Source of the DNA: an uncultured Bacteroidia bacterium | GTDB lineage: Bacteria > Bacteroidota > Bacteroidia > JAFLBG01 | Assembly (NCBI GenBank): GCA_964593555.1 | Contig: CAZQIC010000007.1 | Span: 6,226 to 70,225 of the forward strand | Reading direction: 5' to 3' | DNA: 64,000 nt | Part shown: piece after piece, positions 1 through 64,000 of the stretch | How the letters are laid out: every line of letters starts with the position of its first letter | How positions within the stretch are numbered: the stretch's first letter is position 1 | Notes under the pieces: generated by a model | The model's input: only the letters and a program-made list of their open reading frames with translations | Told to the model about the DNA's origin: nothing | Databases searched by the model: none | Program-made: the position numbers and the translations under genes

Positions 1-145
1 AGGTAAGACGGGCGCATGCCATAAAAGTTACAGCCCCTAAAAATTTTAACTTCGTTTAACAAATGAAGGGGATGGGTGTGAGGTGTATTCGATAATAGGG
101 AGATGGGGAAAGAAGGGAATAAGGAAATAGGGTGTCTATATTGAA

Positions 146-880
146 CTACTTCATCCCCAATAAAAAAAGTTCATTCGCCTTTTCCCAGTTCACAACATTC
201 CACCAGGCAGTAATATAATCGACACGTCGGTTTTGATTTTTTAAATAGTAGGCATGCTCCCAAACATCAAGCGCGAGAACAGGTGTTCCTTTAAATTCAG
301 ATACGTCCATCAAAGGATTATCCTGATTAGCTGTTGAACCTATTTGTAATTTTTTATTTGCATCAACAACAAGCCATGCCCAACCTGAACCAAAAACTTT
401 TGTTGCAGCATCATTGAACTTTGTTTTAAAATTTTCGAATGACCCAAAAGAGTCATTGATCGCTTCAGCTATTTTCCCTGATGGCACACCTCCGCCATTT
501 GGTTTCATTAAAGACCAGAAGAGAGAATGATTGTAATGGCCGCCAGCATTATTCCTAATTGTCATATTGTATTTTGAAACGTTGGCACATAATCGACCTA
601 ATGTAAGTTTGTCCACGTTTATCCCCACCAATGCTTTATTAAGATTGTTCACATAGCCCTGGTGGTGTTTGCCATAATGCAGCTCCATGGTAACCTTATC
701 AATATATGGCTCAAGTGCATCGTAAGCATAAGGGAGGGGATCACAACTGAAAAAAGATTGGTCTTGTAAAAATATGTTTCCTGCAGGTAAAATTCCGGGT
801 AATGATGTAAGTGCAATTCCTCCAAAACCTGCAAGGGTTGTTTGTTTTATAAATTCTCTTCTTGATTTTTTTTCTATCAT
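146..880 (-). CDS. Superoxide dismutase (Fe/Mn family) with Tat-type signal peptide
   Basis: 244-aa ORF with ATG start. Contains the HYGKHH and DVWEHAYYL metal-ligand motifs of Fe/Mn SODs. The N-terminus ([20 protein letters not shown]) looks like a twin-arginine signal. Confidence 0.9.
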
Positions 881-955
881 TTTCTGTTCTTGATTTTTCT
901 CCCTCTCTAGGGAGGATTAGCCTGTCCTGAGCGAAGTCGAAGTAGGGTGAGGCCT

Positions 956-1465
956 TTATTCGAAGGAAATAAGTACCTGATTTTTTTCTACTGCCATTTT
1001 TTTACTGACGTTGATTTTTTTAATTATCGCATCGACGGGCGCTTTCAATACATTTTCCATTTTCATGGCTTCAAGTATCAATAAAGAGTCCCCTTGTTTT
1101 ATTTGCATGCCCTCAGTAACCAGTACGTCCAAAACTAATCCGGGCATAGGGGCTTTCATTTCATTCACTTTACTTGCAGATAAATTATCCATGCCAAGGT
1201 TCTTCAACAACTCATCGTATTTATCCTTTACATTAAGTTCATACTTATTGCCATTCACCCTTACTAAAAATGATTTCTCTTTTGCATCAGCAGTTAATAC
1301 TTCCACAGTGTATGATTTATTATTATAAAGCACGTGTAGTACATTTTCCTTTACTGTGATCACATCCCAAGCAAACTCTTTTCCATTAAGCTTTCCGGAA
1401 GTATTGTTGTTCCCATCCAACTCAACCGAATGTTCATTTTTACCGTTTACAATAACCTTATGCAT
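956..1465 (-). CDS. Biotin/lipoyl-attachment carrier protein (biotin carboxyl carrier-like)
   Basis: ORF 956..1492 opens on TTG; the first ATG (MHKVIVNGK) is 9 codons in, at 1465. The C-terminus carries the LILEAMKMENVL biotinyl-lysine motif. Confidence 0.75.
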   Translation of the reverse strand: MHKVIVNGKNEHSVELDGNNNTSGKLNGKEFAWDVITVKENVLHVLYNNKSYTVEVLTADAKEKSFLVRVNGNKYELNVKDKYDELLKNLGMDNLSASKVNEMKAPMPGLVLDVLVTEGMQIKQGDSLLILEAMKMENVLKAPVDAIIKKINVSKKMAVEKNQVLISFE

Positions 1466-1552
1466 ATACAAATTTACATAACAATATGGCAAATACCTTA
1501 AAGTTTGAAAAGTATATATTTTTCACGTCCTTTGGTAGTGCTATTCCCATCC

Positions 1553-4264
1553 ATGTATAATCGTTTAATCACAATATTTATTCTGGCTTCGCTATTTAGC
1601 GCCTGTGATGTAAACAAAAAGCATAAAAAAACATCCGGGAAAAATCCGGGCATAACACTCGACACCGTTTCTGTCGGACCTCAAAAAACCAGAGAGTACC
1701 AGGCTTCTGAAACACGAAAATATGACATCCTTCATACAAAGCTGAATGTAAAATTCAATTATGATTCGGCACAAATGAGCGGGGAAGCTACATTAACTAT
1801 TAAACCATATTTTTATTCGATACGCAGTATTGATCTTAACGCACGAGGATTTACCATCAGGAAAGTTGCTTTATCCAAGAAGGATGATCTGTATGATTTG
1901 AAATACCGATACGAAAAAGATGTTATATCCATTGCCCTGGACAAACAATATTCCAAAAATGATTCTTTCAACATATTTATAAGTTATATATCTAACCCAA
2001 ATAAATTAGAAAAAGGTGGGAGCGCGGCGATCAACAACGATAAAGGATTGTACTTTATTAATCCCGATGGAAAAGACAGCCTGAAGCCCATACAAATATG
2101 GACACAGGGTGAAACACAATCTAACTCAGCATGGTTTCCCACTTTCGATCATCCGAATGAAAGAATGACAGAGGAAATTTGCATGAGGGTAAAAGACAAA
2201 TATACTACCCTCTCGAATGGTGAATTATATTTTCAGCTGCACAATACGGATAGCACCCGTACGGACTGCTGGAAAATGGATTTTCCCATTGCGCCTTATC
2301 TTGTTATGATGGCTGTTGGTGATTACGCTATTGTAAAAGACAAATGGAGAGACAAAGAAGTAAATTATTATGTTGAGAAAAAATATTTGCCAGATGCAAA
2401 ACAAATTTTTGGAAAAACTCCCGCGATGATCGAATTCTTTTCGAAAACACTTGGAGTGGCTTATCCATGGAATAAATATTCCCAAATAGTAGTGAGGGAT
2501 TATGTTTCCGGAGCAATGGAAAACACAACTGCAACTATCCATGGTGAATTTTTACAACAAACCCGTAGGGAAATGATCGATGGAGATCACGAAGATATAA
2601 TTGCCCATGAACTTTTTCATCAATGGTTTGGAGATTATGTTACGTGCGAGTCATGGTCCAATCTTCCATTGAATGAATCCTTTGCAACCTATGGAGAATA
2701 TCTTTGGTTTGAATACAGTGAAGGTAGAGACATGGCCGACGATCATCTCTGGTCTGACCTTATTCGATATCAACAGGAATCCAGGACCAAACAAGAAAAC
2801 CTCATTCGCTTTTATTATGACGACAGGGAAGATATGTTCGACGGACATTCCTACCAAAAAGGCGGACGAGTGCTTCACATGCTGCGTAAGTACGTTGGCG
2901 ATGAAGCATTCTTTGCATCGCTGAAACTATATCTTGAAAAAAATAAATTCAATTCAGTTGAAATGCACCAGCTACGTCTTGCCTTTGAAGAAGTAACCGG
3001 CGAAGACCTTAACTGGTTCTTTAATCAGTGGTGTTATTCAAGCGGGCATCCGAAACTTACTTTTAGTTATTCATTTGATGATGTAAATAAAAAACAGCAC
3101 ATAACTATCGCGCAACAGCAAGACCTTACCTCATCACCGTTATTTAAACTTCCCATACTTGTTGATCTTTATTTTCCTGACACAGTAATACGACATAAGA
3201 TCACTATTAGTAAAACAAATGAGGAATTTACCTTTGATGCAAATACAAAACCATTGTTGGTAAATGTGGATGCTGAAAAAATGTTGTTGTGCGATAAGGA
3301 AGAATATAAGACAACAAATGAATGGATTTACCAATACAAACATGCGCCATTGTACCTGGACCGGGCAGAAGCCATTTACGCTCTGGGAAAAAATGAACAG
3401 CAAAAAGAAGGCAACAACACACTTATTAAATACAGCAATGAGCCTTCCTTCCTAATTATTGAAACGAGATCGAATAGGTTAAAGAAAACAGCTGTTGATT
3501 CTCTTGCCGCATTAACGCTTTTGGATGCGCTTAGCGATCGTTCACCAGATGCGCGGCAAACAGCGCTTGAATTACTGGACAAAAACACCTCACCCGTTAA
3601 AGGGTTAAAAGAAAAATTAATTTTACTTGTCGAAAGTGATAAGAAATCAAGAGTGCGCGCGCTTGCATTGGAAGTGTTGGTGAAAAAATTTCCGTCTGAT
3701 GAACTGCTCCCGTTACTGAATAAAGGAATGCAGGACTCTTCTTATGCTGTTATATCAAAAGCATTGAAAGGCCTTGTTAAATTAAATAAAGAAGAGGCAT
3801 TGAAGCGGGCTGCGGTATTAGAAAAAGAAGAAAACCAAACACTATTGTTATCTGTTGCCAATGTATATTCTGAAATTGGATCCGACAAAAACAACGAGTT
3901 CTTCGTAATATTACTGAATAGGCTGGAAGGCTGGAGCAGAGTAACAGGAGTAAACACATATGGAAAATTCTTGGAACGCTGCAATGATGAAACAATTAAC
4001 AAGGGACTTGTTATACTAGAAAATATTGGAAGAACTACTGAAATTAAATGGGAAAAATTTTATGTGCAGCAAACATTAAGTGACCTGGCAGGAATGTATT
4101 TCGACAGAGAAAAAGAAATCCAGGGAAAAATTGACAACCTGAAAGATGCCAAAACAAATGGCGAAACCGTTCTTAAATTGGAGCGTGACCTAGAGCCAAT
4201 AAAATTGCAGAAAGAAAAAATTCTGAAGCTCTACGATGCGTTGGATGCCGTTAAGACAAAATAG
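1553..4264 (+). CDS. pepN: M1-family aminopeptidase N-like lipoprotein with C-terminal HEAT-like helical region
   Basis: Contains the GAMEN exopeptidase motif, the [10 protein letters not shown] zinc motif (HExxH) and a downstream NESFATYGE glutamate. ORF 1505 opens on TTG; the ATG at 1553 gives [18 protein letters not shown], a lipoprotein signal. Confidence 0.85.
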
Positions 4265-5453
4265 CCTTTACTCCGGGCAATTGTTTTCCTTCAATATATT
4301 CAAGCAAAGCACCACCACCTGTAGAAACATAACTTACTTTATCAGCCAGATTATATTTATTGATGGCGGCAACGCTATCGCCGCCTCCAATTAATGAATA
4401 CGCCCCCCCTTGTGTAGCTTGTGCTGTAGCATCCGCAATGGCTTTGGTACCATGCTGAAATTTTTCCATCTCGAAAACACCCATAGGGCCATTCCATAAA
4501 ATGGTTTTCGAATTCAATAATTCATTTGCAAATAATTTTTCTGTTTCCGGACCAATGTCAAGTCCCATCCATCCATCAGGTATAGCATCAATGCTTACAG
4601 TTTTTGTGTTTGCATCATTAGAAAAATTATCAGCGATAATAGTATCAACAGGTAATAATAATTTTACTCCTTTTTGTTTTGCCTTATTAATTACATCAAG
4701 CGCCAATTGTAATTTATCTTCTTCGCAAAGAGACTTTCCAATATTTTTTCCTTGAGCTTTAAAAAATGTATACGCCATTCCTCCTCCTATTATTAGGGAA
4801 TTTACTTTGTCCAGTAAATTTTCAATGATCAAAATTTTATCACTCACCTTTGCCCCACCCATTACTGCAACGAGAGGTTTCTCCGGGTTATTCAACAATT
4901 TATTTACGTTGTTTAATTCACTACTCATCACATAACCAAAATATTTTGCAGTTGGAAAAAAATCTGCGATGATCGCCGTTGAAGCATGCGCACGATGTGC
5001 CGTTCCAAAAGCATCGTTCACGTACACATCACCAAGTGCCGATAATTTTTTCGCAAAATCCTTATCTCCTGTCTCTTCTTCTTTATAAAAACGAAGGTTC
5101 TCTAACAGCAATACGTCACCTGATTTAAGTTCTGCTGACATTTTTGAAGCAGAAGCGCTGATACAATCATCCGCAAATTTTACTTCTGTATTTATAAGTT
5201 TGGATAAATGTTTGATCAAATGTTTTAAAGATGATTTTTCCTCGGGACCATTTTTTGGTCTGCCTAAATGCGACATCAATATCACACTTCCGCCATCTTT
5301 GCGGATTTTTTGTATTGTAGGAATGGCGGCCCTTATACGGGTATCGTCAGTAATATTATATGATGCGTCAAGGGGGACATTAAAATCGACACGGATAAGT
5401 GCACGTTTGCCCGAAAAATTAAAATTGTCAACAGTTTTCATAATTGCGATCAT
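4251..5453 (-). CDS. pgk: Phosphoglycerate kinase
   Basis: 400-aa ORF with [13 protein letters not shown] near the N-terminus and typical Pgk sequence throughout. An alternative ATG at 5441 (MKTVDNF) is equally possible. The 3-prime end overlaps the convergent pepN by 14 nt. Confidence 0.95.
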
Positions 5454-5529
5454 TTATAAAGATGTCCGCAAAATTATAGTTTCTATCGGAACAAGCAAAA
5501 GATGTTGAGGTTTATGCCAGAGCCGGGGA

Positions 5530-7266
5530 TTAGCGTATCAGTGCAACATGTCCTGTATAAACAATTTCTTTATCGGTGGCTACATTTTTCTGACGTATCT
5601 GCCACACATAAACACCCATGGGCGAAGCAGAATTAACCCCTTCTTTTTTCCCATCCCACCCCTTGTTAAAATCACTCGTGGAAAAAATGAGTTCACCCCA
5701 ACGGTTAAAAATAAACATAACTGCATTTGTCATGTCCAATGTCCCCCTTGGAATAAAAATATCGTTTAGCTGATCGTTATCAGGAGTAAATGCATTCGGA
5801 AAAAAAATACTTTCGGGGAATTGTACTTCACAATCTTCTACATGTACGATTTTAGTTTGTGTTTCTGAGAATCCACACTCATATGTTAACTCGCATCTTA
5901 CCTGGTAATCACCAGGAGCATTAAAAGTATGCATTGGACTTTCGAGTATCGAAACAGTTTCACTGTTATTTAGACTATCACCAAAATTCCAGGAGACAGA
6001 AACAAATCTGGATACAACTCCCGCACAATTTGTCAGCGAAAGATCAAAGTTTGCTTGCAAGCAATTCGTTTGATAATTAAATGTATCGGAATAAGATACT
6101 TGCGTACCTGCAACAAATGTTGGCAATCCCAGTTTCGAATTAGCACCATTTAAATAAAGAGCATTGTCTTTGTAATTACAATTTACGCCTGCAATATCAG
6201 GGGCATTAATGATTCCAAGCGAATCTTTATGTCCTCTTGCCACATATATCTTATTGTCTGGCCCAAGCTGCAAAGCACCTAGCAATGCTCTCGACGTTCC
6301 AACTATCGTCCGGGATTGGTTTATACCGGACGAGGGGCCGGCACATAAATCAAATTGTAAAATCCTACCGGGCGAAATTGTACTTCCGTATAATTTTTTT
6401 CCATCTGGTGAGAATTCCACACCGTATTCTCCCATTGAAGAAGAAGGGGAAATTAATGTAATTGCGTTTGAAACAATACCTGTGGAATTATTAAAATCAA
6501 ATAACTCAAAAATATTCATACCATGGCATGCCGCCAGCGCTAGTCGTGAACCATCAGGTGACGCTTTCATATACCCATTTGTATTCCAAGTTGAGCCTGT
6601 GTGTACTGCTCCTATTTTACTTAAAATAGGTGTTACATTAATTCCTGAAGCGGTAAGAAGAAATACCCTGAAGGTATCAGAGCTCCAATCGTGGGTGACT
6701 ATCCAATTATCTCTTCTGTTACAATGTTTTATTACTGCTATTTTTTCTGTTGATTTATTAAGCAAAGAAATATTTTTTTCTACAGTAACATCACCCAAGC
6801 CGGAATTTAAATTCATGTCAATAACCGAATATCTTATCCCCTTTGTTCCTGCATCCCTATCAATTGTAAATAAGTAGTATTGCGTTGTTGATCCAGGCTT
6901 AGGAATAATTGTAGCCGATTGAGTCGCATCCTGATCTCCCATTAAATTTGCACCATTGGACATTTGAAAATGATTTCTATTCCAAACGCCAACGCCATCT
7001 GAATAAAAAAGCAACCTACCGGAGCTATCTGCTATACTCGCACAGCCTTCAAATGTGGCTAGTTGGCCTGTAACAATTGCTACCGGAACTCCAGAGTTAA
7101 AATTAAGACCAGCTTTTGCACCAAAGTGCCAAACATTCTTTTCCTTCTGAGCGTGGCCTGTTGAATAACAAAACAAATAAACAAAAACGACAACTATTTT
7201 TCTTAGGATTTTTATTTTATCCTTTTCACTCAAGAGATTCAGCAATTTTAAATACATTTCTTTCAT
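5530..7266 (-). CDS. T9SS type-B CTD protein: N-terminal beta-propeller-like domain, PKD, type-B sorting domain
   Basis: The N-terminal domain (WHFGAKAGLNF...FEGCASIADSSGRLLFYSDG...VWNRNH) is shared with ORFs 14742 and 17133. It has SPDG/GPDxKIY blade-like motifs and a PKD domain (WNFGD...GDYQV). The C-terminus (PNAFTPDNDQLNDIF...FNRWGELIF...GWDG...GVYVW) is a type-B CTD. Its ATG overlaps the stop of the upstream giant gene (TAATG). Confidence 0.8.
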   Translation of the reverse strand: MKEMYLKLLNLLSEKDKIKILRKIVVVFVYLFCYSTGHAQKEKNVWHFGAKAGLNFNSGVPVAIVTGQLATFEGCASIADSSGRLLFYSDGVGVWNRNHFQMSNGANLMGDQDATQSATIIPKPGSTTQYYLFTIDRDAGTKGIRYSVIDMNLNSGLGDVTVEKNISLLNKSTEKIAVIKHCNRRDNWIVTHDWSSDTFRVFLLTASGINVTPILSKIGAVHTGSTWNTNGYMKASPDGSRLALAACHGMNIFELFDFNNSTGIVSNAITLISPSSSMGEYGVEFSPDGKKLYGSTISPGRILQFDLCAGPSSGINQSRTIVGTSRALLGALQLGPDNKIYVARGHKDSLGIINAPDIAGVNCNYKDNALYLNGANSKLGLPTFVAGTQVSYSDTFNYQTNCLQANFDLSLTNCAGVVSRFVSVSWNFGDSLNNSETVSILESPMHTFNAPGDYQVRCELTYECGFSETQTKIVHVEDCEVQFPESIFFPNAFTPDNDQLNDIFIPRGTLDMTNAVMFIFNRWGELIFSTSDFNKGWDGKKEGVNSASPMGVYVWQIRQKNVATDKEIVYTGHVALIR

Positions 7267-10200
7267 TACCGGATTAACGTTACATGGCCCTTGTATTGGT
7301 GCCTCTTACCATTAACATCCTTTGTTTTTATTTTCCAGACATAAACATCCTGCTGCACGGCTTCTCCTATATTGTTTACGGATCCATTCCAACCCTCAGA
7401 AGGATTATCCGTTGTAAAAATTAATTCACCCCATCGGTTATAAATATAAAACTCATATGTATCAATGTCCCATCCAATACCCAAGGGAATAAACACATCA
7501 TTTTTTCCATCCTTATTTGGTGAAAAACTATTTGGAATAAAAAAAGAATAATCAGGAATAACAGTAATGATATCTGTTACGCTTGCGCTGCATCCAAATT
7601 CGTTAGTAATTAAAAGAGTAACCATATAACTTCCTGTATCACGATAATCAAATGTAGGATGCTGGATTGAAGAAAATGAACTTACAATATCACCAAATGA
7701 CCAACTCCAGTTTATTGCACCAACCGATTTGTCAGTGAAATGAACTTTGGGTTCCAGCACACTCACCGAATTAGGATTCGCTGTAAATGCAGCTATAGGA
7801 TCAGGATGTACTGTTATATAATTATTTTGTGTTAACGAATTAGAACATCCATTATTGTCAGCTACAATAAGAGCTACGCTATACGAACCCGGATTATCGA
7901 AACAATGATTTACCGTTGATCCGGTTGCGGCTGAAATCCCTGATCCAAAGTTCCAGTTGGATGTGACTGCATTTGGAGTTTGATTGGTAAATGCAACACA
8001 CAAGGGACCACATCCGCTTACAACATCAGAAGTAAAATTAACAATGGGCAACTCATTAACGGTTACAGAAGAATATCCAATTGATGTGCATCCTTTTGAG
8101 TCTGTTATAATAACAGAATACGTTGAGGACACATTTGGAGTAATATTTACAGAAGCTCCAGTTGCAAAACCACCTGAAGAAGAAATCCAGGAATAATTAT
8201 ATGTTGGTGTTGCACCTGAACCAGATGCAGTAAGTGCTACAGAAGCTCCTGCACAAATTGTATAATCGCTTGTATTGATAATAAGTTGTGTCGGCTCGGT
8301 AACGATACTGGCAAAAACACCTGTACATCCATTTTGATCAATAACAATTACCGAATAGGTTCCTGATGTAAGCCCATTAGAGATTATAGTTTGTGAACCC
8401 GACTGCCAGGAATAATTATAAGGAGCAGTGCCACCGGTTGTATTTGTAATACTCAATGAACCATCACTACCATTAAAACATGATGTTGGTGTAGATTGAA
8501 GAGCAGAATTAATTATCATCGGTTGTGTTATATTAACAACAGCAACATCAGTACATCCTGTTGAATCAGTAATTGTAACAGAAAATGTTCCTGCACAAAG
8601 ACCAGCGATATTTGCATTTGCCCCGCCAATATTCCAATTATAAGTGTACGGTGCTATACCTCCAGAATAACCTGCTGCCGCTGAACCATCACAAAAACCA
8701 TTGCAGGATGTTGGTGTTGAAGATGCAATATTTGCGGTTACACCGTTTAAATTGGTTACACTTACTGTTCCCGTTGCGGTACATAAATTATTATCGGTAA
8801 TTGTAACCGAATAATTTCCCGCAGGTATGAAGTTGTTATTTCCCGATGTGACCAAATTATTCCATGAATAGCTATATCCCGGTGTGCCGCCATTTGCGAC
8901 AACGCTTGCAGAACCATCCGATTGATTACAATGAGAATACGTAGTTGCTAAACGAAGAGTGATAGTAGTAGGCTCAGCAATTGAATCTGAAGCAATGCCT
9001 GCACAGCCATTAGCATCGGTAATTGTAACTGTGTAAACTCCGGCAATAACATTTATTAATTGTGATCCTATTGTATTTGTATTCCAATTGTAGGAATATG
9101 TTCCCGTACCTCCGCTTGCATTGGCAATAGCAATGCCTGTTGCAGAACCATTACATTTTGCTGCTGTTGGAGTAACCGTAACAGATATTGGCATTGGTTC
9201 TGTAATGAATATTGATGATGTAGCTGTACAACCATAGTTATCAGTTACAGTAACAGAATACGTGTTTGATGTTAATGACGAAATGGAAGAGGTGATCGCA
9301 TTTGTGTTCCATAAATATGTATATGGATTTGTACCGCCATTTACAATTGTTCCTGCAATGCCACTTGCCGTTCCATAACATGAAACTGAATTTGTTTGAA
9401 CCGCAGCAAGAGTGAGCAATGGCGGTTCGGTTACAGTGAGATTTGCAGTTGAAGTACAGCCATCATTATCAGTTACAGTTACAGAATATATTCCAGCATA
9501 TAACCCTGAAATATTTGCATTGGAACCGCCAACATTCCAATTGTATGTAAACGGTGCCGCTCCTGTTATAGAACCAACAGTTCCTCCTCCATTATTTTGT
9601 CCGAAACAGGAAACATTATTTACTGCACTTATAACAGACATTGGAGAGTTAACAGTAATATAATTTTGCTGTGTTACAGAATCTGTTCCACATGGAGTTG
9701 TAATAACTAGTTTAACAGAGTAAGTCCCGTTGGCCGGATAACTAATGCCGGATGGACTTTGATCAGTTGATGATGCAGTGGTTGCTCCCGGAAAACTCCA
9801 CAACCAATCAACTTTTTTTCTGTCACAAATAACAGAGTTGTCTGTAAATGTTATCGCTTCATTGGGACACACCGAAGTTTTACTCGCACTGAAAGATGGA
9901 ATTACCTTATTCTTTCCGCAGCTATACGCACAAATACTTATAACTACTGCTTCATACGTTCCACCACCGGAAATCATTTGAACTCCATTCACAACCGGGA
10001 ATGCCCATGTACCTGCTTTTGGCATAGACGACCCAGTAAGATATGCTGATCCATTTTTTGCAATGGCAATACGTCCGCCAACAACATCAGAGAAATTAGC
10101 AAACAACACTTCATCATGGCTGTTGCCTCCTATATAAGTATCACATAAAAAATTTCCATCCTTATCAAACCTGGCCATTAAATGATCTTCATCTCCGAGA

Positions 10201-12098
10201 CCAACTGGGTTAGCATTATTTTTTTGATGTGCACATCCCCATGCAGGAATACCATTCCCATAAACCTCTCCACTAATAAAAATATCATCCGTATTTTGGT
10301 CTACCCGAATTCCAGTTGATTCAATATTGGTTCCGAAATAAGTGAACCATTTTACGAACGGGGCTCCCGCAGAATTATTACTACCATCAAACTTTATAAT
10401 ATATGTTGCACCACCAGAGGTTGCATAAGTTGTTTGAAAAGCTCCAGGTGTAGGAGAAAATTGAGTTATTGGATTGCCAAACCAGGCGTGGCCCGTCACC
10501 ACAATATCTCCTTGTGAATCAATTACAACATCTATACATTTATCTGCCCCCCTGCTTCCCAAATAAGTTGACCAAGCAACATTGCCATTGTTATTAAACT
10601 TTATAACTACACCTTCTGTTGTAGCTGTGGTATTGCTTATTGTACTCCCGTTAGTAACAGGGAATCCCGTATTCCCGACTTCAGCCGTAAGCCCTGTAAC
10701 AACTGCATTACCGTTTGGATCTACATCCAATCCGGTAGGGCGATCTGCGACATTGCTCCCAATACATGTTGACCATACAACAGATGTTGCTGAAGAGTTA
10801 AACTTTGCAAGAAAAATATCACTGCCTGTAGTAGCAGTTAGTGTTGAAGGAAAAGAACTTCCCGCAACACCTGTCAACAAAATATCGCCTGCAAGATCAA
10901 TTTCAACATCAACACCTTCATCTGAACCTGTTCCTCCATAATAAGTGCACCATTGCCTAACACCACTATTATTAAACATCGCGACAAATGCATCACCACC
11001 TCCTGCAATAGTTGGACGAATTTTACCTACAGTTCCCGGGCCTGCCGATGCAGTTGATCCCGCCAAATAAATATTATTAGATGGGTCAATTGTTATACCG
11101 TTTCCTCTATCCGCTCCCGCTCCGCCGAAGTAAGTGCAAAAAACCAAACTACCTGCAGGAGCAAGACTAAGTAAGTAAGCATCGGTGCCGCCGGCCAATG
11201 AAGTTGGGCCAACAGATGTTGGAAAAGGATTCGACGTGGTGTACCCTGTACTAATTGCATTACTGTTATTATCAGAATCAATTGCGGTTGGTTTATCATC
11301 ACCGGCGCCGCCATAATATGTCACCCACGTAGGATCTATGATTAATGGATAAGATGAATTATAAACACCGAATTTGAAACTCAATATGTTTTCTTCCAAC
11401 ACATATTCTGCTTTCACATCTATAATGTCACCATTTATGGTTTGATAAACGCGCGGCATCCATTCTGTCATTTCTCCAACAACAGTACTGATTTTTATTT
11501 TTTGATCCTCTAATTTTATTTCTTTCGCACCTTTATATTCAAGTTTTATATTTGTCGGATCTCCACCCGAGTTTACGACAATATCATATTTTAAACTTCC
11601 TTGTTTACCACCGTAATATCGAACATCAATGCCATTGTAAATATTTTTCTGACACACTTCATAATAACCTTTTACATCAGTGATCCCCTGTGGACAATGA
11701 GCCAAATAAAAATTGTATTTGCCATCTGCTTCTTTATATTTTTCGATATAAGAAGAAGTTGAAGCGCCCACAAAATTCACGTCCACACGGTTTACAACAA
11801 TTTCTTCCGACTCGGAGGGAGCCACTTCTTCTTCAGAAATTTCTTTCGGCTGACAAATGACATAACTTAACCCGCCATCACGAATGTAAATTCCTACTCC
11901 ATTGTTTTCACCTTTGAATTTAATATCAGAACGGATATTACCATTCGCATCAACAACCTGCCCTTTATTCTCTAAAAATTTTATTCCGAAAGCGGATTCC
12001 GAATTGTTATTTGCATCATTAGAAGCAAACAACGCAGAAAAAAAAGTTGATGAGAAAAAAATAAGAAGTATACGCGCGGAAAAATAATTTAATTTCAT
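7266..12098 (-). CDS. Giant adhesin-like T9SS type-B cargo (SBBP propeller repeats, PKD, six SprB-type repeats, two PKD, type-B CTD)
   Basis: 1610-aa ORF with ATG start and a signal peptide. It carries an N-terminal FLENKGQV motif and repeated W.TYYGG..D.G..I..D..GN.Y..G.T.S..FP units (SBBP type). CxGxxxG...PYxYxW...TVTDxxGC repeats follow. The C-terminus is PNSFSPNKDGKNDVF...YNRWGELIF...GWNG...DVYVWK. Confidence 0.85.
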   Translation of the reverse strand: MKLNYFSARILLIFFSSTFFSALFASNDANNNSESAFGIKFLENKGQVVDANGNIRSDIKFKGENNGVGIYIRDGGLSYVICQPKEISEEEVAPSESEEIVVNRVDVNFVGASTSSYIEKYKEADGKYNFYLAHCPQGITDVKGYYEVCQKNIYNGIDVRYYGGKQGSLKYDIVVNSGGDPTNIKLEYKGAKEIKLEDQKIKISTVVGEMTEWMPRVYQTINGDIIDVKAEYVLEENILSFKFGVYNSSYPLIIDPTWVTYYGGAGDDKPTAIDSDNNSNAISTGYTTSNPFPTSVGPTSLAGGTDAYLLSLAPAGSLVFCTYFGGAGADRGNGITIDPSNNIYLAGSTASAGPGTVGKIRPTIAGGGDAFVAMFNNSGVRQWCTYYGGTGSDEGVDVEIDLAGDILLTGVAGSSFPSTLTATTGSDIFLAKFNSSATSVVWSTCIGSNVADRPTGLDVDPNGNAVVTGLTAEVGNTGFPVTNGSTISNTTATTEGVVIKFNNNGNVAWSTYLGSRGADKCIDVVIDSQGDIVVTGHAWFGNPITQFSPTPGAFQTTYATSGGATYIIKFDGSNNSAGAPFVKWFTYFGTNIESTGIRVDQNTDDIFISGEVYGNGIPAWGCAHQKNNANPVGLGDEDHLMARFDKDGNFLCDTYIGGNSHDEVLFANFSDVVGGRIAIAKNGSAYLTGSSMPKAGTWAFPVVNGVQMISGGGTYEAVVISICAYSCGKNKVIPSFSASKTSVCPNEAITFTDNSVICDRKKVDWLWSFPGATTASSTDQSPSGISYPANGTYSVKLVITTPCGTDSVTQQNYITVNSPMSVISAVNNVSCFGQNNGGGTVGSITGAAPFTYNWNVGGSNANISGLYAGIYSVTVTDNDGCTSTANLTVTEPPLLTLAAVQTNSVSCYGTASGIAGTIVNGGTNPYTYLWNTNAITSSISSLTSNTYSVTVTDNYGCTATSSIFITEPMPISVTVTPTAAKCNGSATGIAIANASGGTGTYSYNWNTNTIGSQLINVIAGVYTVTITDANGCAGIASDSIAEPTTITLRLATTYSHCNQSDGSASVVANGGTPGYSYSWNNLVTSGNNNFIPAGNYSVTITDNNLCTATGTVSVTNLNGVTANIASSTPTSCNGFCDGSAAAGYSGGIAPYTYNWNIGGANANIAGLCAGTFSVTITDSTGCTDVAVVNITQPMIINSALQSTPTSCFNGSDGSLSITNTTGGTAPYNYSWQSGSQTIISNGLTSGTYSVIVIDQNGCTGVFASIVTEPTQLIINTSDYTICAGASVALTASGSGATPTYNYSWISSSGGFATGASVNITPNVSSTYSVIITDSKGCTSIGYSSVTVNELPIVNFTSDVVSGCGPLCVAFTNQTPNAVTSNWNFGSGISAATGSTVNHCFDNPGSYSVALIVADNNGCSNSLTQNNYITVHPDPIAAFTANPNSVSVLEPKVHFTDKSVGAINWSWSFGDIVSSFSSIQHPTFDYRDTGSYMVTLLITNEFGCSASVTDIITVIPDYSFFIPNSFSPNKDGKNDVFIPLGIGWDIDTYEFYIYNRWGELIFTTDNPSEGWNGSVNNIGEAVQQDVYVWKIKTKDVNGKRHQYKGHVTLIR
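8289..9635 (-). repeat. Six tandem SprB-type Cys repeats of about 75 aa (coding) inside the 1610-aa gene
   Basis: Residues about 822-1270 by residue count. Units begin CFGQNNG, CYGTASG, CNGSATG, CNQSDG, CNGFCDG and CFNGSDG, and each ends in (T/I)(V/I)TDxxGC. Confidence 0.75.
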
Positions 12099-12119
12099 TA
12101 TCGGGGAATATTATACCTT

Positions 12120-12179
12120 CAAAAAAAGCATAAGCCCCATGAATTTTATAATAAAACTTGCTTTACAATTCTATTTCTA
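12120..12179 (-). promoter_or_regulatory. Copy E of the conserved promoter module (TAGAAATAGAATTGTA ... TTTTTTTG) upstream of the 1610-aa adhesin gene
   Basis: The minus-strand 16-mer matches the 57-61 kb consensus at 12/16 positions. TTA lies at offset 28-30 and TTTG at offset 56-59. The ATG is at offset 81, the same geometry as copies A-D. Confidence 0.45.
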
Positions 12180-12258
12180 AATCTATATACAATACGATTT
12201 TATGCCGAATTTGGCTCAAAAAGATAATCTATTTTTTTGTCTTTCTAAATCTACGCCC

Positions 12259-14517
12259 TCAATCCTTGATTATGCTTTTAGCAGTGATGAACCTCTCACC
12301 AACAATTTTTATGAAGTAAGTTCCTTTGGCAATGTTGTTGATACTAATTTTATAAGCACTATTATTCAACATGATTTTTTCCGAATAAACTGTTTGTCCT
12401 AATACATCCACAATTTCTACAAAAACATCTTCGGCAGCGGAGTATGCGGTTTTGATAAAAATAAAATCTTTGGAAGGGTTGGGATAAACAGAAACGGCAT
12501 TCGCGGTGTTTTCTTTTATGCCCACTGTAAACGCAACTGTCGTAGAAAATGTATCACTACCACAATCATTGTTTGCAATAAGCGTAACATTAAAAGGGCC
12601 ATTGCTTATATATTGGTGTGTTGGTGCGGCTTGTGTACTTGTTGTTCCATCGCCAAAACTCCATAATTGTGTTGTGTAATTACTTGATGAATCAATTGTA
12701 GCAATGTATGGGCTTGTTTGTGAAAAGATGGTTGAGAAATTAGCGATGGGCAGATCGGATGTTTTACAAAAACCCTTTCTTATGTAATTGTTTACGGCAT
12801 CAGCGGTATACTCTGTTCTCCAGTTGCAGCGACTTTGTTTTTTTGCTTCAGTTAAAAAATCATCAAGCATAGGTGCACCACCCAGAGAAGTTTGATATGA
12901 TGCAATTGTTCTTTCGGGATCAACAAACTGCACTCGCCTTGCAAGTGCGTTGGATTCGGCAGATTCGGCTTGCCATCCACTTAAATCAAACTCCTGAAAA
13001 GGACTGTCGTTCCTGAACCATGACGTTGCCGAACGATTAGAATAATATGTATTGCCAGAAAAAATATAATTGGAAGCTAATGTGTCGCGGGTAATATTTA
13101 CAACGTAACGATTATAAACTGTATCCTGGAAAATATTATCCTGTACAATAACACTATCCCATTCACTAACACATTCTCCTCCGGGAGGACTGGAAGGAAA
13201 ATATTTTACCATTTCCAATGAAGTTCCGTTCCAGTTGTACGAAATATTATTTCGCATCACCATGTCGGCATTATTTACTTGCCTGCAAATAGTATAATTA
13301 TGAAGCTTAGGAACTGAGTTGCTAATGGCATAGGCATAGCCGGGGTTAGTTGATTTGTGAGCAACAATATTATTTTCCATTATACCATGAACATTTGGCT
13401 GCATATTCAACCCCCAGCCCCTCGGTGAGCCATTTATGTCTCGTGAATCAAGCACTACATTGTTTTTTATATGACATGAATCTCTGCGGCAAAATGAAGC
13501 AATAGGGTTTTGAAGAAATAAATTATTATCTAAAATTCCTCCCGGCCTCATCTGGCAGCCATGGCTGGATGCGCGCGCAATTATATTTCCTCTTACCACC
13601 ACATGTTTGCTGCCGGGTATACCTGTGGCAGTATCCGTATTTTCATTCAAATACATATTATGATTAAAAATGGTTGCGTATGCTCCAGGGATAGTATCGT
13701 GCCAACCGTTGTGATCGAAAATATTTTCTTCTATCAATAATCCATCAATGCCCGAAATATACATGCCAGATGAATGAAACCCGCCTGATTTACCATATTG
13801 ATTTGCGATGATACTCCTTCGTATTTTAAAATTGTACATAGCCCCTCCGTTGCGTTTCGCATAGTCTCCATCAACTGAAATACCGCCTCCGAAATATTCA
13901 AACACACAATCTTCAAGTAAAATATTTCCGCATAGCACTGCGCACGAAAGTCCGCCTATGCCCCGTGAAGCAACGGAAGGTTTATAATCTGGATGATTAG
14001 GATTACGGCCGCTGCAATTAAAATGTATACCTGTGATAACTAAGTTGAATTGTCCGCTGTCACCGGCAAACACTATCGCAGCTCTCATGGTATCTGTATT
14101 TATCACAGGTCTTGTGAAGCAGGAATCGCCATACGTTCCTAGCACAATCGGCTCTGTGGCGCTTCTTCCATTTTTTGCAATAGGCGCCGTTGCATCATTG
14201 GTAAGTCCGGGATAATTCAAATTAGTTGGCCCCAAAAATGTAGCTTGAAAAGTATCGCCTCGCATAAGCAGCACCCAATCAGGATAACGGTTACGAATTA
14301 AGCTCATTCCTGCTTGTATAGTTTTTTTAGGTTGGGATGGAGACACCCCAGTATTGCTATCCTTACCTGCTGAGTTGCTTACATAAATAATTCTGCTATC
14401 GGAACTCGGAGTTAAAACCGTCCAGCCGTTACCGTCCAACGGAAGTTGGGCAAATGAGGCGGATGTTATTAGAAGAAAAAATAGTAGGGCTTGACATGGA
14501 GAAAATACAGCTGTCAT
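12259..14517 (-). CDS. Right-handed beta-helix protein with PKD domain and T9SS type-A CTD
   Basis: The long Asn/Gly-rich central region looks like a parallel beta-helix (pectate-lyase-like fold). It has a PKD domain (LWSFGDGT...GPFNVTLI) and a type-A tail (VYPNPSKDFIFIKT...GTYFIKIVG...). ORF 14538 opens on TTG; the ATG at 14517 gives MTAVFSPCQALLFFLLITSASFAQ, a signal peptide. Confidence 0.7.
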   Translation of the reverse strand: MTAVFSPCQALLFFLLITSASFAQLPLDGNGWTVLTPSSDSRIIYVSNSAGKDSNTGVSPSQPKKTIQAGMSLIRNRYPDWVLLMRGDTFQATFLGPTNLNYPGLTNDATAPIAKNGRSATEPIVLGTYGDSCFTRPVINTDTMRAAIVFAGDSGQFNLVITGIHFNCSGRNPNHPDYKPSVASRGIGGLSCAVLCGNILLEDCVFEYFGGGISVDGDYAKRNGGAMYNFKIRRSIIANQYGKSGGFHSSGMYISGIDGLLIEENIFDHNGWHDTIPGAYATIFNHNMYLNENTDTATGIPGSKHVVVRGNIIARASSHGCQMRPGGILDNNLFLQNPIASFCRRDSCHIKNNVVLDSRDINGSPRGWGLNMQPNVHGIMENNIVAHKSTNPGYAYAISNSVPKLHNYTICRQVNNADMVMRNNISYNWNGTSLEMVKYFPSSPPGGECVSEWDSVIVQDNIFQDTVYNRYVVNITRDTLASNYIFSGNTYYSNRSATSWFRNDSPFQEFDLSGWQAESAESNALARRVQFVDPERTIASYQTSLGGAPMLDDFLTEAKKQSRCNWRTEYTADAVNNYIRKGFCKTSDLPIANFSTIFSQTSPYIATIDSSSNYTTQLWSFGDGTTSTQAAPTHQYISNGPFNVTLIANNDCGSDTFSTTVAFTVGIKENTANAVSVYPNPSKDFIFIKTAYSAAEDVFVEIVDVLGQTVYSEKIMLNNSAYKISINNIAKGTYFIKIVGERFITAKSIIKD

Positions 14518-14741
14518 AAATTTGTTTCCTACAAACAAAAGGTATCGTTCGAATGATTACAAACTTCATTGCAATAGTTATTAACTATCTGACAATTTTA
14601 AATATAATAATTTACCAATGAAATTTGTTACAATTTATTAAACGTCTGATATGACAGTAATATTTTATATTCGGCATAAACTTCTCCTAAAACAATCTCT
14701 TGTTTTATTCAGCTATTCGCAAAAAGAGATGCAAGGAATAA

Positions 14742-17105
14742 CTACATTATCAATGTAACATTTCCTTTATATACACTATTCCTGCCTCGGACTTGTAGAT
14801 TAATTCTCCAGACGTAAACTCCGGTGGACGAAACAGCTTCTTTGCCGATTACTGTTCCATTCCAACCAACACTAACATCAAAAGTAGAAAACACCAAATT
14901 TCCCCAGCGGTTATAAATAAAAAGTTCATACAATTCAATATCCTGATCAAACAAGTGAGGAATAAAAATATCATTCGCGCCATCACCATTCGGACTAAAA
15001 ACATTAGGGATAAAAAATAGTTTTTCCCACCCAACCCTCACCCATTGCTCTGAGGTATCCATACATCCGTATTGATTCTCTATTATAAGTTGGATTTTAT
15101 ATGATCCCGTGTCACTATAAATGAATGTTGGATTCGTATTGGTAGACGAAGAATTTTGTGGATCATTAAAACTCCAGAACCATTTAATCGCATCAGTGGA
15201 TTGATCGGTAAAGACAACAGATTTATTTACAAAAACAGGATTGGGATTTATAGAAAACACCGCTACGGGCTGAGGTAAAGTATTAATTGCAATACCATAC
15301 ATAGCACTGCAATTATTCGCGTCATTTACTTGTACAATATAAATTCCAAATGCAAGGTCGGTTGCAATGTTATTCGTATACCCATTACTCCAGCTATAAG
15401 TATAAGGATATGTTGCGCCACTAAGCTGCAATGTTCCGGAGCCTGTACTATCTCCTAAACAATGTGTATCCGTTGAAGTTATTGTTGCACTTAACGCAGA
15501 TGGTTGAGTAATAGTTATTATTGATGTTGAAATACAAAATATTGAATCTGAAACCGTAATGGTATATACACCAGCACTCAATCCTGAAACCGCTGTTGTT
15601 GTCGCTGTGCCAACGGACCAACTATAACTATAGGGTGCGGTACCGGAATTTATCATCACCTGCGCAAAGCCATCATTACCGTTATTACATTTTACATTTG
15701 TTGAAATAGTATTTACCGCAAGCTGCTTAACTGTGATCGACTTGTAAAGTGTATCTGAGTTACAGGAATAATCCAAGATCACACTCACGGAAAATGTCCC
15801 GTCAGCAGAAAAAATGTGATTCGGGTTTACTCCCGTTGACGTATTTGCAACTCCACTCGCTACGTCACCAAAACTCCAGATATAAGACACATTAACGTTT
15901 GTGGGTGAAGAGCAATTATTCGCGGCTATTACAGGTGCTGTGAAACTCACATTCATACAGGTAACGGTTGCTGTTACCGGTGCAAGTACCGGCCTTGTAT
16001 AATATGAAACAAAATTTGGCAGGCCGAGTGATCCGTTCTTCCCATTTAATGAAACTCCATCATCAACGTAATTACACGCTACGCCCAAAGCATTGGGATT
16101 ATTGATCACTCCTAGCCAGGTCGTGTCAAGGCGCACCACATAAATCTTTCCATCCGGCCCCAATTGCATTGCACCTAGCCATTTAAATGAAGTAGCCACC
16201 TTAACAGTCGATGCTTTTATGGCATTGTTTGATCCTGCACACAAATTCCATTGGTAAATATCTCCGAGAGATATTACTGCTCCGTAAAATTTTGTTCCGT
16301 CCGGGGAAAACTCACAACCATAAGGCCCTTCTCCCGCGTTGGCAAATTGCTGTGGTAATAAAAGTGCATTACTCACCTGTCCTGTTGAATTATCAAAATC
16401 ATACAGTTCAATACGATTTTCGGGGTCATAGATCGCAGCAGCTAGTTTTTTTCCGTCAGGCGATGCCTTAAGTTGCCCTGCTACATAACCATAGCCTGTG
16501 ATACCGGTATGGCTGAGAACAGCAACAGCATTTACACCTGCGGAAGTAACCAAAAAACTTCTGAAGACAGCAGAGTCCATATCGTGAGTTATGATCCATA
16601 AATCCTTATTGTTGCAATGCCTCACTGCAAGTAATTTTTCTGTGGAACTTGCAAACAAAAAAATATTTTTATTCGCAGTGACCGCACCAAGGGAACCGCT
16701 CGCTGTCATATCTACCTCTGAATACCGGATACCATTGGGTTGCCCTAATTCATCAGCAGTAAAAATAAAATACCTTGTTGAGCTTCCCGGTTGCTGAAAA
16801 ATAACTGCAGATTGCGTTGCAGACCAATGTCCCAACAAGCCCGTTCCATTTGTCATTACCAAATGATTCCTGTTCCATACGGTATTCCCATCCGTATAAA
16901 AAAGTAAATTACCGGCAGCATCAGATATAGAAGCGCTCCCTTCATGCGTATTGCATTGCCCTGTTGTTAGTGCAACGGGCGTTCCGCCGCCAGGAAAATT
17001 TATGCCTGCATTATGACCAAAATACCAATTCCAGGATTCTCCCTGCGTGTACGCTGTTAATGAATACAAAGAAAAAAATAATATGAGTTTTGTTCTTTTA
17101 AACAT
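14742..17105 (-). CDS. T9SS type-B CTD protein: shared N-terminal propeller-like domain, PKD, two SprB-type repeats, PKD, type-B CTD
   Basis: The N-terminal domain (WNWYFGHNAGINF...HEGSASISDAAGNLLFYTDG) is paralogous to ORFs 5530 and 17133. SprB-type units begin CNNGNDG and CLGDSTG. The C-terminus is PNVFSPNGDGANDIF...YNRWGNLVF...GWNG...GVYVW. The track start is GTG; an ATG lies at 17105. Confidence 0.8.
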   Translation of the reverse strand: MFKRTKLILFFSLYSLTAYTQGESWNWYFGHNAGINFPGGGTPVALTTGQCNTHEGSASISDAAGNLLFYTDGNTVWNRNHLVMTNGTGLLGHWSATQSAVIFQQPGSSTRYFIFTADELGQPNGIRYSEVDMTASGSLGAVTANKNIFLFASSTEKLLAVRHCNNKDLWIITHDMDSAVFRSFLVTSAGVNAVAVLSHTGITGYGYVAGQLKASPDGKKLAAAIYDPENRIELYDFDNSTGQVSNALLLPQQFANAGEGPYGCEFSPDGTKFYGAVISLGDIYQWNLCAGSNNAIKASTVKVATSFKWLGAMQLGPDGKIYVVRLDTTWLGVINNPNALGVACNYVDDGVSLNGKNGSLGLPNFVSYYTRPVLAPVTATVTCMNVSFTAPVIAANNCSSPTNVNVSYIWSFGDVASGVANTSTGVNPNHIFSADGTFSVSVILDYSCNSDTLYKSITVKQLAVNTISTNVKCNNGNDGFAQVMINSGTAPYSYSWSVGTATTTAVSGLSAGVYTITVSDSIFCISTSIITITQPSALSATITSTDTHCLGDSTGSGTLQLSGATYPYTYSWSNGYTNNIATDLAFGIYIVQVNDANNCSAMYGIAINTLPQPVAVFSINPNPVFVNKSVVFTDQSTDAIKWFWSFNDPQNSSSTNTNPTFIYSDTGSYKIQLIIENQYGCMDTSEQWVRVGWEKLFFIPNVFSPNGDGANDIFIPHLFDQDIELYELFIYNRWGNLVFSTFDVSVGWNGTVIGKEAVSSTGVYVWRINLQVRGRNSVYKGNVTLIM

Positions 17106-17132
17106 TGCCACTCAAATAAAATAATAGAATAA

Positions 17133-20012
17133 TTACCTGATCAGGTTAACATGACCGGTGTAGTGATGTATATGTTGATTGCCATCTTCGGTATATAATT
17201 TCCAAACATAAACATCTTGCTGTGCAATTGCATTTCCCTCATTCGCCCTGCCATCCCAACCCACCAAAGGAGAATCAGAATGAAAAATAACCTCTCCCCA
17301 TCGATCGAATATATACAAGTCATATTCAGCGGCATCGATCCCCGCTACAACAGGGAAAAAAATATCATTCAATCCATCAGCATTGGGTGTGAATGTATTT
17401 GGGACATAAAAAACATAATCTGTCGTAACGGTAATCATATCGCTGTAAGAAGCGCTGCATCCAAATTCATTTATAACAGAAAGTGTTACCTGGTATGATC
17501 CGGTATCTGCAGAATAAGTAAAAGAAGGATGCTGAACAGACGACGAGGAATTGGCAATATCACCAAACGACCAGTTCCAAAAAGCAGCGCCTACCGATTG
17601 ATCCGTAAAATGCACAGTTGGATCAAGAATAGTCGCTGCATGGGGATTGAATACGAAGTATGCAACAGGATTGGGATACACTGTAATAAAATTATTTTTT
17701 GCCAATGTATTTGAACAACCATTATTGTCGGTTATTGTAAGCGAAACATTATACGAACCTGGAGTTGTATAACAATTAGATGGATTGCCTGCAATAGAAG
17801 TACTATCATTTCCAAAATCCCACACCGCGCTCCCGCTTAATGTGGTGTTTATAAAATTTACACATAAAGGGCCGCACCCTTCTGTATCGCTAGCTGAGAA
17901 TACTACCTCTGGCAAAGGATATACTGTAAGTGTTAATGTTTGTGTGTCCGATGGACATCCGTTTACATCCCTTACCATTACTGTATATACAGTGGTTACA
18001 GTCGGAGATACTATTATTGATGAAGTTGTTAAAGTGCCAGGGTTCCATAAATAATTGTATGGTGCGCCATTGCCTCCAACAGCAATAGTTTGTAAGGTAT
18101 CGTTTTGATTTTCGCAAATAGCAGTCGTTGGTGAAACAATATTTACAATAATCGGAGGTGGCTCTGTTATGGTTATTCCCGATAACACTGTACAACCATT
18201 CATATCGGTTATTTGAACAGAATAGGTACCAGCAATTAAATTAGTTGCGGTTTGCATATTTATTAATGCTGAATGACTCCATGAGTATGAATACGCAGTT
18301 ACACCTCCGGACGGAATAACAGTTACAGTTCCATCATTTTCTCCACTACATATTACATCCTGCTTTACTATGCTGGCTAAAAGTTGTAGCGGCTGAGTCA
18401 AGCTTGTTGTATCTGTTTTAGTACAGCCTTTTGAATCGGTTATGGTTACAGTATATTGGCCCGCAAACAAATTAGTTGCTGTGTTTCCTGCTTGTCCATT
18501 ACTCCAGCTATAAATGTATGGCGCATGAGGACCGGTGGCATTAACCGAAAGGGTACTGCTGCTTCCCCAACATGGAATTGATGTGCCAGATAAATTTATA
18601 ATCGGGGGGATAAAAACGTTTACCATTACTGTATCATAAATAGTATCGCATAAGTTATACGCGCGTAAAATATATTGAGTCGATGCAGGCGGAGATGCAA
18701 GTGGGTTAGAAATAGTTGGATTGCCTATACCTGTTGTTGGTGTCCAAATATAATTGAGTCCTGCAACAGGGGTTGAACCTATTTGAGCAGAAGTACTGAA
18801 ACATATACTTGTATCTCTTCCTGCAATTATTGTCTTTGGTGCAAAAATCTTTGCATCAAAATAATTGGGTAGCCCTGCCAAACCTGTCCTCCCTGCAAGA
18901 GATGTATAATTGAATTGCATATTAGGATTTGTATAATTATTCGGATTGTGAATTACTCCTAAAGAATCATTGTTTCTATAAACATGAGAAAAATAGATTT
19001 TACCATCCGGTGCCAACTGCATACCATATAAATAGGATCCTGGAAAGTCAGTAATTATTTCCGTTGGAGGAATGCTGGGCGCAAAGCGCTGATAACGAAA
19101 AATTTTTCCGACCTGGGTCGAACCACCAACTAAGGTACCACCTGCAATATATAAAACAGAATCATTAGGAGAAAAACTAGCGCCATAATGAGCTTGCATA
19201 TTGCCAGACAAAATACGCGCATTGCTAAGTTGCCCGGTTGCATTATCAAAATCATACAATTCATTTTTCCCATACATAAAGGCACTTAAAATTGCATCAC
19301 TATTATGAGATGCTTTTAAGTATCCGGTAAATGCCACTAAATTACCCGGACTAGTACTTCCGATAACTGTAATTACAGGATTGGCTGTATCAATACCATT
19401 GCAGGTAACCAAAAAAGCATAATATTTATTAGTGAACTGTTTTCGGGTAATGATCCAATAGTCAATTCCGTTAGCATGTTTTGCTGCGGTAACTTGCTCC
19501 CGGGTAGTATCAACAAGAGCACGGTTTTTAAAACCTCCAACTATATCACCAAGTCCTCCGTTTAATGTCATGTCAACCACAGAATAATTTAATCCATCCC
19601 ATGGCCCCTTAGGCCCTGCAGGCCTTCCCAATGGAGGCAAAGGCGTACTTGTTATTCCATCTGTTGTAAAAATGTAATATTTGTTTTTGTCTCCAACATA
19701 AGGAGTAATAATTGCTGATTGAGTAGAGCTCTGATCTCCCAACAATCCATTTCCATTCGGCATCACAACATGATTTTTATTCCAAACCTTCAGCCCATCA
19801 GTGTAAAAAAGCAAATTGCCTGCTACATCACAAATGGTGGCACATCCTTCAAAAGTATTTATCTGTCCGTTCAGCAATGGTACCGGTGGAGTACCTCCGC
19901 CGAAATTAAGTCCTGCGTTACCTCCAAAGTACCATATATCGGCTTGCTTCTGAGCAAGCAAAATGCCCGAGAAAATAAAACTGTAAAAAAAAATAAAAAC
20001 TGCTCTTTTCAA
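17133..20012 (-). CDS. T9SS type-B CTD protein: shared N-terminal propeller-like domain, SprB-type repeats, two PKD, type-B CTD
   Basis: 959-aa ORF. The only start that keeps the signal peptide is a TTG 8 nt after the stop of the upstream 1556-aa gene. It has the N-terminal motif WYFGGNAGLNF...FEGCATICDVAGNLLFYTDG. The C-terminal 260 aa or so are nearly identical to those of the upstream gene. Confidence 0.8.
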   Translation of the reverse strand: MKRAVFIFFYSFIFSGILLAQKQADIWYFGGNAGLNFGGGTPPVPLLNGQINTFEGCATICDVAGNLLFYTDGLKVWNKNHVVMPNGNGLLGDQSSTQSAIITPYVGDKNKYYIFTTDGITSTPLPPLGRPAGPKGPWDGLNYSVVDMTLNGGLGDIVGGFKNRALVDTTREQVTAAKHANGIDYWIITRKQFTNKYYAFLVTCNGIDTANPVITVIGSTSPGNLVAFTGYLKASHNSDAILSAFMYGKNELYDFDNATGQLSNARILSGNMQAHYGASFSPNDSVLYIAGGTLVGGSTQVGKIFRYQRFAPSIPPTEIITDFPGSYLYGMQLAPDGKIYFSHVYRNNDSLGVIHNPNNYTNPNMQFNYTSLAGRTGLAGLPNYFDAKIFAPKTIIAGRDTSICFSTSAQIGSTPVAGLNYIWTPTTGIGNPTISNPLASPPASTQYILRAYNLCDTIYDTVMVNVFIPPIINLSGTSIPCWGSSSTLSVNATGPHAPYIYSWSNGQAGNTATNLFAGQYTVTITDSKGCTKTDTTSLTQPLQLLASIVKQDVICSGENDGTVTVIPSGGVTAYSYSWSHSALINMQTATNLIAGTYSVQITDMNGCTVLSGITITEPPPIIVNIVSPTTAICENQNDTLQTIAVGGNGAPYNYLWNPGTLTTSSIIVSPTVTTVYTVMVRDVNGCPSDTQTLTLTVYPLPEVVFSASDTEGCGPLCVNFINTTLSGSAVWDFGNDSTSIAGNPSNCYTTPGSYNVSLTITDNNGCSNTLAKNNFITVYPNPVAYFVFNPHAATILDPTVHFTDQSVGAAFWNWSFGDIANSSSSVQHPSFTYSADTGSYQVTLSVINEFGCSASYSDMITVTTDYVFYVPNTFTPNADGLNDIFFPVVAGIDAAEYDLYIFDRWGEVIFHSDSPLVGWDGRANEGNAIAQQDVYVWKLYTEDGNQHIHHYTGHVNLIR

Positions 20013-20020
20013 GATTGTTA

Positions 20021-23000
20021 CTATCTAACTAATGAAACATGGCCTGTGTAATTGTGGCGTTTACCATTCACATCGTTTGTTAAAATTTTCCAAACATAAA
20101 CATCCTGCTGTGCAGTTGCGTTACCAACATTGGCTCTTCCATCCCATCCCACTATAGGAGAATCAGAATGAAAAATAATATCTCCCCATCGATCGAATAT
20201 ATACAAGTCATATTCAGTTCCATCTATCCCGGTCACAACCGGAGAAAAAATATCATTCAATCCATCTGCATTGGGCGTGAATGTATTGGGGATATAAAAT
20301 ATATAATCAGTTTTTATTGTAATTATATCACTATAAGAAGCTCTGCATCCAAATTCATTAATAACTGAAAGTGTTACCTGATATGATCCTGTATCTGAAG
20401 GATAGGTAAAAGAAGGATGCTGAACAGACGCTGATGAATTTGCAATATCACCAAACGACCAGTTCCAAAAAGCAGCGCCTACCGATTGATCCGTAAAATG
20501 CAATGTCGGATCAAGAATAGTCGCTGCATGGGGATTGAATATAAAGTGCGCAGCAGGATCAGGATGAACTGTAATAAAATTATTTTTTGTCAACGTATTT
20601 GAGCAGCCATTATTGTCAGTTATTGTAAGGGAAACATTATACGAACCCGTCTCAGTATAACAATTGGTCGGATTGTTGGTAAAAGAACTATTTCCATTTC
20701 CAAGATCCCACACAGCATTAATTGCAGAAGTTGTATTAGTAAAGTTTACACACAAGGGCCCGCATCCACTTTCATTATCAGCAACAAAAGAAACATCAGG
20801 CAATGGAAGTGTAGAAATTGATGCTGTACCGATACCTGAGCAACCATTGGCATCAACAACAGTTAATGTATATAGCCCGCCTGCAATTCCATTTGCGACA
20901 GGAGAATTTTGTCCCGAACTCCAGAAATAATTGTATCCCGGCATACCTCCTGTCACCGCCGAAGAAAGCTGTGTTGTTGCACCACTGCAAACCGAAGCCC
21001 CCGCAACATCAACACGAATAAGTGATGGTTCTGTTACCTGAACAGCCGATTGATGTGTACATCCATTTCCATCAGTAATTGTTATGTTATAATTTGAAGC
21101 AATTACGTTGTTAATGGAATTAGAATTATTTCCATTGCTCCAGCTATAGCTATAAGGAATCGTTCCACCAGAAATTATAATAGTTGCTGATCCACTGCTG
21201 CCGCCATTGCATAAAACCGATTGTGTATTAATAGTTGATGTAATAATTGCAGGCTCCGTAACTGTTATTGTGGTTGTTGACACACATCCATTCACATCAG
21301 TAACGGTGAGAGAATAAATTCCTGCAGCAAGACTGGAAACAGTGGATGTATTTAAGCTATTACTCCAGGAATAACTATATGGGGATGTACCGGAGCTTAC
21401 CATTGTGGCAATTGAACCCGTATTATTTCCAAAACAATTTACACTTGTTGTTGTTACTGCTATCGCAGGCAACCCGGTGTTTGACACCGTTATAGTTGCA
21501 TTTACAGAACATCCATTGCGATCGCTGATAGTGAGAGAGTAATTACCTGCTGTTATCCCCATTAATGATGCAGCTGTATTTCCATTGTTCCATAAATAGC
21601 TATAAGGACTGCTTCCCCCGGAAGGGACAACACCCGCAACACCATTCGCAACACCGCATGTTGCATCAGTGGTTATTGAATTTGGCACCAACTCAGATGG
21701 CTCAGTAATATTAACAGTCGCAATAGAAGTACAATTATTTGCGTCTGTTACTACAACAGAAAATGTTCCTGCAGTTAACCCGGTAGCAATAGAATTACTT
21801 TGTGGTGGATTTGTTTGCCATGAATAATTATATCCTGCAACTCCTCCCGTTACATTTGCCGAAGCCATACCATTATTGCCTCCTTTGCAAAGTATGCCGG
21901 ATATCTGTGGCGCAGTAACCGTTAGTAACGGTGGTTCAGTAATGTTAATTGCTTTAACAGCTGTACACCCATTTGCATCAGTAATTATCACGCTCCACGT
22001 TCCAACACTTAACGCAGTTGCTGTAACATTTTGCTGCACCGGCGAAGTCTGCCAGTTATAAGTATATGCTCCAGTTCCTCCCAATGCTGCTGCAGTGGCA
22101 GAACCTGTCTTGGCTCCATTACACGACAAATTTGTCTGCGCAGGAACAAATGCGAGTAATGGCAAAGGTGCTGTGATAATAAACGATGTTGTATCAATGG
22201 AACAATTCTGATCAGAAACAGTTGCTGTATATATTCCACTGGAAAGATTTGTTGCCGTCTGTGCAGATTGTCCATTACTCCAGGTATATAAATAAGGCGC
22301 GATTCCACCAACAACATTTATAGTCGCGGTTCCACCAGCAGAGCCAATACATTTTGTAGGTGTAACAGTGTTATTAAATAACATTGGCCGCGGAGTAAAC
22401 TTTGCGATCAAAGCATCGTCACTTCCAGCGCTACCCGCCTGGAAATACGCGCCGCTTCCCGGATTGGCAGTAGCACCACTTGACATTTTTCCTGTGACAA
22501 ATAAATTCCCTTTCAAATCCAATGCGAGGTTTTCTCCACACTCGTAACCAAATCCGCCAAATGTAGTTCCCCATTGCCATACACAATTATCATTAAAGCC
22601 AGCAACAAATGCATCCATATTACCACCGAAGCCTCCCTGGAAATATCCCCATCCGGGATTGTATGTAGGGAAACCTGCACCACCAACAAAACCTGTTACA
22701 TAAAAATTATCACAAGGATCGATACAAATACCGCGTGCAATATCCGCTCCTGTACCACCATAAAATGTTGACCACAACAACGTACCTGAATTGGTAAACT
22801 TTAACAATGCAACATCTCCTCTTAATGTACCACCTCCATATGTACTTTGAAAATACGCACCGCTACCCGGATTTAACAATGGAAAATCCAATGATGATGC
22901 TGATGCACCGACGACAAATACATCTCCCTTGCTATCAATTACCATATCTTCTGATCCGTCCATTTCTGATCCGCCCAAATATGTCGACCATACCATTGCA

Positions 23001-24691
23001 CCACTGTTATTGAATTTTGTAATGAACAAATCGCCAACCGATATCCAGCTGCCCAGCATTCCGCCGCCATTCATCGTTGATTGATAAAATGAAGAACCGC
23101 CTCCATTCATCAATGGAAAATTGGTTGAGTATGTTGGTCCGGTAATAAAAAGATTTCCCGCTGCATCCAAAGCAAGTGATTGACCAGAATCACCGCTGTT
23201 GCCACCTAAAAATGTTGACCACACACATGCTCCGGAATTGTTAAACTTTAAAATAAAAGCATCACCCGCAACATTTGATGAACCACCGCCAAATGCAGCC
23301 TGATTGTAGGCGCCTGCTAATGTTTGCAACGGAAAATTTATACGCCCTGCAAAACCGGTAACATAAATATTTCCGGCTGCGTCAGAGATAATATCAAATG
23401 CCCTGTCATAAGTTGTACTTCCGTAATAGGTAGCCCAAAGCCTGGTACCCGTATTAGAGAATTTTATAATACATATATCAGCAATGCCAACTGCGCCGGT
23501 ATTGGTGTTTTTATTGTATGCTCCTGCAAGTATTTGTGTTGGAAAATTACTGGAACTTGATGAACCTGTAACATAGACATTCCCAGCCGGGTCAGTAGTA
23601 ATTGCTTCCGCCCTGTCATCGTTATCCCCACCGTAATACGTTGCCCATTGACGCACTCCATTATTATTAAACTTCACAATAAAAATATCTACAGTGCCGG
23701 TACTTGTTCCCTGATAATGTGTTCCTGCATTAAGTGTTGGAAAAGTTGTAGAGTTGGTATATCCTGTAATGAAAACATTTCCCATTTTATCTGTCGCAAT
23801 TGCATTTGCGCCATCAAGTCCGCTGCCACCATAGCATGTCGACCATTTCAATTGAAGCGGAGGATCGATCACAACTTCTTCTGAAGTATTATAATCTTCA
23901 AGCTGAAATGAAACTTCTTTGTTTTTTACAATATACTCTGAATGGATTTTATTTTGATAACCACCCTGGTAGCTATAAAGGGCTCCTTCCTGTAACACGC
24001 CATTCTCTGTAGTTATTTTCACACTATTGCTTTCTTTTAATGACTCGAGACCAGTTGCGCCATCATAATTCATTTTTATCAATGATGGGTTGGCACCGGG
24101 ATGTAAAATAAAATTGTGTTTTATATTGTTGTCGCCATCACAAATAAATTCCCAATCGATATTTGGATAGATGTTTTTGATTGTTACTTTTTTGTATGTC
24201 TTTACACCAATTATTCCCTGTGGGCAGTGGCCTAAAAAATAATTTACTTCACCGTCATCCACCTGTTCTTCTTTAACAACATTTGACAGTTGAATATCTG
24301 ATCCCGCCAAACTCACATCTACCCTGCTCCATGAATATTTTTTCTCTTTACCAATTGTGCTACTGATCAAACTCTCCACTTCTGTTTCCTCTTTTTCAAT
24401 TGCTTTCATAAAAACATAGGTAAGCCCCTTATCAGTAATATAAAGATCCATGCCAGGCTTTGAGTTTTTGAAAAAAACCTGTTGAATTAAATTTCCCTGG
24501 TCGTCGATGAGTTGCCCTTTATTTTCAGTAAAACCATTTGCAACTTCATTGTCCTTTATTTGTTCTTTTACTTCATTCGCCAATTGAGCATGATTACCTG
24601 CATAAGTATGGCTGTAATAGAATGTGAGAGCACAAACAAGACAAGCTAGCTTATAAAAAAAATATTGGGAGGAGGATTTTTTCTGTTTCAC
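20021..24691 (-). CDS. Giant adhesin-like T9SS type-B cargo (SBBP repeats, six SprB-type repeats, two PKD, type-B CTD)
   Basis: 1556-aa ORF with a GTG start (GTG AAA CAG AAA AAA) and no in-frame ATG before the signal peptide. It carries an FTENKGQL motif and SBBP units (WATYYGG..DR...I..D.AGN.YVTG). SprB units begin CIGSAGG, CNGAKTG, CKGGNNG, CGVANG, CFGNNTG and CNGGSSG. The C-terminus is PNTFTPNADGLNDIF...FDRWGDIIF...GWDG...DVYVWK. Confidence 0.85.
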   Translation of the reverse strand: MKQKKSSSQYFFYKLACLVCALTFYYSHTYAGNHAQLANEVKEQIKDNEVANGFTENKGQLIDDQGNLIQQVFFKNSKPGMDLYITDKGLTYVFMKAIEKEETEVESLISSTIGKEKKYSWSRVDVSLAGSDIQLSNVVKEEQVDDGEVNYFLGHCPQGIIGVKTYKKVTIKNIYPNIDWEFICDGDNNIKHNFILHPGANPSLIKMNYDGATGLESLKESNSVKITTENGVLQEGALYSYQGGYQNKIHSEYIVKNKEVSFQLEDYNTSEEVVIDPPLQLKWSTCYGGSGLDGANAIATDKMGNVFITGYTNSTTFPTLNAGTHYQGTSTGTVDIFIVKFNNNGVRQWATYYGGDNDDRAEAITTDPAGNVYVTGSSSSSNFPTQILAGAYNKNTNTGAVGIADICIIKFSNTGTRLWATYYGSTTYDRAFDIISDAAGNIYVTGFAGRINFPLQTLAGAYNQAAFGGGSSNVAGDAFILKFNNSGACVWSTFLGGNSGDSGQSLALDAAGNLFITGPTYSTNFPLMNGGGSSFYQSTMNGGGMLGSWISVGDLFITKFNNSGAMVWSTYLGGSEMDGSEDMVIDSKGDVFVVGASASSLDFPLLNPGSGAYFQSTYGGGTLRGDVALLKFTNSGTLLWSTFYGGTGADIARGICIDPCDNFYVTGFVGGAGFPTYNPGWGYFQGGFGGNMDAFVAGFNDNCVWQWGTTFGGFGYECGENLALDLKGNLFVTGKMSSGATANPGSGAYFQAGSAGSDDALIAKFTPRPMLFNNTVTPTKCIGSAGGTATINVVGGIAPYLYTWSNGQSAQTATNLSSGIYTATVSDQNCSIDTTSFIITAPLPLLAFVPAQTNLSCNGAKTGSATAAALGGTGAYTYNWQTSPVQQNVTATALSVGTWSVIITDANGCTAVKAINITEPPLLTVTAPQISGILCKGGNNGMASANVTGGVAGYNYSWQTNPPQSNSIATGLTAGTFSVVVTDANNCTSIATVNITEPSELVPNSITTDATCGVANGVAGVVPSGGSSPYSYLWNNGNTAASLMGITAGNYSLTISDRNGCSVNATITVSNTGLPAIAVTTTSVNCFGNNTGSIATMVSSGTSPYSYSWSNSLNTSTVSSLAAGIYSLTVTDVNGCVSTTTITVTEPAIITSTINTQSVLCNGGSSGSATIIISGGTIPYSYSWSNGNNSNSINNVIASNYNITITDGNGCTHQSAVQVTEPSLIRVDVAGASVCSGATTQLSSAVTGGMPGYNYFWSSGQNSPVANGIAGGLYTLTVVDANGCSGIGTASISTLPLPDVSFVADNESGCGPLCVNFTNTTSAINAVWDLGNGNSSFTNNPTNCYTETGSYNVSLTITDNNGCSNTLTKNNFITVHPDPAAHFIFNPHAATILDPTLHFTDQSVGAAFWNWSFGDIANSSASVQHPSFTYPSDTGSYQVTLSVINEFGCRASYSDIITIKTDYIFYIPNTFTPNADGLNDIFSPVVTGIDGTEYDLYIFDRWGDIIFHSDSPIVGWDGRANVGNATAQQDVYVWKILTNDVNGKRHNYTGHVSLVR
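21026..22378 (-). repeat. Six tandem SprB-type Cys repeats (coding) inside the 1556-aa gene
   Basis: Residues about 772-1222 by residue count; periodicity about 75 aa. Confidence 0.75.
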
Positions 24692-24872
24692 GCTTAGTTT
24701 TTTTTATTAACTTTTTTTAACTTGATTTGCATACTTTACTGATATTTCAAATCTAACAGGAGAGTGGTTTTGTTACAATTGAAACGCATATTAAAATAAC
24801 ATCCGCAAATTAAATTTTTATCTGTAAATTATTGATTTTCAATATTTTACGTAAAACAAAATAATACGCTAC

Positions 24873-26402
24873 ATGAACGATGACAAATTATTTTTGTTGA
24901 TCCATTCACTTACTAAGGCCGAGAAAGTGCACCTGAAAAAGTATCATCTCACTTCTTCATTAAAATCAGACAGCAAGCACACCATTTTATACACGCTGCT
25001 GGATAAGATGCAGGAGTATGATGATGAAAAAATTCATGAAAAACTAAAAGCTAAAGTGAACATGAAATTTTTACCTCAGCTTAAAAAACTCTTACATAAT
25101 ATCATTATAAAATCACTGATAGAATACAATCAAACAATTTCAATCGATAACCAGTTAAGCAGCTTATTAATGGAAGCTGATATTTTAAGTCGAAAATTGC
25201 TTTATAAAGATTTACTTAAAACATTGAATAAGGCAGAGACACTTGCACTTACTCATGAAAAATACAGTCAGCTGACACAGATCATTGATCTGAAAAAGAA
25301 AAATTTCTTTTCTACCGCTGATGAAAAACTCTCACCAGGGGATTGGAAACAGCTTGAAGAACAGGAAAGGGAGATCGCGGAAAAAATAAAAAATAAGCAT
25401 TTGTATGAACACATTTTATACGATTGTTTTTGGTGCCTGAATGCCGGTATGACTATTAATAAGACAGAAGCACTCAAAAAAATTGCATCGCTTAAAACCA
25501 GTAATTACCTAAAAGACAGCAGCCTTGCTCTTACTACCGAAGCCCGCTATGCTTTTTATCAGAGTAATATGATGCTTGCACTTCACGATAACGATCATCG
25601 TTTATATTATGACTATATAGAAAAAATAATTTCTCTTTTAGAAAAAAACAAATTGCTGCTTACCGAAAAACCATATGGTTATTTGGATATGCTAGCGAAC
25701 CGGGCAAACGCCTCATCCTTTTTACAAAAAGATGAAGTATTTTTTGAAACCATTAAGAAGATTCGCTCTTTTCCATCAACAATTCCGGAAGCGGATATTC
25801 CCCTTGTAAATATGCGCGTGTTTTGTTACGCGGAAGGCATGGAGTTTTTTTATTTGTGCAAGAATGGATATTTCAAAAAAGCGTTGGAGCAATTACCACA
25901 GTTGATCAAGGGGTTAAACACATTTAAAACTCAATTGGATACGGCCAACAAAAAAATATTCCGTCATATCATTTCGCTCGTTTATTTTTCCAATGGCAGG
26001 TTTAAGGAAGCACTCATATGGCAGAACATTCTCATTAATGAAGAAAATACGACTGCCCTACGGTACGATATTGATGTGATCACAAGACTGCTGAACATTA
26101 TTGTTCATTGCGAACTCAACAACTGGGAATTGGTCCCCGGATTAGTTAAAGCATATAAAAAACACATTGAGAATACCGGCCATAAATATGAAATGGTATT
26201 GGTGATAATAAAACATTTGGAGTCCCTGATAATTAACGGAGAGAATCTTTATAAGGAAAAAAGATTTTTTACTGCCCTTGCTGAAAAGCTAAACCCCATC
26301 CTACAAGATCCCGCTGAAAAGAGAATGTTAAATACATTTAATGCAGCATGGTGGTTAGAAAGTAAAATTAAGGAAACAACTATGGAGAATGCATCAAAAT
26401 AA
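24873..26402 (+). CDS. Helical (TPR-like) protein of unknown function, paralog 1 of 3
   Basis: 509-aa ORF with ATG start, no signal peptide and helix-rich composition. It shares the N-terminal LFLLIHSLTKAEKVHLKKY motif and the C-terminal DPAEKRML..FNAAWWLESKI motif with ORFs 31913 and 57772. It is divergent from the 1556-aa adhesin gene. Confidence 0.7.
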   Translation: MNDDKLFLLIHSLTKAEKVHLKKYHLTSSLKSDSKHTILYTLLDKMQEYDDEKIHEKLKAKVNMKFLPQLKKLLHNIIIKSLIEYNQTISIDNQLSSLLMEADILSRKLLYKDLLKTLNKAETLALTHEKYSQLTQIIDLKKKNFFSTADEKLSPGDWKQLEEQEREIAEKIKNKHLYEHILYDCFWCLNAGMTINKTEALKKIASLKTSNYLKDSSLALTTEARYAFYQSNMMLALHDNDHRLYYDYIEKIISLLEKNKLLLTEKPYGYLDMLANRANASSFLQKDEVFFETIKKIRSFPSTIPEADIPLVNMRVFCYAEGMEFFYLCKNGYFKKALEQLPQLIKGLNTFKTQLDTANKKIFRHIISLVYFSNGRFKEALIWQNILINEENTTALRYDIDVITRLLNIIVHCELNNWELVPGLVKAYKKHIENTGHKYEMVLVIIKHLESLIINGENLYKEKRFFTALAEKLNPILQDPAEKRMLNTFNAAWWLESKIKETTMENASK

Positions 26403-26476
26403 AATCCTGATGCGTCTCCCTCGTTTAATCAAACAATTTAAAAATAGAATCCCCCCCCCATTTAAAATGAGAGACG

Positions 26477-26785
26477 CTATTGTTCATCAACCTGCGCCAC
26501 TGCCGCTTGCTTTTTAACACAATCGGGACACATGTCAATGGCTGTTTGATCGTTGCGGGAATTACCTTTACAAATACCAACATGTCGAGCTTTTGTCCAT
26601 GTTCCACTCAGATCATCCAAAACAGTTTGCGGTGAACATCTTAACGATGTCAGACATCCGGAAATCAAAAATGTTCCTGCTGCAGCCTGAACCTCACCCT
26701 GAATAGTCAGTTTTTCCTGATCACTAATGGTGGTAATAAAACTTTTTACTTCAATATGGTCCAATGTTAGTTTATTCTTTTTCAT
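26477..26785 (-). CDS. Leader-peptide-like small protein (102 aa, 5 Cys in the C-terminal part)
   Basis: The N-terminus (MKKNKLTLDHIEVKSFITTISDQEKLTIQGEVQAAAG) is Lys-rich, carries the L.L...I.VKSFIT motif and ends at a Gly/Ala junction. It is convergent with paralog 1 and lies downstream of the 1635-aa gene on the same strand. Whether it is coding is not proven. Confidence 0.5.
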   Translation of the reverse strand: MKKNKLTLDHIEVKSFITTISDQEKLTIQGEVQAAAGTFLISGCLTSLRCSPQTVLDDLSGTWTKARHVGICKGNSRNDQTAIDMCPDCVKKQAAVAQVDEQ

Positions 26786-26917
26786 GTGACTTTTTATTTT
26801 CTATTTATAAACTTTATTAGTGCAATTTATAGCTTGTGAGTCGTGACGCCAAGACAAAAAATCTCCTTTATTAATAGTCTGATTCTGTTTTGATAAAAAT
26901 TAATTCGAAAATAATTT

Positions 26918-29900
26918 TCAACGCAACAAATTTACATGGCCTACATATCTGTGTTTGTTATTGAGCACATCAACCAGGTTCAACTTCCAAACGTATACAT
27001 CCTGCTGTACAATTGTTCCATTTATTGTTCCGTCCCAGCCCTGCCTGGGATTTGTTATTTTGTAAATTAAATCGCCCCAACGATTGTATATCAATAACTC
27101 ATAATTTTCTACATCTACCCCTACGCCCATTGGAATAAAAATATCATTCTTACTGTCGCCATTAGGAGTAAATGTATTAGGGACATAGATCACATAATCC
27201 GGATCTATTTTTATTATCTCAGAAACAGTTGCTTCACAACCAAACTCGTTAGTAACTGTGAGAAGCACCTCATAGCTTCCGGTATTGCTATATGTGTAGC
27301 TTGGGTTTTGTAATAATGATGCGGATCCTGTTACATCGCCAAAGTTCCATTGCCAAGCAGTTGCACCTGTTGACAGATCAGTAAAATAAATAGTAGGATT
27401 AAGAATTGTTGCTGGTTGTGGCGATGCAGAAAAGTTTGCTATCGGATTGGGATGGACCGTAATATAATTGTTTTGTGTTATTGTATTTGAACAACCGTTA
27501 TTATCCGTAACTCTCAATGTAATATTATAACTACCCGAGTCTGTAAAACAATAATTAGCAGGGGAAACATTAGATGTAGCAAGGTTATTTCCAAAATACC
27601 AGGTTAAAGAATTTGTATTTGGGGTGGCATTTATAAAATTAACACAAAGCGGTCCACAGCCCGAAACTTTATCAGCAGAAAAATTCACATTGGGCAATGC
27701 ATAAACATCAACTGAAGAACTTGCGACAGACGAACAACCTTTGCTATCGGTTATGGTTACGGTATAAATTGTTTGATTATTCACAGTAACAGTAATTGAT
27801 TGCGCAATAGCATTATTGTTCCACAAATAATTATACCCCGGATTTCCGCCTGTAGCTCCGGCTGTAATAATCGCTTGTGAGCCCATACAAACAATTTGCG
27901 CGCCGGATATGTTTGCAACAACTTGTGTCGGCTCATTAATAATTATATTATTTATTTCCTTGGTACATCCATTAGCATCGGTTACAGTAACACTATAAAC
28001 TCCTTGCAATAAATTGTTTGTTTGGAGACTTGGAGAATTATTACTCCACAAATAAGTATATGCTCCTGTTCCACCATTAGCTATAACTGAGGCGCTACCA
28101 CTATTTTCCCCAAAACAATTTGCATCAACAGTATTTACAACACCCGATATTGCGGAAGGTTGCGTTATGGTAACACTCGCTGTTGAATTACACCCATCTG
28201 CATCAGAAATTGTTACAGTATAACCAGACGCACATAACCCATTGGCTCCGGCAGTGTTTTGTCCATTCGTCCAACTGTAATTGTAAGGACCATTACCTCC
28301 AACTGCAACAGCATTGGCTGTGCCATCACATAAGGCATTGCAGCTTGTATTATTTGTTACATTCGCTTGTGCAACTACTCCATTTAAATTATTAATACTT
28401 ACTACATCAATAGCAGTACATCCGTTTGCATCAGTTATGGTTACAGTATAAACACCTTGTGCAATATTATTGTTCAATGCTGATACGACTCCATTACTCC
28501 ATAAATAATTATAAGCCGGTGTTCCTCCATTCACAATAATATTTGCCGAGCCATTCGCCTGGTTGCAATGTGCATCAACAGTTGCAGTGTTAGTTATTAT
28601 TGCGTTGGGTTCCAAAATATTAATATTTCCATTTGCAGTACATCCATTTCCATCAGTAATAGTAACTGAATAAATTCCAGCTACCAATGAAGTTGCGTGA
28701 GCATTTACTTGTTGGTTGCTCCATACATAATTGTAATTCCCAACTCCCCCGTTGCCAACAGATGTCGCGCTTCCGGTTGCGGTTGAATTACAAAGCGCAT
28801 CCGCACCAATAATATTCACTCCAATCTGCGTAGGCTCTGGAACGCTTACTGGTAAAGTAATTGCAACGCATCCATAGTTATCGGTAACCGTAACTGTGTA
28901 ATTTCCGCTTTGAAGATTTGATGCAGAAATTGTATTACTACCATTACTCCAAGAGAAAGTATACGGTTGGGTCCCGCCATTCGAAAACGCATTAGCAACC
29001 CCATTATTTCCGCCATAACAGGAAACAGAATTTGACAACACAGCGTTAGCTGTTAATAAAGGTGGTTCAGTTACACTAACTGTCGCTGTTGAAACACAAC
29101 TATTATTATCTGTTACTGTTACAGTGTAAACAGTATTCGGGCTAAACCCTGTTGAAGATGAAGTAATACTTCCGTTGCTCCAAGCATAACCAAAAGGTCC
29201 ATTCCCAAATGAGCCTACGGTAGCTCCACCATTATTTAATCCAAAACAAGTTATATTGTCTACTACAGTTATAACTGCCAATGGAGAACTAGCTGTTATG
29301 TAATTAACCATAGTAATTGAGTCTGTACCACAAGGCGTTTTAACAACCAATTTTACATTGTATGATCCGTTATTAGCATATGATATGCCAGTTGGGTTTT
29401 GTAATGTTGAACTCGTTACTACTGCACCCGGAAAACTCCAAAACCATTTAGCGCTATCATCATCGCAAAGCACACTCAAATCAGTAAAATTAATTGGGGC
29501 ATTTCTACAAGGCGTTTGATCAGATACAGAAAATGCCGGCGCAACAGTATTGTTTCCACAGCTAAAACCACAAATACTAAACACAACAGCATCAAATGAT
29601 CCGCCGCCAAATGCAGTTTGGTCTGCACCCCCTGTAACAGGGAATCCGGGCTTCACTCCGCCCGTTCCGTATAGTGTGTAATTATCAGGGCCAAGCGCTA
29701 TTGGATGTCCAACAAATAATCCACCAACTCCCGGCCTGTCCTCATGGCCGGGTCCACCAATGTATGTATCGCATATTGGCACACCAGTAGAGTTATCAAA
29801 TTTACTTATACCAAAATCTTCTCGGTTAACTGTGGTACTTGCATTTTGTTGTTGATAAGAACACGATGTAATATTAGGCAATGCATCATCGTACACTCCT

Positions 29901-31789
29901 GTCATCATATATACTATGTCATTTTTTTTGTCTATTGTAACGCCATACCCTTCAATCGGGTTAATTCCTTTATAATAACATGTAGACCATATCATGCTCC
30001 CATTTGTTCTGTCCAATTTTGTTAAATATGCTGTTGCAATTGAAGCACGTGATGTTAGATAAGCTCCTGCCGTAGTAGGAAAAGCTGGCACGCTTTGTCC
30101 CGCGAAGGCATTAATTATGATACCCGTAACAGTAGCATCCCCAACCTGATTAGTTGCAACACCTAAACCATACACCGATCCGCCGCCTCCGAGATATGTT
30201 GCCCAAATTCTTGCACCTGCTCCACTTAGTTTTACAATTGTAGCGTTGCCATTTCCTGCCATTGCAGGTTGAGCGTTACCGGGTGTAGTTGGGAAAGTCA
30301 GTGACGTAGTGCGTCCAACAATAACAACATTGTCAGAGGCATCAACATCCAGGTCAGCAACTTCCTCTAAACTTAGTGTCGCGCTTCCATTTGCATGATT
30401 ACCTCCTCCTCCATAATATGTTGACCATACCACCGAGGTGCCGGTGCTATTTATTCTAAAAATTAATTCATCAGCGCTTCCGCCGCCAAAAACAGGTTGA
30501 AAAGCACCTGCTGTTGTAGGAAAAGTATTTGCACCATATCCACCTACAACAACATCCCCGTTACTGAATAATCCAATACAAGTTCCCTTTTCTAAAGCAG
30601 CACCTCCATAGTATGTTGACCATACTCTCGCTCCTGTATTAGAAAATTTAGCGACCACAATATCTTCATTTCCACCAAGTACAAATTGAATGGCTCCTGC
30701 TGTTGCCATCCCTGTTGATGCAAAACTTCCAACAAAATAAGTTTCTCCAGCAGCATTTGTAACCACATCATAACCATAATCAGCTCCTATCCCGCCAAAA
30801 TATGTAGAATAAATAAGTGCGCCTGTAGTACCGTTAAATTTGGAAATAAAAGCATCTGAGTTTCCGCCAAATACATTTTGGAATGGCCCGGCGGAAAGAG
30901 GAAAATTTGGAGATACACATTGACCCGTAATCACAACATCTCCGTTGGAAGAAGTAGAAATTCCGGAACCAATATCTGCTGCGCCGCCTCCGACAAATGT
31001 TGTCCAGGGATCGATCACTAATGTGAAATCCCTGTTATAATCAAAAACATTAAAACCAATAGTTGTTCCATCAATATCGGTATCCAGCAATTTATAACTG
31101 CATTTTACATCAATAATTTTTCCATCAATATTCTGATACACCCTCGGCATTTTTTCTTCAATTTCACCTATGCTGGTTGTTATCTTAATACTATTTTCTT
31201 TTACCTCCAATTGATCTGCACCCTTATAATGCAAACGTATAACGCGTGGGTCTCCCTTCGGTAAAATAATAAAATCATACTTGATTGAATTATTTGCACC
31301 ACCTGAATAGGTAACATCAATATTGTTATAAATACCTTTTACCGTAAGCCCGTTGAATGCTTTAACATTTAATAATCCATCCCGATTTTTTTCATTATAG
31401 TAATTATAGATGCCGGAATTCCCCGCAGTGTATTCAATCCTGGAATTTACATTTGCGTTTAAAAATTCAACATTCACTCTATGGCCATTCAAAAATTCTT
31501 TGCTCCCTAACTCCATTTCGTCCTCAACTTCCTTGGTTTTTTGTATGAGCACCATACTGATGCCCGTATTTCTCACGAAAAAATATCCTCCTTCAAGTTT
31601 TGTAAAACATTGAACTTCGGGCACGATGTTTCCTTCTGCATCCTCAAGTTGTCCTTTGTTTTCTATAAATAAAGGCGAATTTTTTTGAGATGGGCTTAAA
31701 GCAGAAGTGCCTGCGAAAAATGAAGAATGAAAGAACAATACGAGTACGACTACTAAATAATATTTTGAGGGGATGCATGGAGTTTTCAT
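26918..31789 (-). CDS. Giant adhesin-like T9SS type-B cargo (SBBP repeats, PKD, six SprB-type repeats, two PKD, type-B CTD)
   Basis: ORF 26918..31825 opens on TTG; the ATG at 31789 gives MKTPCIPSKYYLVVVLVLFF. It carries an FIENKGQL motif, SBBP units, a PKD domain (WFWSFPG) and SprB units beginning CFGLNNG, CYGGNNG, CNSTATG, CNQANG, CNALCDG and CFGENSG. The C-terminus is PNTFTPNGDSKNDIF...YNRWGDLIY...GWDG...DVYVWK. Confidence 0.85.
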   Translation of the reverse strand: MKTPCIPSKYYLVVVLVLFFHSSFFAGTSALSPSQKNSPLFIENKGQLEDAEGNIVPEVQCFTKLEGGYFFVRNTGISMVLIQKTKEVEDEMELGSKEFLNGHRVNVEFLNANVNSRIEYTAGNSGIYNYYNEKNRDGLLNVKAFNGLTVKGIYNNIDVTYSGGANNSIKYDFIILPKGDPRVIRLHYKGADQLEVKENSIKITTSIGEIEEKMPRVYQNIDGKIIDVKCSYKLLDTDIDGTTIGFNVFDYNRDFTLVIDPWTTFVGGGAADIGSGISTSSNGDVVITGQCVSPNFPLSAGPFQNVFGGNSDAFISKFNGTTGALIYSTYFGGIGADYGYDVVTNAAGETYFVGSFASTGMATAGAIQFVLGGNEDIVVAKFSNTGARVWSTYYGGAALEKGTCIGLFSNGDVVVGGYGANTFPTTAGAFQPVFGGGSADELIFRINSTGTSVVWSTYYGGGGNHANGSATLSLEEVADLDVDASDNVVIVGRTTSLTFPTTPGNAQPAMAGNGNATIVKLSGAGARIWATYLGGGGSVYGLGVATNQVGDATVTGIIINAFAGQSVPAFPTTAGAYLTSRASIATAYLTKLDRTNGSMIWSTCYYKGINPIEGYGVTIDKKNDIVYMMTGVYDDALPNITSCSYQQQNASTTVNREDFGISKFDNSTGVPICDTYIGGPGHEDRPGVGGLFVGHPIALGPDNYTLYGTGGVKPGFPVTGGADQTAFGGGSFDAVVFSICGFSCGNNTVAPAFSVSDQTPCRNAPINFTDLSVLCDDDSAKWFWSFPGAVVTSSTLQNPTGISYANNGSYNVKLVVKTPCGTDSITMVNYITASSPLAVITVVDNITCFGLNNGGATVGSFGNGPFGYAWSNGSITSSSTGFSPNTVYTVTVTDNNSCVSTATVSVTEPPLLTANAVLSNSVSCYGGNNGVANAFSNGGTQPYTFSWSNGSNTISASNLQSGNYTVTVTDNYGCVAITLPVSVPEPTQIGVNIIGADALCNSTATGSATSVGNGGVGNYNYVWSNQQVNAHATSLVAGIYSVTITDGNGCTANGNINILEPNAIITNTATVDAHCNQANGSANIIVNGGTPAYNYLWSNGVVSALNNNIAQGVYTVTITDANGCTAIDVVSINNLNGVVAQANVTNNTSCNALCDGTANAVAVGGNGPYNYSWTNGQNTAGANGLCASGYTVTISDADGCNSTASVTITQPSAISGVVNTVDANCFGENSGSASVIANGGTGAYTYLWSNNSPSLQTNNLLQGVYSVTVTDANGCTKEINNIIINEPTQVVANISGAQIVCMGSQAIITAGATGGNPGYNYLWNNNAIAQSITVTVNNQTIYTVTITDSKGCSSVASSSVDVYALPNVNFSADKVSGCGPLCVNFINATPNTNSLTWYFGNNLATSNVSPANYCFTDSGSYNITLRVTDNNGCSNTITQNNYITVHPNPIANFSASPQPATILNPTIYFTDLSTGATAWQWNFGDVTGSASLLQNPSYTYSNTGSYEVLLTVTNEFGCEATVSEIIKIDPDYVIYVPNTFTPNGDSKNDIFIPMGVGVDVENYELLIYNRWGDLIYKITNPRQGWDGTINGTIVQQDVYVWKLNLVDVLNNKHRYVGHVNLLR
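27926..29278 (-). repeat. Six tandem SprB-type Cys repeats (coding) inside the 1635-aa gene
   Basis: Residues about 850-1300 by residue count. Confidence 0.75.
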
Positions 31790-31912
31790 ACCACCTAACT
31801 TATTCAATACCCTAACATGGTTCAAGTAACTTTTACAACTTTATTAATTATCTGTCTGAAGAATAATTATAGTAATTGCCATTTTTGAAATAAAAAGCTT
31901 ATTTTTGATTAA

Positions 31913-33454
31913 ATGTCTGATACCCACAAAACTGATCTTTTTGAACTCATCAAGTCGATGACTATGAGTGAAAAACGTTATTTCAAACTATTCGCTGCTC
32001 GTCACACCATTGGTAAAAAAAATAATTACATCCGCCTGTTCGAAGCCGTAGAAAAACAAAAAACATATGACGAAAAAAAACTAATACAAACAGAAAATTA
32101 TTTAAGCCAATTCGCCGTAATCAAAAAAAATCTTTATGATACTGTTTTAAAAAGCCTGGATGCCTTCAACTACCACATCTCAGAAGAAAGAGAGGTAATG
32201 AACACAATAAACCAAATACAAATTTTGTACAACAAAGGCCTTTACAAACAATGCGAAAAATTGGTTGTGAATACAATTGTAAAAGCTAAGCAACTTGATT
32301 TGCTTAAACTTCAATACATTCTGAATGAATGGCAATTAAAACTAATCGTAGCACAAGATCGGTTCAACACGGATGAAAAAAATATTGTTTCAGTGGAAAT
32401 GGATAAGGAGCAAATACAAACACTGCTTATACAACAGGAAGAATATAGGTTCACCAATATAAAACTACACCATAAAATAAGAATATCCGCCGTATTACGG
32501 AACGACCAAACCAGGAAACAGATAGAAACCATTTTTAGTAAAATTTCAAAAAAAACCACGCCTCCATCTCATAATTTTGTAAGTTGTTTCTACTATTACA
32601 ATATTCATTACCTATACCATTATTCATTCACACGCTTTACAGAAGCTTACCATTATATAAACAAAGCGCATTCGCTGTTCGAAGAGCATCCCGCGCAAAA
32701 AAATGAATGTAACGACATGTTCATCAATACTATTTTTAACAAAATTTCTGTAGAGAATAATTTAAGAACGTTTGAGGAGGCATTAAAGTCGGTAAAATAT
32801 TTAAAGACTTTGGAAATAAGGAACACTCCCCTTAAAAATTCTCTTTTTTTTCGTACCGTTATTTATGAACTATCTATCTATTGCCTTTCTATCGATTTTA
32901 ATACTGGATATAAAAGAATAAAAGAGCTTGAGCGGTTTTTCGCATCATCCGAACTTGACTCGGCGAACATCTCTACTTGGTACGTTGTACATTACCAGGC
33001 AGCGTTTTTATGCATTGGCGCTGAACAATTTAAAATGGCAAACAAATTTTTAAATAAAATTGTTAATCGGCCAACGCAGACCGACAGCCGTACTGATATC
33101 GTTTGTTATTCAAAGATATTGTTGCTGCTCTCTCATTACGAACAAGGAAGCACAGATCACCTGGAATACGCAGTCAAATCTGTTTACCGTTTCCTCCTAA
33201 AGAAAGACATGTTATTTGCATTTGAAAAAGCGATTCTTAAGTTCATTAAAAAAATGCCAACACTTGACTCAAAAGACCTTACCATAAAGGCCTTTAAAAG
33301 GTTGAAGAATGAGTTGGAGGATATAATGAAAGACCCCTATGAGCGTGGGGCAATGGAATATTTCGACTTTATTTCCTGGCTCGAAAGTAAAATTTACAAA
33401 CGTCCATTTAATGAATTGATCAAAGAAAAAATCAAGAGTGGAGAATACTCATAA
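31913..33454 (+). CDS. Helical (TPR-like) protein of unknown function, paralog 2 of 3
   Basis: 513-aa ORF with ATG start. It has the N-terminal LFELIKSMTMSEKRYFKLF motif and the C-terminal DPYERGAMEYFDFISWLESKI motif. It is divergent from the 1635-aa adhesin gene across an 87-nt spacer. Confidence 0.7.
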   Translation: MSDTHKTDLFELIKSMTMSEKRYFKLFAARHTIGKKNNYIRLFEAVEKQKTYDEKKLIQTENYLSQFAVIKKNLYDTVLKSLDAFNYHISEEREVMNTINQIQILYNKGLYKQCEKLVVNTIVKAKQLDLLKLQYILNEWQLKLIVAQDRFNTDEKNIVSVEMDKEQIQTLLIQQEEYRFTNIKLHHKIRISAVLRNDQTRKQIETIFSKISKKTTPPSHNFVSCFYYYNIHYLYHYSFTRFTEAYHYINKAHSLFEEHPAQKNECNDMFINTIFNKISVENNLRTFEEALKSVKYLKTLEIRNTPLKNSLFFRTVIYELSIYCLSIDFNTGYKRIKELERFFASSELDSANISTWYVVHYQAAFLCIGAEQFKMANKFLNKIVNRPTQTDSRTDIVCYSKILLLLSHYEQGSTDHLEYAVKSVYRFLLKKDMLFAFEKAILKFIKKMPTLDSKDLTIKAFKRLKNELEDIMKDPYERGAMEYFDFISWLESKIYKRPFNELIKEKIKSGEYS

Positions 33455-33587
33455 CTTTTCCATGATGTTCTGGCTCCTGGCAATTCATCTCATTCAGATT
33501 TTGAATTTTACCCTAAAATGTTCTTTTTATTTCATTTTTGCTATCTGGTTCTATTGTTTTAAGCCGAATAGCTATATTTGAAACTAC

Positions 33588-34730
33588 ATGCTCTTTAAAG
33601 ATATTATAGGACAACAAAACGCAAAGCGGAGACTCATACAAACCGTTAGCGATGGGCGCATTAGCCATGCTCAGCTTTTTCTTGCACCGGTAGGTTCCGG
33701 TGGACTTGCGTTAGCCATTGCATACGCGCAATATATTTCCTGTACAAACAGGAGTGAAAATGATTCCTGCAATGAATGCCTTTCTTGTGTCAAATACAAT
33801 AAGCTTGTACACCCCGATCTGCACTTTGCGTACCCGGTAGCTATTTCAAAAGACGTAAAAGTGAGTACGCATGTATTACCACAATGGAGAGAGTTTGTGC
33901 TTGGCAATCCCTACTTTACTTTATTCGAATGGTTTGAACAGCTGGAAGCCGAGAACAAACAATCTATCATTGGGGCAGATGAAAGCGCAGAGATCGTCAG
34001 GAAATTAAATCTTACTACCTACGAAGCGGAATATAAGATCATGATCATCTGGATGGCAGAAAAAATGAACCAAGCCTCTGCCAATAAACTATTAAAAATA
34101 TTGGAAGAGCCGCCTGAAAAAACTTTATTCATTCTTGTTTGTGAAAGCGAAGAACAAATGCTGGCCACCATTTTATCGAGAACACAGTTAGTACGCATTA
34201 GCAGAATCACTGACAATGATCTGTGCGAAGGATTAATTTCTAAATACGGCATTAGTCAGCAGGAGGCATCACGCATTGCGTTTCTAGTAGAAGGACGTGT
34301 GAATGAAGCCATACATATTATTAAGCAGGAAAACACTGAGGTCGAAAATTTTGAATTGTTCAAAGACTGGATGCGGATCTGTCTTAAGTTTGATACCCAA
34401 AAAGTAACACGTTGGATAGAATCAGTTGCAACCATAGGACGCGAACAACAAAAAAATTTCCTCGCCTATTCTATTCAAATGCTGCGTTCATGCTTAATGA
34501 AAAATTACGGTGCTGCAGATCTCACAAGAGTTGAAGGAGAGACCGGTGACTTTATTGAAAAATTCTCTCCATTTATTCATGGCAGCAATTGTGAAGCTTT
34601 TGTGAATGAACTTAATAAGGCCAGTTTTCATATTGAGAGAAATGCCAATCCTAAAATTCTCTTTATGGACCTCAGCCTTAAAGCAAATGAACTCCTCAAT
34701 ATGAAGGAGTTAGCGACTCATGGCGCATAG
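33588..34730 (+). CDS. holB: DNA polymerase III delta-prime subunit-like (clamp-loader AAA+)
   Basis: 380-aa ORF. It has the ISHAQLF...G.GGLALA P-loop-like region, a Cys cluster (CNECLSC) and the clamp-loader motifs NKLLKILEEPP and SRTQ. Confidence 0.75.
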   Translation: MLFKDIIGQQNAKRRLIQTVSDGRISHAQLFLAPVGSGGLALAIAYAQYISCTNRSENDSCNECLSCVKYNKLVHPDLHFAYPVAISKDVKVSTHVLPQWREFVLGNPYFTLFEWFEQLEAENKQSIIGADESAEIVRKLNLTTYEAEYKIMIIWMAEKMNQASANKLLKILEEPPEKTLFILVCESEEQMLATILSRTQLVRISRITDNDLCEGLISKYGISQQEASRIAFLVEGRVNEAIHIIKQENTEVENFELFKDWMRICLKFDTQKVTRWIESVATIGREQQKNFLAYSIQMLRSCLMKNYGAADLTRVEGETGDFIEKFSPFIHGSNCEAFVNELNKASFHIERNANPKILFMDLSLKANELLNMKELATHGA

Positions 34731-34832
34731 TAATAGGCGCGTATAAAAGCGACATTCTCGCAAATAATGTTAAATTTGTAACCCCCATATTATAAGGGGA
34801 TTATCTATTAATTCACCTAACACTCAATATAA

Positions 34833-36014
34833 ATGGCTTGTGGAGGATGTAGTTCTGGAAGAGGTTGCAGTACCGCAACAAACGGTTTGCCTACGGGCTG
34901 TCGGAATAACGGCGCTTGTGGTACAGGCGGGTGCAACAAATTAAATGTATTTGATTGGTTGGCAAATATGGCTTTGCCTGGTGGACAAGCGCCATTCGAT
35001 TGCGTGGAGATACGTTTCAAAAATAGCCGTAAAGATTTTTTCAGGAATGTAAATAACCTGCCTTTATATACAGGTGATGTTATTGCTGTAGAGGCATCTC
35101 CGGGCCATGATATTGGTATTGTTTCTCTTAACGGTGAATTGGTGCGTACTCAAATGAAGAAGAAAGGTGTTGACCCGGCCTCTCAGGAAATAAAAAAAAT
35201 ATACCGTAAGGCAAAGCAAAACGATATTGATAAATGGAAAGAGGCGCAGGCACTGGAGGTAGATACTATGTACAAGGCGCGTACCCTTGCATTACGACTT
35301 GGATTGCAAATGAAAATAAGTGATGTAGAATATCAAGGCGATAAAACAAAAGCGATTTTTTATTATACTGCTGATGCGAGAGTGGATTTCCGTGAGCTGA
35401 TAAAAGTAATGGCACAGGAATTCAGTGTGAGAATTGAAATGCGGCAAATAGGCGCTCGCCAGGAAGCCAGCAGGCTTGGTGGTATTGGCTCCTGTGGAAG
35501 AGAACTTTGCTGCTCTACCTGGTTAACAGATTTCAGAACAGTTTCAACTTCCGCGGCACGCTATCAGCAACTTTCACTTAACCCGCTGAAGCTCGCAGGG
35601 CAATGTGGTAAATTAAAATGCTGTCTTAATTACGAGCTAGACAGCTACATGGACGCGATAAAAGATTTTCCGGATTCATCTGTAAAACTTGTTACAAAAA
35701 AGGGAGATGCGATACACCAAAAGACAGATATTTTTAAACGTAAACTTTTTTACGCATACACATTCGATCTCGGAAATTTTATTCCTATTTCGGTTGAGCG
35801 CGTAAAAGAAATACAGGAACAGAATAAAAATAATATCCTCCCTGAAGACATCGCTGAAAAAATAATTGAAGAAAAAAAAATAAAATTACCCGACTACGAG
35901 AACGTAGTTGGCCAGGACAGTCTTACTCGTTTTGATAAAACGAAAAAGAAAAAAAAGAAAAAATCCAGAAAGAAATTTAATACTCATGAATCCCGCCCGC
36001 CACGCAATCCATAA
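34833..36014 (+). CDS. PSP1 domain protein (RicT/YaaT-like)
   Basis: The N-terminus is Cys/Gly-rich (MACGGCSSGRGCS...GCNKLNVFDW). A PSP1-like core follows (KAIFYYTADARVDFRELIKVMAQEFSVRIEMRQIGARQEA...GSCGRELCCSTWL), then a Lys-rich tail. Confidence 0.85.
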   Translation: MACGGCSSGRGCSTATNGLPTGCRNNGACGTGGCNKLNVFDWLANMALPGGQAPFDCVEIRFKNSRKDFFRNVNNLPLYTGDVIAVEASPGHDIGIVSLNGELVRTQMKKKGVDPASQEIKKIYRKAKQNDIDKWKEAQALEVDTMYKARTLALRLGLQMKISDVEYQGDKTKAIFYYTADARVDFRELIKVMAQEFSVRIEMRQIGARQEASRLGGIGSCGRELCCSTWLTDFRTVSTSAARYQQLSLNPLKLAGQCGKLKCCLNYELDSYMDAIKDFPDSSVKLVTKKGDAIHQKTDIFKRKLFYAYTFDLGNFIPISVERVKEIQEQNKNNILPEDIAEKIIEEKKIKLPDYENVVGQDSLTRFDKTKKKKKKKSRKKFNTHESRPPRNP

Positions 36015-36477
36015 AGGCTTAATTTTTATTTCTATTCTGTTACTTGCGGTATTGGTACAATCGTGTGACAGTAACCGCATTTACGAACACAACGTACAGA
36101 TCACTGACCAGCTTTGGGACAGTACAGAAAAAATTGTTTGTGAGGTAGATGTTACTGATACTGTTTCGCCAGTAGCCTTTTATATAAATGTCCGCCACGC
36201 TGATGGTTATCCATATAGCAACTTATATATGTTCATCCGCACCGATTTCCCAAATGGGAAAAAAGCAATAGACACATTGGAATGTCCTCTTGCTGATGAA
36301 ACAGGGAAATGGCTGGGCAAAGGATTAGGAGATATTTATGACTGCCAGATCCTCTTTAAAAAAAGAACACGTTTCCCTATAAGCGGAAAATATAAATTCA
36401 CAATTGAACAAGCCATGCGTGTAGATAAACTGCCGCTAATAATGGATGTCGGACTTCGTATAGAGAAACAAGAGTAA
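35986..36477 (+). CDS. gldH: Gliding motility lipoprotein GldH
   Basis: The internal ATG of ORF 35908 gives MNPARHAIHKGLIFISILLLAVLVQSCD, a lipoprotein signal. The motif ADGYPYSNLYMFI matches my recollection of GldH. Size is about 163 aa, and holB-PSP1-gldH synteny is common in Bacteroidota as I recall. It overlaps the PSP1 3-prime end by 29 nt. Confidence 0.7.
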   Translation: MNPARHAIHKGLIFISILLLAVLVQSCDSNRIYEHNVQITDQLWDSTEKIVCEVDVTDTVSPVAFYINVRHADGYPYSNLYMFIRTDFPNGKKAIDTLECPLADETGKWLGKGLGDIYDCQILFKKRTRFPISGKYKFTIEQAMRVDKLPLIMDVGLRIEKQE

Positions 36478-36560
36478 TAGTTAATTGTTGATTGTTGATT
36501 GTTAAAAACAATTTATCCAACAATTGACAACAAAGAACCGACAACAAAGAACTAACAAAA

Positions 36561-38105
36561 ATGGAAAACAGAAAAGTCAGAGTACGATTTGCACCAAGCC
36601 CCACAGGACCTTTACACATTGGCGGCGTAAGGACAGCATTGTACAATTATTTATTTGCAAAAAAACATGGTGGAGATTTTATCCTGCGAATTGAAGATAC
36701 TGACCAGGGAAGATTTGTGCCTGGTGCTGAGGAATATATTGTTGAATCGCTAAAATGGTCTGGCATATCACCCAATGAAGGCGTAGGTTTTGGAGATGGT
36801 TCTTATGCGCCCTACAGGCAAAGTGACAGGAAACCTATGTACAGGCAATATGCGGAACAACTTATAAATAGCGGTAACGCATATTATGCATTTGATACTT
36901 CGGAAGAATTGGATGCTATGCGTAAACGCATTGAAGCTGCAGGAGGAACTTCTTCTTACAACGCGATCACAAGACAATCCATGAAAAATTCAATTAGCCT
37001 TTCCGAAGATGAGGTGAAAAAATTATTAGATGCTGGCACACCATATGTGGTGAGAATGAAAATTCCACGCAATGAAGAAATTCGAGTGAACGATATTATA
37101 AGGGGATGGGTTGTTGTAAACAGTTCACAGATGGATGATAAAGTATTATTTAAATCTGATGGTATGCCTACTTATCATTTGGCAAATATCGTTGATGATT
37201 ATACCATGAAAATTACTCATGTAATACGTGGAGAAGAATGGTTGCCTTCTGCCCCACTGCATGTTTTGTTGTACAGGTATTTAGGATGGGAAGATGTAAT
37301 GCCTCAATTCGCTCACTTACCTTTATTGCTTAAGCCCGATGGCAATGGAAAACTGAGCAAGCGCGATGGCGACAGATTGGGTTTCCCTGTATTTCCGTTG
37401 GAGTGGAAAGATCCTTCTTCAGGAGAAATTTCTTCAGGATATAGAGAGAAAGGATATTATGCGGATGGATTTATCAATATGCTCTCGTTATTGGGATGGC
37501 ACAGCAGCGGCAACCAGGAATTATTTACGCTCGATGAATTAGCTAACGAATTTTCATTGGAGCGTGTGAGTAAATCCGGTGCAAAATTTGATCCCGAAAA
37601 AGCGAAATGGTTCAACCAACAATACTTGCGCAAACGCAGCGATGAGGAATTAGCAAAAGCCTGGATGCCTGAATTAGAATCAAAGGGAATTAAAACTGAT
37701 CTCGCTTTTGCGGCAAAAGTTATTTCATTGATAAAAGAAAAAGCCTTTTTTGCTCATGAGTTCTGGAGTCTTGGTAGTTTCTTTTTTCAACAGCCTGAAG
37801 TATATGATAAAGATGTTATCAAAAAAAGATGGAGTGAAAACAGCGCAAACTTTTTTACAGAACTAAAAAATGCATTCAGCACTTTAAATTCATTCACAGC
37901 TATTGAAACCGAAAACACATTTAAAGCCACCGCAGAAAAATTAGGAATTGGCGCAGGACAAGTAATGCAATTATTCCGTGTATGTGTAAGCGGCCTGGGT
38001 GGCGGCCCCGTATTGTTTGATATGGTGGCGCTATTAGGGAAAGAAGAAGTAATGAATAGATTGGATAAAGCAGTAAAAATATTAGGAACTAAAGTTGCAC
38101 AATAA
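36561..38105 (+). CDS. gltX: Glutamate--tRNA ligase
   Basis: Contains RFAPSPTGPLHIGGVRTALYNY (HIGH motif) and KLSKR (KMSKS-type motif). 514 aa. Confidence 0.95.
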   Translation: MENRKVRVRFAPSPTGPLHIGGVRTALYNYLFAKKHGGDFILRIEDTDQGRFVPGAEEYIVESLKWSGISPNEGVGFGDGSYAPYRQSDRKPMYRQYAEQLINSGNAYYAFDTSEELDAMRKRIEAAGGTSSYNAITRQSMKNSISLSEDEVKKLLDAGTPYVVRMKIPRNEEIRVNDIIRGWVVVNSSQMDDKVLFKSDGMPTYHLANIVDDYTMKITHVIRGEEWLPSAPLHVLLYRYLGWEDVMPQFAHLPLLLKPDGNGKLSKRDGDRLGFPVFPLEWKDPSSGEISSGYREKGYYADGFINMLSLLGWHSSGNQELFTLDELANEFSLERVSKSGAKFDPEKAKWFNQQYLRKRSDEELAKAWMPELESKGIKTDLAFAAKVISLIKEKAFFAHEFWSLGSFFFQQPEVYDKDVIKKRWSENSANFFTELKNAFSTLNSFTAIETENTFKATAEKLGIGAGQVMQLFRVCVSGLGGGPVLFDMVALLGKEEVMNRLDKAVKILGTKVAQ

Positions 38106-38107
38106 CA

Positions 38108-38458
38108 ATGGGTATCGTTAGAGTTGAGGGAATCCAGCTGCGAGCCTACCATGGCTGCATGGAAGAAGAAGCCACTGTAGGCAGTAATTATATTGTGGAT
38201 GTTGTTGTTGACGCAGATTTTACGGAAGCGGCAAAAACAGATGACCTTTCTAAAACGGTAGACTACGTAGACATTTACAATATTGTAAAAAAAGAAATGG
38301 ACATCCGTTCCAAGTTAATTGAACATGTGGCCCAGCGAATTGCCGATTCCATTAAAAAAAATATTTCGCGGGTATTGTCTGTTTCAGTAACAGTAAAAAA
38401 ATTGAATCCGCCTATTGGCGGATTCGTAGAAAAAACTTCAGTGACTATTCAGTCTTGA
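38108..38458 (+). CDS. folB: Dihydroneopterin aldolase
   Basis: 116-aa ORF starting 2 nt after gltX. It begins IQLRAYHGCMEEEATVGSNYIVDV and contains DDLSKTVDY, both typical of FolB. Confidence 0.85.
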   Translation: MGIVRVEGIQLRAYHGCMEEEATVGSNYIVDVVVDADFTEAAKTDDLSKTVDYVDIYNIVKKEMDIRSKLIEHVAQRIADSIKKNISRVLSVSVTVKKLNPPIGGFVEKTSVTIQS

Positions 38459-38461
38459 TCC

Positions 38462-39331
38462 TTACTGTATAATTATTTTTTTAACTAACTCGTAAGACAA
38501 TCCATTTACTTTTACGAAGTATACTCCTTTGGAAAACCCAGCCGCAGGAATAGATTCCATACATTCACCTGAATTACCACTTTGTAGTTTGTAAGAAGCC
38601 TGCAATTGTCCTATTGCATTATATACCTCAGCAGTAACTTTTCCGGATTGCGGTATCAACGCATATTTAAAATTTAATGAATTACCCGCAACATTATAAA
38701 AAGCATTAAAATTAATATTACCTGAATTTATTTGAATGCCCACAGGTGTATAATACACTTTCATTCGCACGTGATCAATATAAGCGGTCCTCGTTACAGA
38801 AGCATCGGTATTTACTACTTTTATTGCTACCCCAAACGCAGTATCATTCACATCTGTGGCAGTAAGTGTTGCACCCCAATTATCGCTTGGTCCTCCATAG
38901 GTCGTATAGGCTTTTACCAATGGCCAAACACCACTCGATGCCTTATTGCTACCTGTTGTGTTATTAGCTACAACCAATTGTATAACCGAATCCTTTATAA
39001 CTCCATAAGAAGACGCTTTCCTCTCTACATCCGCTTCAACACCATCTATAGTTGCACCGGCCGGAACTGTAAACCCAAATTTTTCAACAAACAAATATCT
39101 GGAGAAGAAACAGGTGTTTTGAAAACAAAAACCCGACTCTCGAAGACCAATAGAAGCAAGGTTTCCATCGCTCGCAAAAACACTATCTCCTTTCGTCCAG
39201 CTGGCTCCCCCGCAGGCTAAACAAGCGGCAGCAGGATCAAACGCAGTAGCAGGATCATTTGGCCCCTGGCTTTGAGCAAACGATTGAATCGAAAAAACGC
39301 TGATTATTATACATAGTAAAATTGTCTTCAT
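38462..39331 (-). CDS. Secreted protein with T9SS type-A CTD
   Basis: It has a signal peptide (MKTILLCIIISVFSIQSFAQ). The C-terminal region, about 80 aa (SLNFKYALIPQSGKVTAEVYNAIGQL...GVYFVKVNG), resembles a Por secretion tail. Confidence 0.7.
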   Translation of the reverse strand: MKTILLCIIISVFSIQSFAQSQGPNDPATAFDPAAACLACGGASWTKGDSVFASDGNLASIGLRESGFCFQNTCFFSRYLFVEKFGFTVPAGATIDGVEADVERKASSYGVIKDSVIQLVVANNTTGSNKASSGVWPLVKAYTTYGGPSDNWGATLTATDVNDTAFGVAIKVVNTDASVTRTAYIDHVRMKVYYTPVGIQINSGNINFNAFYNVAGNSLNFKYALIPQSGKVTAEVYNAIGQLQASYKLQSGNSGECMESIPAAGFSKGVYFVKVNGLSYELVKKIIIQ

Positions 39332-39444
39332 GGGATTTATAGATTTTTTGTATTAACTAATATACTATTTCCATTTTATAATATGAACCTCTTTATCCCT
39401 TTTTGTTTCATTCTTAGAGGAAAAAGACGTAAATTAGTTATACA

Positions 39445-42400
39445 ATGTTCCCGTACACTTTACTCTACAATTACAGATATAACTCAATCCTCGAAAAGAG
39501 TTTTATTTCTACACTTGCCTTCTTTCTCGTGGCATGTATAAGCCTTTTTGCTCAACCTTCATCAACCCCCTCTAATATGCTTCGAGGCAATGGGATGATG
39601 TTCACCGAAAATAAGGGACAGATCATAGATACGGAGGGGCATCTAAGGCCTGATATATTATATAAAGGCCAAACATATGGTACGGATGTTTACCTGAGGA
39701 AAACAGGATTTAGTTATGTGTTAAGTAAAAGCGAAGAAAATCCTTCGAATGAGATCAACAACTACACCGAAAAAAAAGAACTGGAAAACCTAAATATTAT
39801 ACTTCATAAAATTGATGTTGATTTTGTTGGATGCAATACAAATACCCAGCTGGAAAATAATTCAGAAGTAGAGGGACACTCCAATTTTTATTATCCGCAT
39901 TGCTCAAAGGGAATTACCTATGTAAAATCATTCAATGAAATAATAGTAAAAAATATTTATAACAATATTAATATAAGATATTATGGCGGAAAAGAAAACG
40001 GATTAAAATATGACATTGTTGTTTTGCCTGGCGGCGATCCATCACAAATTAAAATGAAATATACCGGAGCCGAGGAAATAGTAATTAAGAATGGAGAGTT
40101 AAGAATTAAAAATTCTTTGAATGAAATAACAGAAATTCTCCCAAAAGTATACCAGAATATAAACGGAAAAATTGTTGATGTAAAAACGAAATACATTTTA
40201 GAGGGCACGACCATAAGCTTTCAACTTACAACTTATAACGCTCAACTACCCTTGATCATCGATCCCTGGATCACTTATTATGGCGGGAGTAACTGGGAGC
40301 GCTGTGCATCCATTGTTACCGACGCGAACGGAGATGTTGTTGTAACCGGAAACACTTTCTCAACAGATTTTCCAACACAGAATGCCAGCCAGTCTGCGCA
40401 TGGCGGCGGATCCTGGGATGGCCTTGTTGTAAAATTCACAAACTTAGGAGCAAGAGTTTTCGCGACTTACTTTGGCGGAAATGTAGGCGACTTTACCAAA
40501 GGGGTGGATGTTGATAATGCGAACAATATATATGTAACCGGAGGCACCGATTCCCCAAACCTTCCAACTGTAAACCTGGCAGGAGCCTATAACCAGGCTG
40601 CATTTGCCGGCGGAACAAGCTTGGCAGGAGCTGATGCTTTCATTGCGCAATATACTCCTGCAGGAGTAATTACCTGGCTAACTTATTACGGGAGTACAGA
40701 TAATGAAGAAGGTTATGATATTGCTTTGGACAATGCTAATAATATTTTTTTAGTTGGCGTTACTTACTCAACAACTCTGCCTACTCTGTCTCCATACCAG
40801 GCTGCCAACGGCGGAAGCGGCGATGGGTTTGTAACCAAATTCAGTAGCGCAGGAGCGCTGACATGGGGAACATATTACGGTGGAAATGATTTCGACCTTG
40901 TTAACGCAATTAATATTGACCCTACCGGCAACGTTATTATTGGCGGCATTACTAACTCTTCTAACTTTCCAATTGTATCTGCACATCAAAACACAATAGG
41001 ATCAGCAGGATCAGCTGATGGTTTTGTTGCCAAACTAAGCAATGCAACAGGTACACCCTCGTGGTCTACTTTTTATGGTGACGTTGGTTTTGGCGGCGAC
41101 GTAATTTATACAGCTACAACAGATGGTACAGGAAATGTTTATGCAGGAGGACGAACTTCTTCCGCTGCGAACATTGCAACCACGGGATCTTTTCAACCGG
41201 CGAAAAATGGCTCATATGATGCATTTATTGTGAAATTTAATAGTGGCGGCGTAAGACAATGGGCAACATATATGGGTGGAGCAGCAGGATTACAAGAATA
41301 TGTAACCGGACTAGCATGCGACAGTTATAACAACCTCATCGTTTCGGGTGATACATATTGTTCCGATTTCCCTGTAACAACCTGTGCATATCAAACAACC
41401 TGGGCTCCCTCAGAATGCCAGTTCTTTGCTGTGTTCTATTCCAACGGAAATCGTTTATGTTCCGGAATGCTTGGTATCAGCGGCGGGGGTGACAAAGAAA
41501 CCTTTGAAGGATTAGGAGGAAGCCTGGCGTTACATGGCTGTCACCTTTTTATGAATGCGATGTCCAATTGCGCTTACCCGGTTTTTGGAAATGCTTTTCA
41601 AAGTACCTGCGGAGGACAAATTGATCTTTCCGTTTCTAAATTATTTATTTATAACTGTGGAGGACGAAGCCAAAACATCCCGGATTTCAGTTCAAGAACA
41701 ACCGTATGCAAAAATGATCCCGTAATATTTACTCCTACCTATTCATCATGCGATACTTCAGGACTGCAATATACATGGACATTCTCAGGAGGAACACCAA
41801 CAACTTCAACAAGTGCGAATCCCACCATAACTTATACAGCATCCGGGAATTTTAATGTTGAATTAATTATTACAGGACATTGCAGTAATGATACAGTCTT
41901 AAAGCCAGGTTATATTACAGTTACAAACAATTCCTCCTTTACCTCAACAGTTACACCCAGCGCGGGCATAACCTGTTATGGGAACAGCACTGCAAGTGCA
42001 GGTGTGAATTCAACTACAGGATCCCCATTAACATATAACTGGAGCAATGGACAGACAACACAAACAGTAAGTAATTTACCGGCAGCAATATATACAGTTA
42101 CCGTTACAGACAATAATAATTGCATATCTATTGATACCGTTATTTTTTCGCAGCCACCGGCATTAGCCATATCGCAAACCATAACAGATGCTGGTTGCAC
42201 AGCAAGTACAGGTGTGATCACCACAACCATCACAGGTGGAACTTCAGCCTATACATATAACTGGAGCAATTCACAAACAACACAAACAGTAAGCAATCTA
42301 CCGGCGGGCAATTATACATTAACAGTAACCGACGCTAATAGCTGTTCATTTGATACAATTATGATTGTAAATGCAATAGGTGCCGGAACAATGTCCGTTA

Positions 42401-43341
42401 CTTCTACAGATCCATTATGCAATGGCATTACATCAGGCACCGCCACAGCATCTATTGCAGGCGGCTCTTCGCCATTCACTTATAGCTGGAGCGGCGGACA
42501 AACCGATCAAAGCATAAGCAATCTTGGTGCAGGTATTTATACTGTTACCATTACAGACGATAGCGGCTGTATAACTATTGACTCCGTTACCATTAGTGAA
42601 CCAGTTGCACTAAATATTAATATGAGTCCATCAAATTCTATTTGCATAGGATTCAATACCATTTTATCAGCAGCCGGGCAGGGAGGTGCATCTGGATATA
42701 ATTATTTATGGAACACTTCAAATACAAATGCAAGTATTACCGAGCAGCCAACACTCACCACCATTTATTCAATTACAGTGACGGATGCAAATGGCTGCAC
42801 AAAAGATTCAAGCATTACGATAACTGTTACTACGCCAACTGTTGATGCTGGATTGGGAACTACAATTCTTTCCGGTCAAAGTACATCACTTTCCTCATCA
42901 GGCAATGGAACATTCAACTGGCAGCCTGCAACAAGTTGTACTTGTGCAAATCCTACTGTTAGTCCGACAAAAACCACAACATACACACTTACCATTACCT
43001 TAGGCAGCTGCTCTGTATTTGACACTGTTACTGTTTATGTTATTATTGATGAATGTGATGAGAATGATGTTTTTGTGCCCAATGGATTTTCACCAAACAA
43101 TGATGGAGAGAATGATGTGCTGAAGTTGTTTTTATCTGGCACCCCTGAGGTCTTGTACTTCGCCATTTATGATAGATGGGGAGAAAAAGTATTTGAGACC
43201 ACCGACTTCAAAGAAACATGGAATGGATTTTATAGAGGCAAATTGATGAACGCTGCAGTGTACAGTTATATTCTCAAAATAAATTGCAGCGCAACAAACG
43301 TGGGAACAATTAAAACCGGGAACATCAGTTTGGTACGATAA
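39445..43341 (+). CDS. Giant adhesin-like T9SS type-B cargo (SBBP repeats, PKD, three SprB-type repeats, Ig-like domains, type-B CTD)
   Basis: 1298-aa ORF with ATG start. It carries an FTENKGQI motif, SBBP units and a PKD domain (YTWTFSGG). SprB units begin CYGNSTAS, CTASTG and CNGITSG. The C-terminus is PNGFSPNNDGENDVL...YDRWGEKVF...WNG...VYSY. Confidence 0.85.
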   Translation: MFPYTLLYNYRYNSILEKSFISTLAFFLVACISLFAQPSSTPSNMLRGNGMMFTENKGQIIDTEGHLRPDILYKGQTYGTDVYLRKTGFSYVLSKSEENPSNEINNYTEKKELENLNIILHKIDVDFVGCNTNTQLENNSEVEGHSNFYYPHCSKGITYVKSFNEIIVKNIYNNINIRYYGGKENGLKYDIVVLPGGDPSQIKMKYTGAEEIVIKNGELRIKNSLNEITEILPKVYQNINGKIVDVKTKYILEGTTISFQLTTYNAQLPLIIDPWITYYGGSNWERCASIVTDANGDVVVTGNTFSTDFPTQNASQSAHGGGSWDGLVVKFTNLGARVFATYFGGNVGDFTKGVDVDNANNIYVTGGTDSPNLPTVNLAGAYNQAAFAGGTSLAGADAFIAQYTPAGVITWLTYYGSTDNEEGYDIALDNANNIFLVGVTYSTTLPTLSPYQAANGGSGDGFVTKFSSAGALTWGTYYGGNDFDLVNAINIDPTGNVIIGGITNSSNFPIVSAHQNTIGSAGSADGFVAKLSNATGTPSWSTFYGDVGFGGDVIYTATTDGTGNVYAGGRTSSAANIATTGSFQPAKNGSYDAFIVKFNSGGVRQWATYMGGAAGLQEYVTGLACDSYNNLIVSGDTYCSDFPVTTCAYQTTWAPSECQFFAVFYSNGNRLCSGMLGISGGGDKETFEGLGGSLALHGCHLFMNAMSNCAYPVFGNAFQSTCGGQIDLSVSKLFIYNCGGRSQNIPDFSSRTTVCKNDPVIFTPTYSSCDTSGLQYTWTFSGGTPTTSTSANPTITYTASGNFNVELIITGHCSNDTVLKPGYITVTNNSSFTSTVTPSAGITCYGNSTASAGVNSTTGSPLTYNWSNGQTTQTVSNLPAAIYTVTVTDNNNCISIDTVIFSQPPALAISQTITDAGCTASTGVITTTITGGTSAYTYNWSNSQTTQTVSNLPAGNYTLTVTDANSCSFDTIMIVNAIGAGTMSVTSTDPLCNGITSGTATASIAGGSSPFTYSWSGGQTDQSISNLGAGIYTVTITDDSGCITIDSVTISEPVALNINMSPSNSICIGFNTILSAAGQGGASGYNYLWNTSNTNASITEQPTLTTIYSITVTDANGCTKDSSITITVTTPTVDAGLGTTILSGQSTSLSSSGNGTFNWQPATSCTCANPTVSPTKTTTYTLTITLGSCSVFDTVTVYVIIDECDENDVFVPNGFSPNNDGENDVLKLFLSGTPEVLYFAIYDRWGEKVFETTDFKETWNGFYRGKLMNAAVYSYILKINCSATNVGTIKTGNISLVR
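41938..42603 (+). repeat. Three tandem SprB-type Cys repeats (coding) inside the 1298-aa gene
   Basis: Residues about 832-1053 by residue count. The segment TYNWSN.QTTQTVSNLPA recurs in two units. Confidence 0.7.
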
Positions 43342-43351
43342 CTTCTGCATT

Positions 43352-43828
43352 ATGAAACTACCTCGACTAGCTGTATTCACTTTATTATTTTCAATTGCAA
43401 TTTCGACCTTTTCATTTGCACAGGAAAAATTATTGGAAGGTCTTTATCCTAACTGGACCTGCATGCTGTCTTTCAGCGAAGAAGCCCCGGGGTTAATAAT
43501 AAATGATGTGAAAACATTTAAAAAATTGATACGTCAACAATCTCCGCCAAATAATTCCAGTTGTGCGGACATTGATTTCACACAGATCGACTTTGAAAAA
43601 TATACTCTACTGGGGAAATTTACAGGCATGGGAGGATGCAAACTGCCATACTATGATCACCAAATAGTAATTGATGAAAAAAATAAAAAATGCATCTATA
43701 AAATAAAAATCACTACTTATGGTTTATGCGAACCCTATTATATGAATATGCATTGGGTTTTAATTCCTAAGCTGCCAAAAGACTGTATAGTAGAATTTGA
43801 GGTTGAAGAGCAAAAATCCAGCGAATAA
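43352..43828 (+). CDS. Small secreted hypothetical protein
   Basis: 158-aa ORF starting 10 nt after the giant gene. It has a signal peptide (MKLPRLAVFTLLFSIAISTFSFAQ). I recognised no family. Confidence 0.55.
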   Translation: MKLPRLAVFTLLFSIAISTFSFAQEKLLEGLYPNWTCMLSFSEEAPGLIINDVKTFKKLIRQQSPPNNSSCADIDFTQIDFEKYTLLGKFTGMGGCKLPYYDHQIVIDEKNKKCIYKIKITTYGLCEPYYMNMHWVLIPKLPKDCIVEFEVEEQKSSE

Positions 43829-43868
43829 AAGCCCTGAACTTATTTTAAAGATTCGACGATAGCCTTCA

Positions 43869-44429
43869 TTACAAACTTCTGAACATCCTCAAAAAATAAT
43901 TCAAATTCTTTTTAAAATCTTCATAATGCTTCTCTAAAGTCACTGCCGACTTATCAATTGTATTGGCGTACTTTGTTCTGCAGCTCATTCCATATAACAC
44001 CTCTCCTATTCCATTTATGCTTGCATATGAAACTAGCCAGCTATGCTGGATCATATATTTTAAAAACATACGCGATTTCTCAGGCATAATATTTTCGTGA
44101 TGTAACATTAGGTCGTGCACCCCATCTACATATTGCGGTAACTCAATTTCAGAATAATTTTTCCAGTTAGCTGCTAAAAAATGATCATAAAAAATATCCG
44201 CAATAACGCCCGCGAATTTTCCGTGCTCAACTCTTATGCGTTTTACACTTTGCATAAATACAGGATGCTTGTCAGTATAATCATCAATAGCGCGATGCAA
44301 TAAAATCCCGCTCACAATCCCAGGAGAATAATTTTTATACGCCGCGCCTTTAACTCCATCGGCAATAAAATTGCCGATCATGAGCTCCTGGTCGTTACCG
44401 GAAAGATATAAGTGTGCAAGGAAATTCAT
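43869..44429 (-). CDS. acpH: Acyl carrier protein phosphodiesterase
   Basis: Starting at the internal ATG, MNFLAHLYLSG...GNFIADGVKG...HRAIDDYTD...IFYDHFLA closely parallels E. coli AcpH (MNFLAHLHLA...ADFVRG...HRRID...WDHFLS). Confidence 0.85.
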   Translation of the reverse strand: MNFLAHLYLSGNDQELMIGNFIADGVKGAAYKNYSPGIVSGILLHRAIDDYTDKHPVFMQSVKRIRVEHGKFAGVIADIFYDHFLAANWKNYSEIELPQYVDGVHDLMLHHENIMPEKSRMFLKYMIQHSWLVSYASINGIGEVLYGMSCRTKYANTIDKSAVTLEKHYEDFKKNLNYFLRMFRSL

Positions 44430-44512
44430 TCGTGTTATAACAAGATACAATGATTTTGTATTCTAAACTGCCGCATTTTTTGATAGATATAAATTATACG
44501 GTAGATTAGCAC

Positions 44513-45244
44513 ATGGAAAAAACGACAATGCTCACTTTAACTGAAATAGAGCAAGAACTTAATTTGTTTGGCGAAGAACTTAAAACTGCTATCCCAGATA
44601 ACATTTTATCCGTAATTATTTATGGGGGACTCGCAAAAGGCGAATTTAAACCCGAGACATCCGATATAAATTTAATGATCGTATTAAGGGATGCCAGCAA
44701 TGATACATTAAAACAAATTGCTCCCATAATTCAAAAAAAGAACAGCAGGATATCGATGCATCCGTTTATTATAACCGAAAATGAACTGAGAATCGCACCT
44801 GAACTTTTTCCGATTAAATTTCTCGATATTAAAACATATCATAAAATCATTAGCGGCACAGAATTATTAAGTACACTGAACATACCAAATGATAAATTGA
44901 TTTATGCATGTAAGCAGGAACTGCAGAATTTATATATGCGCCTTAGATCTGTATATTCTTATTCCACAGAGCTGCCAGAGGTGTTGGAATTTAAGATTAA
45001 GAAAACGTTTTCTTCACTTCTTGTTAACATGAATGCCTTAATTTACGTAAAAACAGGGGTCATGGAAAAAGCAAAAGACGAGATCATTAGCAAAAGTTCT
45101 TCGTTATTTAGCCTAGACCAACAACTGTTAAGTTCAATAAAAGCTATACGTAATAATACACACTCATATTCTCCCGAAGAAATTAAAAAAATATATGAAA
45201 ATTTTATGACGCTGTTAAATCAAATAATACAGCTAGAGCTCTAA
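44513..45244 (+). CDS. Nucleotidyltransferase-fold (Pol-beta-type) domain protein, first gene of the MNIO operon
   Basis: The motif GGLAKGEFKPETSDINLMIVL fits the G-[GS]-x(9-13)-D-x-D pattern, but the second acidic residue is Asn. The C-terminal half is helical. Its stop lies 3 nt before the next start. Confidence 0.55.
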   Translation: MEKTTMLTLTEIEQELNLFGEELKTAIPDNILSVIIYGGLAKGEFKPETSDINLMIVLRDASNDTLKQIAPIIQKKNSRISMHPFIITENELRIAPELFPIKFLDIKTYHKIISGTELLSTLNIPNDKLIYACKQELQNLYMRLRSVYSYSTELPEVLEFKIKKTFSSLLVNMNALIYVKTGVMEKAKDEIISKSSSLFSLDQQLLSSIKAIRNNTHSYSPEEIKKIYENFMTLLNQIIQLEL

Positions 45245-45247
45245 TTT

Positions 45248-46225
45248 ATGGACTGGCTATTTGATAATCCGCTTGCTAATATGTATGGCCCATACTTTCT
45301 TTTATTGTATGGACTCGTCATTCTTTTATCAATAATTTTTATTCACTTTTTTGCAGAAAAATTAATAAGTATAAAAGACATATCTTCTTCCAAGATTCCC
45401 GCCAATCCAGATCCTTATGAAGTTGCGTACCTGAGAGGTGGCGCAAAAGAAGTGGTCAAGTTGATAATATATAACCTCCTGAGTAAGAATTTCTTAAAAT
45501 CATACTCCAAACCTGATAGATCAAAAGTTATTGTTCAAAAGGTTAATAAACATCCTTCGGTATTGAGTTTAAACCCAATAGATAGAGAAGTATTTAAACT
45601 TTTTACAATGCCATCAATGGAATTGAAGCAGTTTATGTTTTCCGATAAAGTAATAAACACTGTAGAAGACGAATGCGATAAATTTAAAAAGAGCTGGGAA
45701 ACCTTTGGATACTTAAGCATTACTGAACATGTAAAAAAATTTGACCGACTCAAAGCAAATACAATTGGTGTTGTTTTGTTTTTTGGTGCATATAAACTGC
45801 TTGCTGCATTCAGTCATGGACACTCCAATGTCATTTTCATGATCATACTTGGGATCTTAGGCATTTCAATTATAAGCGGATTTAGGTTAGATTCCGTAAC
45901 TACTAATTCAGGGAAAAAATATTTAGAGGATCTCGAAAAAGCCTTTAAACCAAAAACAGAAAAAGAGATTGATCACCTTCGCTACGAACAAAAATTTATG
46001 CTGATTGGTGTTTTAGGCTTTTCTCATTTTGCCCATACTCCATTCGGTTTTTTGGAACAATATGCAGGTAAGGTCAGACCAAAAAATTCAGTTATATCCG
46101 GTTGGTGGAATAATTGGTCGCCGGGGACAGGCGGCTCGTGTGGATCCAGCTGTAGTTCCGGTTCAAGCTGCGGATCGGGATGCGGTAGTGGATGCGGAGG
46201 CGGATGTGGTGGATGCGGAGGCTAA
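45248..46225 (+). CDS. TIGR04222-like polytopic membrane protein with Gly/Ser/Cys-rich C-terminal tail
   Basis: The N-terminus (DNPLANMYGPYFLLLYGLVILLSIIFIHFF) matches my recollection of the TIGR04222 domain. Further hydrophobic segments follow. The last 31 aa are GGSCGSSCSSGSSCGSGCGSGCGGGCGGCGG (7 Cys). Confidence 0.7.
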   Translation: MDWLFDNPLANMYGPYFLLLYGLVILLSIIFIHFFAEKLISIKDISSSKIPANPDPYEVAYLRGGAKEVVKLIIYNLLSKNFLKSYSKPDRSKVIVQKVNKHPSVLSLNPIDREVFKLFTMPSMELKQFMFSDKVINTVEDECDKFKKSWETFGYLSITEHVKKFDRLKANTIGVVLFFGAYKLLAAFSHGHSNVIFMIILGILGISIISGFRLDSVTTNSGKKYLEDLEKAFKPKTEKEIDHLRYEQKFMLIGVLGFSHFAHTPFGFLEQYAGKVRPKNSVISGWWNNWSPGTGGSCGSSCSSGSSCGSGCGSGCGGGCGGCGG

Positions 46226-46226
46226 T

Positions 46227-47060
46227 ATGAAAAAAAATGACATTCCCTCTCTTGGAGTCGGACTTGGCTTTCGACCGGAATTCATGAGCAGCATCTTCAT
46301 GAACAGAGAAAAAATTGATTTTCTTGAGATCATCGCAGATCATTACATAGACTGTTCTCCCGAAAAACTAAAAGAACTTGATCTGTTGGCAGAAAATTTT
46401 ATTCTCATCCCTCACGCCATTCATTTATCATTAGGAAGCGTAGATCTGGATTTGAATTACCTGCATAAATTAAATACAGTTATCCAACGTATTAATCCAC
46501 CTTATTGGAGTGAGCACATTTCATTCAGCCAGGTGCATGGAATTGATATTGGGCACCTCTCCCCTCTTCCTTACTCAAGAGAGGCAATTGATGCTTTTTG
46601 CAAGAACATTGAGCGAGTAAAAAAAAGTATTTCACAGCCACTTATACTCGAAAATATTTCTTACTCCATTAAATTACCCGGACAGGAAATGCCCGAGGCG
46701 AAATTCATAAATGAAATATTATTGGAGACTGGTTGCGGCCTCTTGCTTGATGTAACCAATCTGTATACAAATTCCGTTAATCATAATTATAATGCTCTTG
46801 GCTTTTTGAACGAGGTAATGGCAGAGAGAATCGTTCAATTGCATTTTGTTGGAGTCGATATAAAAAACGAAGTAATCATTGACAGTCATTCACAAAAAAC
46901 CTCTCCGGAAATATGGTCTTTGATGGAGGAGGTATTTAAGCGAAGTAAAGTAAAAGGCGCAGTGTTGGAAAGAGACTTGAATTTTCCAGCCTTTTCGGAA
47001 ATTACAGAAGAGCTGGACATTGCAAGAAAACTTGGAAAAAAACATAAGCAATGGAATTAA
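46227..47060 (+). CDS. DUF692 family enzyme (MNIO, MbnB-like TIM barrel)
   Basis: The ATG lies 1 nt after the preceding stop (track ORF 46029 is an out-of-context 5-prime extension). The 277-aa protein contains GVGLGFRPEF...DFLEIIADHY...IPHAIHLSLGS...WSEHISF...LENISY, the pattern I associate with DUF692. Confidence 0.8.
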   Translation: MKKNDIPSLGVGLGFRPEFMSSIFMNREKIDFLEIIADHYIDCSPEKLKELDLLAENFILIPHAIHLSLGSVDLDLNYLHKLNTVIQRINPPYWSEHISFSQVHGIDIGHLSPLPYSREAIDAFCKNIERVKKSISQPLILENISYSIKLPGQEMPEAKFINEILLETGCGLLLDVTNLYTNSVNHNYNALGFLNEVMAERIVQLHFVGVDIKNEVIIDSHSQKTSPEIWSLMEEVFKRSKVKGAVLERDLNFPAFSEITEELDIARKLGKKHKQWN

Positions 47061-47647
47061 GGCAGTACCAGGAAATATTAGCAAGATTGTACACTGATAA
47101 AAATTTTAGGGAAAGTTTTTTTCGAGATCGTACTACTACGTATCAACAGCTCCATATTTCCGAAAAAAACACTCAATTGCTAAATGAACTTTCCAAATTA
47201 CAGGTTGAGCAATTTGCACATTCACTTATATCTAAACGATTGGAAGCGGCAAAATCAATACTTGTGCTCACGAGTCGACAAATGGGGAATTATTTTGCCA
47301 AGGCCTTTTTCGAATATGCGTCCTGCAATAAACTTGAAGAGTCTAATAACAAATATTTGACTGATGCATTATCATTCACGAAATTTTTGTTAGGCAAATC
47401 AAAATTTGAAAGTAATGAACCATTCCAAAGAGAATTGATCCGGCACGAACAACAAAGAATAAATTCAGCGTTTGAAAAAAAGAAAATTACTATTCACAAA
47501 TTTAATTATAAAATTGAAGAGCTCATTCTATTCTTAGAAGGGAAGGCCGGTAACCCCAGGAAAAAAATTATTTATTCATTTGGCCTCCGAAAAAGGAACA
47601 GTCAAAATTTCAACTATTTTTCGATAGCTCTGCCGACTCTCTTTTAA
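47051..47647 (+). CDS. MNIO partner protein candidate (MbnC/DUF2063-like)
   Basis: 198-aa ORF whose ATG overlaps the DUF692 stop by 10 nt. It is helical and begins MELRQYQEILARLYTDKNFRESFFRD. The call rests mainly on position and coupling. Confidence 0.45.
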   Translation: MELRQYQEILARLYTDKNFRESFFRDRTTTYQQLHISEKNTQLLNELSKLQVEQFAHSLISKRLEAAKSILVLTSRQMGNYFAKAFFEYASCNKLEESNNKYLTDALSFTKFLLGKSKFESNEPFQRELIRHEQQRINSAFEKKKITIHKFNYKIEELILFLEGKAGNPRKKIIYSFGLRKRNSQNFNYFSIALPTLF

Positions 47648-47686
47648 ACCTCTTAAATACCTCTGTCGAATCTATAAAGCCCGACC

Positions 47687-48829
47687 TTATCTGGCAATGG
47701 TTACACTTCCCTTTATAAGCGGGAGGTCGGTATTGGCAGGTGCAGATAATTCATAAACGTACACTCCCATTGGTAATTCCGTTCCGCTTTCATCAACTCC
47801 ATTCCAGGTATAGTTGCCGCCTGATATTGTTTCTGCGAAAACTATGCGACCCGTTTTTCCATCGGTAATTTTTAATGTCACCGATTCGTTTGCAAACTTT
47901 TGTAATGGAACCTCCCAATAATTTTGGCGGGAGGGAACAATGATATAATCGCATGTTTCTTTTTCGATCTGCGCGACAACTGTTTTGCTCTTACAACCAT
48001 TCTGATCTTTTATTATCAGGGTATAATTTCCAATTCCCAGCTTATCAAATTTCGAATCTGTATTAAATGTTTTACCACCATCGATAGAAAATTCATACGA
48101 AGATTCTGTGTCTAAAGATGCTTTATCAAAAACTACTGCACCATTCTTTTGCCCAATACAGGTACTGATAGCTGAATAGCTGATATCAATTATTACGCCC
48201 TCACACTTATTAATTTCTTTTGACTGAATAGTTGTATTGTTATCCACTTTGTCCTCAACCTGTTTATCGGGAGAATATGCAGACTGTGGTAAGTATTCAG
48301 TCAATTTAATATTCCCCGTAGTATCCCAAGCGCCTTCAATAATCATATCTCCATCCTCAGGATATATTATCGTCTTACCCTCTCTCTTCTTCGGGTTAAA
48401 AACAAAAGTACTCTTATCATTATTATTTATAGAAGATCCTGTTTCAGACTTGCCATCATTATTAATAGATACGCTATCCGTATTTGGCTGTGAGATTTTA
48501 TTTATTACCGATTTGTTTTCTTCCTTATCCTGGAAAACCAATGTAGCAACAATAGAAAGTCCTACAACAGCAGCCGCAACACCATAATATAAATTACGGT
48601 TATTGGATTTTGGTGCAGAAGTATTTTCCGCATGAATCTTTTGCAATTTCTTTTTGATATCGATCGCTGCGTTATCAGAAATAATATCACTAACAGCCCG
48701 ATGAGCCTCCACCTCCTGATAAAAAGCAGGATCGTTCTGTAACTTCACCTCTACCTCTGCTTTTGTTGCAGCAGATAAGGTGTTGTTCAGATACCCTTCA
48801 ATCAGATCGTATGTAGACTCTATATTCAT
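47687..48829 (-). CDS. Anti-sigma factor with single TM helix, SprB-like repeat and FlgD-Ig/T9SS-CTD-like C-terminal domain
   Basis: The N-terminal 60 aa or so (LIEGYLNNTLSAATKAEVEVKLQNDPAFYQEVEAH) look like an anti-sigma domain. A TM helix follows (LYYGVAAAVVGLSIVATLVF). The ectodomain has CIGQKNGAVVF...GIGNYTLIIKDQNGC and ends in WNGVDESGTELPMGVYVYEL. Its start overlaps the sigma gene stop (ATGA). Confidence 0.7.
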   Translation of the reverse strand: MNIESTYDLIEGYLNNTLSAATKAEVEVKLQNDPAFYQEVEAHRAVSDIISDNAAIDIKKKLQKIHAENTSAPKSNNRNLYYGVAAAVVGLSIVATLVFQDKEENKSVINKISQPNTDSVSINNDGKSETGSSINNNDKSTFVFNPKKREGKTIIYPEDGDMIIEGAWDTTGNIKLTEYLPQSAYSPDKQVEDKVDNNTTIQSKEINKCEGVIIDISYSAISTCIGQKNGAVVFDKASLDTESSYEFSIDGGKTFNTDSKFDKLGIGNYTLIIKDQNGCKSKTVVAQIEKETCDYIIVPSRQNYWEVPLQKFANESVTLKITDGKTGRIVFAETISGGNYTWNGVDESGTELPMGVYVYELSAPANTDLPLIKGSVTIAR

Positions 48830-49401
48830 TCTTGTAATGACTTTTTTAAATGTGCATTTTCATTCATTAACTTGATCAACCGCTGTTTGCACTTGTAATT
48901 TTTTGTTTTCGCTGTATCTGAATTATTAAAACCCATCTTTATACTTATATCCTCCATCGACATTTTGTAAAAAACACTATACGTCAATAACTCTTTGCAC
49001 CTGTCGCCTAACTGAGATAATATTTCATTGATCTTCGTTTCTCTGTCGCTGCCAATATCCCTGGTTTGAATCTCCATTTCCTCCGCATGTACGTTGGCAT
49101 GCATCTCAACATTCCTTTCAAACTTGTTTTTCTGTTTTACTCTGTTCACCCAAAGATTTCTACTTATGGTGTAAATAAATCCTGCAACACTATTGCCTTC
49201 CTTGAATTTATTTTCTGTTACATATTTATAAAACGCAATTACCGCATCCTGGAAAATATCCTGTGCCTCATCAGTATCTCCATTATTCTGTAACACCCAT
49301 GCCCTTACTTTAGGCTGTACACTTTTATACAAGAATTTAAGAACGTTATCCGACTCTCCTTTTTTGATCGACTCTATAATTTCAGCATCCGTATAATTCA
49401 T
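48826..49401 (-). CDS. ECF-type RNA polymerase sigma-70 factor
   Basis: 191 aa. It has a region-2-like segment (DEAQDIFQDAVIAFYKYV) and a region-4 HTH (MSMEDISIKMGFNNSDTAKTKNYKCKQRL). Confidence 0.85.
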   Translation of the reverse strand: MNYTDAEIIESIKKGESDNVLKFLYKSVQPKVRAWVLQNNGDTDEAQDIFQDAVIAFYKYVTENKFKEGNSVAGFIYTISRNLWVNRVKQKNKFERNVEMHANVHAEEMEIQTRDIGSDRETKINEILSQLGDRCKELLTYSVFYKMSMEDISIKMGFNNSDTAKTKNYKCKQRLIKLMNENAHLKKSLQE

Positions 49402-49446
49402 GGATTCGTTTCAGTTATCCAAAGATGCTAAATCATTTTGAAATAT

Positions 49447-49481
49447 AACAAGGGAACAACGACCAGTATTGTTCCCTTGTT
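49447..49481 (-). terminator. Strong hairpin between the NHL-repeat gene and the sigma gene
   Basis: Perfect 13-bp inverted repeat aacaagggaacaa / ttgttcccttgtt with a 9-nt loop. On the minus strand it is followed by ATATTT. Confidence 0.6.
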
Positions 49482-49490
49482 ATTGGGGCA

Positions 49491-50891
49491 CTACTTTACT
49501 ACTGAAATATTCGTCGATGCATGTGTTTCTTTACTCATGGCTACATAATATCCCATTGGTACAACTGCTCCGGAATAATCTTTTCCATCCCATATTTTAG
49601 ATCCTTCCAATGTTCTTACCAAAGAACCATAGCGACTATAAATCTCGATTTTATTCCCTGCAAGCATTAACATAGTTTCATCATCCTTGCCATCAGCATT
49701 TGGTGAAAAAACGCTAAGCGCCGGCACACCTGTTGGTTCAATTGATGGAGGAGATGTTATGATAGAGCCTAAAGTTATTCGTGGGTTTTGCGTAAGAGCG
49801 AGTCTATAAATAGTGCCGGGAGCAGTACCAATAGCACAGCCTCCCATAATGTCAAAGTATAAATTATTATTTGCATCAATGTAAAACATATTGAAGCTTA
49901 AACCAAAGCTGCCACCCAAGGCCTGAAACCACGAGCTGTCACGATCAGTGGAGATAACCCCTGTCGCATCTACTCTTCTTAAAATTGGCATGTTTGTATA
50001 TGAATGAGCTGCGACAAAAAGATCTCCTGCAGCATTCATTGCAATTGGCCCCAAACCATTTATTGAAGCAGAAGTTGCAGTACCGCCATCTCCAGTATGT
50101 GCATTTGCGCCATTACCGGCATAAGTGCTAATAGTGCCCGAAGTATTCACTTTACGAACTACACTATTCCCAACATCAGAAATGTATAAACTCCCCGAAA
50201 CATCTACAGTAAGAGAATTTCCTAATGAAAAATATATCGTCAGATTCAATTGTGCACTTGTTGCAGCACCACCATCACCAGAATATCCTGCAGTACCATT
50301 ACCTGCATAAACAGATATTGTACCGGTGGTATTTATCTGCCTTACAATATTATTTGCATAATCAGCAAAATAAATATTTCCAGATACATCTACCGCAAGT
50401 GAATTTACCGTGATCTGTGCCAGGGTTGCCGCAGCCCCATTGCCCGTATTACCTGCAGTTCCGGTTCCCGCAATAGTGGTAATAACACCTGTTGAAGCTG
50501 TTACTTTTCTTATTCTTGTACCCGCAGCATCTGATAAATACAAATTACCAGCACCATCATTTGCTATAAAACCATTCGATTGCATTGATGCTGAAGTCGC
50601 AGCACCGCCATCACCCGTAAATCCGGCAGCTTGATTGCCTGCATAAGTAGAAATAACATTGGTAGTATTTACCATACGCACATCATTGTTTCCTGCATCA
50701 GAAATAAAAATATTCCCTGTAGCATCGCTCGAAATTCCGGTTACATAGCTTAATTGCGCAGAGGTAGCAGCACCGCCATCACCGCTATAACCCTGAGTTC
50801 CATTTCCTGCAAATGGCACCTGGGCCATTATATTAGCAACACCAAATGTTGTAAGGGTTACCGCAATGACTATTGTTTTAATTGTCTTCAT
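49491..50891 (-). CDS. NHL-type repeat beta-propeller protein with short FlgD-Ig/type-B-like CTD
   Basis: It has a signal peptide. The unit YAGNG.AG(Y/F)(S/T)GDGGAATSA.L...G...D..GN.Y..D..N..(V/I)R occurs six or more times. The C-terminus is FSPNADGKDDE...IEIYSRYGSLVRTLEGSKIWDGKDYSGAVVPMGYYVA. Confidence 0.75.
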   Translation of the reverse strand: MKTIKTIVIAVTLTTFGVANIMAQVPFAGNGTQGYSGDGGAATSAQLSYVTGISSDATGNIFISDAGNNDVRMVNTTNVISTYAGNQAAGFTGDGGAATSASMQSNGFIANDGAGNLYLSDAAGTRIRKVTASTGVITTIAGTGTAGNTGNGAAATLAQITVNSLAVDVSGNIYFADYANNIVRQINTTGTISVYAGNGTAGYSGDGGAATSAQLNLTIYFSLGNSLTVDVSGSLYISDVGNSVVRKVNTSGTISTYAGNGANAHTGDGGTATSASINGLGPIAMNAAGDLFVAAHSYTNMPILRRVDATGVISTDRDSSWFQALGGSFGLSFNMFYIDANNNLYFDIMGGCAIGTAPGTIYRLALTQNPRITLGSIITSPPSIEPTGVPALSVFSPNADGKDDETMLMLAGNKIEIYSRYGSLVRTLEGSKIWDGKDYSGAVVPMGYYVAMSKETHASTNISVVK

Positions 50892-50933
50892 TTTATATAG
50901 GTTTTATATTATTTGTATCGTATTTATCATTAC

Positions 50934-50961
50934 TACAACCAAAACAATAAAAAGTAACCCC
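50934..50961 (-). promoter_or_regulatory. Candidate promoter GGGGTTACTTTTTA-N9-TTGTA upstream of the NHL-repeat gene
   Basis: A 14-nt block identical to one upstream of the PorP/SprF gene, with TTGTA at the same spacing. It lies 43-70 nt upstream of the ATG. Confidence 0.4.
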
Positions 50962-51061
50962 CAATGATATTAATAATGAAATAGTCTGAAAATGCTGAGT
51001 TTAATAGCTTTTGAGCAATTATAGTAAACTTGAATTATAATTATAAACGGGAACTAATTAT

Positions 51062-51222
51062 TAGACCTCTTTCATAATTCGAGACTCTAATTAGCTGTCT
51101 GGGAGAAGCCATTTTCGGCTTCATATCGAGACCCGCGCGCTGCATATTTCGATACATTTTTCGCTTAGGCGAAAAACACTAAATATGACCCAACTTTCTA
51201 ATTGAATTATGAAAGAAGTCTA
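51062..51222. other. Structured intergenic element: 19-bp terminal inverted repeat enclosing three hairpins
   Basis: tagacctctttcataattc (51062-51080) pairs with gaattatgaaagaagtcta (51204-51222) with one mismatch. Inside are gaagcc/ggcttc, tatcga/tcgata (around a GC-rich gacccgcgcgctgc) and tttttcgc-ttag-gcgaaaaa. Confidence 0.5.
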
Positions 51223-51286
51223 TTGAAAAAATTCATATGGCAATGGAGGAATTCGGAAAAGATTTCGCAAAAAAAGGAATTAGATA

Positions 51287-51877
51287 CTATCGAATAACAG
51301 AAATATGTGCCGCGGTATTGTCCACCTCGTTTATGGCAACGTAATAACCCATAGGAACTATTACACCTGAATTATCTTTGGCATCCCATATTCTCGAACC
51401 GCCATCTAAGGTTCTCACCAATATTCCAAAGCGGTTATATATTTTGATCTCGCCGCCAAAAATTGCTAATTCTACTACATCGTCATTCCCATCACCATTG
51501 GGAGTTATTACGTTCGACGTAGAAACCTCTGAAGGCGGTGGCGGCGGCGTTACAATTGTTGTATCTATAGTTATAACCTGGCAATAAATCATACTTGGAT
51601 TAGCATGACAGCTTGTATCTGTAATAGACAAACAAACAGTATAAGTACCAAGGGCAGGATATGTAAAAGAAGGATTGGTGTTACTTGAAAAATTTGACAT
51701 GCCGCCAAAATCCCACATAAAAGAAAGAGATGTAGCAGAATCCGATCCAGATGTGTTTGTATACTGAACAGTCATTCCTGTTACAGTATATGTAAAACTT
51801 GTCTGGCAAGGCTGAGCCAATGCACCTGAATAAGCCAGGGAAAACATCAACAAAAACACAACAGCTATTTTTTTCAT
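51287..51877 (-). CDS. Small PKD-domain protein with short FlgD-Ig/type-B-like CTD
   Basis: 196 aa with a signal peptide. It has a PKD-like domain (FMWDFGG...GTYTV), a PPPPPS linker and the C-terminus ITPNGDGNDDV...IKIYNRFGILVRTLDGGSRIWDAKDNSGVIVPMGYYVA. Confidence 0.7.
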   Translation of the reverse strand: MKKIAVVFLLMFSLAYSGALAQPCQTSFTYTVTGMTVQYTNTSGSDSATSLSFMWDFGGMSNFSSNTNPSFTYPALGTYTVCLSITDTSCHANPSMIYCQVITIDTTIVTPPPPPSEVSTSNVITPNGDGNDDVVELAIFGGEIKIYNRFGILVRTLDGGSRIWDAKDNSGVIVPMGYYVAINEVDNTAAHISVIR

Positions 51878-51896
51878 TGTCTACAGAATAAAATTA

Positions 51897-52868
51897 TTAA
51901 AAATCCGGGCAGGCAGCAGCGTTATATTTTTTATTTGTGTCCATCTTTGGCCCCTTTCCATAATAATATCTTAATACCATTTCAAATGTTTGTGTATTAG
52001 TTCTGTAATTACTTCTGTTTGGCATGAAATACGAAAAGTCAACACTTAACCCACTTACATCTCCTTTTTTTCTTCCCTCACAGGCAACACATACATTCTG
52101 CAATCCTAAAAAAGAATAAAATCCTTCTTTATTTTCATAACTTGCTCCAAAACTCACCATTCCACTTAATAAAAAATTTACTGCCACCCCCGAAGCTAAA
52201 TCGGGCATATATTTATTTTGATTTTTTTCAATATACCTTACAAAAAAAGAAGGCATCATTAAAAACGATTCATTGAACCTTATTTTTTGCTCAACAACCA
52301 AAGTATAGTGTCTGTTTAACTGGATTATATCTAGTATTGGTTGAACCTTTGGATTACTAAACTGGTTTACGGCTAGGCCCAATCGTGTTTTTGGAGTATA
52401 TAAAAAAACGCCTCCATTACCATCCATTGTATTACCCGAAGCTCCGGCATTATAAGCAGGATTTGCTTTTACACCAAAGCTGTATAACCCAAACGAAACT
52501 CCACCGGAAAAAAAACAATTATCTCCAATTTTTTGATGCCTCGCATATGAAATATAACCCCGATTCCTTGAAATAAAAGGACCTTCCTGGTCATTATTAA
52601 AATGCATTCCCAGTACATTAAACCCCTTGTCACTTGAATTTACCCTTACAAAAACAGAAAATGCAGAGGTGGCAATTCCCGCAAACTTCTCATTGCTTCG
52701 GCGTGTTCCTGCAAAAAGCTCCAACATAGCTTTACTGCCTCCCCTTGCAGGGTTAATCTGTGGATTATTAAAAGTTTGACCAAAATGAATTGGCACTTCG
52801 CCCGTTATCGGCTGGGAAAATATGCCTAATGCTATAGCCTGAAATATAAATAAAAAAATAAACCTCAT
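51897..52868 (-). CDS. PorP/SprF-family T9SS outer-membrane protein
   Basis: 323 aa with a signal peptide. The early segment FGQTFNNPQINPARGG matches my recollection of the PorP/SprF N-terminal NPA motif. It has beta-barrel-like alternating composition and lies directly upstream of type-B-like cargo. Confidence 0.7.
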   Translation of the reverse strand: MRFIFLFIFQAIALGIFSQPITGEVPIHFGQTFNNPQINPARGGSKAMLELFAGTRRSNEKFAGIATSAFSVFVRVNSSDKGFNVLGMHFNNDQEGPFISRNRGYISYARHQKIGDNCFFSGGVSFGLYSFGVKANPAYNAGASGNTMDGNGGVFLYTPKTRLGLAVNQFSNPKVQPILDIIQLNRHYTLVVEQKIRFNESFLMMPSFFVRYIEKNQNKYMPDLASGVAVNFLLSGMVSFGASYENKEGFYSFLGLQNVCVACEGRKKGDVSGLSVDFSYFMPNRSNYRTNTQTFEMVLRYYYGKGPKMDTNKKYNAAACPDF

Positions 52869-52889
52869 TTTACAGGCCTTTTTCTTCTA

Positions 52890-52917
52890 TACAAGATAAT
52901 AATTAAAAAGTAACCCC
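52890..52917 (-). promoter_or_regulatory. Candidate promoter GGGGTTACTTTTTA-N9-TTGTA upstream of the PorP/SprF gene
   Basis: Same 14-mer and same spacing to TTGTA as at 50934-50961. It lies 22-49 nt upstream of the ATG. Confidence 0.4.
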
Positions 52918-53021
52918 TTTGTTAAAGTTTTTTCCGCTTTCAATTTATACTTTATAGATTTTTACTTCCATTTTTCTGTAAAAATTTGAATCCTCGCGTC
53001 TTTTAAGGTATATTTGATATA

Positions 53022-53435
53022 ATGAGTACCATTAAAAACATTATTGTAATTATTCTGGCCGTAGTTTTTTTTGCGTTTGGCTCGGGTATTACTATATGTA
53101 AAATGGCTTGTTCGGAGAGCGGTATTGTTCAGCTTTCAATCAATGAACAGGAATCGTGTTGCGATGAAAACCAAGAAGATGCTTGTTGTGATGAAAAACC
53201 TTGCAGTGATAAAATGGGATGCTGCACACACACCGATAATTTACTTCAGCTTGATCAGTATATTCCAGGGGATAAAATTTTTCTTTCTGAACTGAATCAA
53301 CAAATTTACACAGCAACTTTTTTTAGTTCAAAAAATACATATTGCAATAGTCTATTGTCGAACATACAATACGAAGCTCCGCCTCCACTGGCAGTAGAAA
53401 ATTTTTCTTCGTTTACTCACTTGCTTCGCATTTGA
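53022..53435 (+). CDS. Small membrane protein with Cys/Asp/Glu-rich segment (HYC_CC_PP-like)
   Basis: 137 aa with an N-terminal TM helix. The segment CKMACSESG...SCCDENQEDACCDEKPCSDKMGCCTH follows, and EAPPPL lies near the C-terminus. The family name is from memory and is unverified. Confidence 0.5.
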   Translation: MSTIKNIIVIILAVVFFAFGSGITICKMACSESGIVQLSINEQESCCDENQEDACCDEKPCSDKMGCCTHTDNLLQLDQYIPGDKIFLSELNQQIYTATFFSSKNTYCNSLLSNIQYEAPPPLAVENFSSFTHLLRI

Positions 53436-53502
53436 TTCACTGAAAATACCTTCGGCACAATCCGGTATTTTATAATTTCCATTTTTTTACTTGAATCAAG
53501 GC

Positions 53503-55719
53503 ATGAATTTATTTCAGCGTTTATTATTTATACTTTTTATTTTTATCTCAGGTTTCACTGGTTTCGCGCAATCCATTTCAGGCAAAGTATTTTCTAAAAC
53601 TGAAGCCGGGATTGAAACATTGCCCGGTGCTACAGTATACTGGCAAAACACAAATATTGTAGTTAGTACAAATGAGGAAGGTAAATTTTCATTTGATTAT
53701 ATGTATCCGGATTCACTTCCTCGCAACCTGATCGTGAGTCTTATAGGATATATTAGCGATACAATAAATATAAACGACAACACAGTTTCTTATTTAGAAA
53801 TTGAATTGAAAAAAACTACACTACTCAAAACAGTGGAGATAGAAAAAAAAGTAAAATCAACTATGATCTCTATAAACCCATTAAAGACCGAAATAATTAC
53901 AGAGAAGGAATTAAAGAAAGCTGCATGTTGTAATATTGGAGAAAGTTTTGAAACAAATGCCTCGGTTGATATCACGTATAAAGATGCAATTACCGGCAGC
54001 AAAGAAATTCAGGTACTGGGCTTATCGGGTGCCTATGTTCAACTGCTTACAGAAAATGTTCCGCTTATTAATGGCTTAGGGTTAACTTACGGATTAAACT
54101 CTATTCCCGGAACACAAATTCATACGATTAGTATAATTAAGGGACCAGGCTCTGTGATGTTCGGCCCGGAGTCAATGAGCGGAATGGTAAATATAGATTT
54201 GAAAGATCCGTTGACAACAAACAAATTTTTTCTTAATGCTTACCTGGATTATAATTTGAGAAAAGAAGTAAACATCGATAAGCGAGTTAAGTTCAATGAA
54301 AAATCTTCGTTGTTATTATCTGGCCATGCATCACATGTCGCACAAAAAGTAGATAACAACCATGATAAATTTCTTGATATGCCCTTACTCACAACCTATA
54401 GCGTCTTGGGTAAATGGAAATACAGTAACAAGGGGTTTATTTCACAAAATAGTTTTAAATATTTAAACGAAAACCGGCAAAGCGGTCAGTTTGATTATGA
54501 TTACAAAAAAAATGATTTCGACACAAGTCTTTATGCACAGCAACTCATTACAAACCGCATGGAATTTTACGGAAAAACCGGCTGGGTATTGCCAACCGAA
54601 AAGTATAATAGTTTTGGCATACAATACTCTGCTGTAAACCACCAGCAAGAAGGATTTTACGGATTAAGAAATTATACTGGTGTACAAACAAATGCAACGG
54701 CGCGCTTACTTTTTAATTCACAGTTTAATAAATACAACACCTTGAATACAGGCCTGTCATATAAACATGATGAGACAAACGAAAAACTGGACACATTTAT
54801 TATTGATAGAATACAAAATATACCCGGAGTATTTATTGAAAATGCTTTTGAAAAAAATAAAATCATTTCTTTGATCACCGGTGTGAGAGCAGATTACTAC
54901 AACAACAGAATATTTATTACGCCAAGAGCTAACATAAAATATTCGCTTGCAGAAAAAACAGATTTAAGGGCAAGCATTGGGACAGGATGGAAGGTCGTGG
55001 ATATACTTGCAGAAAACCCAAACATAGCTGCGAGTTCAAGAAAAATTATGATCACTGAAAAATTAAAACCTGAGGAGTCACTGAATTATGGTTTCAATTT
55101 TAATCATGAGTTTGAACTTGCCTACCGTGAAGGTTCAATTGGATTTGACGCTTACCAAACAAGATTTATTGATAAAGTATATGCAGATTATGATTCCATA
55201 CCTGCACAAGTATTGTTTTATAATCTTCGCAACAACACAACTTCCAGTAGTTTCCAGGTTGAGGCGACTTATGAAATAATAAAAAACGTGGATCTTAAAA
55301 TTGCTTATAAATACCTCGATGTTTATTCTACCATTAACAGCCAACGTATACCTCAGGCATTAATTGCCAAACATAGAATGCTTGCAAATATTTTTTACGA
55401 AACATTCGATAGAAAATGGAACATGAATGCAACTTATCAGTGGTATGGAAAAAAACGTCTTCCGGATACTGATAAATATCCTTCAGTATATAGAAAAGAA
55501 GGCTATTCTGTTCCTTATTCGAAAATAAACATGCAGGTGAACAGGATTTTTAAAAATTCGGAATGGTATATAGGAATTGAAAACTTATTGGGTTTTGTAC
55601 AACATGATGCTATATTGAGTTATGAAAACCCTTTTGGCCCATATTTTGATACAGGATATGTATGGGGCACCATGGATAACAGAAGAATTTATTTAGGATG
55701 GAGTTATAAATTAAAATAA
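53503..55719 (+). CDS. TonB-dependent receptor with N-terminal carboxypeptidase-regulatory-like domain
   Basis: The ATG at 53503 gives MNLFQRLLFILFIFISGFTGFAQ. It has ISGKVFS...GATVYW...EGKFSF and a plug region (AACCNIGESFETNASVD...IKGPGSVMFGPESMSGMVNI). The C-terminus is barrel-like and ends in an aromatic-rich strand. Confidence 0.85.
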   Translation: MNLFQRLLFILFIFISGFTGFAQSISGKVFSKTEAGIETLPGATVYWQNTNIVVSTNEEGKFSFDYMYPDSLPRNLIVSLIGYISDTININDNTVSYLEIELKKTTLLKTVEIEKKVKSTMISINPLKTEIITEKELKKAACCNIGESFETNASVDITYKDAITGSKEIQVLGLSGAYVQLLTENVPLINGLGLTYGLNSIPGTQIHTISIIKGPGSVMFGPESMSGMVNIDLKDPLTTNKFFLNAYLDYNLRKEVNIDKRVKFNEKSSLLLSGHASHVAQKVDNNHDKFLDMPLLTTYSVLGKWKYSNKGFISQNSFKYLNENRQSGQFDYDYKKNDFDTSLYAQQLITNRMEFYGKTGWVLPTEKYNSFGIQYSAVNHQQEGFYGLRNYTGVQTNATARLLFNSQFNKYNTLNTGLSYKHDETNEKLDTFIIDRIQNIPGVFIENAFEKNKIISLITGVRADYYNNRIFITPRANIKYSLAEKTDLRASIGTGWKVVDILAENPNIAASSRKIMITEKLKPEESLNYGFNFNHEFELAYREGSIGFDAYQTRFIDKVYADYDSIPAQVLFYNLRNNTTSSSFQVEATYEIIKNVDLKIAYKYLDVYSTINSQRIPQALIAKHRMLANIFYETFDRKWNMNATYQWYGKKRLPDTDKYPSVYRKEGYSVPYSKINMQVNRIFKNSEWYIGIENLLGFVQHDAILSYENPFGPYFDTGYVWGTMDNRRIYLGWSYKLK

Positions 55720-55834
55720 ACAATCATGAAATAGCCATAATTCTAAGCAGCATACAAACCGAAAAAGAATATGTGGCGTATTCCCTGCCCGATGGCAGGC
55801 GGGCATATGACATTAAAAACAAAAACATTTACAC

Positions 55835-56188
55835 ATGAAAACAACAATTTTAACAACAATGATGCTTCTGAGTTTTATACTACTAAAACCGGCGAGTACT
55901 TTTTCTCAAAATAAAAAAACAAAGGACATGCGCACACTTGAATTAAAGATCGGCGGAATGACCTGTGAATCGGGTTGTGCAAAGGGAATTGAAAACTCCG
56001 TGTATAAAATAAAGGGGGTTAAAAAAAGCCAGGTAAATTATGATACACAAATAGCTACTTTTATTTTTGACGCCAACAAAACCAGTAAAGAAGAAATTAT
56101 AAAAGTCGTTGAGAATTTTAATCCCGGAGAGGTTGCCGAAAGAAAATATTCGGTTACTTTAATTAACTTTAAAGAAAATGAAAAATAA
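55835..56188 (+). CDS. Secreted heavy-metal-associated (HMA) domain protein
   Basis: 117 aa with a signal peptide. It contains the GMTCESGCAKGIE (MxCxxC) metal-binding motif. Confidence 0.8.
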   Translation: MKTTILTTMMLLSFILLKPASTFSQNKKTKDMRTLELKIGGMTCESGCAKGIENSVYKIKGVKKSQVNYDTQIATFIFDANKTSKEEIIKVVENFNPGEVAERKYSVTLINFKENEK

Positions 56189-56525
56189 AGTCACATGCAT
56201 CCTGCTTGGATTATTATTTATAACAGCAATAGGGTTCGCACAAAAAAATACTCAAGTAAAAATTAAAACTACTGCTGAATGTGATATGTGTAAAAAATCT
56301 ATTGAGTCAACACTATACAAATTAAAAGGAGTTAAAAAAGTAAAAGTTGATCTTACTTCAAAAGAAACATTTGTAATTTATAATCCCAAAAAAATAACTG
56401 TAGAGGAAATTAAGAAAGCAATTGTTGCCGCCGGATATGATGCAGATGATATGAAAGCAAATGTGAAGGCATACAAAGCACTTCCTGAATGTTGTAAAAA
56501 GGGAGAGCCTCACCAGGAAAAATAA
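56178..56525 (+). CDS. Secreted HMA-like domain protein with C-terminal CC motif
   Basis: 115 aa with a signal peptide. It contains TAECDMCKKSIE (CxxC) and a C-terminal LPECCKKGEPH. It overlaps the previous gene by 11 nt. Confidence 0.75.
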   Translation: MKNKVTCILLGLLFITAIGFAQKNTQVKIKTTAECDMCKKSIESTLYKLKGVKKVKVDLTSKETFVIYNPKKITVEEIKKAIVAAGYDADDMKANVKAYKALPECCKKGEPHQEK

Positions 56526-56533
56526 AATAAATC

Positions 56534-57061
56534 ATGAGTCTTATAAAAGCTGTAAAAGGAATATCTCCAAAATTTGGAAACGATTGTTACCTCGCTGAAA
56601 ATTGTACCGTTGTGGGTGATGTTACCATGGGAGACAATTGCAGTGTTTGGTTCAATGCTGTTGTTCGCGGCGATGTGAATTCCATAAAAATGGGAAACAA
56701 AGTTAATATACAGGATGGAGCCATAATTCATTGCACTTACCAAAAAGCAGCAACTACATTGGGTAATAATGTTTCTGTTGGACATAGAGCTATTGTGCAT
56801 GGCTGCACAGTGCATGACAATGTACTTATAGGCATGGGAGCTATTGTAATGGACAATGCAGTGATAGGAAGCAATTCAATAATCGCAGCCGGTGCAGTGG
56901 TATTGGAAAATACTATTGTTGAACCGGGATCTATTTACGCAGGCGTTCCTGCCAAAAAAGTGAAGGACATAAACCAGGAATTAATTAATGGAGAGATAAA
57001 CCGCATCGCCAATAATTATATTATGTATTCAGGCTGGTTTAAAAATACCAATAAAGAATAA
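56534..57061 (+). CDS. Gamma-carbonic-anhydrase-family / hexapeptide-repeat protein
   Basis: 175 aa. It has left-handed beta-helix hexapeptide repeats (VVGDVTMGDNCSVWFNAVVRGD...IQDGAIIHC...GHRAIVHGCTV), typical of the YrdA/PaaY group. Confidence 0.8.
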   Translation: MSLIKAVKGISPKFGNDCYLAENCTVVGDVTMGDNCSVWFNAVVRGDVNSIKMGNKVNIQDGAIIHCTYQKAATTLGNNVSVGHRAIVHGCTVHDNVLIGMGAIVMDNAVIGSNSIIAAGAVVLENTIVEPGSIYAGVPAKKVKDINQELINGEINRIANNYIMYSGWFKNTNKE

Positions 57062-57089
57062 ATAAATTACCATCGGAAGTTCTCAGGAT

Positions 57090-57165
57090 CTTTAATTTCC
57101 ATCAACACAAACGCTCCCCAATACTTGGGCTGGGGGTATTTTAATTTTAGTTGTTTCTGTGTTTT
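57090..57165 (-). pseudogene. Fragment duplicating the 3-prime end of the CHAT-domain gene at 62217
   Basis: ttaatttccatcaacacaaacgctccccaatacttgggctgggggtattttaattt is near-identical to 62217-62275 (ctaatttcccatcaacacaaacgctccccaataattgggctgaggatattttaattt). It would encode LKYPQPKYWGAFVLM, compared with LKYPQPNYWGAFVLMGN. A 1-nt deletion precedes the stop. Confidence 0.7.
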
Positions 57166-57190
57166 CATCAAGTTTCTCAATCATTTCTTT

Positions 57191-57250
57191 TAGAAATACA
57201 ATTTATGGGTTAAAAAAATTACTCCTGCCCTATTGTTCGGTGTAATTTTG
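57191..57250 (+). promoter_or_regulatory. Promoter module copy A (TAGAAATACAATTTAT-N12-TTACT-N19-TAATTTTG)
   Basis: The ATG of the 91-aa peptide gene is at offset 80. The box at offset 52-59 equals the Bacteroidota -7 consensus TAnnTTTG. Confidence 0.6.
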
Positions 57251-57270
57251 CTACATAAATCAAACAAAAA

Positions 57271-57546
57271 ATGGAAGCGAAAAAAAAGATAAAGCTACAA
57301 GAACTGAAAACACAAAGTTTTATAACTAGTCTTGACAAATCAAAAAGTGAAACTATCAATGGTGCAGGAGGAGGTGCAGTAAACACTCAAGATAATTGCT
57401 ACCATACTGACTGGACTTGTTGGAGTGACATAAATGGTAATGGCCAAATTGATGGATATGAGCCATTTATATCCAAAATGGTTAGTGATTTTGGTCTTTG
57501 TTTACCTCTTGAAATAATTTACAATTCAATGGTAGGATATAATTAA
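57271..57546 (+). CDS. Leader-peptide-like small protein (91 aa, 3 Cys)
   Basis: The N-terminus (MEAKKKIKLQELKTQSFITSLDKSKSETINGAGGG) shares the KL..L.(V/T)(K/Q)SFIT motif and a Gly-rich junction with ORF 26477..26785. It is preceded by promoter module A and is convergent with helical paralog 3. Confidence 0.6.
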   Translation: MEAKKKIKLQELKTQSFITSLDKSKSETINGAGGGAVNTQDNCYHTDWTCWSDINGNGQIDGYEPFISKMVSDFGLCLPLEIIYNSMVGYN

Positions 57547-57728
57547 TATGAGCAACCTAATAGCCGCTATTGTCAATTATAAGAACACCCCTCCAAGATA
57601 GCTGCATCAGTTGCCGAAATTACCTCTATTATTGAAAGTCGCTTAAGCATGAATTGCTCAGAAGTAACAAAGTTGGTTATATATTGTATTGAGGTGCGAC
57701 AATATATCATTACACAAATGCTAATAAT

Positions 57729-57754
57729 AATGGGGGAGAAAAAAATCCCCCATT
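57729..57754. terminator. Hairpin between convergent genes (bidirectional terminator candidate)
   Basis: aatggggga - gaaaaaaa - tcccccatt: a 9-bp stem flanked by A/T runs on both sides. Confidence 0.55.
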
Positions 57755-57771
57755 AAATTTAAATAGTAATC

Positions 57772-59286
57772 CTATTTAAATGGCATTTTACTCTTCAACT
57801 TCCCTTCCACCCATGCACTAAAATCAAATAAATAAAACGCTTGTTTCTCATAAGGATTGTTTTGCAGCTGCGAAAGCTCTCTTTTCAAACTATGCAAATT
57901 CCTTATATAGATTTCTTTACCTTTTACGCCGCCTAATTGTTTCTTAAAAAATTCGAGCATCAGACTTTCCACCTGAAAAACAATATTTCGTTTGATTAAA
58001 TATTTTTTCGCGGAGGCATAAGCCGACTCAAGTGCCTGTTCATCTTCAGCATCAAAGTATATTACCATATTAATCAACCTAAACATAGAATGCAAATCCG
58101 TCCTCACCACATTATCCAGATTTGAAATAGAAAAATTCAAGACTTTTTTCGCCAGCCCATAGTCTTTTGATGAAACAGCTGCCTTTAACAATTGAAAGCA
58201 GATCGTAATTTTATCTTCAGGGGTCATCTGCATTTGCACACCATTTTTTATTTTTTCAAAGTGTGTTTTTGCAATATCTATTGCATCCTTATATTTTCCA
58301 ATAAGATTATAACGTTCAAGCTCGAGTTTAACCACTAACATATCAATTGTATAAACAGAATCGGGTTGATATTTGCTTGTCTGTTTTGAAAAGTCCTTTA
58401 AATATTTAACTGTTAGTGGCATTTCGGAAAAAAATTTATTCTTTGCCTGACACATTCCTAAATTATATAAACTCATTATATATGAACCACTCCTATCAGC
58501 TATTAGTTTAGGCCTAAGCTGAAATTCATTAACCAAAACCTTACCATAATAATAGGCTTTATCATATTCATATATCATATAATGATATGCGAACCGATTT
58601 AAGTAATAATGAGTCAATGCACCAAAGGAAATTGCCTTTTTTTCATTCGCTAATAAATCAGAGGTTAATAATTCTTTCATCTCATGTGCATCATTTTTTT
58701 TTCGGATGTATCCTGTTTTCTGACGTTTTAAAAAAAATATCATTGATAATCTCAAAAAATCATTTGCGTTTTGAAGTTGCTTTACATTTAAATCAGATTT
58801 GTCAAAAAAAACTTCTATTTCCTTGGGGGTCACATTTGTAAATGATCTGATTCTTAACAATTCCAAATCCCATCTATTTAGTTCTGCTATACAACTAAAC
58901 CTTTCATAATTTTCAGCCAGTTGGCGTGTCTTTTTCAAAATATTCTCACACAACTTAAACAATCCCTTTTTGAATAAAATTTCGATGTGATTAAGATAAT
59001 TTCTCAATTCATTATCAACGGATGATTCGCGATGATATGCAGCCAAGGCATTTAAGATAAGATTTTGAAGATAAAATTTTATCTCCGCAAAACGCCCATC
59101 CGACACTTCTGCCTTCAATTTATACTTTAGTTCGCCTTCATCATAATTTTCTTGTTTTTCTATTAAATCAAACAATCGGATTGCAAATGTTTCAGTAGTG
59201 TGAATCGAAAAAAGCTTAACGTATCGCTTTTCAGATTTGGTTAATGAGTGTATAAGTTGATGCAAATGTGTATTTGGAGTCTTCAT
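57772..59286 (-). CDS. Helical (TPR-like) protein of unknown function, paralog 3 of 3
   Basis: 504 aa with ATG start. It has the N-terminal LHQLIHSLTKSEKRYVKLF motif and the C-terminal NPYEKQAFYLFDFSAWVEGKL motif. Its start codon lies 2 nt from promoter module B on the opposite strand. Confidence 0.7.
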   Translation of the reverse strand: MKTPNTHLHQLIHSLTKSEKRYVKLFSIHTTETFAIRLFDLIEKQENYDEGELKYKLKAEVSDGRFAEIKFYLQNLILNALAAYHRESSVDNELRNYLNHIEILFKKGLFKLCENILKKTRQLAENYERFSCIAELNRWDLELLRIRSFTNVTPKEIEVFFDKSDLNVKQLQNANDFLRLSMIFFLKRQKTGYIRKKNDAHEMKELLTSDLLANEKKAISFGALTHYYLNRFAYHYMIYEYDKAYYYGKVLVNEFQLRPKLIADRSGSYIMSLYNLGMCQAKNKFFSEMPLTVKYLKDFSKQTSKYQPDSVYTIDMLVVKLELERYNLIGKYKDAIDIAKTHFEKIKNGVQMQMTPEDKITICFQLLKAAVSSKDYGLAKKVLNFSISNLDNVVRTDLHSMFRLINMVIYFDAEDEQALESAYASAKKYLIKRNIVFQVESLMLEFFKKQLGGVKGKEIYIRNLHSLKRELSQLQNNPYEKQAFYLFDFSAWVEGKLKSKMPFK

Positions 59287-59287
59287 T

Positions 59288-59347
59288 TAGAAATACAATT
59301 TATGATTATTTAAAGTTACTATTTTATTTTATATCGCTATAATTTTA
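59288..59347 (+). promoter_or_regulatory. Promoter module copy B (TAGAAATACAATTTAT-N12-TTACT-N19-TAATTTTA)
   Basis: The 16-mer is identical to copies A and C. The ATG of a 56-aa ORF is at offset 78. Confidence 0.55.
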
Positions 59348-59365
59348 CCAAAATCACATGCGCAA

Positions 59366-59536
59366 ATGAAAAACAAATTTGAAATTTTTAAAAAAATCGG
59401 ATTTCACTATTGTAAAAAAGATATGGAGAAGATTACTGGACAAATGTTCATGCCATTTATGCCGATGCCAAGAATCACACCCTCCATCGGCCATCTCAAT
59501 ATGACCAATTCAGAACCCCAGTTAGTCCCTGGATAG
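59366..59536 (+). CDS. Unannotated 56-aa ORF (below the ORF-track cutoff)
   Basis: It encodes MKNKFEIFKKIGFHYCKKDMEKITGQMFMPFMPMPRITPSIGHLNMTNSEPQLVPG. Its ATG sits at the same distance from module B as the verified starts sit from modules A, C, D and E. Confidence 0.4.
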   Translation: MKNKFEIFKKIGFHYCKKDMEKITGQMFMPFMPMPRITPSIGHLNMTNSEPQLVPG

Positions 59537-59576
59537 CCAGTGAAAATGATTAAAACAAACCTTTTCAACTCTCAAT

Positions 59577-59636
59577 TAGAAATCCAATTTTTACATCTTT
59601 TAACTTACTTTACTCTTCGAGTTTCCAATAGTTTTA
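59577..59636 (+). promoter_or_regulatory. Promoter module copy D (TAGAAATCCAATTTTT-N12-TTACT-N19-TAGTTTTA)
   Basis: 13/16 match in the 16-mer, with TTACT at offset 28-32 and TAGTTTTA at offset 52-59. The ATG of the 522-aa gene is at offset 85. Confidence 0.5.
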
Positions 59637-59661
59637 GCCATATTAATTAAATCCATACGTT

Positions 59662-61230
59662 ATGTTAAAAAACATACTTTACTCTTTCATTCTTTTACCA
59701 TTCATTACTAATGCTCAATCTACCTCTTTAAAAAAGTGTTTTGGAGGGACAAATGCCGATGTTGCCTTTCACTCAGTAAAAACATCGAATGGCCATATTG
59801 CATTAGCCGGTTATTCATCGTCATCAAATGGAGATACTCCCATAAATTATGGAGGTACTGATTTTACGTTTTTAATTATCGACACCTCAGGGACTGTTAT
59901 TTCCACAAAAAATTATGGAAGCAGTGGAAGTGATGCAGCATACTCACTTACAGAATGCAGGGACAATGGGTTTGCTATTATTGGTGTTTCCGATAAGGCA
60001 GACTCTAACGTTACACTTAACAAAGGGCAATTTGATATTTGGATTGTTAAAACTGACGCTCAAGGAAATTTATTATGGGAAAAATCCTTCGGAGGCTCTT
60101 CCTCCGAACACGGTTATGGTATTTTACAAACACGCGATAACGGTTTTCTTCTTGCAGGAAAAACTAATTCTTCTGATGGGGATGTAACGTCAAACCATGG
60201 CGCATCAGATGGCTGGTTAATAAAAACGGATTCCATTGGAAATCTTTTATGGGAAAAAACCTATGGTGGTACGTTAAGTGATGGTTTTTATTCAATAACG
60301 CTATGCAGCAACAATGACATATTGGTATGTGGGCATTCAGCATCCTCTAATGGTAATTTAACGTTTAATAACGGAGCAGAAGATTTATGGGTAATGAGAC
60401 TTGATAGTGTCGGAACTGTATTATGGTCTAAATCCTTTGGAGGAACACAATATGAAGGAGGGGAATCAATTGTTGAGACATCAAGTGGTGATATCGTTGT
60501 TATTGGAGCAACCGACTCGAACAATGGAGATGTTACCGGCAGTCATGGATTAACAGACTCGTGGTTGATAAAACTAAATGCGACCGGTAATTTGAAATGG
60601 AAAAAATGTTTTGGCGGAACATTGTTTGACTATTCCTCCTCTATAATCGAAACTGAGGATAAAAAGTATTTATTTTGCGGGCAAGCAAGATCAAACAACG
60701 GAGACCTAAATGGTAATTCTATTTTTGGCCTTGAGGACTATTGGGTTGTTAAAACTGATACCAACGGGGCAATTATTTGGCAAAAAAATTACGGAGGGAC
60801 TGGACCAGACTATGCAAACAGTATTATATCCCTTGGCGATGATAAGTATGTTGTTGTTGGTAACACCACATCAAATAACAATGATGTTTCCGGAAATCAC
60901 AGTGCTGACAATGATGCATGGGTTTTGATCGTAAAAGACCAAGCTAATACCACTTCTATTAATTCATACTCGGCGAAAACTAAAGTTTACTATACTGCAT
61001 ATCCTAATCCGGCTAACACAACTTTTTATCTTGATCTGCAAAGTGCATTCAGCTCAGAGCTATCTCTTATTCTCTATAACAACCTAGGTGAAAGAGTTAT
61101 CGTTAAAGACAAAGTGATCGCAGGTGATCGTTTGGTAATTGATGTTTCACATATTCCTGCGGGGATATACTACTTAGAAATAAATGACACTAACAATACC
61201 GGTATAAGTAGAATTATAGTTCAAAAATAG
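59662..61230 (+). CDS. Secreted tandem-repeat (propeller-like) protein with T9SS type-A CTD
   Basis: It has a signal peptide. The unit GGS..D.(A/G)YS...T.DNGF...G.T.S.DGDVT.NHG..D.W(L/I)IKTD..GNLLWEK occurs about seven times, each about 55 aa. The C-terminus is YPNPANTTFYLDL...LYNNLGERV...AGIYYLEIN. Confidence 0.75.
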   Translation: MLKNILYSFILLPFITNAQSTSLKKCFGGTNADVAFHSVKTSNGHIALAGYSSSSNGDTPINYGGTDFTFLIIDTSGTVISTKNYGSSGSDAAYSLTECRDNGFAIIGVSDKADSNVTLNKGQFDIWIVKTDAQGNLLWEKSFGGSSSEHGYGILQTRDNGFLLAGKTNSSDGDVTSNHGASDGWLIKTDSIGNLLWEKTYGGTLSDGFYSITLCSNNDILVCGHSASSNGNLTFNNGAEDLWVMRLDSVGTVLWSKSFGGTQYEGGESIVETSSGDIVVIGATDSNNGDVTGSHGLTDSWLIKLNATGNLKWKKCFGGTLFDYSSSIIETEDKKYLFCGQARSNNGDLNGNSIFGLEDYWVVKTDTNGAIIWQKNYGGTGPDYANSIISLGDDKYVVVGNTTSNNNDVSGNHSADNDAWVLIVKDQANTTSINSYSAKTKVYYTAYPNPANTTFYLDLQSAFSSELSLILYNNLGERVIVKDKVIAGDRLVIDVSHIPAGIYYLEINDTNNTGISRIIVQK

Positions 61231-61380
61231 ATTTTCACACTCGTATTAAAAATTAATTTACTCGTTTAGAAAACAAATTTTTGGCCAAATAATATTGACG
61301 TCTCGCAGAAAGAGATTCCATTTTCAGTACCCAAAAAAAGTTTCATATATCTTTTCCAACATGCGTTTTGGATTTCATTT

Positions 61381-61440
61381 TAGAAATACAATTTATAGTT
61401 ATATAAAATTAGAATTAACTTTTTATGTGTGCCAATTTTA
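61381..61440 (+). promoter_or_regulatory. Promoter module copy C (TAGAAATACAATTTAT-N12-TTAGA-N19-CAATTTTA)
   Basis: The 16-mer is identical to copies A and B. The ATG of the 207-aa gene is at offset 79. Confidence 0.55.
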
Positions 61441-61459
61441 AACTCAAATACTAAAACCA

Positions 61460-62083
61460 ATGAGAACACTGCATACTATTTTACTTATGATTTCTTTCCG
61501 TTTATTAGTATTAGCCCAGACAGGGATAGTATTAGATTATCCTAACGGAGGAGAAACTTTACCTTCAGGCATTGCTGACACTATTAGATGGACTGATTTT
61601 CCGAGCCAGGCAAACACAACAGTTAACTTATTCTATTCAACGAATGGAGGCAGCACGTGGGCCACGATTAAAAACAAAGTCCCCAATACCGGTATGTATG
61701 CGTGGGCCATACCTAATACCGCATCAGCACAATGCAGAGTAAAAGTAACAACCAATTACGGAGCCTTTGCGACAGATATGAGCGACAATGATTTTACAAT
61801 TACCGGTGGTGCAACATCAATTGTACCACCCGATATAAACGGTAATTTTCATGTGCATTTCAATGCAAACTCCAAAGAAATTATAATAAAAAGCCTGTCC
61901 ATTCAGGAATCCCCATACACCCTTTATTTATACAACCTGCTTGGGGATTTTATTTTCTCAGTAGAAAACCAAGGCAATTCATCCTTTTACATACCTGATA
62001 TAACGTATGGTATCTACATAATAAAAATTGACCAGACTAGATCTTTTCCATACATACAAAAAATACAATTAACAGATAAATAA
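61460..62083 (+). CDS. Small secreted Ig-like protein with T9SS type-A-like CTD
   Basis: 207 aa with a signal peptide. It contains YPNGGETL...IRWTD...STNGGSTWATI and the C-terminus YLYNLLGDFIF...GIYIIKID. Confidence 0.6.
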   Translation: MRTLHTILLMISFRLLVLAQTGIVLDYPNGGETLPSGIADTIRWTDFPSQANTTVNLFYSTNGGSTWATIKNKVPNTGMYAWAIPNTASAQCRVKVTTNYGAFATDMSDNDFTITGGATSIVPPDINGNFHVHFNANSKEIIIKSLSIQESPYTLYLYNLLGDFIFSVENQGNSSFYIPDITYGIYIIKIDQTRSFPYIQKIQLTDK

Positions 62084-62216
62084 AACTAAAGCGTGCAGAA
62101 ATACAATCAACACAAATTTTTAATAAAAAATGAAGCCAAAGAAAAAAATCAGAAGAATTAACATCGGATAATTTTATTACAAGTACATATAAGTTATACT
62201 TAAAAGTTCTTTATAC

Positions 62217-64000
62217 CTAATTTCCCATCAACACAAACGCTCCCCAATAATTGGGCTGAGGATATTTTAATTTGAGCTGCTTTTGCGCTTTAAGAAAAGC
62301 ATCCTGTTTGTTTCCGGAGACAGCAAAGTTTTTATAAAAATTTGTCATCAGGTCAACAGTAGCATTATCACTCACGGTCCATAAACTCATAATAACAGAT
62401 TTAGCACCAGCAACCAGGAACGAACGCTGTAAGCCATAAACACCCTCTCCAACTTTCACATCTCCTAAACCTGTTTCACAAGCACTCAGTACAACAAGTT
62501 CGGTATTTTCCAATGACATGTTCATTGCTTCATAAGCAGTTAATACACCATTGTTGCTAGACTGGTGGTCGCTTTTTCCTGCAAATGCATCTTCTGCACC
62601 CGCCAATAAAATTCCTGAACGATGAAGTGGATTTTCTTTGGCTTTTGATGTTTCGATACCCAATACTTTTTCAGCATCGGGATTTCGTATTGCAGGTAAA
62701 AAGAAACCATGCGTTGCAATATGTAAAATTTCGGAGGAAGTTGATTTTACATTCTCCTCATTGGCATTTAATTCTAAATATGTTTTTGTTTTATATCCGG
62801 CTGCTTTTAAGATCTTCTCAATGTTCTCTACTTCTTTTTTTGTTCCCGGCAGTTCACTGATCTTTCCATTTGTTCCGTATTTAGGATAACCGTACAATGA
62901 GGCTGTCTTTTTTATGTTCGCCTTTTTATCGGCAGCAAGTTTCACTTTTAACACTTCTTTTGAATTTCCTACCAGCACGATAATTTTCGTGTCTATTAAA
63001 TATTTGCCGGATGGATCTTTAATCGTGTTAAGACTGATCTGATTGTACACACCATCAGGAGAAATATACAATGTTTTTTTTCCTTTTGTTAGTTGATCTA
63101 TTCCACTCCAGAACTGGAGATAAGTATCTTCTGCATCAACTAGTTTTTTTATTCCTGCCCTATATGATTTTATATATGTTGTTTCAAGGTCATTTCCATT
63201 TTTTAACAAAACAAATTTTGGTTCGTTGATCGTGGTTTTATCAATTACCAAGGCGGCGTAATAAACAGAATCAACAAAAACTCTTTTGAATTTTCTAAAC
63301 TGAACTATTTCAACTATTGCTTCGTCTGGTTTCAGTGATTGAACCAACTCCTTAAATGACACATGATGTTTAACCACGTCACTGCCAAATATTTCTGATT
63401 CGGAAGACAACTCCTTCTCCAATTTATTAGTCATCGTTTCCAACGAATCAAGATTTATTTTTTCTTCGACGAGTTCATCTTTAGAAAGCGTGTATAAACG
63501 AGCCAGATTTTCTTTTTGATCCAGCCATTGGCTGTATTTTTTTTGCAAGCCCTCATTACCGCTTGCCATAATTTGCTGCCTCACCTTATTTGATGAATTT
63601 AATAAAAGTGCCTTGGTTCTTATTTGCGTATCATACATCAATGCGATCATTTCCGGGTACGCAGACCCTGCCTCCATGCAAAAAGAATTAAACCTGTTTA
63701 GTCTTGGCGACATCTTGGCCCAGAATTTACTTTTTTCACTCTCACTCATTGGAGCAAAATAAGCATCAATGTATCCTAATGTTGCTGCAATAACTTTTTT
63801 ATAACTCTCCTTCGCTTCCTGCATATTATTTTTCTGCCATTCAAAAATCGCATGATCCTCGAGACTGTTTATATACTCCGGATGATTTTCTCCTAATATT
63901 TTTTTTCTCACCTCCAATGCCTTCGCAAGCAAGGGCGCAGCTTCATCTAAACGGTTGTTTATCCTGCAATAATTCCCAAGGTCACTAATTGTAGAAGCAT
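62217..64000 (-). CDS. TPR-repeat CHAT-domain (caspase-like) protein, 5-prime end outside the window
   Basis: The reading frame stays open upstream of the track start (TTG at 63932) to the window edge (...ISDLGNYCRINNRLDEAAPLLAKALEVRKKILGENHPEY, TPR-like). The C-terminal half has LHIATHGFF and LVVLSACETG, which fit the CHAT His/Cys dyad, and ends in YWGAFVLMGN. Confidence 0.8.
   Translation of the reverse strand, partial: ASTISDLGNYCRINNRLDEAAPLLAKALEVRKKILGENHPEYINSLEDHAIFEWQKNNMQEAKESYKKVIAATLGYIDAYFAPMSESEKSKFWAKMSPRLNRFNSFCMEAGSAYPEMIALMYDTQIRTKALLLNSSNKVRQQIMASGNEGLQKKYSQWLDQKENLARLYTLSKDELVEEKINLDSLETMTNKLEKELSSESEIFGSDVVKHHVSFKELVQSLKPDEAIVEIVQFRKFKRVFVDSVYYAALVIDKTTINEPKFVLLKNGNDLETTYIKSYRAGIKKLVDAEDTYLQFWSGIDQLTKGKKTLYISPDGVYNQISLNTIKDPSGKYLIDTKIIVLVGNSKEVLKVKLAADKKANIKKTASLYGYPKYGTNGKISELPGTKKEVENIEKILKAAGYKTKTYLELNANEENVKSTSSEILHIATHGFFLPAIRNPDAEKVLGIETSKAKENPLHRSGILLAGAEDAFAGKSDHQSSNNGVLTAYEAMNMSLENTELVVLSACETGLGDVKVGEGVYGLQRSFLVAGAKSVIMSLWTVSDNATVDLMTNFYKNFAVSGNKQDAFLKAQKQLKLKYPQPNYWGAFVLMGN

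Follow-up and report, generated by a model that had tools for sequence, protein, structure and literature searches.

A TIGR04222 membrane protein with a seven-cysteine tail, encoded together with an MNIO enzyme and a TglI-like partner: a candidate tail-maturation system

Gene content of the locus

The 64-kb stretch of DNA analyzed here (the window) contains four close-packed, translationally coupled genes on the plus strand, and the coordinates and junctions given for them by an earlier sequence-only reading were reproduced. The first gene (44513-45244) encodes a nucleotidyltransferase (NTase)-like protein of 243 aa and is followed, after a 3-nt gap, by the gene of a 325-aa TIGR04222 membrane protein (45248-46225). 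A 1-nt gap separates the latter from an MNIO (DUF692) gene (46227-47060; 277 aa from its ATG codon), which in turn overlaps by 10 nt with ORF4 (47051-47647), encoding a 198-aa TglI-like MNIO partner. Alternative starts for the MNIO gene were given by a mechanical ORF (TTG at 46029) and by one gene caller (near 46188); counted from the ATG, Pfam and PDB alignments set in at residue 8-10. No protease, exporter or translocation gene was found in the operon.

The membrane protein and its Cys-rich tail

The TIGR04222 model matched residues 49-238 of the membrane protein with 55 bits (E 8.8e-15) against a curated cut-off of 43 bits, which confirms the family assignment suggested previously. The only Pfam result was one weak match to DUF2207_C (PF20990). 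A single search returned 2387 homologues (90% clustering), the nearest of which is 35% identical. The protein has an acidic N-terminus that carries no positive charge, three strong transmembrane (TM) helices (residues 17-35, 170-189 and 196-214) and, at 251-270, a hydrophobic segment of marginal strength. Its AlphaFold model has a pLDDT of 86.5, and a search for solved structural relatives found none.

As anticipated in the sequence-only reading, the protein ends in a Gly/Ser/Cys tail (GGSCGSSCSSGSSCGSGCGSGCGGGCGGCGG) containing seven Cys residues within its last 31 residues (residues 295-325; coding region 46130-46222, plus strand), whereas the remainder of the protein contains one Cys. This tail, the proposed modification core, is encoded by DNA with a GC content of 62.5%, compared with 34% in the remaining gene, and is disordered in the AlphaFold model (pLDDT <50). 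It represents the sole Cys/Gly/Ser-rich stretch in all six frames of the window; the earlier failure to find a separate small precursor was upheld, as neither the operon nor the 64-kb window contained a further ORF that is Cys-rich or resembles a small precursor.

A tail with Cys is common to all of the 120 best homologues (of 2387), with 4-10 Cys residues (mean 6.7) and a composition of 49% Gly, 25% Ser and 22% Cys. In these 120 proteins the Cys residues are mostly spaced by 3-6 residues, Gly comes next after Cys in 76% of cases, and the tail has a stereotyped ending, CGGGCGGCGG or CGGGCGGCS. The folded part is joined to the tail by a variable linker of ~20 residues, in which no conserved cleavage motif was found.

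The MNIO enzyme and its partner

The 277-aa protein matched PF05114 (MbnB_TglH_ChrH) with 274.8 bits (E 8.3e-82), far above the curated cut-off of 25, over residues 10-269 (profile positions 1-261 of 263), so that its previous assignment to DUF692 holds. It has no signal peptide. Sequence matches in the PDB included 3bww (the best, 1e-37), TglH (8hci_D, 4e-19) and MbnB, and the motifs H(aihLSLG), SEH, ENiSY, LDVtN, lHfvG, DsH and ERD (in generic form H, SEH, ENxSY, LDVxN, H, DxH and ERD) are identical in the alignment with these three proteins. Judging from this alignment, the catalytic motifs are intact; their conserved His, Asp and Glu residues are presumably iron ligands, as in the MbnB and TglH structures. 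The nearest NCBIfam models were BufB (NF050167; 221.9 bits, cut-off 310) and HvfB (NF003818; 209.9 bits, cut-off 360). Since both equivalog cut-offs were missed, the enzyme was not classified as BufB or HvfB and belongs to a distinct MNIO subgroup, to which the chemistry of BufB and HvfB is not transferable.

In the AlphaFold model of ORF4 (pLDDT 89.8), residues 1-141 form a helical domain, which is followed by a small beta-alpha-beta-beta module at the C-terminus. When compared with the PDB by Foldseek, the model matched two chains of TglI, 8hi7_A (E 3.5e-5, probability 1.00, TMq 0.71) and 8hci_A (E 1.4e-4, TMq 0.69), and nothing else significantly; NGO1945 (3dee) was absent among the 50 matches listed. 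ORF4 had been proposed as a helical partner of the MbnC/DUF2063 type. Its role as an MNIO partner is borne out by the TglI fold of the model, but its membership in DUF2063 is not borne out by HMM searches: no Pfam match to DUF2063 (PF09836) was obtained at E <0.1, and a scan of 24 members of the ORF4 family gave one weak match each to DUF2063 (E 0.0086), ApyI (0.0013) and HvfC (0.033). A DUF2063 or PME-type 1 partner, such as BufC or HvfC (PF09836 plus a full RRE, ~250-260 aa), was therefore rejected for this 198-aa protein, which has only the beta-alpha-beta-beta module. Encoded directly after the MNIO gene, free of a DUF2063 signature and TglI (8hi7)-like in its predicted structure, ORF4 is a partner of the "PME-type 2". 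It also contains an NHLP-like motif.

Conservation of the three core genes

Using motifs of the tail-trimmed membrane protein only, we retrieved 80 related loci from at least six phyla. An MNIO gene (48-57% identity) lies on the same strand downstream of the membrane-protein gene in about 70 of them, as the proposed pairing of tailed TIGR04222 genes with DUF692 genes had predicted, and a homologue of ORF4 comes next in 62 of 80. With the window included, TIGR04222, MNIO and ORF4-family genes were counted in 74, 68 and 63 loci, respectively. Across the loci from Acidobacteriota, Cyanobacteria, Armatimonadota, Bacteroidota, Verrucomicrobia and Planctomycetota, the order TIGR04222, MNIO, ORF4 family is the only conserved gene set, the flanking genes being lineage-specific. 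Although the loci had been retrieved by N-terminal motifs, essentially every complete homologue is Cys-tailed. In Nostocales, two or three tandem tail-bearing paralogues precede a single MNIO-partner pair, an arrangement akin to multi-precursor RiPP clusters.

In four loci (L001, L039, L065 and the fragmented L023), a radical SAM/SPASM gene of the peptide-maturase type (PF04055 and PF13186) takes the place of MNIO and its partner directly 3' of the tail gene; no such gene is present in the window. Its best NCBIfam models included the ACGX-system radical SAM protein (TIGR04340) and the thio(seleno)oxazole maturase SbtM (TIGR04082), but all scores were far below the cut-offs, so that only the superfamily is established. 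The known relatives of this enzyme modify peptides with repeated Cys-Gly or form thio(seleno)oxazoles, and it would be an oxygen-independent route to chemistry similar to that of MNIOs. The radical SAM enzyme may replace the MNIO function without oxygen.

The conservation of the three genes across many phyla makes it very probable that the tail is the substrate of the MNIO, which is further supported by the lack of any other Cys-rich ORF, the tandem paralogues in Nostocales and the radical SAM replacement. The same relation between enzyme and Cys-rich C-terminus of a TIGR04222 protein has been proposed independently (PMC12452194). Alternatively, the tail may be an unmodified, native site for metal or Fe-S binding or for disulfide formation or acylation, with MNIO and partner acting on an unlinked peptide and the membrane protein serving as a docking site, a sensor or an immunity or transport component. 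TIGR04222 genes do often occur without MNIO, and many such genomes, about a third of those with TIGR04222, are MNIO-free (PMC12452194); the related DUF2207_C family also has Gly/Ser-rich low-complexity tails. We nevertheless consider this explanation unlikely: operon and window offer no alternative small Cys-containing ORF, the triad is kept across phyla amid changing surroundings, several tail-bearing paralogues can precede one enzyme pair, another class of peptide maturase takes the MNIO position, and a transporter with 3-4 TM helices is not expected. Over a quarter of the TIGR04222 proteins have no C-proximal Cys (PMC12452194), and together with the MNIO-free genomes this indicates that the family has a function independent of modification.

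The operon has a gene-encoded candidate precursor adjoining a maturase gene, as RiPP clusters do, but genes for leader removal and export were found neither in the operon nor as conserved members of the 80 loci. The absence of a protease or exporter gene from the operon suggests that the modified tail would remain attached to the membrane protein. A classical RiPP pathway would instead treat that protein as a giant membrane-embedded leader, from which the modified tail is cut off by a protease encoded elsewhere to yield a small Cys-derived metallophore. Leader removal is the normal last step of RiPP biosynthesis, a variable linker sets the disordered tail apart from the folded part, and the N-terminal moiety may share in biogenesis (PMC12452194). 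However, the linker offers no conserved cleavage site, and a peptide of ~30 Gly/Ser residues and heterocycles, once freed on the cytoplasmic side, would depend on an exporter, for which no gene is present. Release of the tail thus appears very unlikely.

Topology and location of the tail

The distribution of charged residues in the membrane protein is strongly biased: K+R counts are 0.99 on the side of the N-terminus and the TM2-3 loop and 7.95 on the other side, and the bias has the same direction in all of the 120 homologues. On a Hessa scale, the median cost of membrane insertion is +4.6 for segment 251-270, whereas TM1 and TM3 have medians of -0.8 and -1.7, respectively. Charge bias and hydrophobicity together assign the large domain to the cytoplasm, and the tail is probably cytoplasmic as well rather than periplasmic, as judged from simple scales and secondary structure.

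A periplasmic tail was predicted, together with periplasmic domains, for the TIGR04222 proteins modeled previously, which are other members of the subfamily (PMC12452194). The same maturation system could produce it if MNIO and partner modified the tail in the cytoplasm before translocation of the C-terminus, and the product would be a membrane-tethered, bufferin-like copper buffer. Bufferins and oxazolins, the products of the closest MNIO relatives, are modified ahead of Sec export and work in the periplasm, and MerC-bufferin fusions have periplasmic bufferin domains (PMC12452194). Moreover, the hydrophobicity of segment 251-270 (KD peak 1.28) suffices for a candidate TM4, and the segment is modeled with high confidence (pLDDT 91-94). 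On the other hand, the model splits it into three short helices rather than one 20-residue helix; across the family its mean KD is 0.84, with ~1.3 acidic residues, and its insertion cost is <=1.0 in only 1% of homologues. The 15 residues beyond it carry 1.5 K+R and 0.5 D+E, the opposite orientation, with the N-terminus inside, would run against the positive-inside bias of every one of the 120 homologues, and the operon contributes no means of translocation. On balance, we consider a periplasmic location less likely than a cytoplasmic one.

Proposed tail maturation and comparison with known systems

Taken together, these data lead us to propose, with reasonable though not high confidence, a tail-maturation system in which the TIGR04222 membrane protein would be anchor and substrate at once, and the MNIO with its TglI-like partner would modify a Cys tail that likely faces the cytoplasm, the site of all accessory proteins. 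Held and guided by ORF4, the cytoplasmic MNIO would use O2 and its iron centre to oxidize the Cys of flexible x-C-G/S repeats within the final ~30 residues. The products may, as with its nearest relatives BufB, HvfB and MbnB, be heterocycles of the thiooxazole or oxazolone-thioamide type, and the modified tail would form a multi-site soft-metal-binding or redox-active appendage. If so, RiPP-type chemistry would extend past small secreted peptides to full-size membrane proteins in many phyla, and a large family of unknown function would gain a function, with protein-bound cofactors or metal sites of a new class.

A more specific version, which is speculative and in our opinion doubtful, is that the cytoplasm-facing tail carries about seven thio-heterocycle or thioamide units, installed by MNIO and the TglI-like partner in aerobes and by radical SAM/SPASM enzymes in anaerobes, the product being a membrane-tethered metal-binding or redox cofactor. 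Together with conserved Met/His motifs predicted to face outward (the N-terminal NPxAxMYGP and the HGHxN loop), this cofactor might sense soft metals or pass them across the membrane. It would be the first RiPP-type heterocyclization shown on a polytopic membrane protein, as well as a convergence of oxygen-dependent and oxygen-independent enzymes on one protein substrate.

The combination of TIGR04222, MNIO and PME-type 2 genes has already been published in a computational study (Microb Genom 2025; PMC12452194). Those clusters have the same three core genes in identical order, a C-terminal Ser/Gly-rich low-complexity region with interspersed Cys on the membrane protein, an MNIO near the bufferin-type enzymes and a partner that is free of a DUF2063 signature and resembles TglI/NGO1945 in structure; the TIGR04222 gene directly precedes the MNIO gene, as it does here. 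They are mostly from Actinomycetota, whereas the window, with its T9SS PorP/SprF and CHU_C genes, is Bacteroidota-like and its TIGR04222 subfamily occurs in Acidobacteriota, Cyanobacteria, Armatimonadota and Bacteroidota. The cytoplasmic placement, the radical SAM alternative, the NHLP-like motif of the partner and the accessory gene for a probable NTase pseudoenzyme described below go beyond that study, whose main text contains no nucleotidyltransferase or SPASM term and which has "Radical SAM" in its reference list only. No experimental paper on any member of this architecture was found in a literature search, in agreement with what the sequence-only reading had stated.

Among characterized systems, bufferins (BufA, the MNIO BufB and the DUF2063 partner BufC) share Cys-containing substrates and the MNIO model nearest to our enzyme (222 bits, under the equivalog cut-off), and their products are copper-chelating thiooxazoles (PMC12452194). 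Their substrates are, however, small Sec-exported proteins with DUF2282 or Buf_6/12Cys signatures, unlike the 325-aa polytopic protein, their partner is of the DUF2063 rather than the TglI-like type, and no DoxX gene is present here. The Haemophilus oxazolin system (HvfA-HvfB-HvfC; PMC11252979) provides the second-best NCBIfam model and the best sequence match of solved structure (3bww), and the repeated Cys-Gly motifs (EGKCG) of HvfA resemble the C-G repeats of the tail. Yet HvfA is small and secreted, and HvfC is a DUF2063-RRE partner. Given its 325 aa, its polytopic build, its single weak Pfam match and its acidic N-terminus, the membrane protein was not classified as a small Sec-targeted precursor with a DUF2282, Buf_6/12Cys or EGKCG signature. 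TglH-TglI of Pseudomonas syringae (8hi7), which forms 3-thiaglutamate (pearlin) on TglA, is a two-protein holoenzyme with a C-terminal Cys target and may be analogous in this respect, with the ORF4 fold and the TglH match of the MNIO as further likenesses. TglI is longer than ORF4 (269 versus 198 aa) with only ~11% identity, and TglHI acts on a small scaffold peptide, from whose single C-terminal Cys it removes the beta-carbon, whereas the tail has seven internal Cys residues.

The NTase-fold gene and the neighboring metal-type cluster

The window differs from the published clusters by the additional NTase-fold gene. Its product exceeded the PF01909 cut-off (28.1 bits versus 21) and contains YGGLAKGEF...SDINL, which supports the suggested Pol-beta-type fold with a degenerate D-x-N motif (S-D-I-N-L). 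Instead of the catalytic carboxylate pair (G[SG]...D-x-[DE]), all nine orthologues have [DN]-x-N: the second catalytic Asp is replaced by Asn in 9/9 and the first in 5/9, hence both carboxylates are lost in five. The protein is, from these motifs, probably a pseudoenzyme. Homologues occur in just 8 of the 80 loci, each time adjoining the TIGR04222 gene, and two of these eight have a radical SAM gene in place of MNIO; the protein may be a non-catalytic accessory tied to the membrane protein rather than to the enzyme.

The copper/metal-type cluster noticed earlier at 53.0-56.5 kb is indeed present, with genes for an HYC_CC_PP-like Cys-rich protein, a TonB-dependent receptor and two HMA/CopZ-like proteins. 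This HMA/TonB cluster is not co-conserved, and the surroundings of the system in other genomes show no conserved gene for copper or another metal; a copper function is suggested by analogy only.

The window itself adds little to the 2025 survey, and it is the comparative data that sharpen the experimental question, by indicating where the tail probably lies and which three genes would suffice. The system is carried by culturable strains of Nostoc and Calothrix.

Gene organization and family assignments

The sequence-only reading had described four tightly packed plus-strand ORFs, and all of them are present exactly as described: an NTase-like gene (44513-45244), a gene for a 325-aa membrane protein (45248-46225), an MNIO/DUF692 gene (46227-47060), and ORF4 (47051-47647), which encodes a 198-aa candidate MNIO partner. 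The first two genes are separated by a 3-nt gap (TAA ttt ATG, 45242-45250) and the second and third by a 1-nt gap (TAA t ATG, 46223-46229), while the MNIO gene and ORF4 share a 10-nt overlap (ATGGAATTAA, 47051-47060). The membrane protein terminates, as claimed, in the Cys-rich sequence GGSCGSSCSSGSSCGSGCGSGCGGGCGGCGG. This tail is the sole Cys/Gly/Ser-rich stretch in all reading frames of the 64-kb window, and its coding DNA forms an island of 62.5% GC, compared to 34% in the gene around it. The window contains neither a small Cys-containing ORF that could serve as a separate precursor, as had also been noted, nor a second copy of any of the four genes. Scanning for sigma-70 promoters and terminators gave no signal above shuffled controls, although a sigma-70 scan is ill-suited to Bacteroidota.

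Profile searches supported the proposed family assignments. The MNIO/DUF692 assignment of the third protein rests on a full-length PF05114 match (E 8e-82), on matches to MNIOs of solved structure (3bww, TglH, and MbnB), and on the characteristic His/Asp/Glu motifs, which are conserved. The NCBIfam models closest to it are BufB and HvfB, but the scores are well under both equivalog cut-offs, and it therefore belongs to a subgroup of its own. The membrane protein scores 55 bits against the TIGR04222 cut-off of 43, and the first protein lies above the PF01909 threshold, as expected for an NTase fold. The D-x-N motif of the latter is indeed degenerate, reading S-D-I-N here and [DN]-x-N in 9/9 orthologues, because of which the NTase-like protein is probably catalytically dead. 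A PDB search with this protein was uninformative, and Foldseek found no relative of the membrane-protein model (best E 0.77).

Conservation of the tail and of the gene pairing

A search with the membrane protein returned 2387 homologues, the nearest being 35% identical, and a similar tail was present at the C-terminus in all of the best 120 (120/120). For comparison of gene neighborhoods, 80 loci (L001-L080) from species-representative genomes were fetched with a tail-trimmed alignment to avoid tail bias and were compared by tblastn and ORF clustering. The complete TIGR04222 homologues in these loci again have Cys tails. The gene pairing is conserved: the membrane-protein gene is followed on its own strand by an MNIO gene (48-57% identity) in ~70 of the 80 loci, several of the others being cut by contig ends, and an ORF4-family gene comes after the MNIO gene in 62. 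No further gene is conserved across phyla in the 80 loci; the flanks are lineage-specific (e.g., peptide deformylase, chorismate synthase, two-component systems, and ion channels). Just eight loci have the NTase-like gene, which adjoins the membrane-protein gene in every case.

Several variants of this arrangement were observed. Nostocales loci (L019, L029, L031, L035, L046, L048, L053, L059, and L080) have two to three tandem TIGR04222 paralogues ahead of one MNIO-partner pair, and nearly all of these paralogues end in a Cys-rich tail; the second L053 copy lacks it. Upstream of them lie a conserved gene for an ion channel and a regulator pair of the histidine kinase/LuxR type. Carriers of the system include tractable cyanobacteria, namely Nostoc sp. 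PCC 7107 and Calothrix strains. In four loci, mostly from Acidobacteriota (L012, L015, L018, and L022), the TIGR04222 and MNIO genes are separated by one for a class I SAM-dependent methyltransferase (PF08241, E 1e-20), which may perform a tailoring step. Locus L010 (6001-7600) is degenerate, with a truncated TIGR04222 gene (276 aa, no Cys tail), an ORF4 homologue directly after it, and no MNIO gene; it looks as if a deletion took the tail and the enzyme together.

A radical SAM/SPASM enzyme in place of the MNIO

Three loci (L001, L039, and L065) and the fragmented L023 have neither MNIO nor partner, and a radical SAM/SPASM gene directly follows the tail gene. These genes are located at L001:4178-5350 (Pirellulaceae), L039:6861-8030 (a deltaproteobacterial MAG), L065:6855-8036 (a Desulfomonile MAG), and, in broken form, L023:7620-8051. 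Their best NCBIfam likeness is to the enzyme of the ACGX-repeat system, with the thio(seleno)oxazole maturase SbtM among others, all under cut-offs. That two classes of peptide maturase occur at one and the same place beside this type of tail is, in our view, the strongest comparative argument for the tail as the target of modification. The hosts of the four loci suggest a split between an oxygen-dependent and an oxygen-independent enzyme; the radical SAM/SPASM enzyme may modify the tail in the same way without needing oxygen. An apparent TIGR04222-radical SAM fusion in L023 is most likely a MAG frameshift, the radical SAM gene there being itself broken.

ORF4 as a TglI-like partner

ORF4 had been proposed as an MbnC/DUF2063-type partner; its role as an MNIO partner stands on its fold, which is TglI-like and falls into no Pfam family in the copy used. 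A homologue search with the single sequence returned ORF4 alone owing to a word-index limit, so homologues were retrieved with a profile built from those found in the loci. Sequence searches of ORF4 against the PDB gave no match or marginal matches, and the kinship to TglI is visible at the fold level only. The AlphaFold model, based on a 24-sequence alignment, has a pLDDT of 89.8, and its only significant Foldseek matches in the PDB are two TglI chains of the TglHI holoenzyme (E 3.5e-5, probability 1.0, TM 0.71). Chain A of these entries is the partner, since chain D is the DUF692 subunit. This makes ORF4 a TglI-like partner of the MNIO, a class named PME-type 2 (PMC12452194). Four homologues (P0122 and P0124-P0126) carry the precomputed Pfam label PF26136.1, and the partner family may already be defined in a recent Pfam release; no literature on PF26136 was found.

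Within their first ~45 residues, members of the partner family (ORF4 residues 1-50, 47051-47200; homologues in L003-L080) contain the motif LarLYTDxxLRxxFxxDPxxvgxxxGL, which is typical of NHLP/LigA-type RiPP leader domains. Among 24 members, 23 match NF038399 (best E 1.5e-7, under cut-off) and 14 match TIGR04509, and an N-terminal profile hits nitrile hydratase alpha (E 0.0076), the borosin precursor SonA (0.13), and an NHLP-leader chimera (0.46) in the PDB. Such an N-terminus raised the possibility that ORF4 is an NHLP-type precursor, which was rejected given its single Cys, its confident globular TglI-like fold, and conservation over its whole length. The similarity rather suggests a helical docking module common to MNIO partners and NHLP leaders.

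Topology of the membrane protein

Hydropathy analysis revealed three strong TM helices (residues 17-35, 170-189, and 196-214); residues 251-270 are only marginally hydrophobic. On a Hessa-type scale, inserting this last segment costs a median of +4.6, compared to -0.8 for TM1 and -1.7 for TM3, and in the AlphaFold model (pLDDT 86.5) it is split into short helices, with the tail disordered. Lys and Arg in the TM flanks amount to 7.95 on one side of the membrane and 0.99 on the other, where the N-terminus and the TM2-TM3 loop lie; the direction of this bias is the same in 120/120 homologues. Thus, the N-terminus is placed outside, and the 130-residue domain and the region after TM3 in the cytoplasm. 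Unless segment 251-270 crosses the membrane, the tail is predicted to be cytoplasmic as well, in the compartment of the MNIO, of its partner, of the NTase-like protein, and of any radical SAM enzyme. This placement is the opposite of that stated for the modelled members of the published survey, whose domains and tail are predicted to be periplasmic (PMC12452194). The predicted outward-facing segments are among the most conserved of the family, namely N-P-x-A-x-M-Y-G-P (residues 1-16, 45248-45295) and H-G-H-x-N in the TM2-TM3 loop (residues 190-195, 45815-45832); Lys183, inside TM2, is invariant. These motifs offer His and Met residues from which a metal site on the outer face could be built.

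Proposed mechanism and relation to metal

The most likely mechanism, as the sequence-only reading proposed, is that the MNIO and its partner would oxidise cysteines of the tail, which would remain tethered to the membrane protein; this interpretation is supported as far as computation goes. The tail-substrate idea itself is not novel: it was published in 2025, along with the gene architecture and the PME-type 2 partner, in a survey mainly covering Actinomycetota (PMC12452194). We found no experimental study of the TIGR04222-MNIO-partner system, and the window, which is Bacteroidota-like by its T9SS genes, therefore holds a new, Bacteroidota-like member of a predicted, uncharacterised kind. Four points of the present analysis are additions to that survey: the predicted membrane topology, the radical SAM enzyme as an alternative, the accessory pseudo-NTase, and the NHLP-like motif at the N-terminus of the partner. 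The survey's main text contains neither "nucleotidyltransferase" nor "SPASM", and "radical SAM" appears in its reference list only.

The tail cysteines lie in x-C-G/S contexts, similar to Cys-Gly motifs in the precursors of oxazolin and methanobactin. Products of MbnB, HvfB, and BufB are known to show a mass shift of about -4 Da per modified Cys. Copper is bound by bufferins via thiooxazoles and by oxazolins via oxazolone-thioamides (PMC12452194), and it is from relatives only that we infer a chemistry and a metal for the tail. The nearby copper/metal-type cluster to which attention had been drawn is real (53022-56525, plus strand), encoding an HYC_CC_PP-like protein, a TonB-dependent receptor, and two secreted HMA/CopZ-like proteins; nothing similar is kept in the 80 loci, where the search for a conserved copper/HMA gene link gave one motif match. 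Its Cys-rich membrane protein scores 25.9 bits against HYC_CC_PP, just under the cut-off of 28. Between the cluster and the operon lie unrelated genes of opposite orientation that encode T9SS-type proteins. Genomic context offers no support for a copper role. Convergent to ORF4, ECF sigma factor and anti-sigma-like genes occupy 47687-49401 on the minus strand, and the C-terminal region of the anti-sigma-like product resembles a CHU_C type IX secretion signal.

Follow-up and report, generated by a model that had tools for sequence, protein, structure and literature searches.

A ~5-kb island in the 64-kb stretch of DNA analysed here (the window) contains four modules in which an 18-bp block, a short second block and a -7 box recur at fixed spacing upstream of start codons. 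We judge it probable, at roughly 80%, that these modules are co-regulated promoters sharing a cis site, and we nominate as the reader of that site, at about even odds, a 504-aa RusR-family protein encoded within the island. These views build on a sequence architecture that is non-randomly conserved, and on the membership of the 504-aa protein in the RusR family.

Module architecture and promoter assignment

The 16-mer TAGAAATACAATTTAT occurs in the window as three exact plus-strand copies at 57191, 59288 and 61381, and a fourth copy with two mismatches, TAGAAATCCAATTTTT, lies at 59577. The two bases 5' of the 16-mer are also kept, which extends the block to the 18-mer TTTAGAAATACAATTTAT (Table 1). 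All four copies are intergenic and oriented toward the downstream gene, with TTACT (copies A to C) or TTAGA (copy D) at offsets 28-32, and TAATTTTG, TAATTTTA, TAGTTTTA and CAATTTTA, respectively, at offsets 52-59. Start codons follow at offsets 80, 78, 85 and 79 (ATGs at 57271, 59366, 59662 and 61460); the distance from the 18-mer to the -7 box is identical in 4/4 copies, and that to the ATG is 78 to 85. Each of these elements was found where the original prediction had placed it. The prediction had also listed two weaker relatives of the 16-mer near 61275 and 62097, which exist but begin at 61267 and 62096; the first keeps the module geometry and the second has lost it. A scan of the window with a 17-mer, allowing up to two mismatches, returned nothing beyond the four module copies, and matches with 3-4 mismatches were mostly intragenic and background-like. 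The partial copies at 62057-62111 are followed by a 13-codon ORF, MKPKKKIRRINIG.

Table 1. Coordinates of the promoter modules and genes of the island (window numbering).
Feature	Position	Strand	Description
Module A	57189..57250	+	18-mer 57189-57206; TTACT 57219-57223; -7 box TAATTTTG 57243-57250; predicted TSS ~57255; serves 91-aa peptide gene
91-aa peptide	57271..57546	+	pinensin-type lanthipeptide leader, residues 5-31; GAGGG motif
504-aa all-helical protein	57772..59286	-	candidate regulator; distant BT2802/RusR family member
Module B	59286..59347	+	18-mer 59286-59303; TTACT 59316-59320; -7 box TAATTTTA 59340-59347; predicted TSS ~59352; serves 56-aa ORF
-7 box TAACTTTA of regulator gene	59311..59318	-	32 nt upstream of regulator ATG
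56-aa ORF	59366..59536	+	no family match; absent from Logan record gene calls
Module C (variant copy)	59575..59636	+	18-mer ATTAGAAATCCAATTTTT 59575-59592; TTACT 59605-59609; -7 box TAGTTTTA 59629-59636; predicted TSS ~59641
522-aa secreted beta-propeller-like protein	59662..61230	+	T9SS type A C-terminal sorting domain
Degenerate fifth module	61265..61326	+	TTTAGAAAACAAATTTTT; TTGAC at +28; CATTTTCA at +52; probably a decayed copy
Module D	61379..61440	+	18-mer 61379-61396; TTAGA 61409-61413; weak -7 box CAATTTTA 61433-61440; predicted TSS ~61445
207-aa secreted protein	61460..62083	+	signal-peptide-like N-terminus; borderline T9SS type A sorting domain
Two partial, decayed 16-mer copies	62057..62111	+	62057-62072 and 62096-62111; no -7 box at +52

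Pairwise identity among the copies is 83-100% in the 18-mer, 60-100% at offsets 28-32 and 75-88% at offsets 52-59, as compared to 26-42% in the spacer at offsets 33-51, 11-50% at offsets 60-77 and 24-45% in the left flank. Conservation takes the form of three islands (the 18-mer, the +28 TTACT/TTAGA block and the +52 TAnnTTT(G/A)-like box) between spacers that have fallen to background. As the pattern YARTTTTR has a frequency of 0.0012 per intergenic position, four such boxes at one shared offset greatly exceed what chance would give. A search of public genomes and metagenomes, in two collections that do not include the source genome, with a pattern of 22 specified bases gave seven chance matches, all of which lack a box at offset 52. 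No phylogenetic footprint is available, since no orthologue of the 504-aa protein above 32% identity was found and the other contigs of the same organism are all 100% identical. The dyad symmetry of the 18-mer is weak (5/7 pairs); we estimate its chance at ~2% for one fixed centre, and it is not significant when alternative centres are allowed.

Mapped transcription start sites (TSSs) in Bacteroidota place the sigma-A -7 box at -12 to -5 and give a median length of 24 nt for the 5'UTR (PMC9723704). The offset 52-59 box fits the corresponding consensus, TAnnTTTG: TAATTTTG in copy A is the only full match, TAATTTTA and TAGTTTTA in copies B and C differ solely by G8 to A, and CAATTTTA in copy D is a poor fit. 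The gap from box to ATG is 26-33 nt in the modules and 13-33 nt in housekeeping genes of the window. On consensus, ATG distance and published TSS placement, the proposed identity of this box as the -7 element holds up in silico. With the box set at -12 to -5, the predicted 5'UTRs are 14-21 nt and the 16-mer occupies about -64 to -49, which corrects the -45 to -60 first proposed for it. The TTACT block had been put forward as the -33 element, and TTAC/TTAG does sit in the right place (-36 to -33, with a 19-nt gap to the -7 box), but only 2-3 of its 4 bases match the TTTG element of B. fragilis, an element that is undetectable in some Bacteroidota (PMC7366714). The modules are like Bacteroidota sigma-A promoters in their -7 box, 19-nt spacing to a -33-like block and short 5'UTRs, and unlike them in having TTAC or TTAG for TTTG and an extra, invariant 18-mer upstream. 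The start sites, as well as activation at the modules, are predicted from sequence.

Genes of the island and the candidate regulator

The genes following the modules had been described as a leader-type peptide, a 56-aa ORF and two T9SS type-A proteins, and this description stands in part. The 91-aa peptide scores 36.7 bits against NF038180 (cutoff 24) over residues 5-31, and in this it is like a pinensin-family lanthipeptide precursor; unlike one, it has no LanB/LanC-type neighbour among the window ORFs of at least 100 aa scanned against Pfam, and no homologues of the peptide were found. The 56-aa ORF, with neither a family nor a gene call, may not be a gene. The 522-aa protein is a clear T9SS type-A protein, scoring above both cutoffs against TIGR04183 (45.5 bits, cutoff 23) and PF18962 (47.7 bits), whereas the 207-aa protein falls just short of TIGR04183 at 22.4 bits. 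70-bp direct repeats of the 3' end of a CHAT gene border the island on both sides.

The 504-aa protein matches the BT2802/RusR model NF058569 from end to end (residues 5-500 on model positions 4-496 of 502, E 9e-47). Its score of 160 bits does not reach the NCBIfam cutoff of 550 bits, which marks the protein as a distant relative rather than as the RusR of the ribose system. Two paralogues in the window match the same model with E values of 5e-31 and 5e-40, and the family of the 504-aa protein comprises 6873 clusters at E<=1e-30. Its AF2 model (pLDDT 93) has an N-terminal bundle of 4-5 helices followed by a TPR-like solenoid that gives TPR fold matches. A helix-turn-helix (HTH) or other DNA-binding domain was not detected by Pfam; the N-terminal 88 residues gave no match in a PDB profile search, and Foldseek with the confident N-terminal model returned no HTH, all E values being above 5. 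A conserved basic face on helix 17-29 (K17, K20, R21 and K24) is only suggestive of DNA contact. The original prediction had made this protein a candidate (auto)regulator, a role that the full-length family match favours and the missing HTH does not.

In the ribose utilization locus of Bacteroides thetaiotaomicron, genetic evidence defines RusR as a positive regulator; it is credited with predicted DNA-binding motifs, and its deletion cuts rus induction to ~10% (bioRxiv 10.1101/574913). The two proteins are alike in family, in length (~500 aa) and in being all helical, and the RusR gene adjoins the genes for whose activation it is genetically required. They differ, beyond the distance in score, in their neighbours: those in the island are a peptide gene, T9SS-type secreted proteins and a CHAT protein, with no ribokinase, SusC/D or permease. 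Neither an operator nor in-vitro DNA binding of RusR was found in the searchable literature, so there is no reported site with which the 18-mer could be compared. In all eight RusR-family loci sampled, three from the window and five fetched, the regulator gene is divergent from its neighbour; T9SS sorting domains or SprB-type adhesin repeats mark five of these neighbours, and of the other three, two code for M1 peptidases, one of which has a weak T9SS tail, and the third is gltB.

Another motif of the window, CAGAYNNTTAATAA, is present in four exact copies, each upstream of a minus-strand gene, mostly of T9SS type, and one more copy with a single mismatch overlaps the ATG of the 504-aa protein's paralogue at 31913. 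We count this set, as a putative parallel case to the 18-mer modules, in favour of the regulator reading.

Alternative explanations for the shared modules

The 18-mer could be a true cis element with another reader: either the RNA polymerase alpha subunit, which would contact it like an UP element and make the promoters constitutively strong, or an unlinked transcription factor. Its A/T-rich composition and location at -49 to -66, within the UP-element zone, would suit the former, and the failure of Pfam, PDB and fold searches to detect a DNA-binding domain in the 504-aa protein would suit both. However, UP elements are degenerate, whereas 18/18 bases, G and C included, are identical in three copies whose spacers have randomised. 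Other promoters of the window have no such element, and the 18-mer clusters around a regulator-family gene and abuts its start codon. We consider a different reader unlikely.

The likeness of the modules could also be the relic of a segmental duplication that copied a single cassette of divergent regulator and target, with shared regulation since lost. In 3/4 copies a minus-strand ATG is found 1-6 nt past the 18-mer, an arrangement that the regulator gene shows at copy B, and a frame to the left of copy D reads KRYMKLF, which retains 6/7 residues of the family hallmark EKRYVKLF in the right position and orientation. The decayed copies at 61267, 62057 and 62096 and the direct repeats on both sides of the island also fit such a history. 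A DNA alignment of the putative regulator remnant is not significant, however, as 36/500 shuffles score equally well, and duplication accounts for the origin of the copies but not for their maintenance: flanks and spacers have diverged to 24-45% identity while the 18-mer has remained at 100% and the boxes at +28 and +52 have kept their spacing, a pattern that points to selection. Loss of shared regulation after duplication is distinctly unlikely.

Still more doubtful is an alternative (ECF-type) sigma promoter, in which GAAAT of the 16-mer would be the -35 element and TTAC the -10 element, with a start near offset 40. The two conserved blocks are 12 nt apart, and an ECF sigma gene (48826-49401) lies 8 kb from the island. 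This model leaves the conserved +52 TAnnTTT(G/A) box, a hallmark of sigma-A promoters, without a role; a CGT-type -10 motif is absent from the module, and nothing module-like precedes the ECF gene, although ECF sigmas usually autoregulate.

A dispersed repeat, miniature mobile element or structured RNA, which several intact and decayed copies inside 5 kb might suggest, was ruled against and is very improbable: terminal inverted repeats are absent and similarity ends at ~45 nt, the copies always face a downstream gene, none occurs inside genes (in agreement with the original prediction), in random context or in the remaining 59 kb of the window, Rfam gave no match, and module folding energies are no better than those of shuffles (z -1.3 to +1.2).

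Proposed regulation and related systems

Under the co-regulated promoter reading, each module would be a Bacteroidota primary-sigma promoter, with a TAnnTTT(G/A) -7 box and a weak -33-like TTAC, preceded at fixed distance by an 18-bp operator, TTTAGAAATACAATTTAT, at about -66 to -49. Together, these promoters would drive a small local regulon: the leader-type peptide, the 56-aa ORF and the two T9SS-type secreted proteins. The most likely reader of the operator would be the 504-aa RusR-family protein encoded within the island. Positioned ~56 bp upstream of the TSS, beside a poor -33 element, this protein would activate transcription by recruiting RNA polymerase.

At copy B, base 1 of the 18-mer falls within the start codon of the regulator gene, and the TTACT block doubles, on the other strand, as the TAACTTTA -7 box of that divergent gene. 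The block's assignment to the -33 region suits its position in the target promoter but had missed this second role. With the box at -12 to -5 as in PMC9723704, the regulator TSS is predicted at ~59306, and the 16-mer lies at about +3 to +18 of the regulator transcript. The operator would thus sit just downstream of the regulator's own start, and the regulator's -7 box would overlap the -33 region of the target promoter. Through this shared site and the overlapping boxes, a single binding event may activate the target and throttle the regulator gene; the layout is an autoregulatory geometry, from which autoregulation itself is predicted.

LysR-type divergent promoters have a high-affinity site near -65 and a second site near -35, and the divergent regulator gene is autorepressed. 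The island has a similar layout: the regulator gene and its putative target diverge, a second conserved block at -35/-33 comes after a strong upstream site, and that upstream site overlaps the promoter or leader of the regulator gene. The 504-aa protein, however, shows neither an HTH_1 nor a LysR substrate-binding domain by Pfam and is not a LysR-type regulator, and the island promoters are of the Bacteroidota -33/-7 type, so that the likeness is one of working only. The small helical N-domain followed by a TPR solenoid is reminiscent of the RRNPP regulators (Rap, NprR, PlcR, Rgg and PrgX) and of MalT domain III; fold matches include Rap proteins and MalT domain III with target-normalised TM scores of 0.39-0.54, which reflect generic TPR similarity (E ~1e-2). 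The regulator gene has a small peptide-type ORF on either side, each carrying its putative operator, which would suit an RRNPP-like system. In contrast to those regulators, the 504-aa protein has no XRE-type HTH and comes from a different phylum; its N-domain gave no fold match. RRNPP signal peptides are secreted and processed, and the 91-aa (leader plus GG motif) and 56-aa ORFs of the island would be candidates at most for such a role.

Local regulons whose promoters share an operator are ordinary. The RusR family, in turn, is large and barely studied, and the 18-mer would provide the first candidate operator for any of its members.

A common upstream site in four promoter modules

Four promoter modules (A to D) each carry a plus-strand 16-mer, which reads TAGAAATACAATTTAT in three exact copies and TAGAAATCCAATTTTT in module C; offsets are counted from its first base. 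Together with the two preceding bases, the sequence common to three copies is the 18-mer TTTAGAAATACAATTTAT, a putative operator. The original prediction described, in addition to the 16-mers, a TTACT or TTAGA element, a box at offsets 52-59 and a downstream start codon, all of which are borne out at their positions (see table). On both strands of the 64-kb window there are no other copies with two or fewer mismatches to the 17-mer, and matches with 3-4 mismatches are mostly intragenic and background-like.

Coordinates and sequence elements of the features discussed
Feature	Position (strand)	Offsets 28-32	Offsets 52-59	Offsets 30 to 23, minus strand	ATG offset	Predicted TSS
Module A, serving the 91-aa peptide	57191 (+)	TTACT	TAATTTTG	TAATTTTT	80	~57255 (+)
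Module B, serving the 56-aa ORF	59288 (+)	TTACT	TAATTTTA	TAACTTTA	78	~59352 (+)
Module C, serving the 522-aa T9SS protein	59577 (+)	TTACT	TAGTTTTA	TAAGTTAA	85	~59641 (+)
Module D, serving the 207-aa protein	61381 (+)	TTAGA	CAATTTTA	TAATTTTA	79	~61445 (+)
Decayed fifth module	61265-61326
Partial (decayed) 16-mers	62057; 62096
91-aa peptide	57271-57546
504-aa candidate regulator	57772-59286 (-)					~59306 (-)
56-aa ORF	59366-59536
T9SS type A cargo, clear	59662-61230
T9SS type A cargo, borderline	61460-62083
RusR-like paralogues	24873-26402; 31913-33454
CHAT-derived direct repeats	57096-57165; 62222-62291
DUF692 enzyme	46029-47647
ECF sigma gene and 380-aa protein	47687-49401 (-)
CAGAYNNTTAATAA, exact copies	14578-14591; 14635-14648; 26868-26881; 31841-31854 (all -)
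CAGAYNNTTAATAA, one mismatch	31906-31919 (-)
AATTGTAACAAA	24769-24782; 14624-14637

Pairwise identity among the modules is 83-100% over the 18-mer, 60-100% at offsets 28-32 and 75-88% at offsets 52-59. It is 26-42% in the spacer (offsets 33-51), 11-50% at offsets 60-77 and 24-45% in the 38 nt to the left of the module, the low values being at the background level for 31% G+C intergenic DNA. Since YARTTTTR occurs at 0.0012 per intergenic position, four such boxes at one offset are not due to chance. The 18-mer and the box are a constant number of bases apart, while the spacing to the ATG varies, which is the signature of a constrained promoter architecture. As an external control, genome_contigs and metagenome_contigs, neither of which contains the source genome, were scanned for TAGAAATMCAATTTWTNNNTNNNNNAANTTA, a version of the module's left part with 22 specified bases; two single matches in the former and five in the latter were all judged to be chance, and all seven lack the box at +52. 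The four modules, together with the decayed ones, are a real, non-random set with a common upstream operator.

In flavobacterial TSS maps the sigma-A box TAnnTTTG lies at -12 to -5, with a median 5'UTR of 24 nt (PMC9723704), and B. fragilis promoters carry an additional TTTG near -33, an element that is not visible in all Bacteroidota (PMC7366714). In the window, pgk, holB and other genes have TAnnTTT(G/A) boxes 13-33 nt ahead of their start codons, indicating that the organism uses this promoter type; the box at offsets 52-59 fits the sigma-A consensus, in agreement with its proposed role as the -7 element. An E. coli-type -35/-10 scan returned no more matches than shuffles, as expected for Bacteroidota. 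When the -12 to -5 rule is applied to the modules, the predicted 5'UTRs are 14-21 nt long. By the same rule TTAC/TTAG falls at -36 to -33, where a -33 element had been proposed, but it matches TTTG at only 2-3 of 4 bases. The 16-mer, proposed as an upstream site, would be upstream of the promoter at -64 to -49, slightly farther than estimated. A weak -33 element combined with a strong, conserved upstream site would have the look of an activator-dependent promoter.

The 18-mer may instead be a UP element or the site of an unlinked factor, although a generic UP element is made less likely by the perfect identity of its 18 bases and by the way the copies cluster about the regulator gene. Reading the module as an ECF-sigma promoter leaves the box at +52 unexplained, and no copy of the motif precedes the ECF gene located nearby. 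Upstream of that gene (Sigma70_r2) there is the hairpin terminator of the preceding gene and nothing module-like; the gene after it encodes a 380-aa protein whose tail is a weak CHU_C match. A dispersed repeat, equally frequent inside genes, or an RNA element is not supported, as within the window all four good copies are intergenic and oriented toward the downstream gene, with no Rfam family and no significant folding. Dyad symmetry of the 16-mer (5 of 7 pairs complementary) is not significant.

The genes served had been described as a leader-type peptide, a 56-aa ORF and two T9SS type A proteins. Residues 5-31 of the 91-aa peptide match the pinensin lanthipeptide leader model above its cutoff; no homologues of the peptide were found, and no lanthipeptide enzyme was found among the window ORFs of at least 100 aa scanned against Pfam. 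One of the two T9SS assignments is clear, but the second is borderline, and the 56-aa ORF has no family support and was not called by the assemblies' gene finders, being a candidate gene solely by virtue of module B and a start codon at the usual distance. Approximately 10 kb from the 91-aa peptide, the window also encodes a DUF692 (MbnB/TglH/ChrH-type) RiPP-modifying enzyme (PF05114, E 2e-81) with a 198-aa partner ORF; no 16-mer is located upstream of this enzyme.

A divergently encoded RusR-like protein

The 504-aa protein encoded divergently from module B contains no Pfam domain and aligns over its full length with the NCBIfam model NF058569 ("BT2802 family ribose utilization protein"; E 9e-47), with a score of 160 bits that lies under the 550-bit cutoff. 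BT2802 is RusR. Its authors presented RusR, for which DNA-binding motifs are predicted, as a candidate for a new type of regulator; deleting it abolishes growth on ribose and leaves rus induction at ~10% (bioRxiv 10.1101/574913), and later work still regards it as the regulator of the rus locus. No operator for RusR was found defined in the later literature searched, and the searchable literature yielded neither a DNA site nor a mode of binding for any RusR-like protein, a single family member having been studied, and only genetically. The family is very large in Bacteroidota: a profile search returned 6,873 clusters (50% identity) at E<=1e-30, the best 150 of which are all ~490-530 aa and matched along their whole length. 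The best homologue of the 504-aa protein is ~32% identical, the two paralogues in the window are 20-28% identical to it, and no orthologous locus is present in the protein collection searched. Five contig look-ups for the source organism (two SRA runs, two JGI samples) were 100% identical to the window, with no polymorphisms.

All eight family loci examined (three in the window, five fetched) are divergent from a neighboring gene, an arrangement typical of pathway-specific regulators. In the window the neighbor is a giant CHU_C/SprB adhesin-type protein at two loci and the module B unit at the third; at the fetched loci they are a T9SS beta-helix protein (L009), a DUF7948/SprB protein (L010), M1 peptidases, one with a weak T9SS tail (L011 and L012), and the glutamate synthase gltB (L013, Roseivirga). 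The 18-mer is absent from all five fetched loci. An 11-mer, TATTTCTAAAT, that is shared with the reverse complement of the 18-mer occurs in the L012 intergenic region (L012 6835-7003), but its geometry differs and it is thus taken as chance. L009 (1087-4683; Logan contig, SRR31740696) is syntenic with window positions 34833-38458 over PSP1-GldH-GltX-FolB, beyond which it has a T9SS gene and a divergent RusR-like pair of its own. Conserved chromosomal positions may thus be places where pairs of this type are gained and lost.

In the confident AlphaFold2 model of the 504-aa protein (pLDDT 93), residues 1-88 form a bundle of 4-5 helices and the remainder a TPR-like solenoid. No helix-turn-helix was found: full-length sequence and fold searches returned only generic TPR proteins, including MalT domain III and Rap (E ~1e-2), and the N-terminal 88 residues, modeled alone with a pLDDT of 91, have no fold match in the PDB (E >5) and no PDB sequence match by profile search. 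We therefore infer DNA binding by the 504-aa protein from the fact that it is homologous to RusR. Conservation within the family is highest in SLTKSEKRxFKL, which is helical in the model and has a basic face that would be compatible with nucleic-acid binding.

The original prediction overlooked a second promoter element in copy B, where offsets 30 to 23 read on the minus strand form a good -7 box that precedes the ATG of the divergent 504-aa gene by 32 nt, so that the 79-bp intergenic region B holds two back-to-back predicted promoters. Their -7 boxes are 21 bp apart, each within the -33 zone of the other promoter. The predicted 20-nt leader of the 504-aa gene is essentially the 16-mer, and the 18-mer is positioned upstream of the rightward predicted TSS and just downstream of the leftward one. 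Judged by geometry only, a protein bound to this 18-mer could switch on the rightward promoter and hold back the leftward one, which drives its own gene. The proposal that the 504-aa protein is a candidate (auto)regulator gains from its distant relationship to RusR and its autoregulatory layout, but no helix-turn-helix was found in it.

Origin of the island and parallel motifs

Several features point to repeated copying of one regulator/target cassette as the way in which the island grew. The decayed fifth module keeps the module geometry. The partial 16-mer at 62096, CAGAAATACAATCAAC, is followed 34 nt on by a 13-codon ORF, MKPKKKIRRINIG and a stop codon, the start of which is faintly like MEAKKKIKLQELK of the 91-aa peptide; the stretch 62096-62171 may represent a module A unit that has decayed. 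A minus-strand ATG lies 1-6 nt beyond the 18-mer in three of the four copies. To the left of module D (61231-61378, minus strand), an ATG opens MKSKTHVGKDI followed by a stop codon, and a shifted frame reads KRYMKLF, which agrees with the family hallmark EKRYVKLF at 6 of 7 residues in the right place. This region may be the decayed 5' remnant of a lost paralogue; its DNA alignment as a putative regulator remnant is not significant. On either side of the whole ~5-kb island (~57166-62221), in which the regulator gene and every module lie, there is a 70-bp direct repeat derived from the 3' end of a CHAT gene; the two are 86% identical and could be the scar of an insertion or duplication. The island contains no integrase. 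That the 18-mer has been perfectly retained although its flanks have decayed argues for a site still in use, and the likeness of the modules is more than chance and more than recent duplication.

A second motif, CAGAYNNTTAATAA, occurs in four exact copies, all upstream of minus-strand genes that mostly encode T9SS-type proteins, and a one-mismatch copy overlaps the start codon of the paralogue at 31913. With at most one mismatch there are 9 matches as compared to 1.96 expected, a number reached in 0 of 100 shuffles. Its distance to a -7-like box is variable, and a private motif for each paralogue is only loosely supported. The paralogue at 24873 has one AATTGTAACAAA copy in its divergent region, and the other copy is upstream of a T9SS gene (12259-14538), beside a CAGAYNNTTAATAA copy; this sharing could be chance. 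TAGATTTAGAAA is found twice at 12099-12258 (minus strand), upstream of a 1610-aa adhesin gene, where one copy reads TTAGAAATAGAATTGTA, with 4 mismatches to the 17-mer, and looks like a -7 box (TAGATTTA) followed by GAAAT, not a true module.

A probable local regulon and its significance

In the most likely model, the island is a local regulon controlled by the RusR-family protein that is encoded divergently within it, and its layout is autoregulatory. A far bolder reading, which we consider very improbable, is that the 504-aa protein is a Bacteroidota counterpart of the Firmicutes RRNPP peptide receptors. The ligand of its TPR solenoid would be one of the flanking peptides after processing (the 91-aa product, with its double-glycine-type leader, or the 56-aa product), and both peptide genes would carry the receptor's operator, producing a positive-feedback cell-cell signaling loop that also switches on the two T9SS-secreted proteins. 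If true, the family (~7,000-10,000 clusters) would be a large unrecognized class of TPR transcription factors gated by ligands, in which RusR represents the sugar-sensing branch. If none of these readings holds, the modules are merely a set of related promoters.

A local regulon with a shared operator is an ordinary type of feature. The value of this one lies in a candidate operator that can be tested, in a regulator family that is large and has hardly been studied: the site is of high information, four-fold repeated and in fixed register with recognizable promoter elements, and part of it doubles as the regulator's own predicted leader. A second paralogue in the window may have a comparable private motif, and the locus ties the RusR-like family to the control of T9SS-secreted proteins, not sugar utilization.
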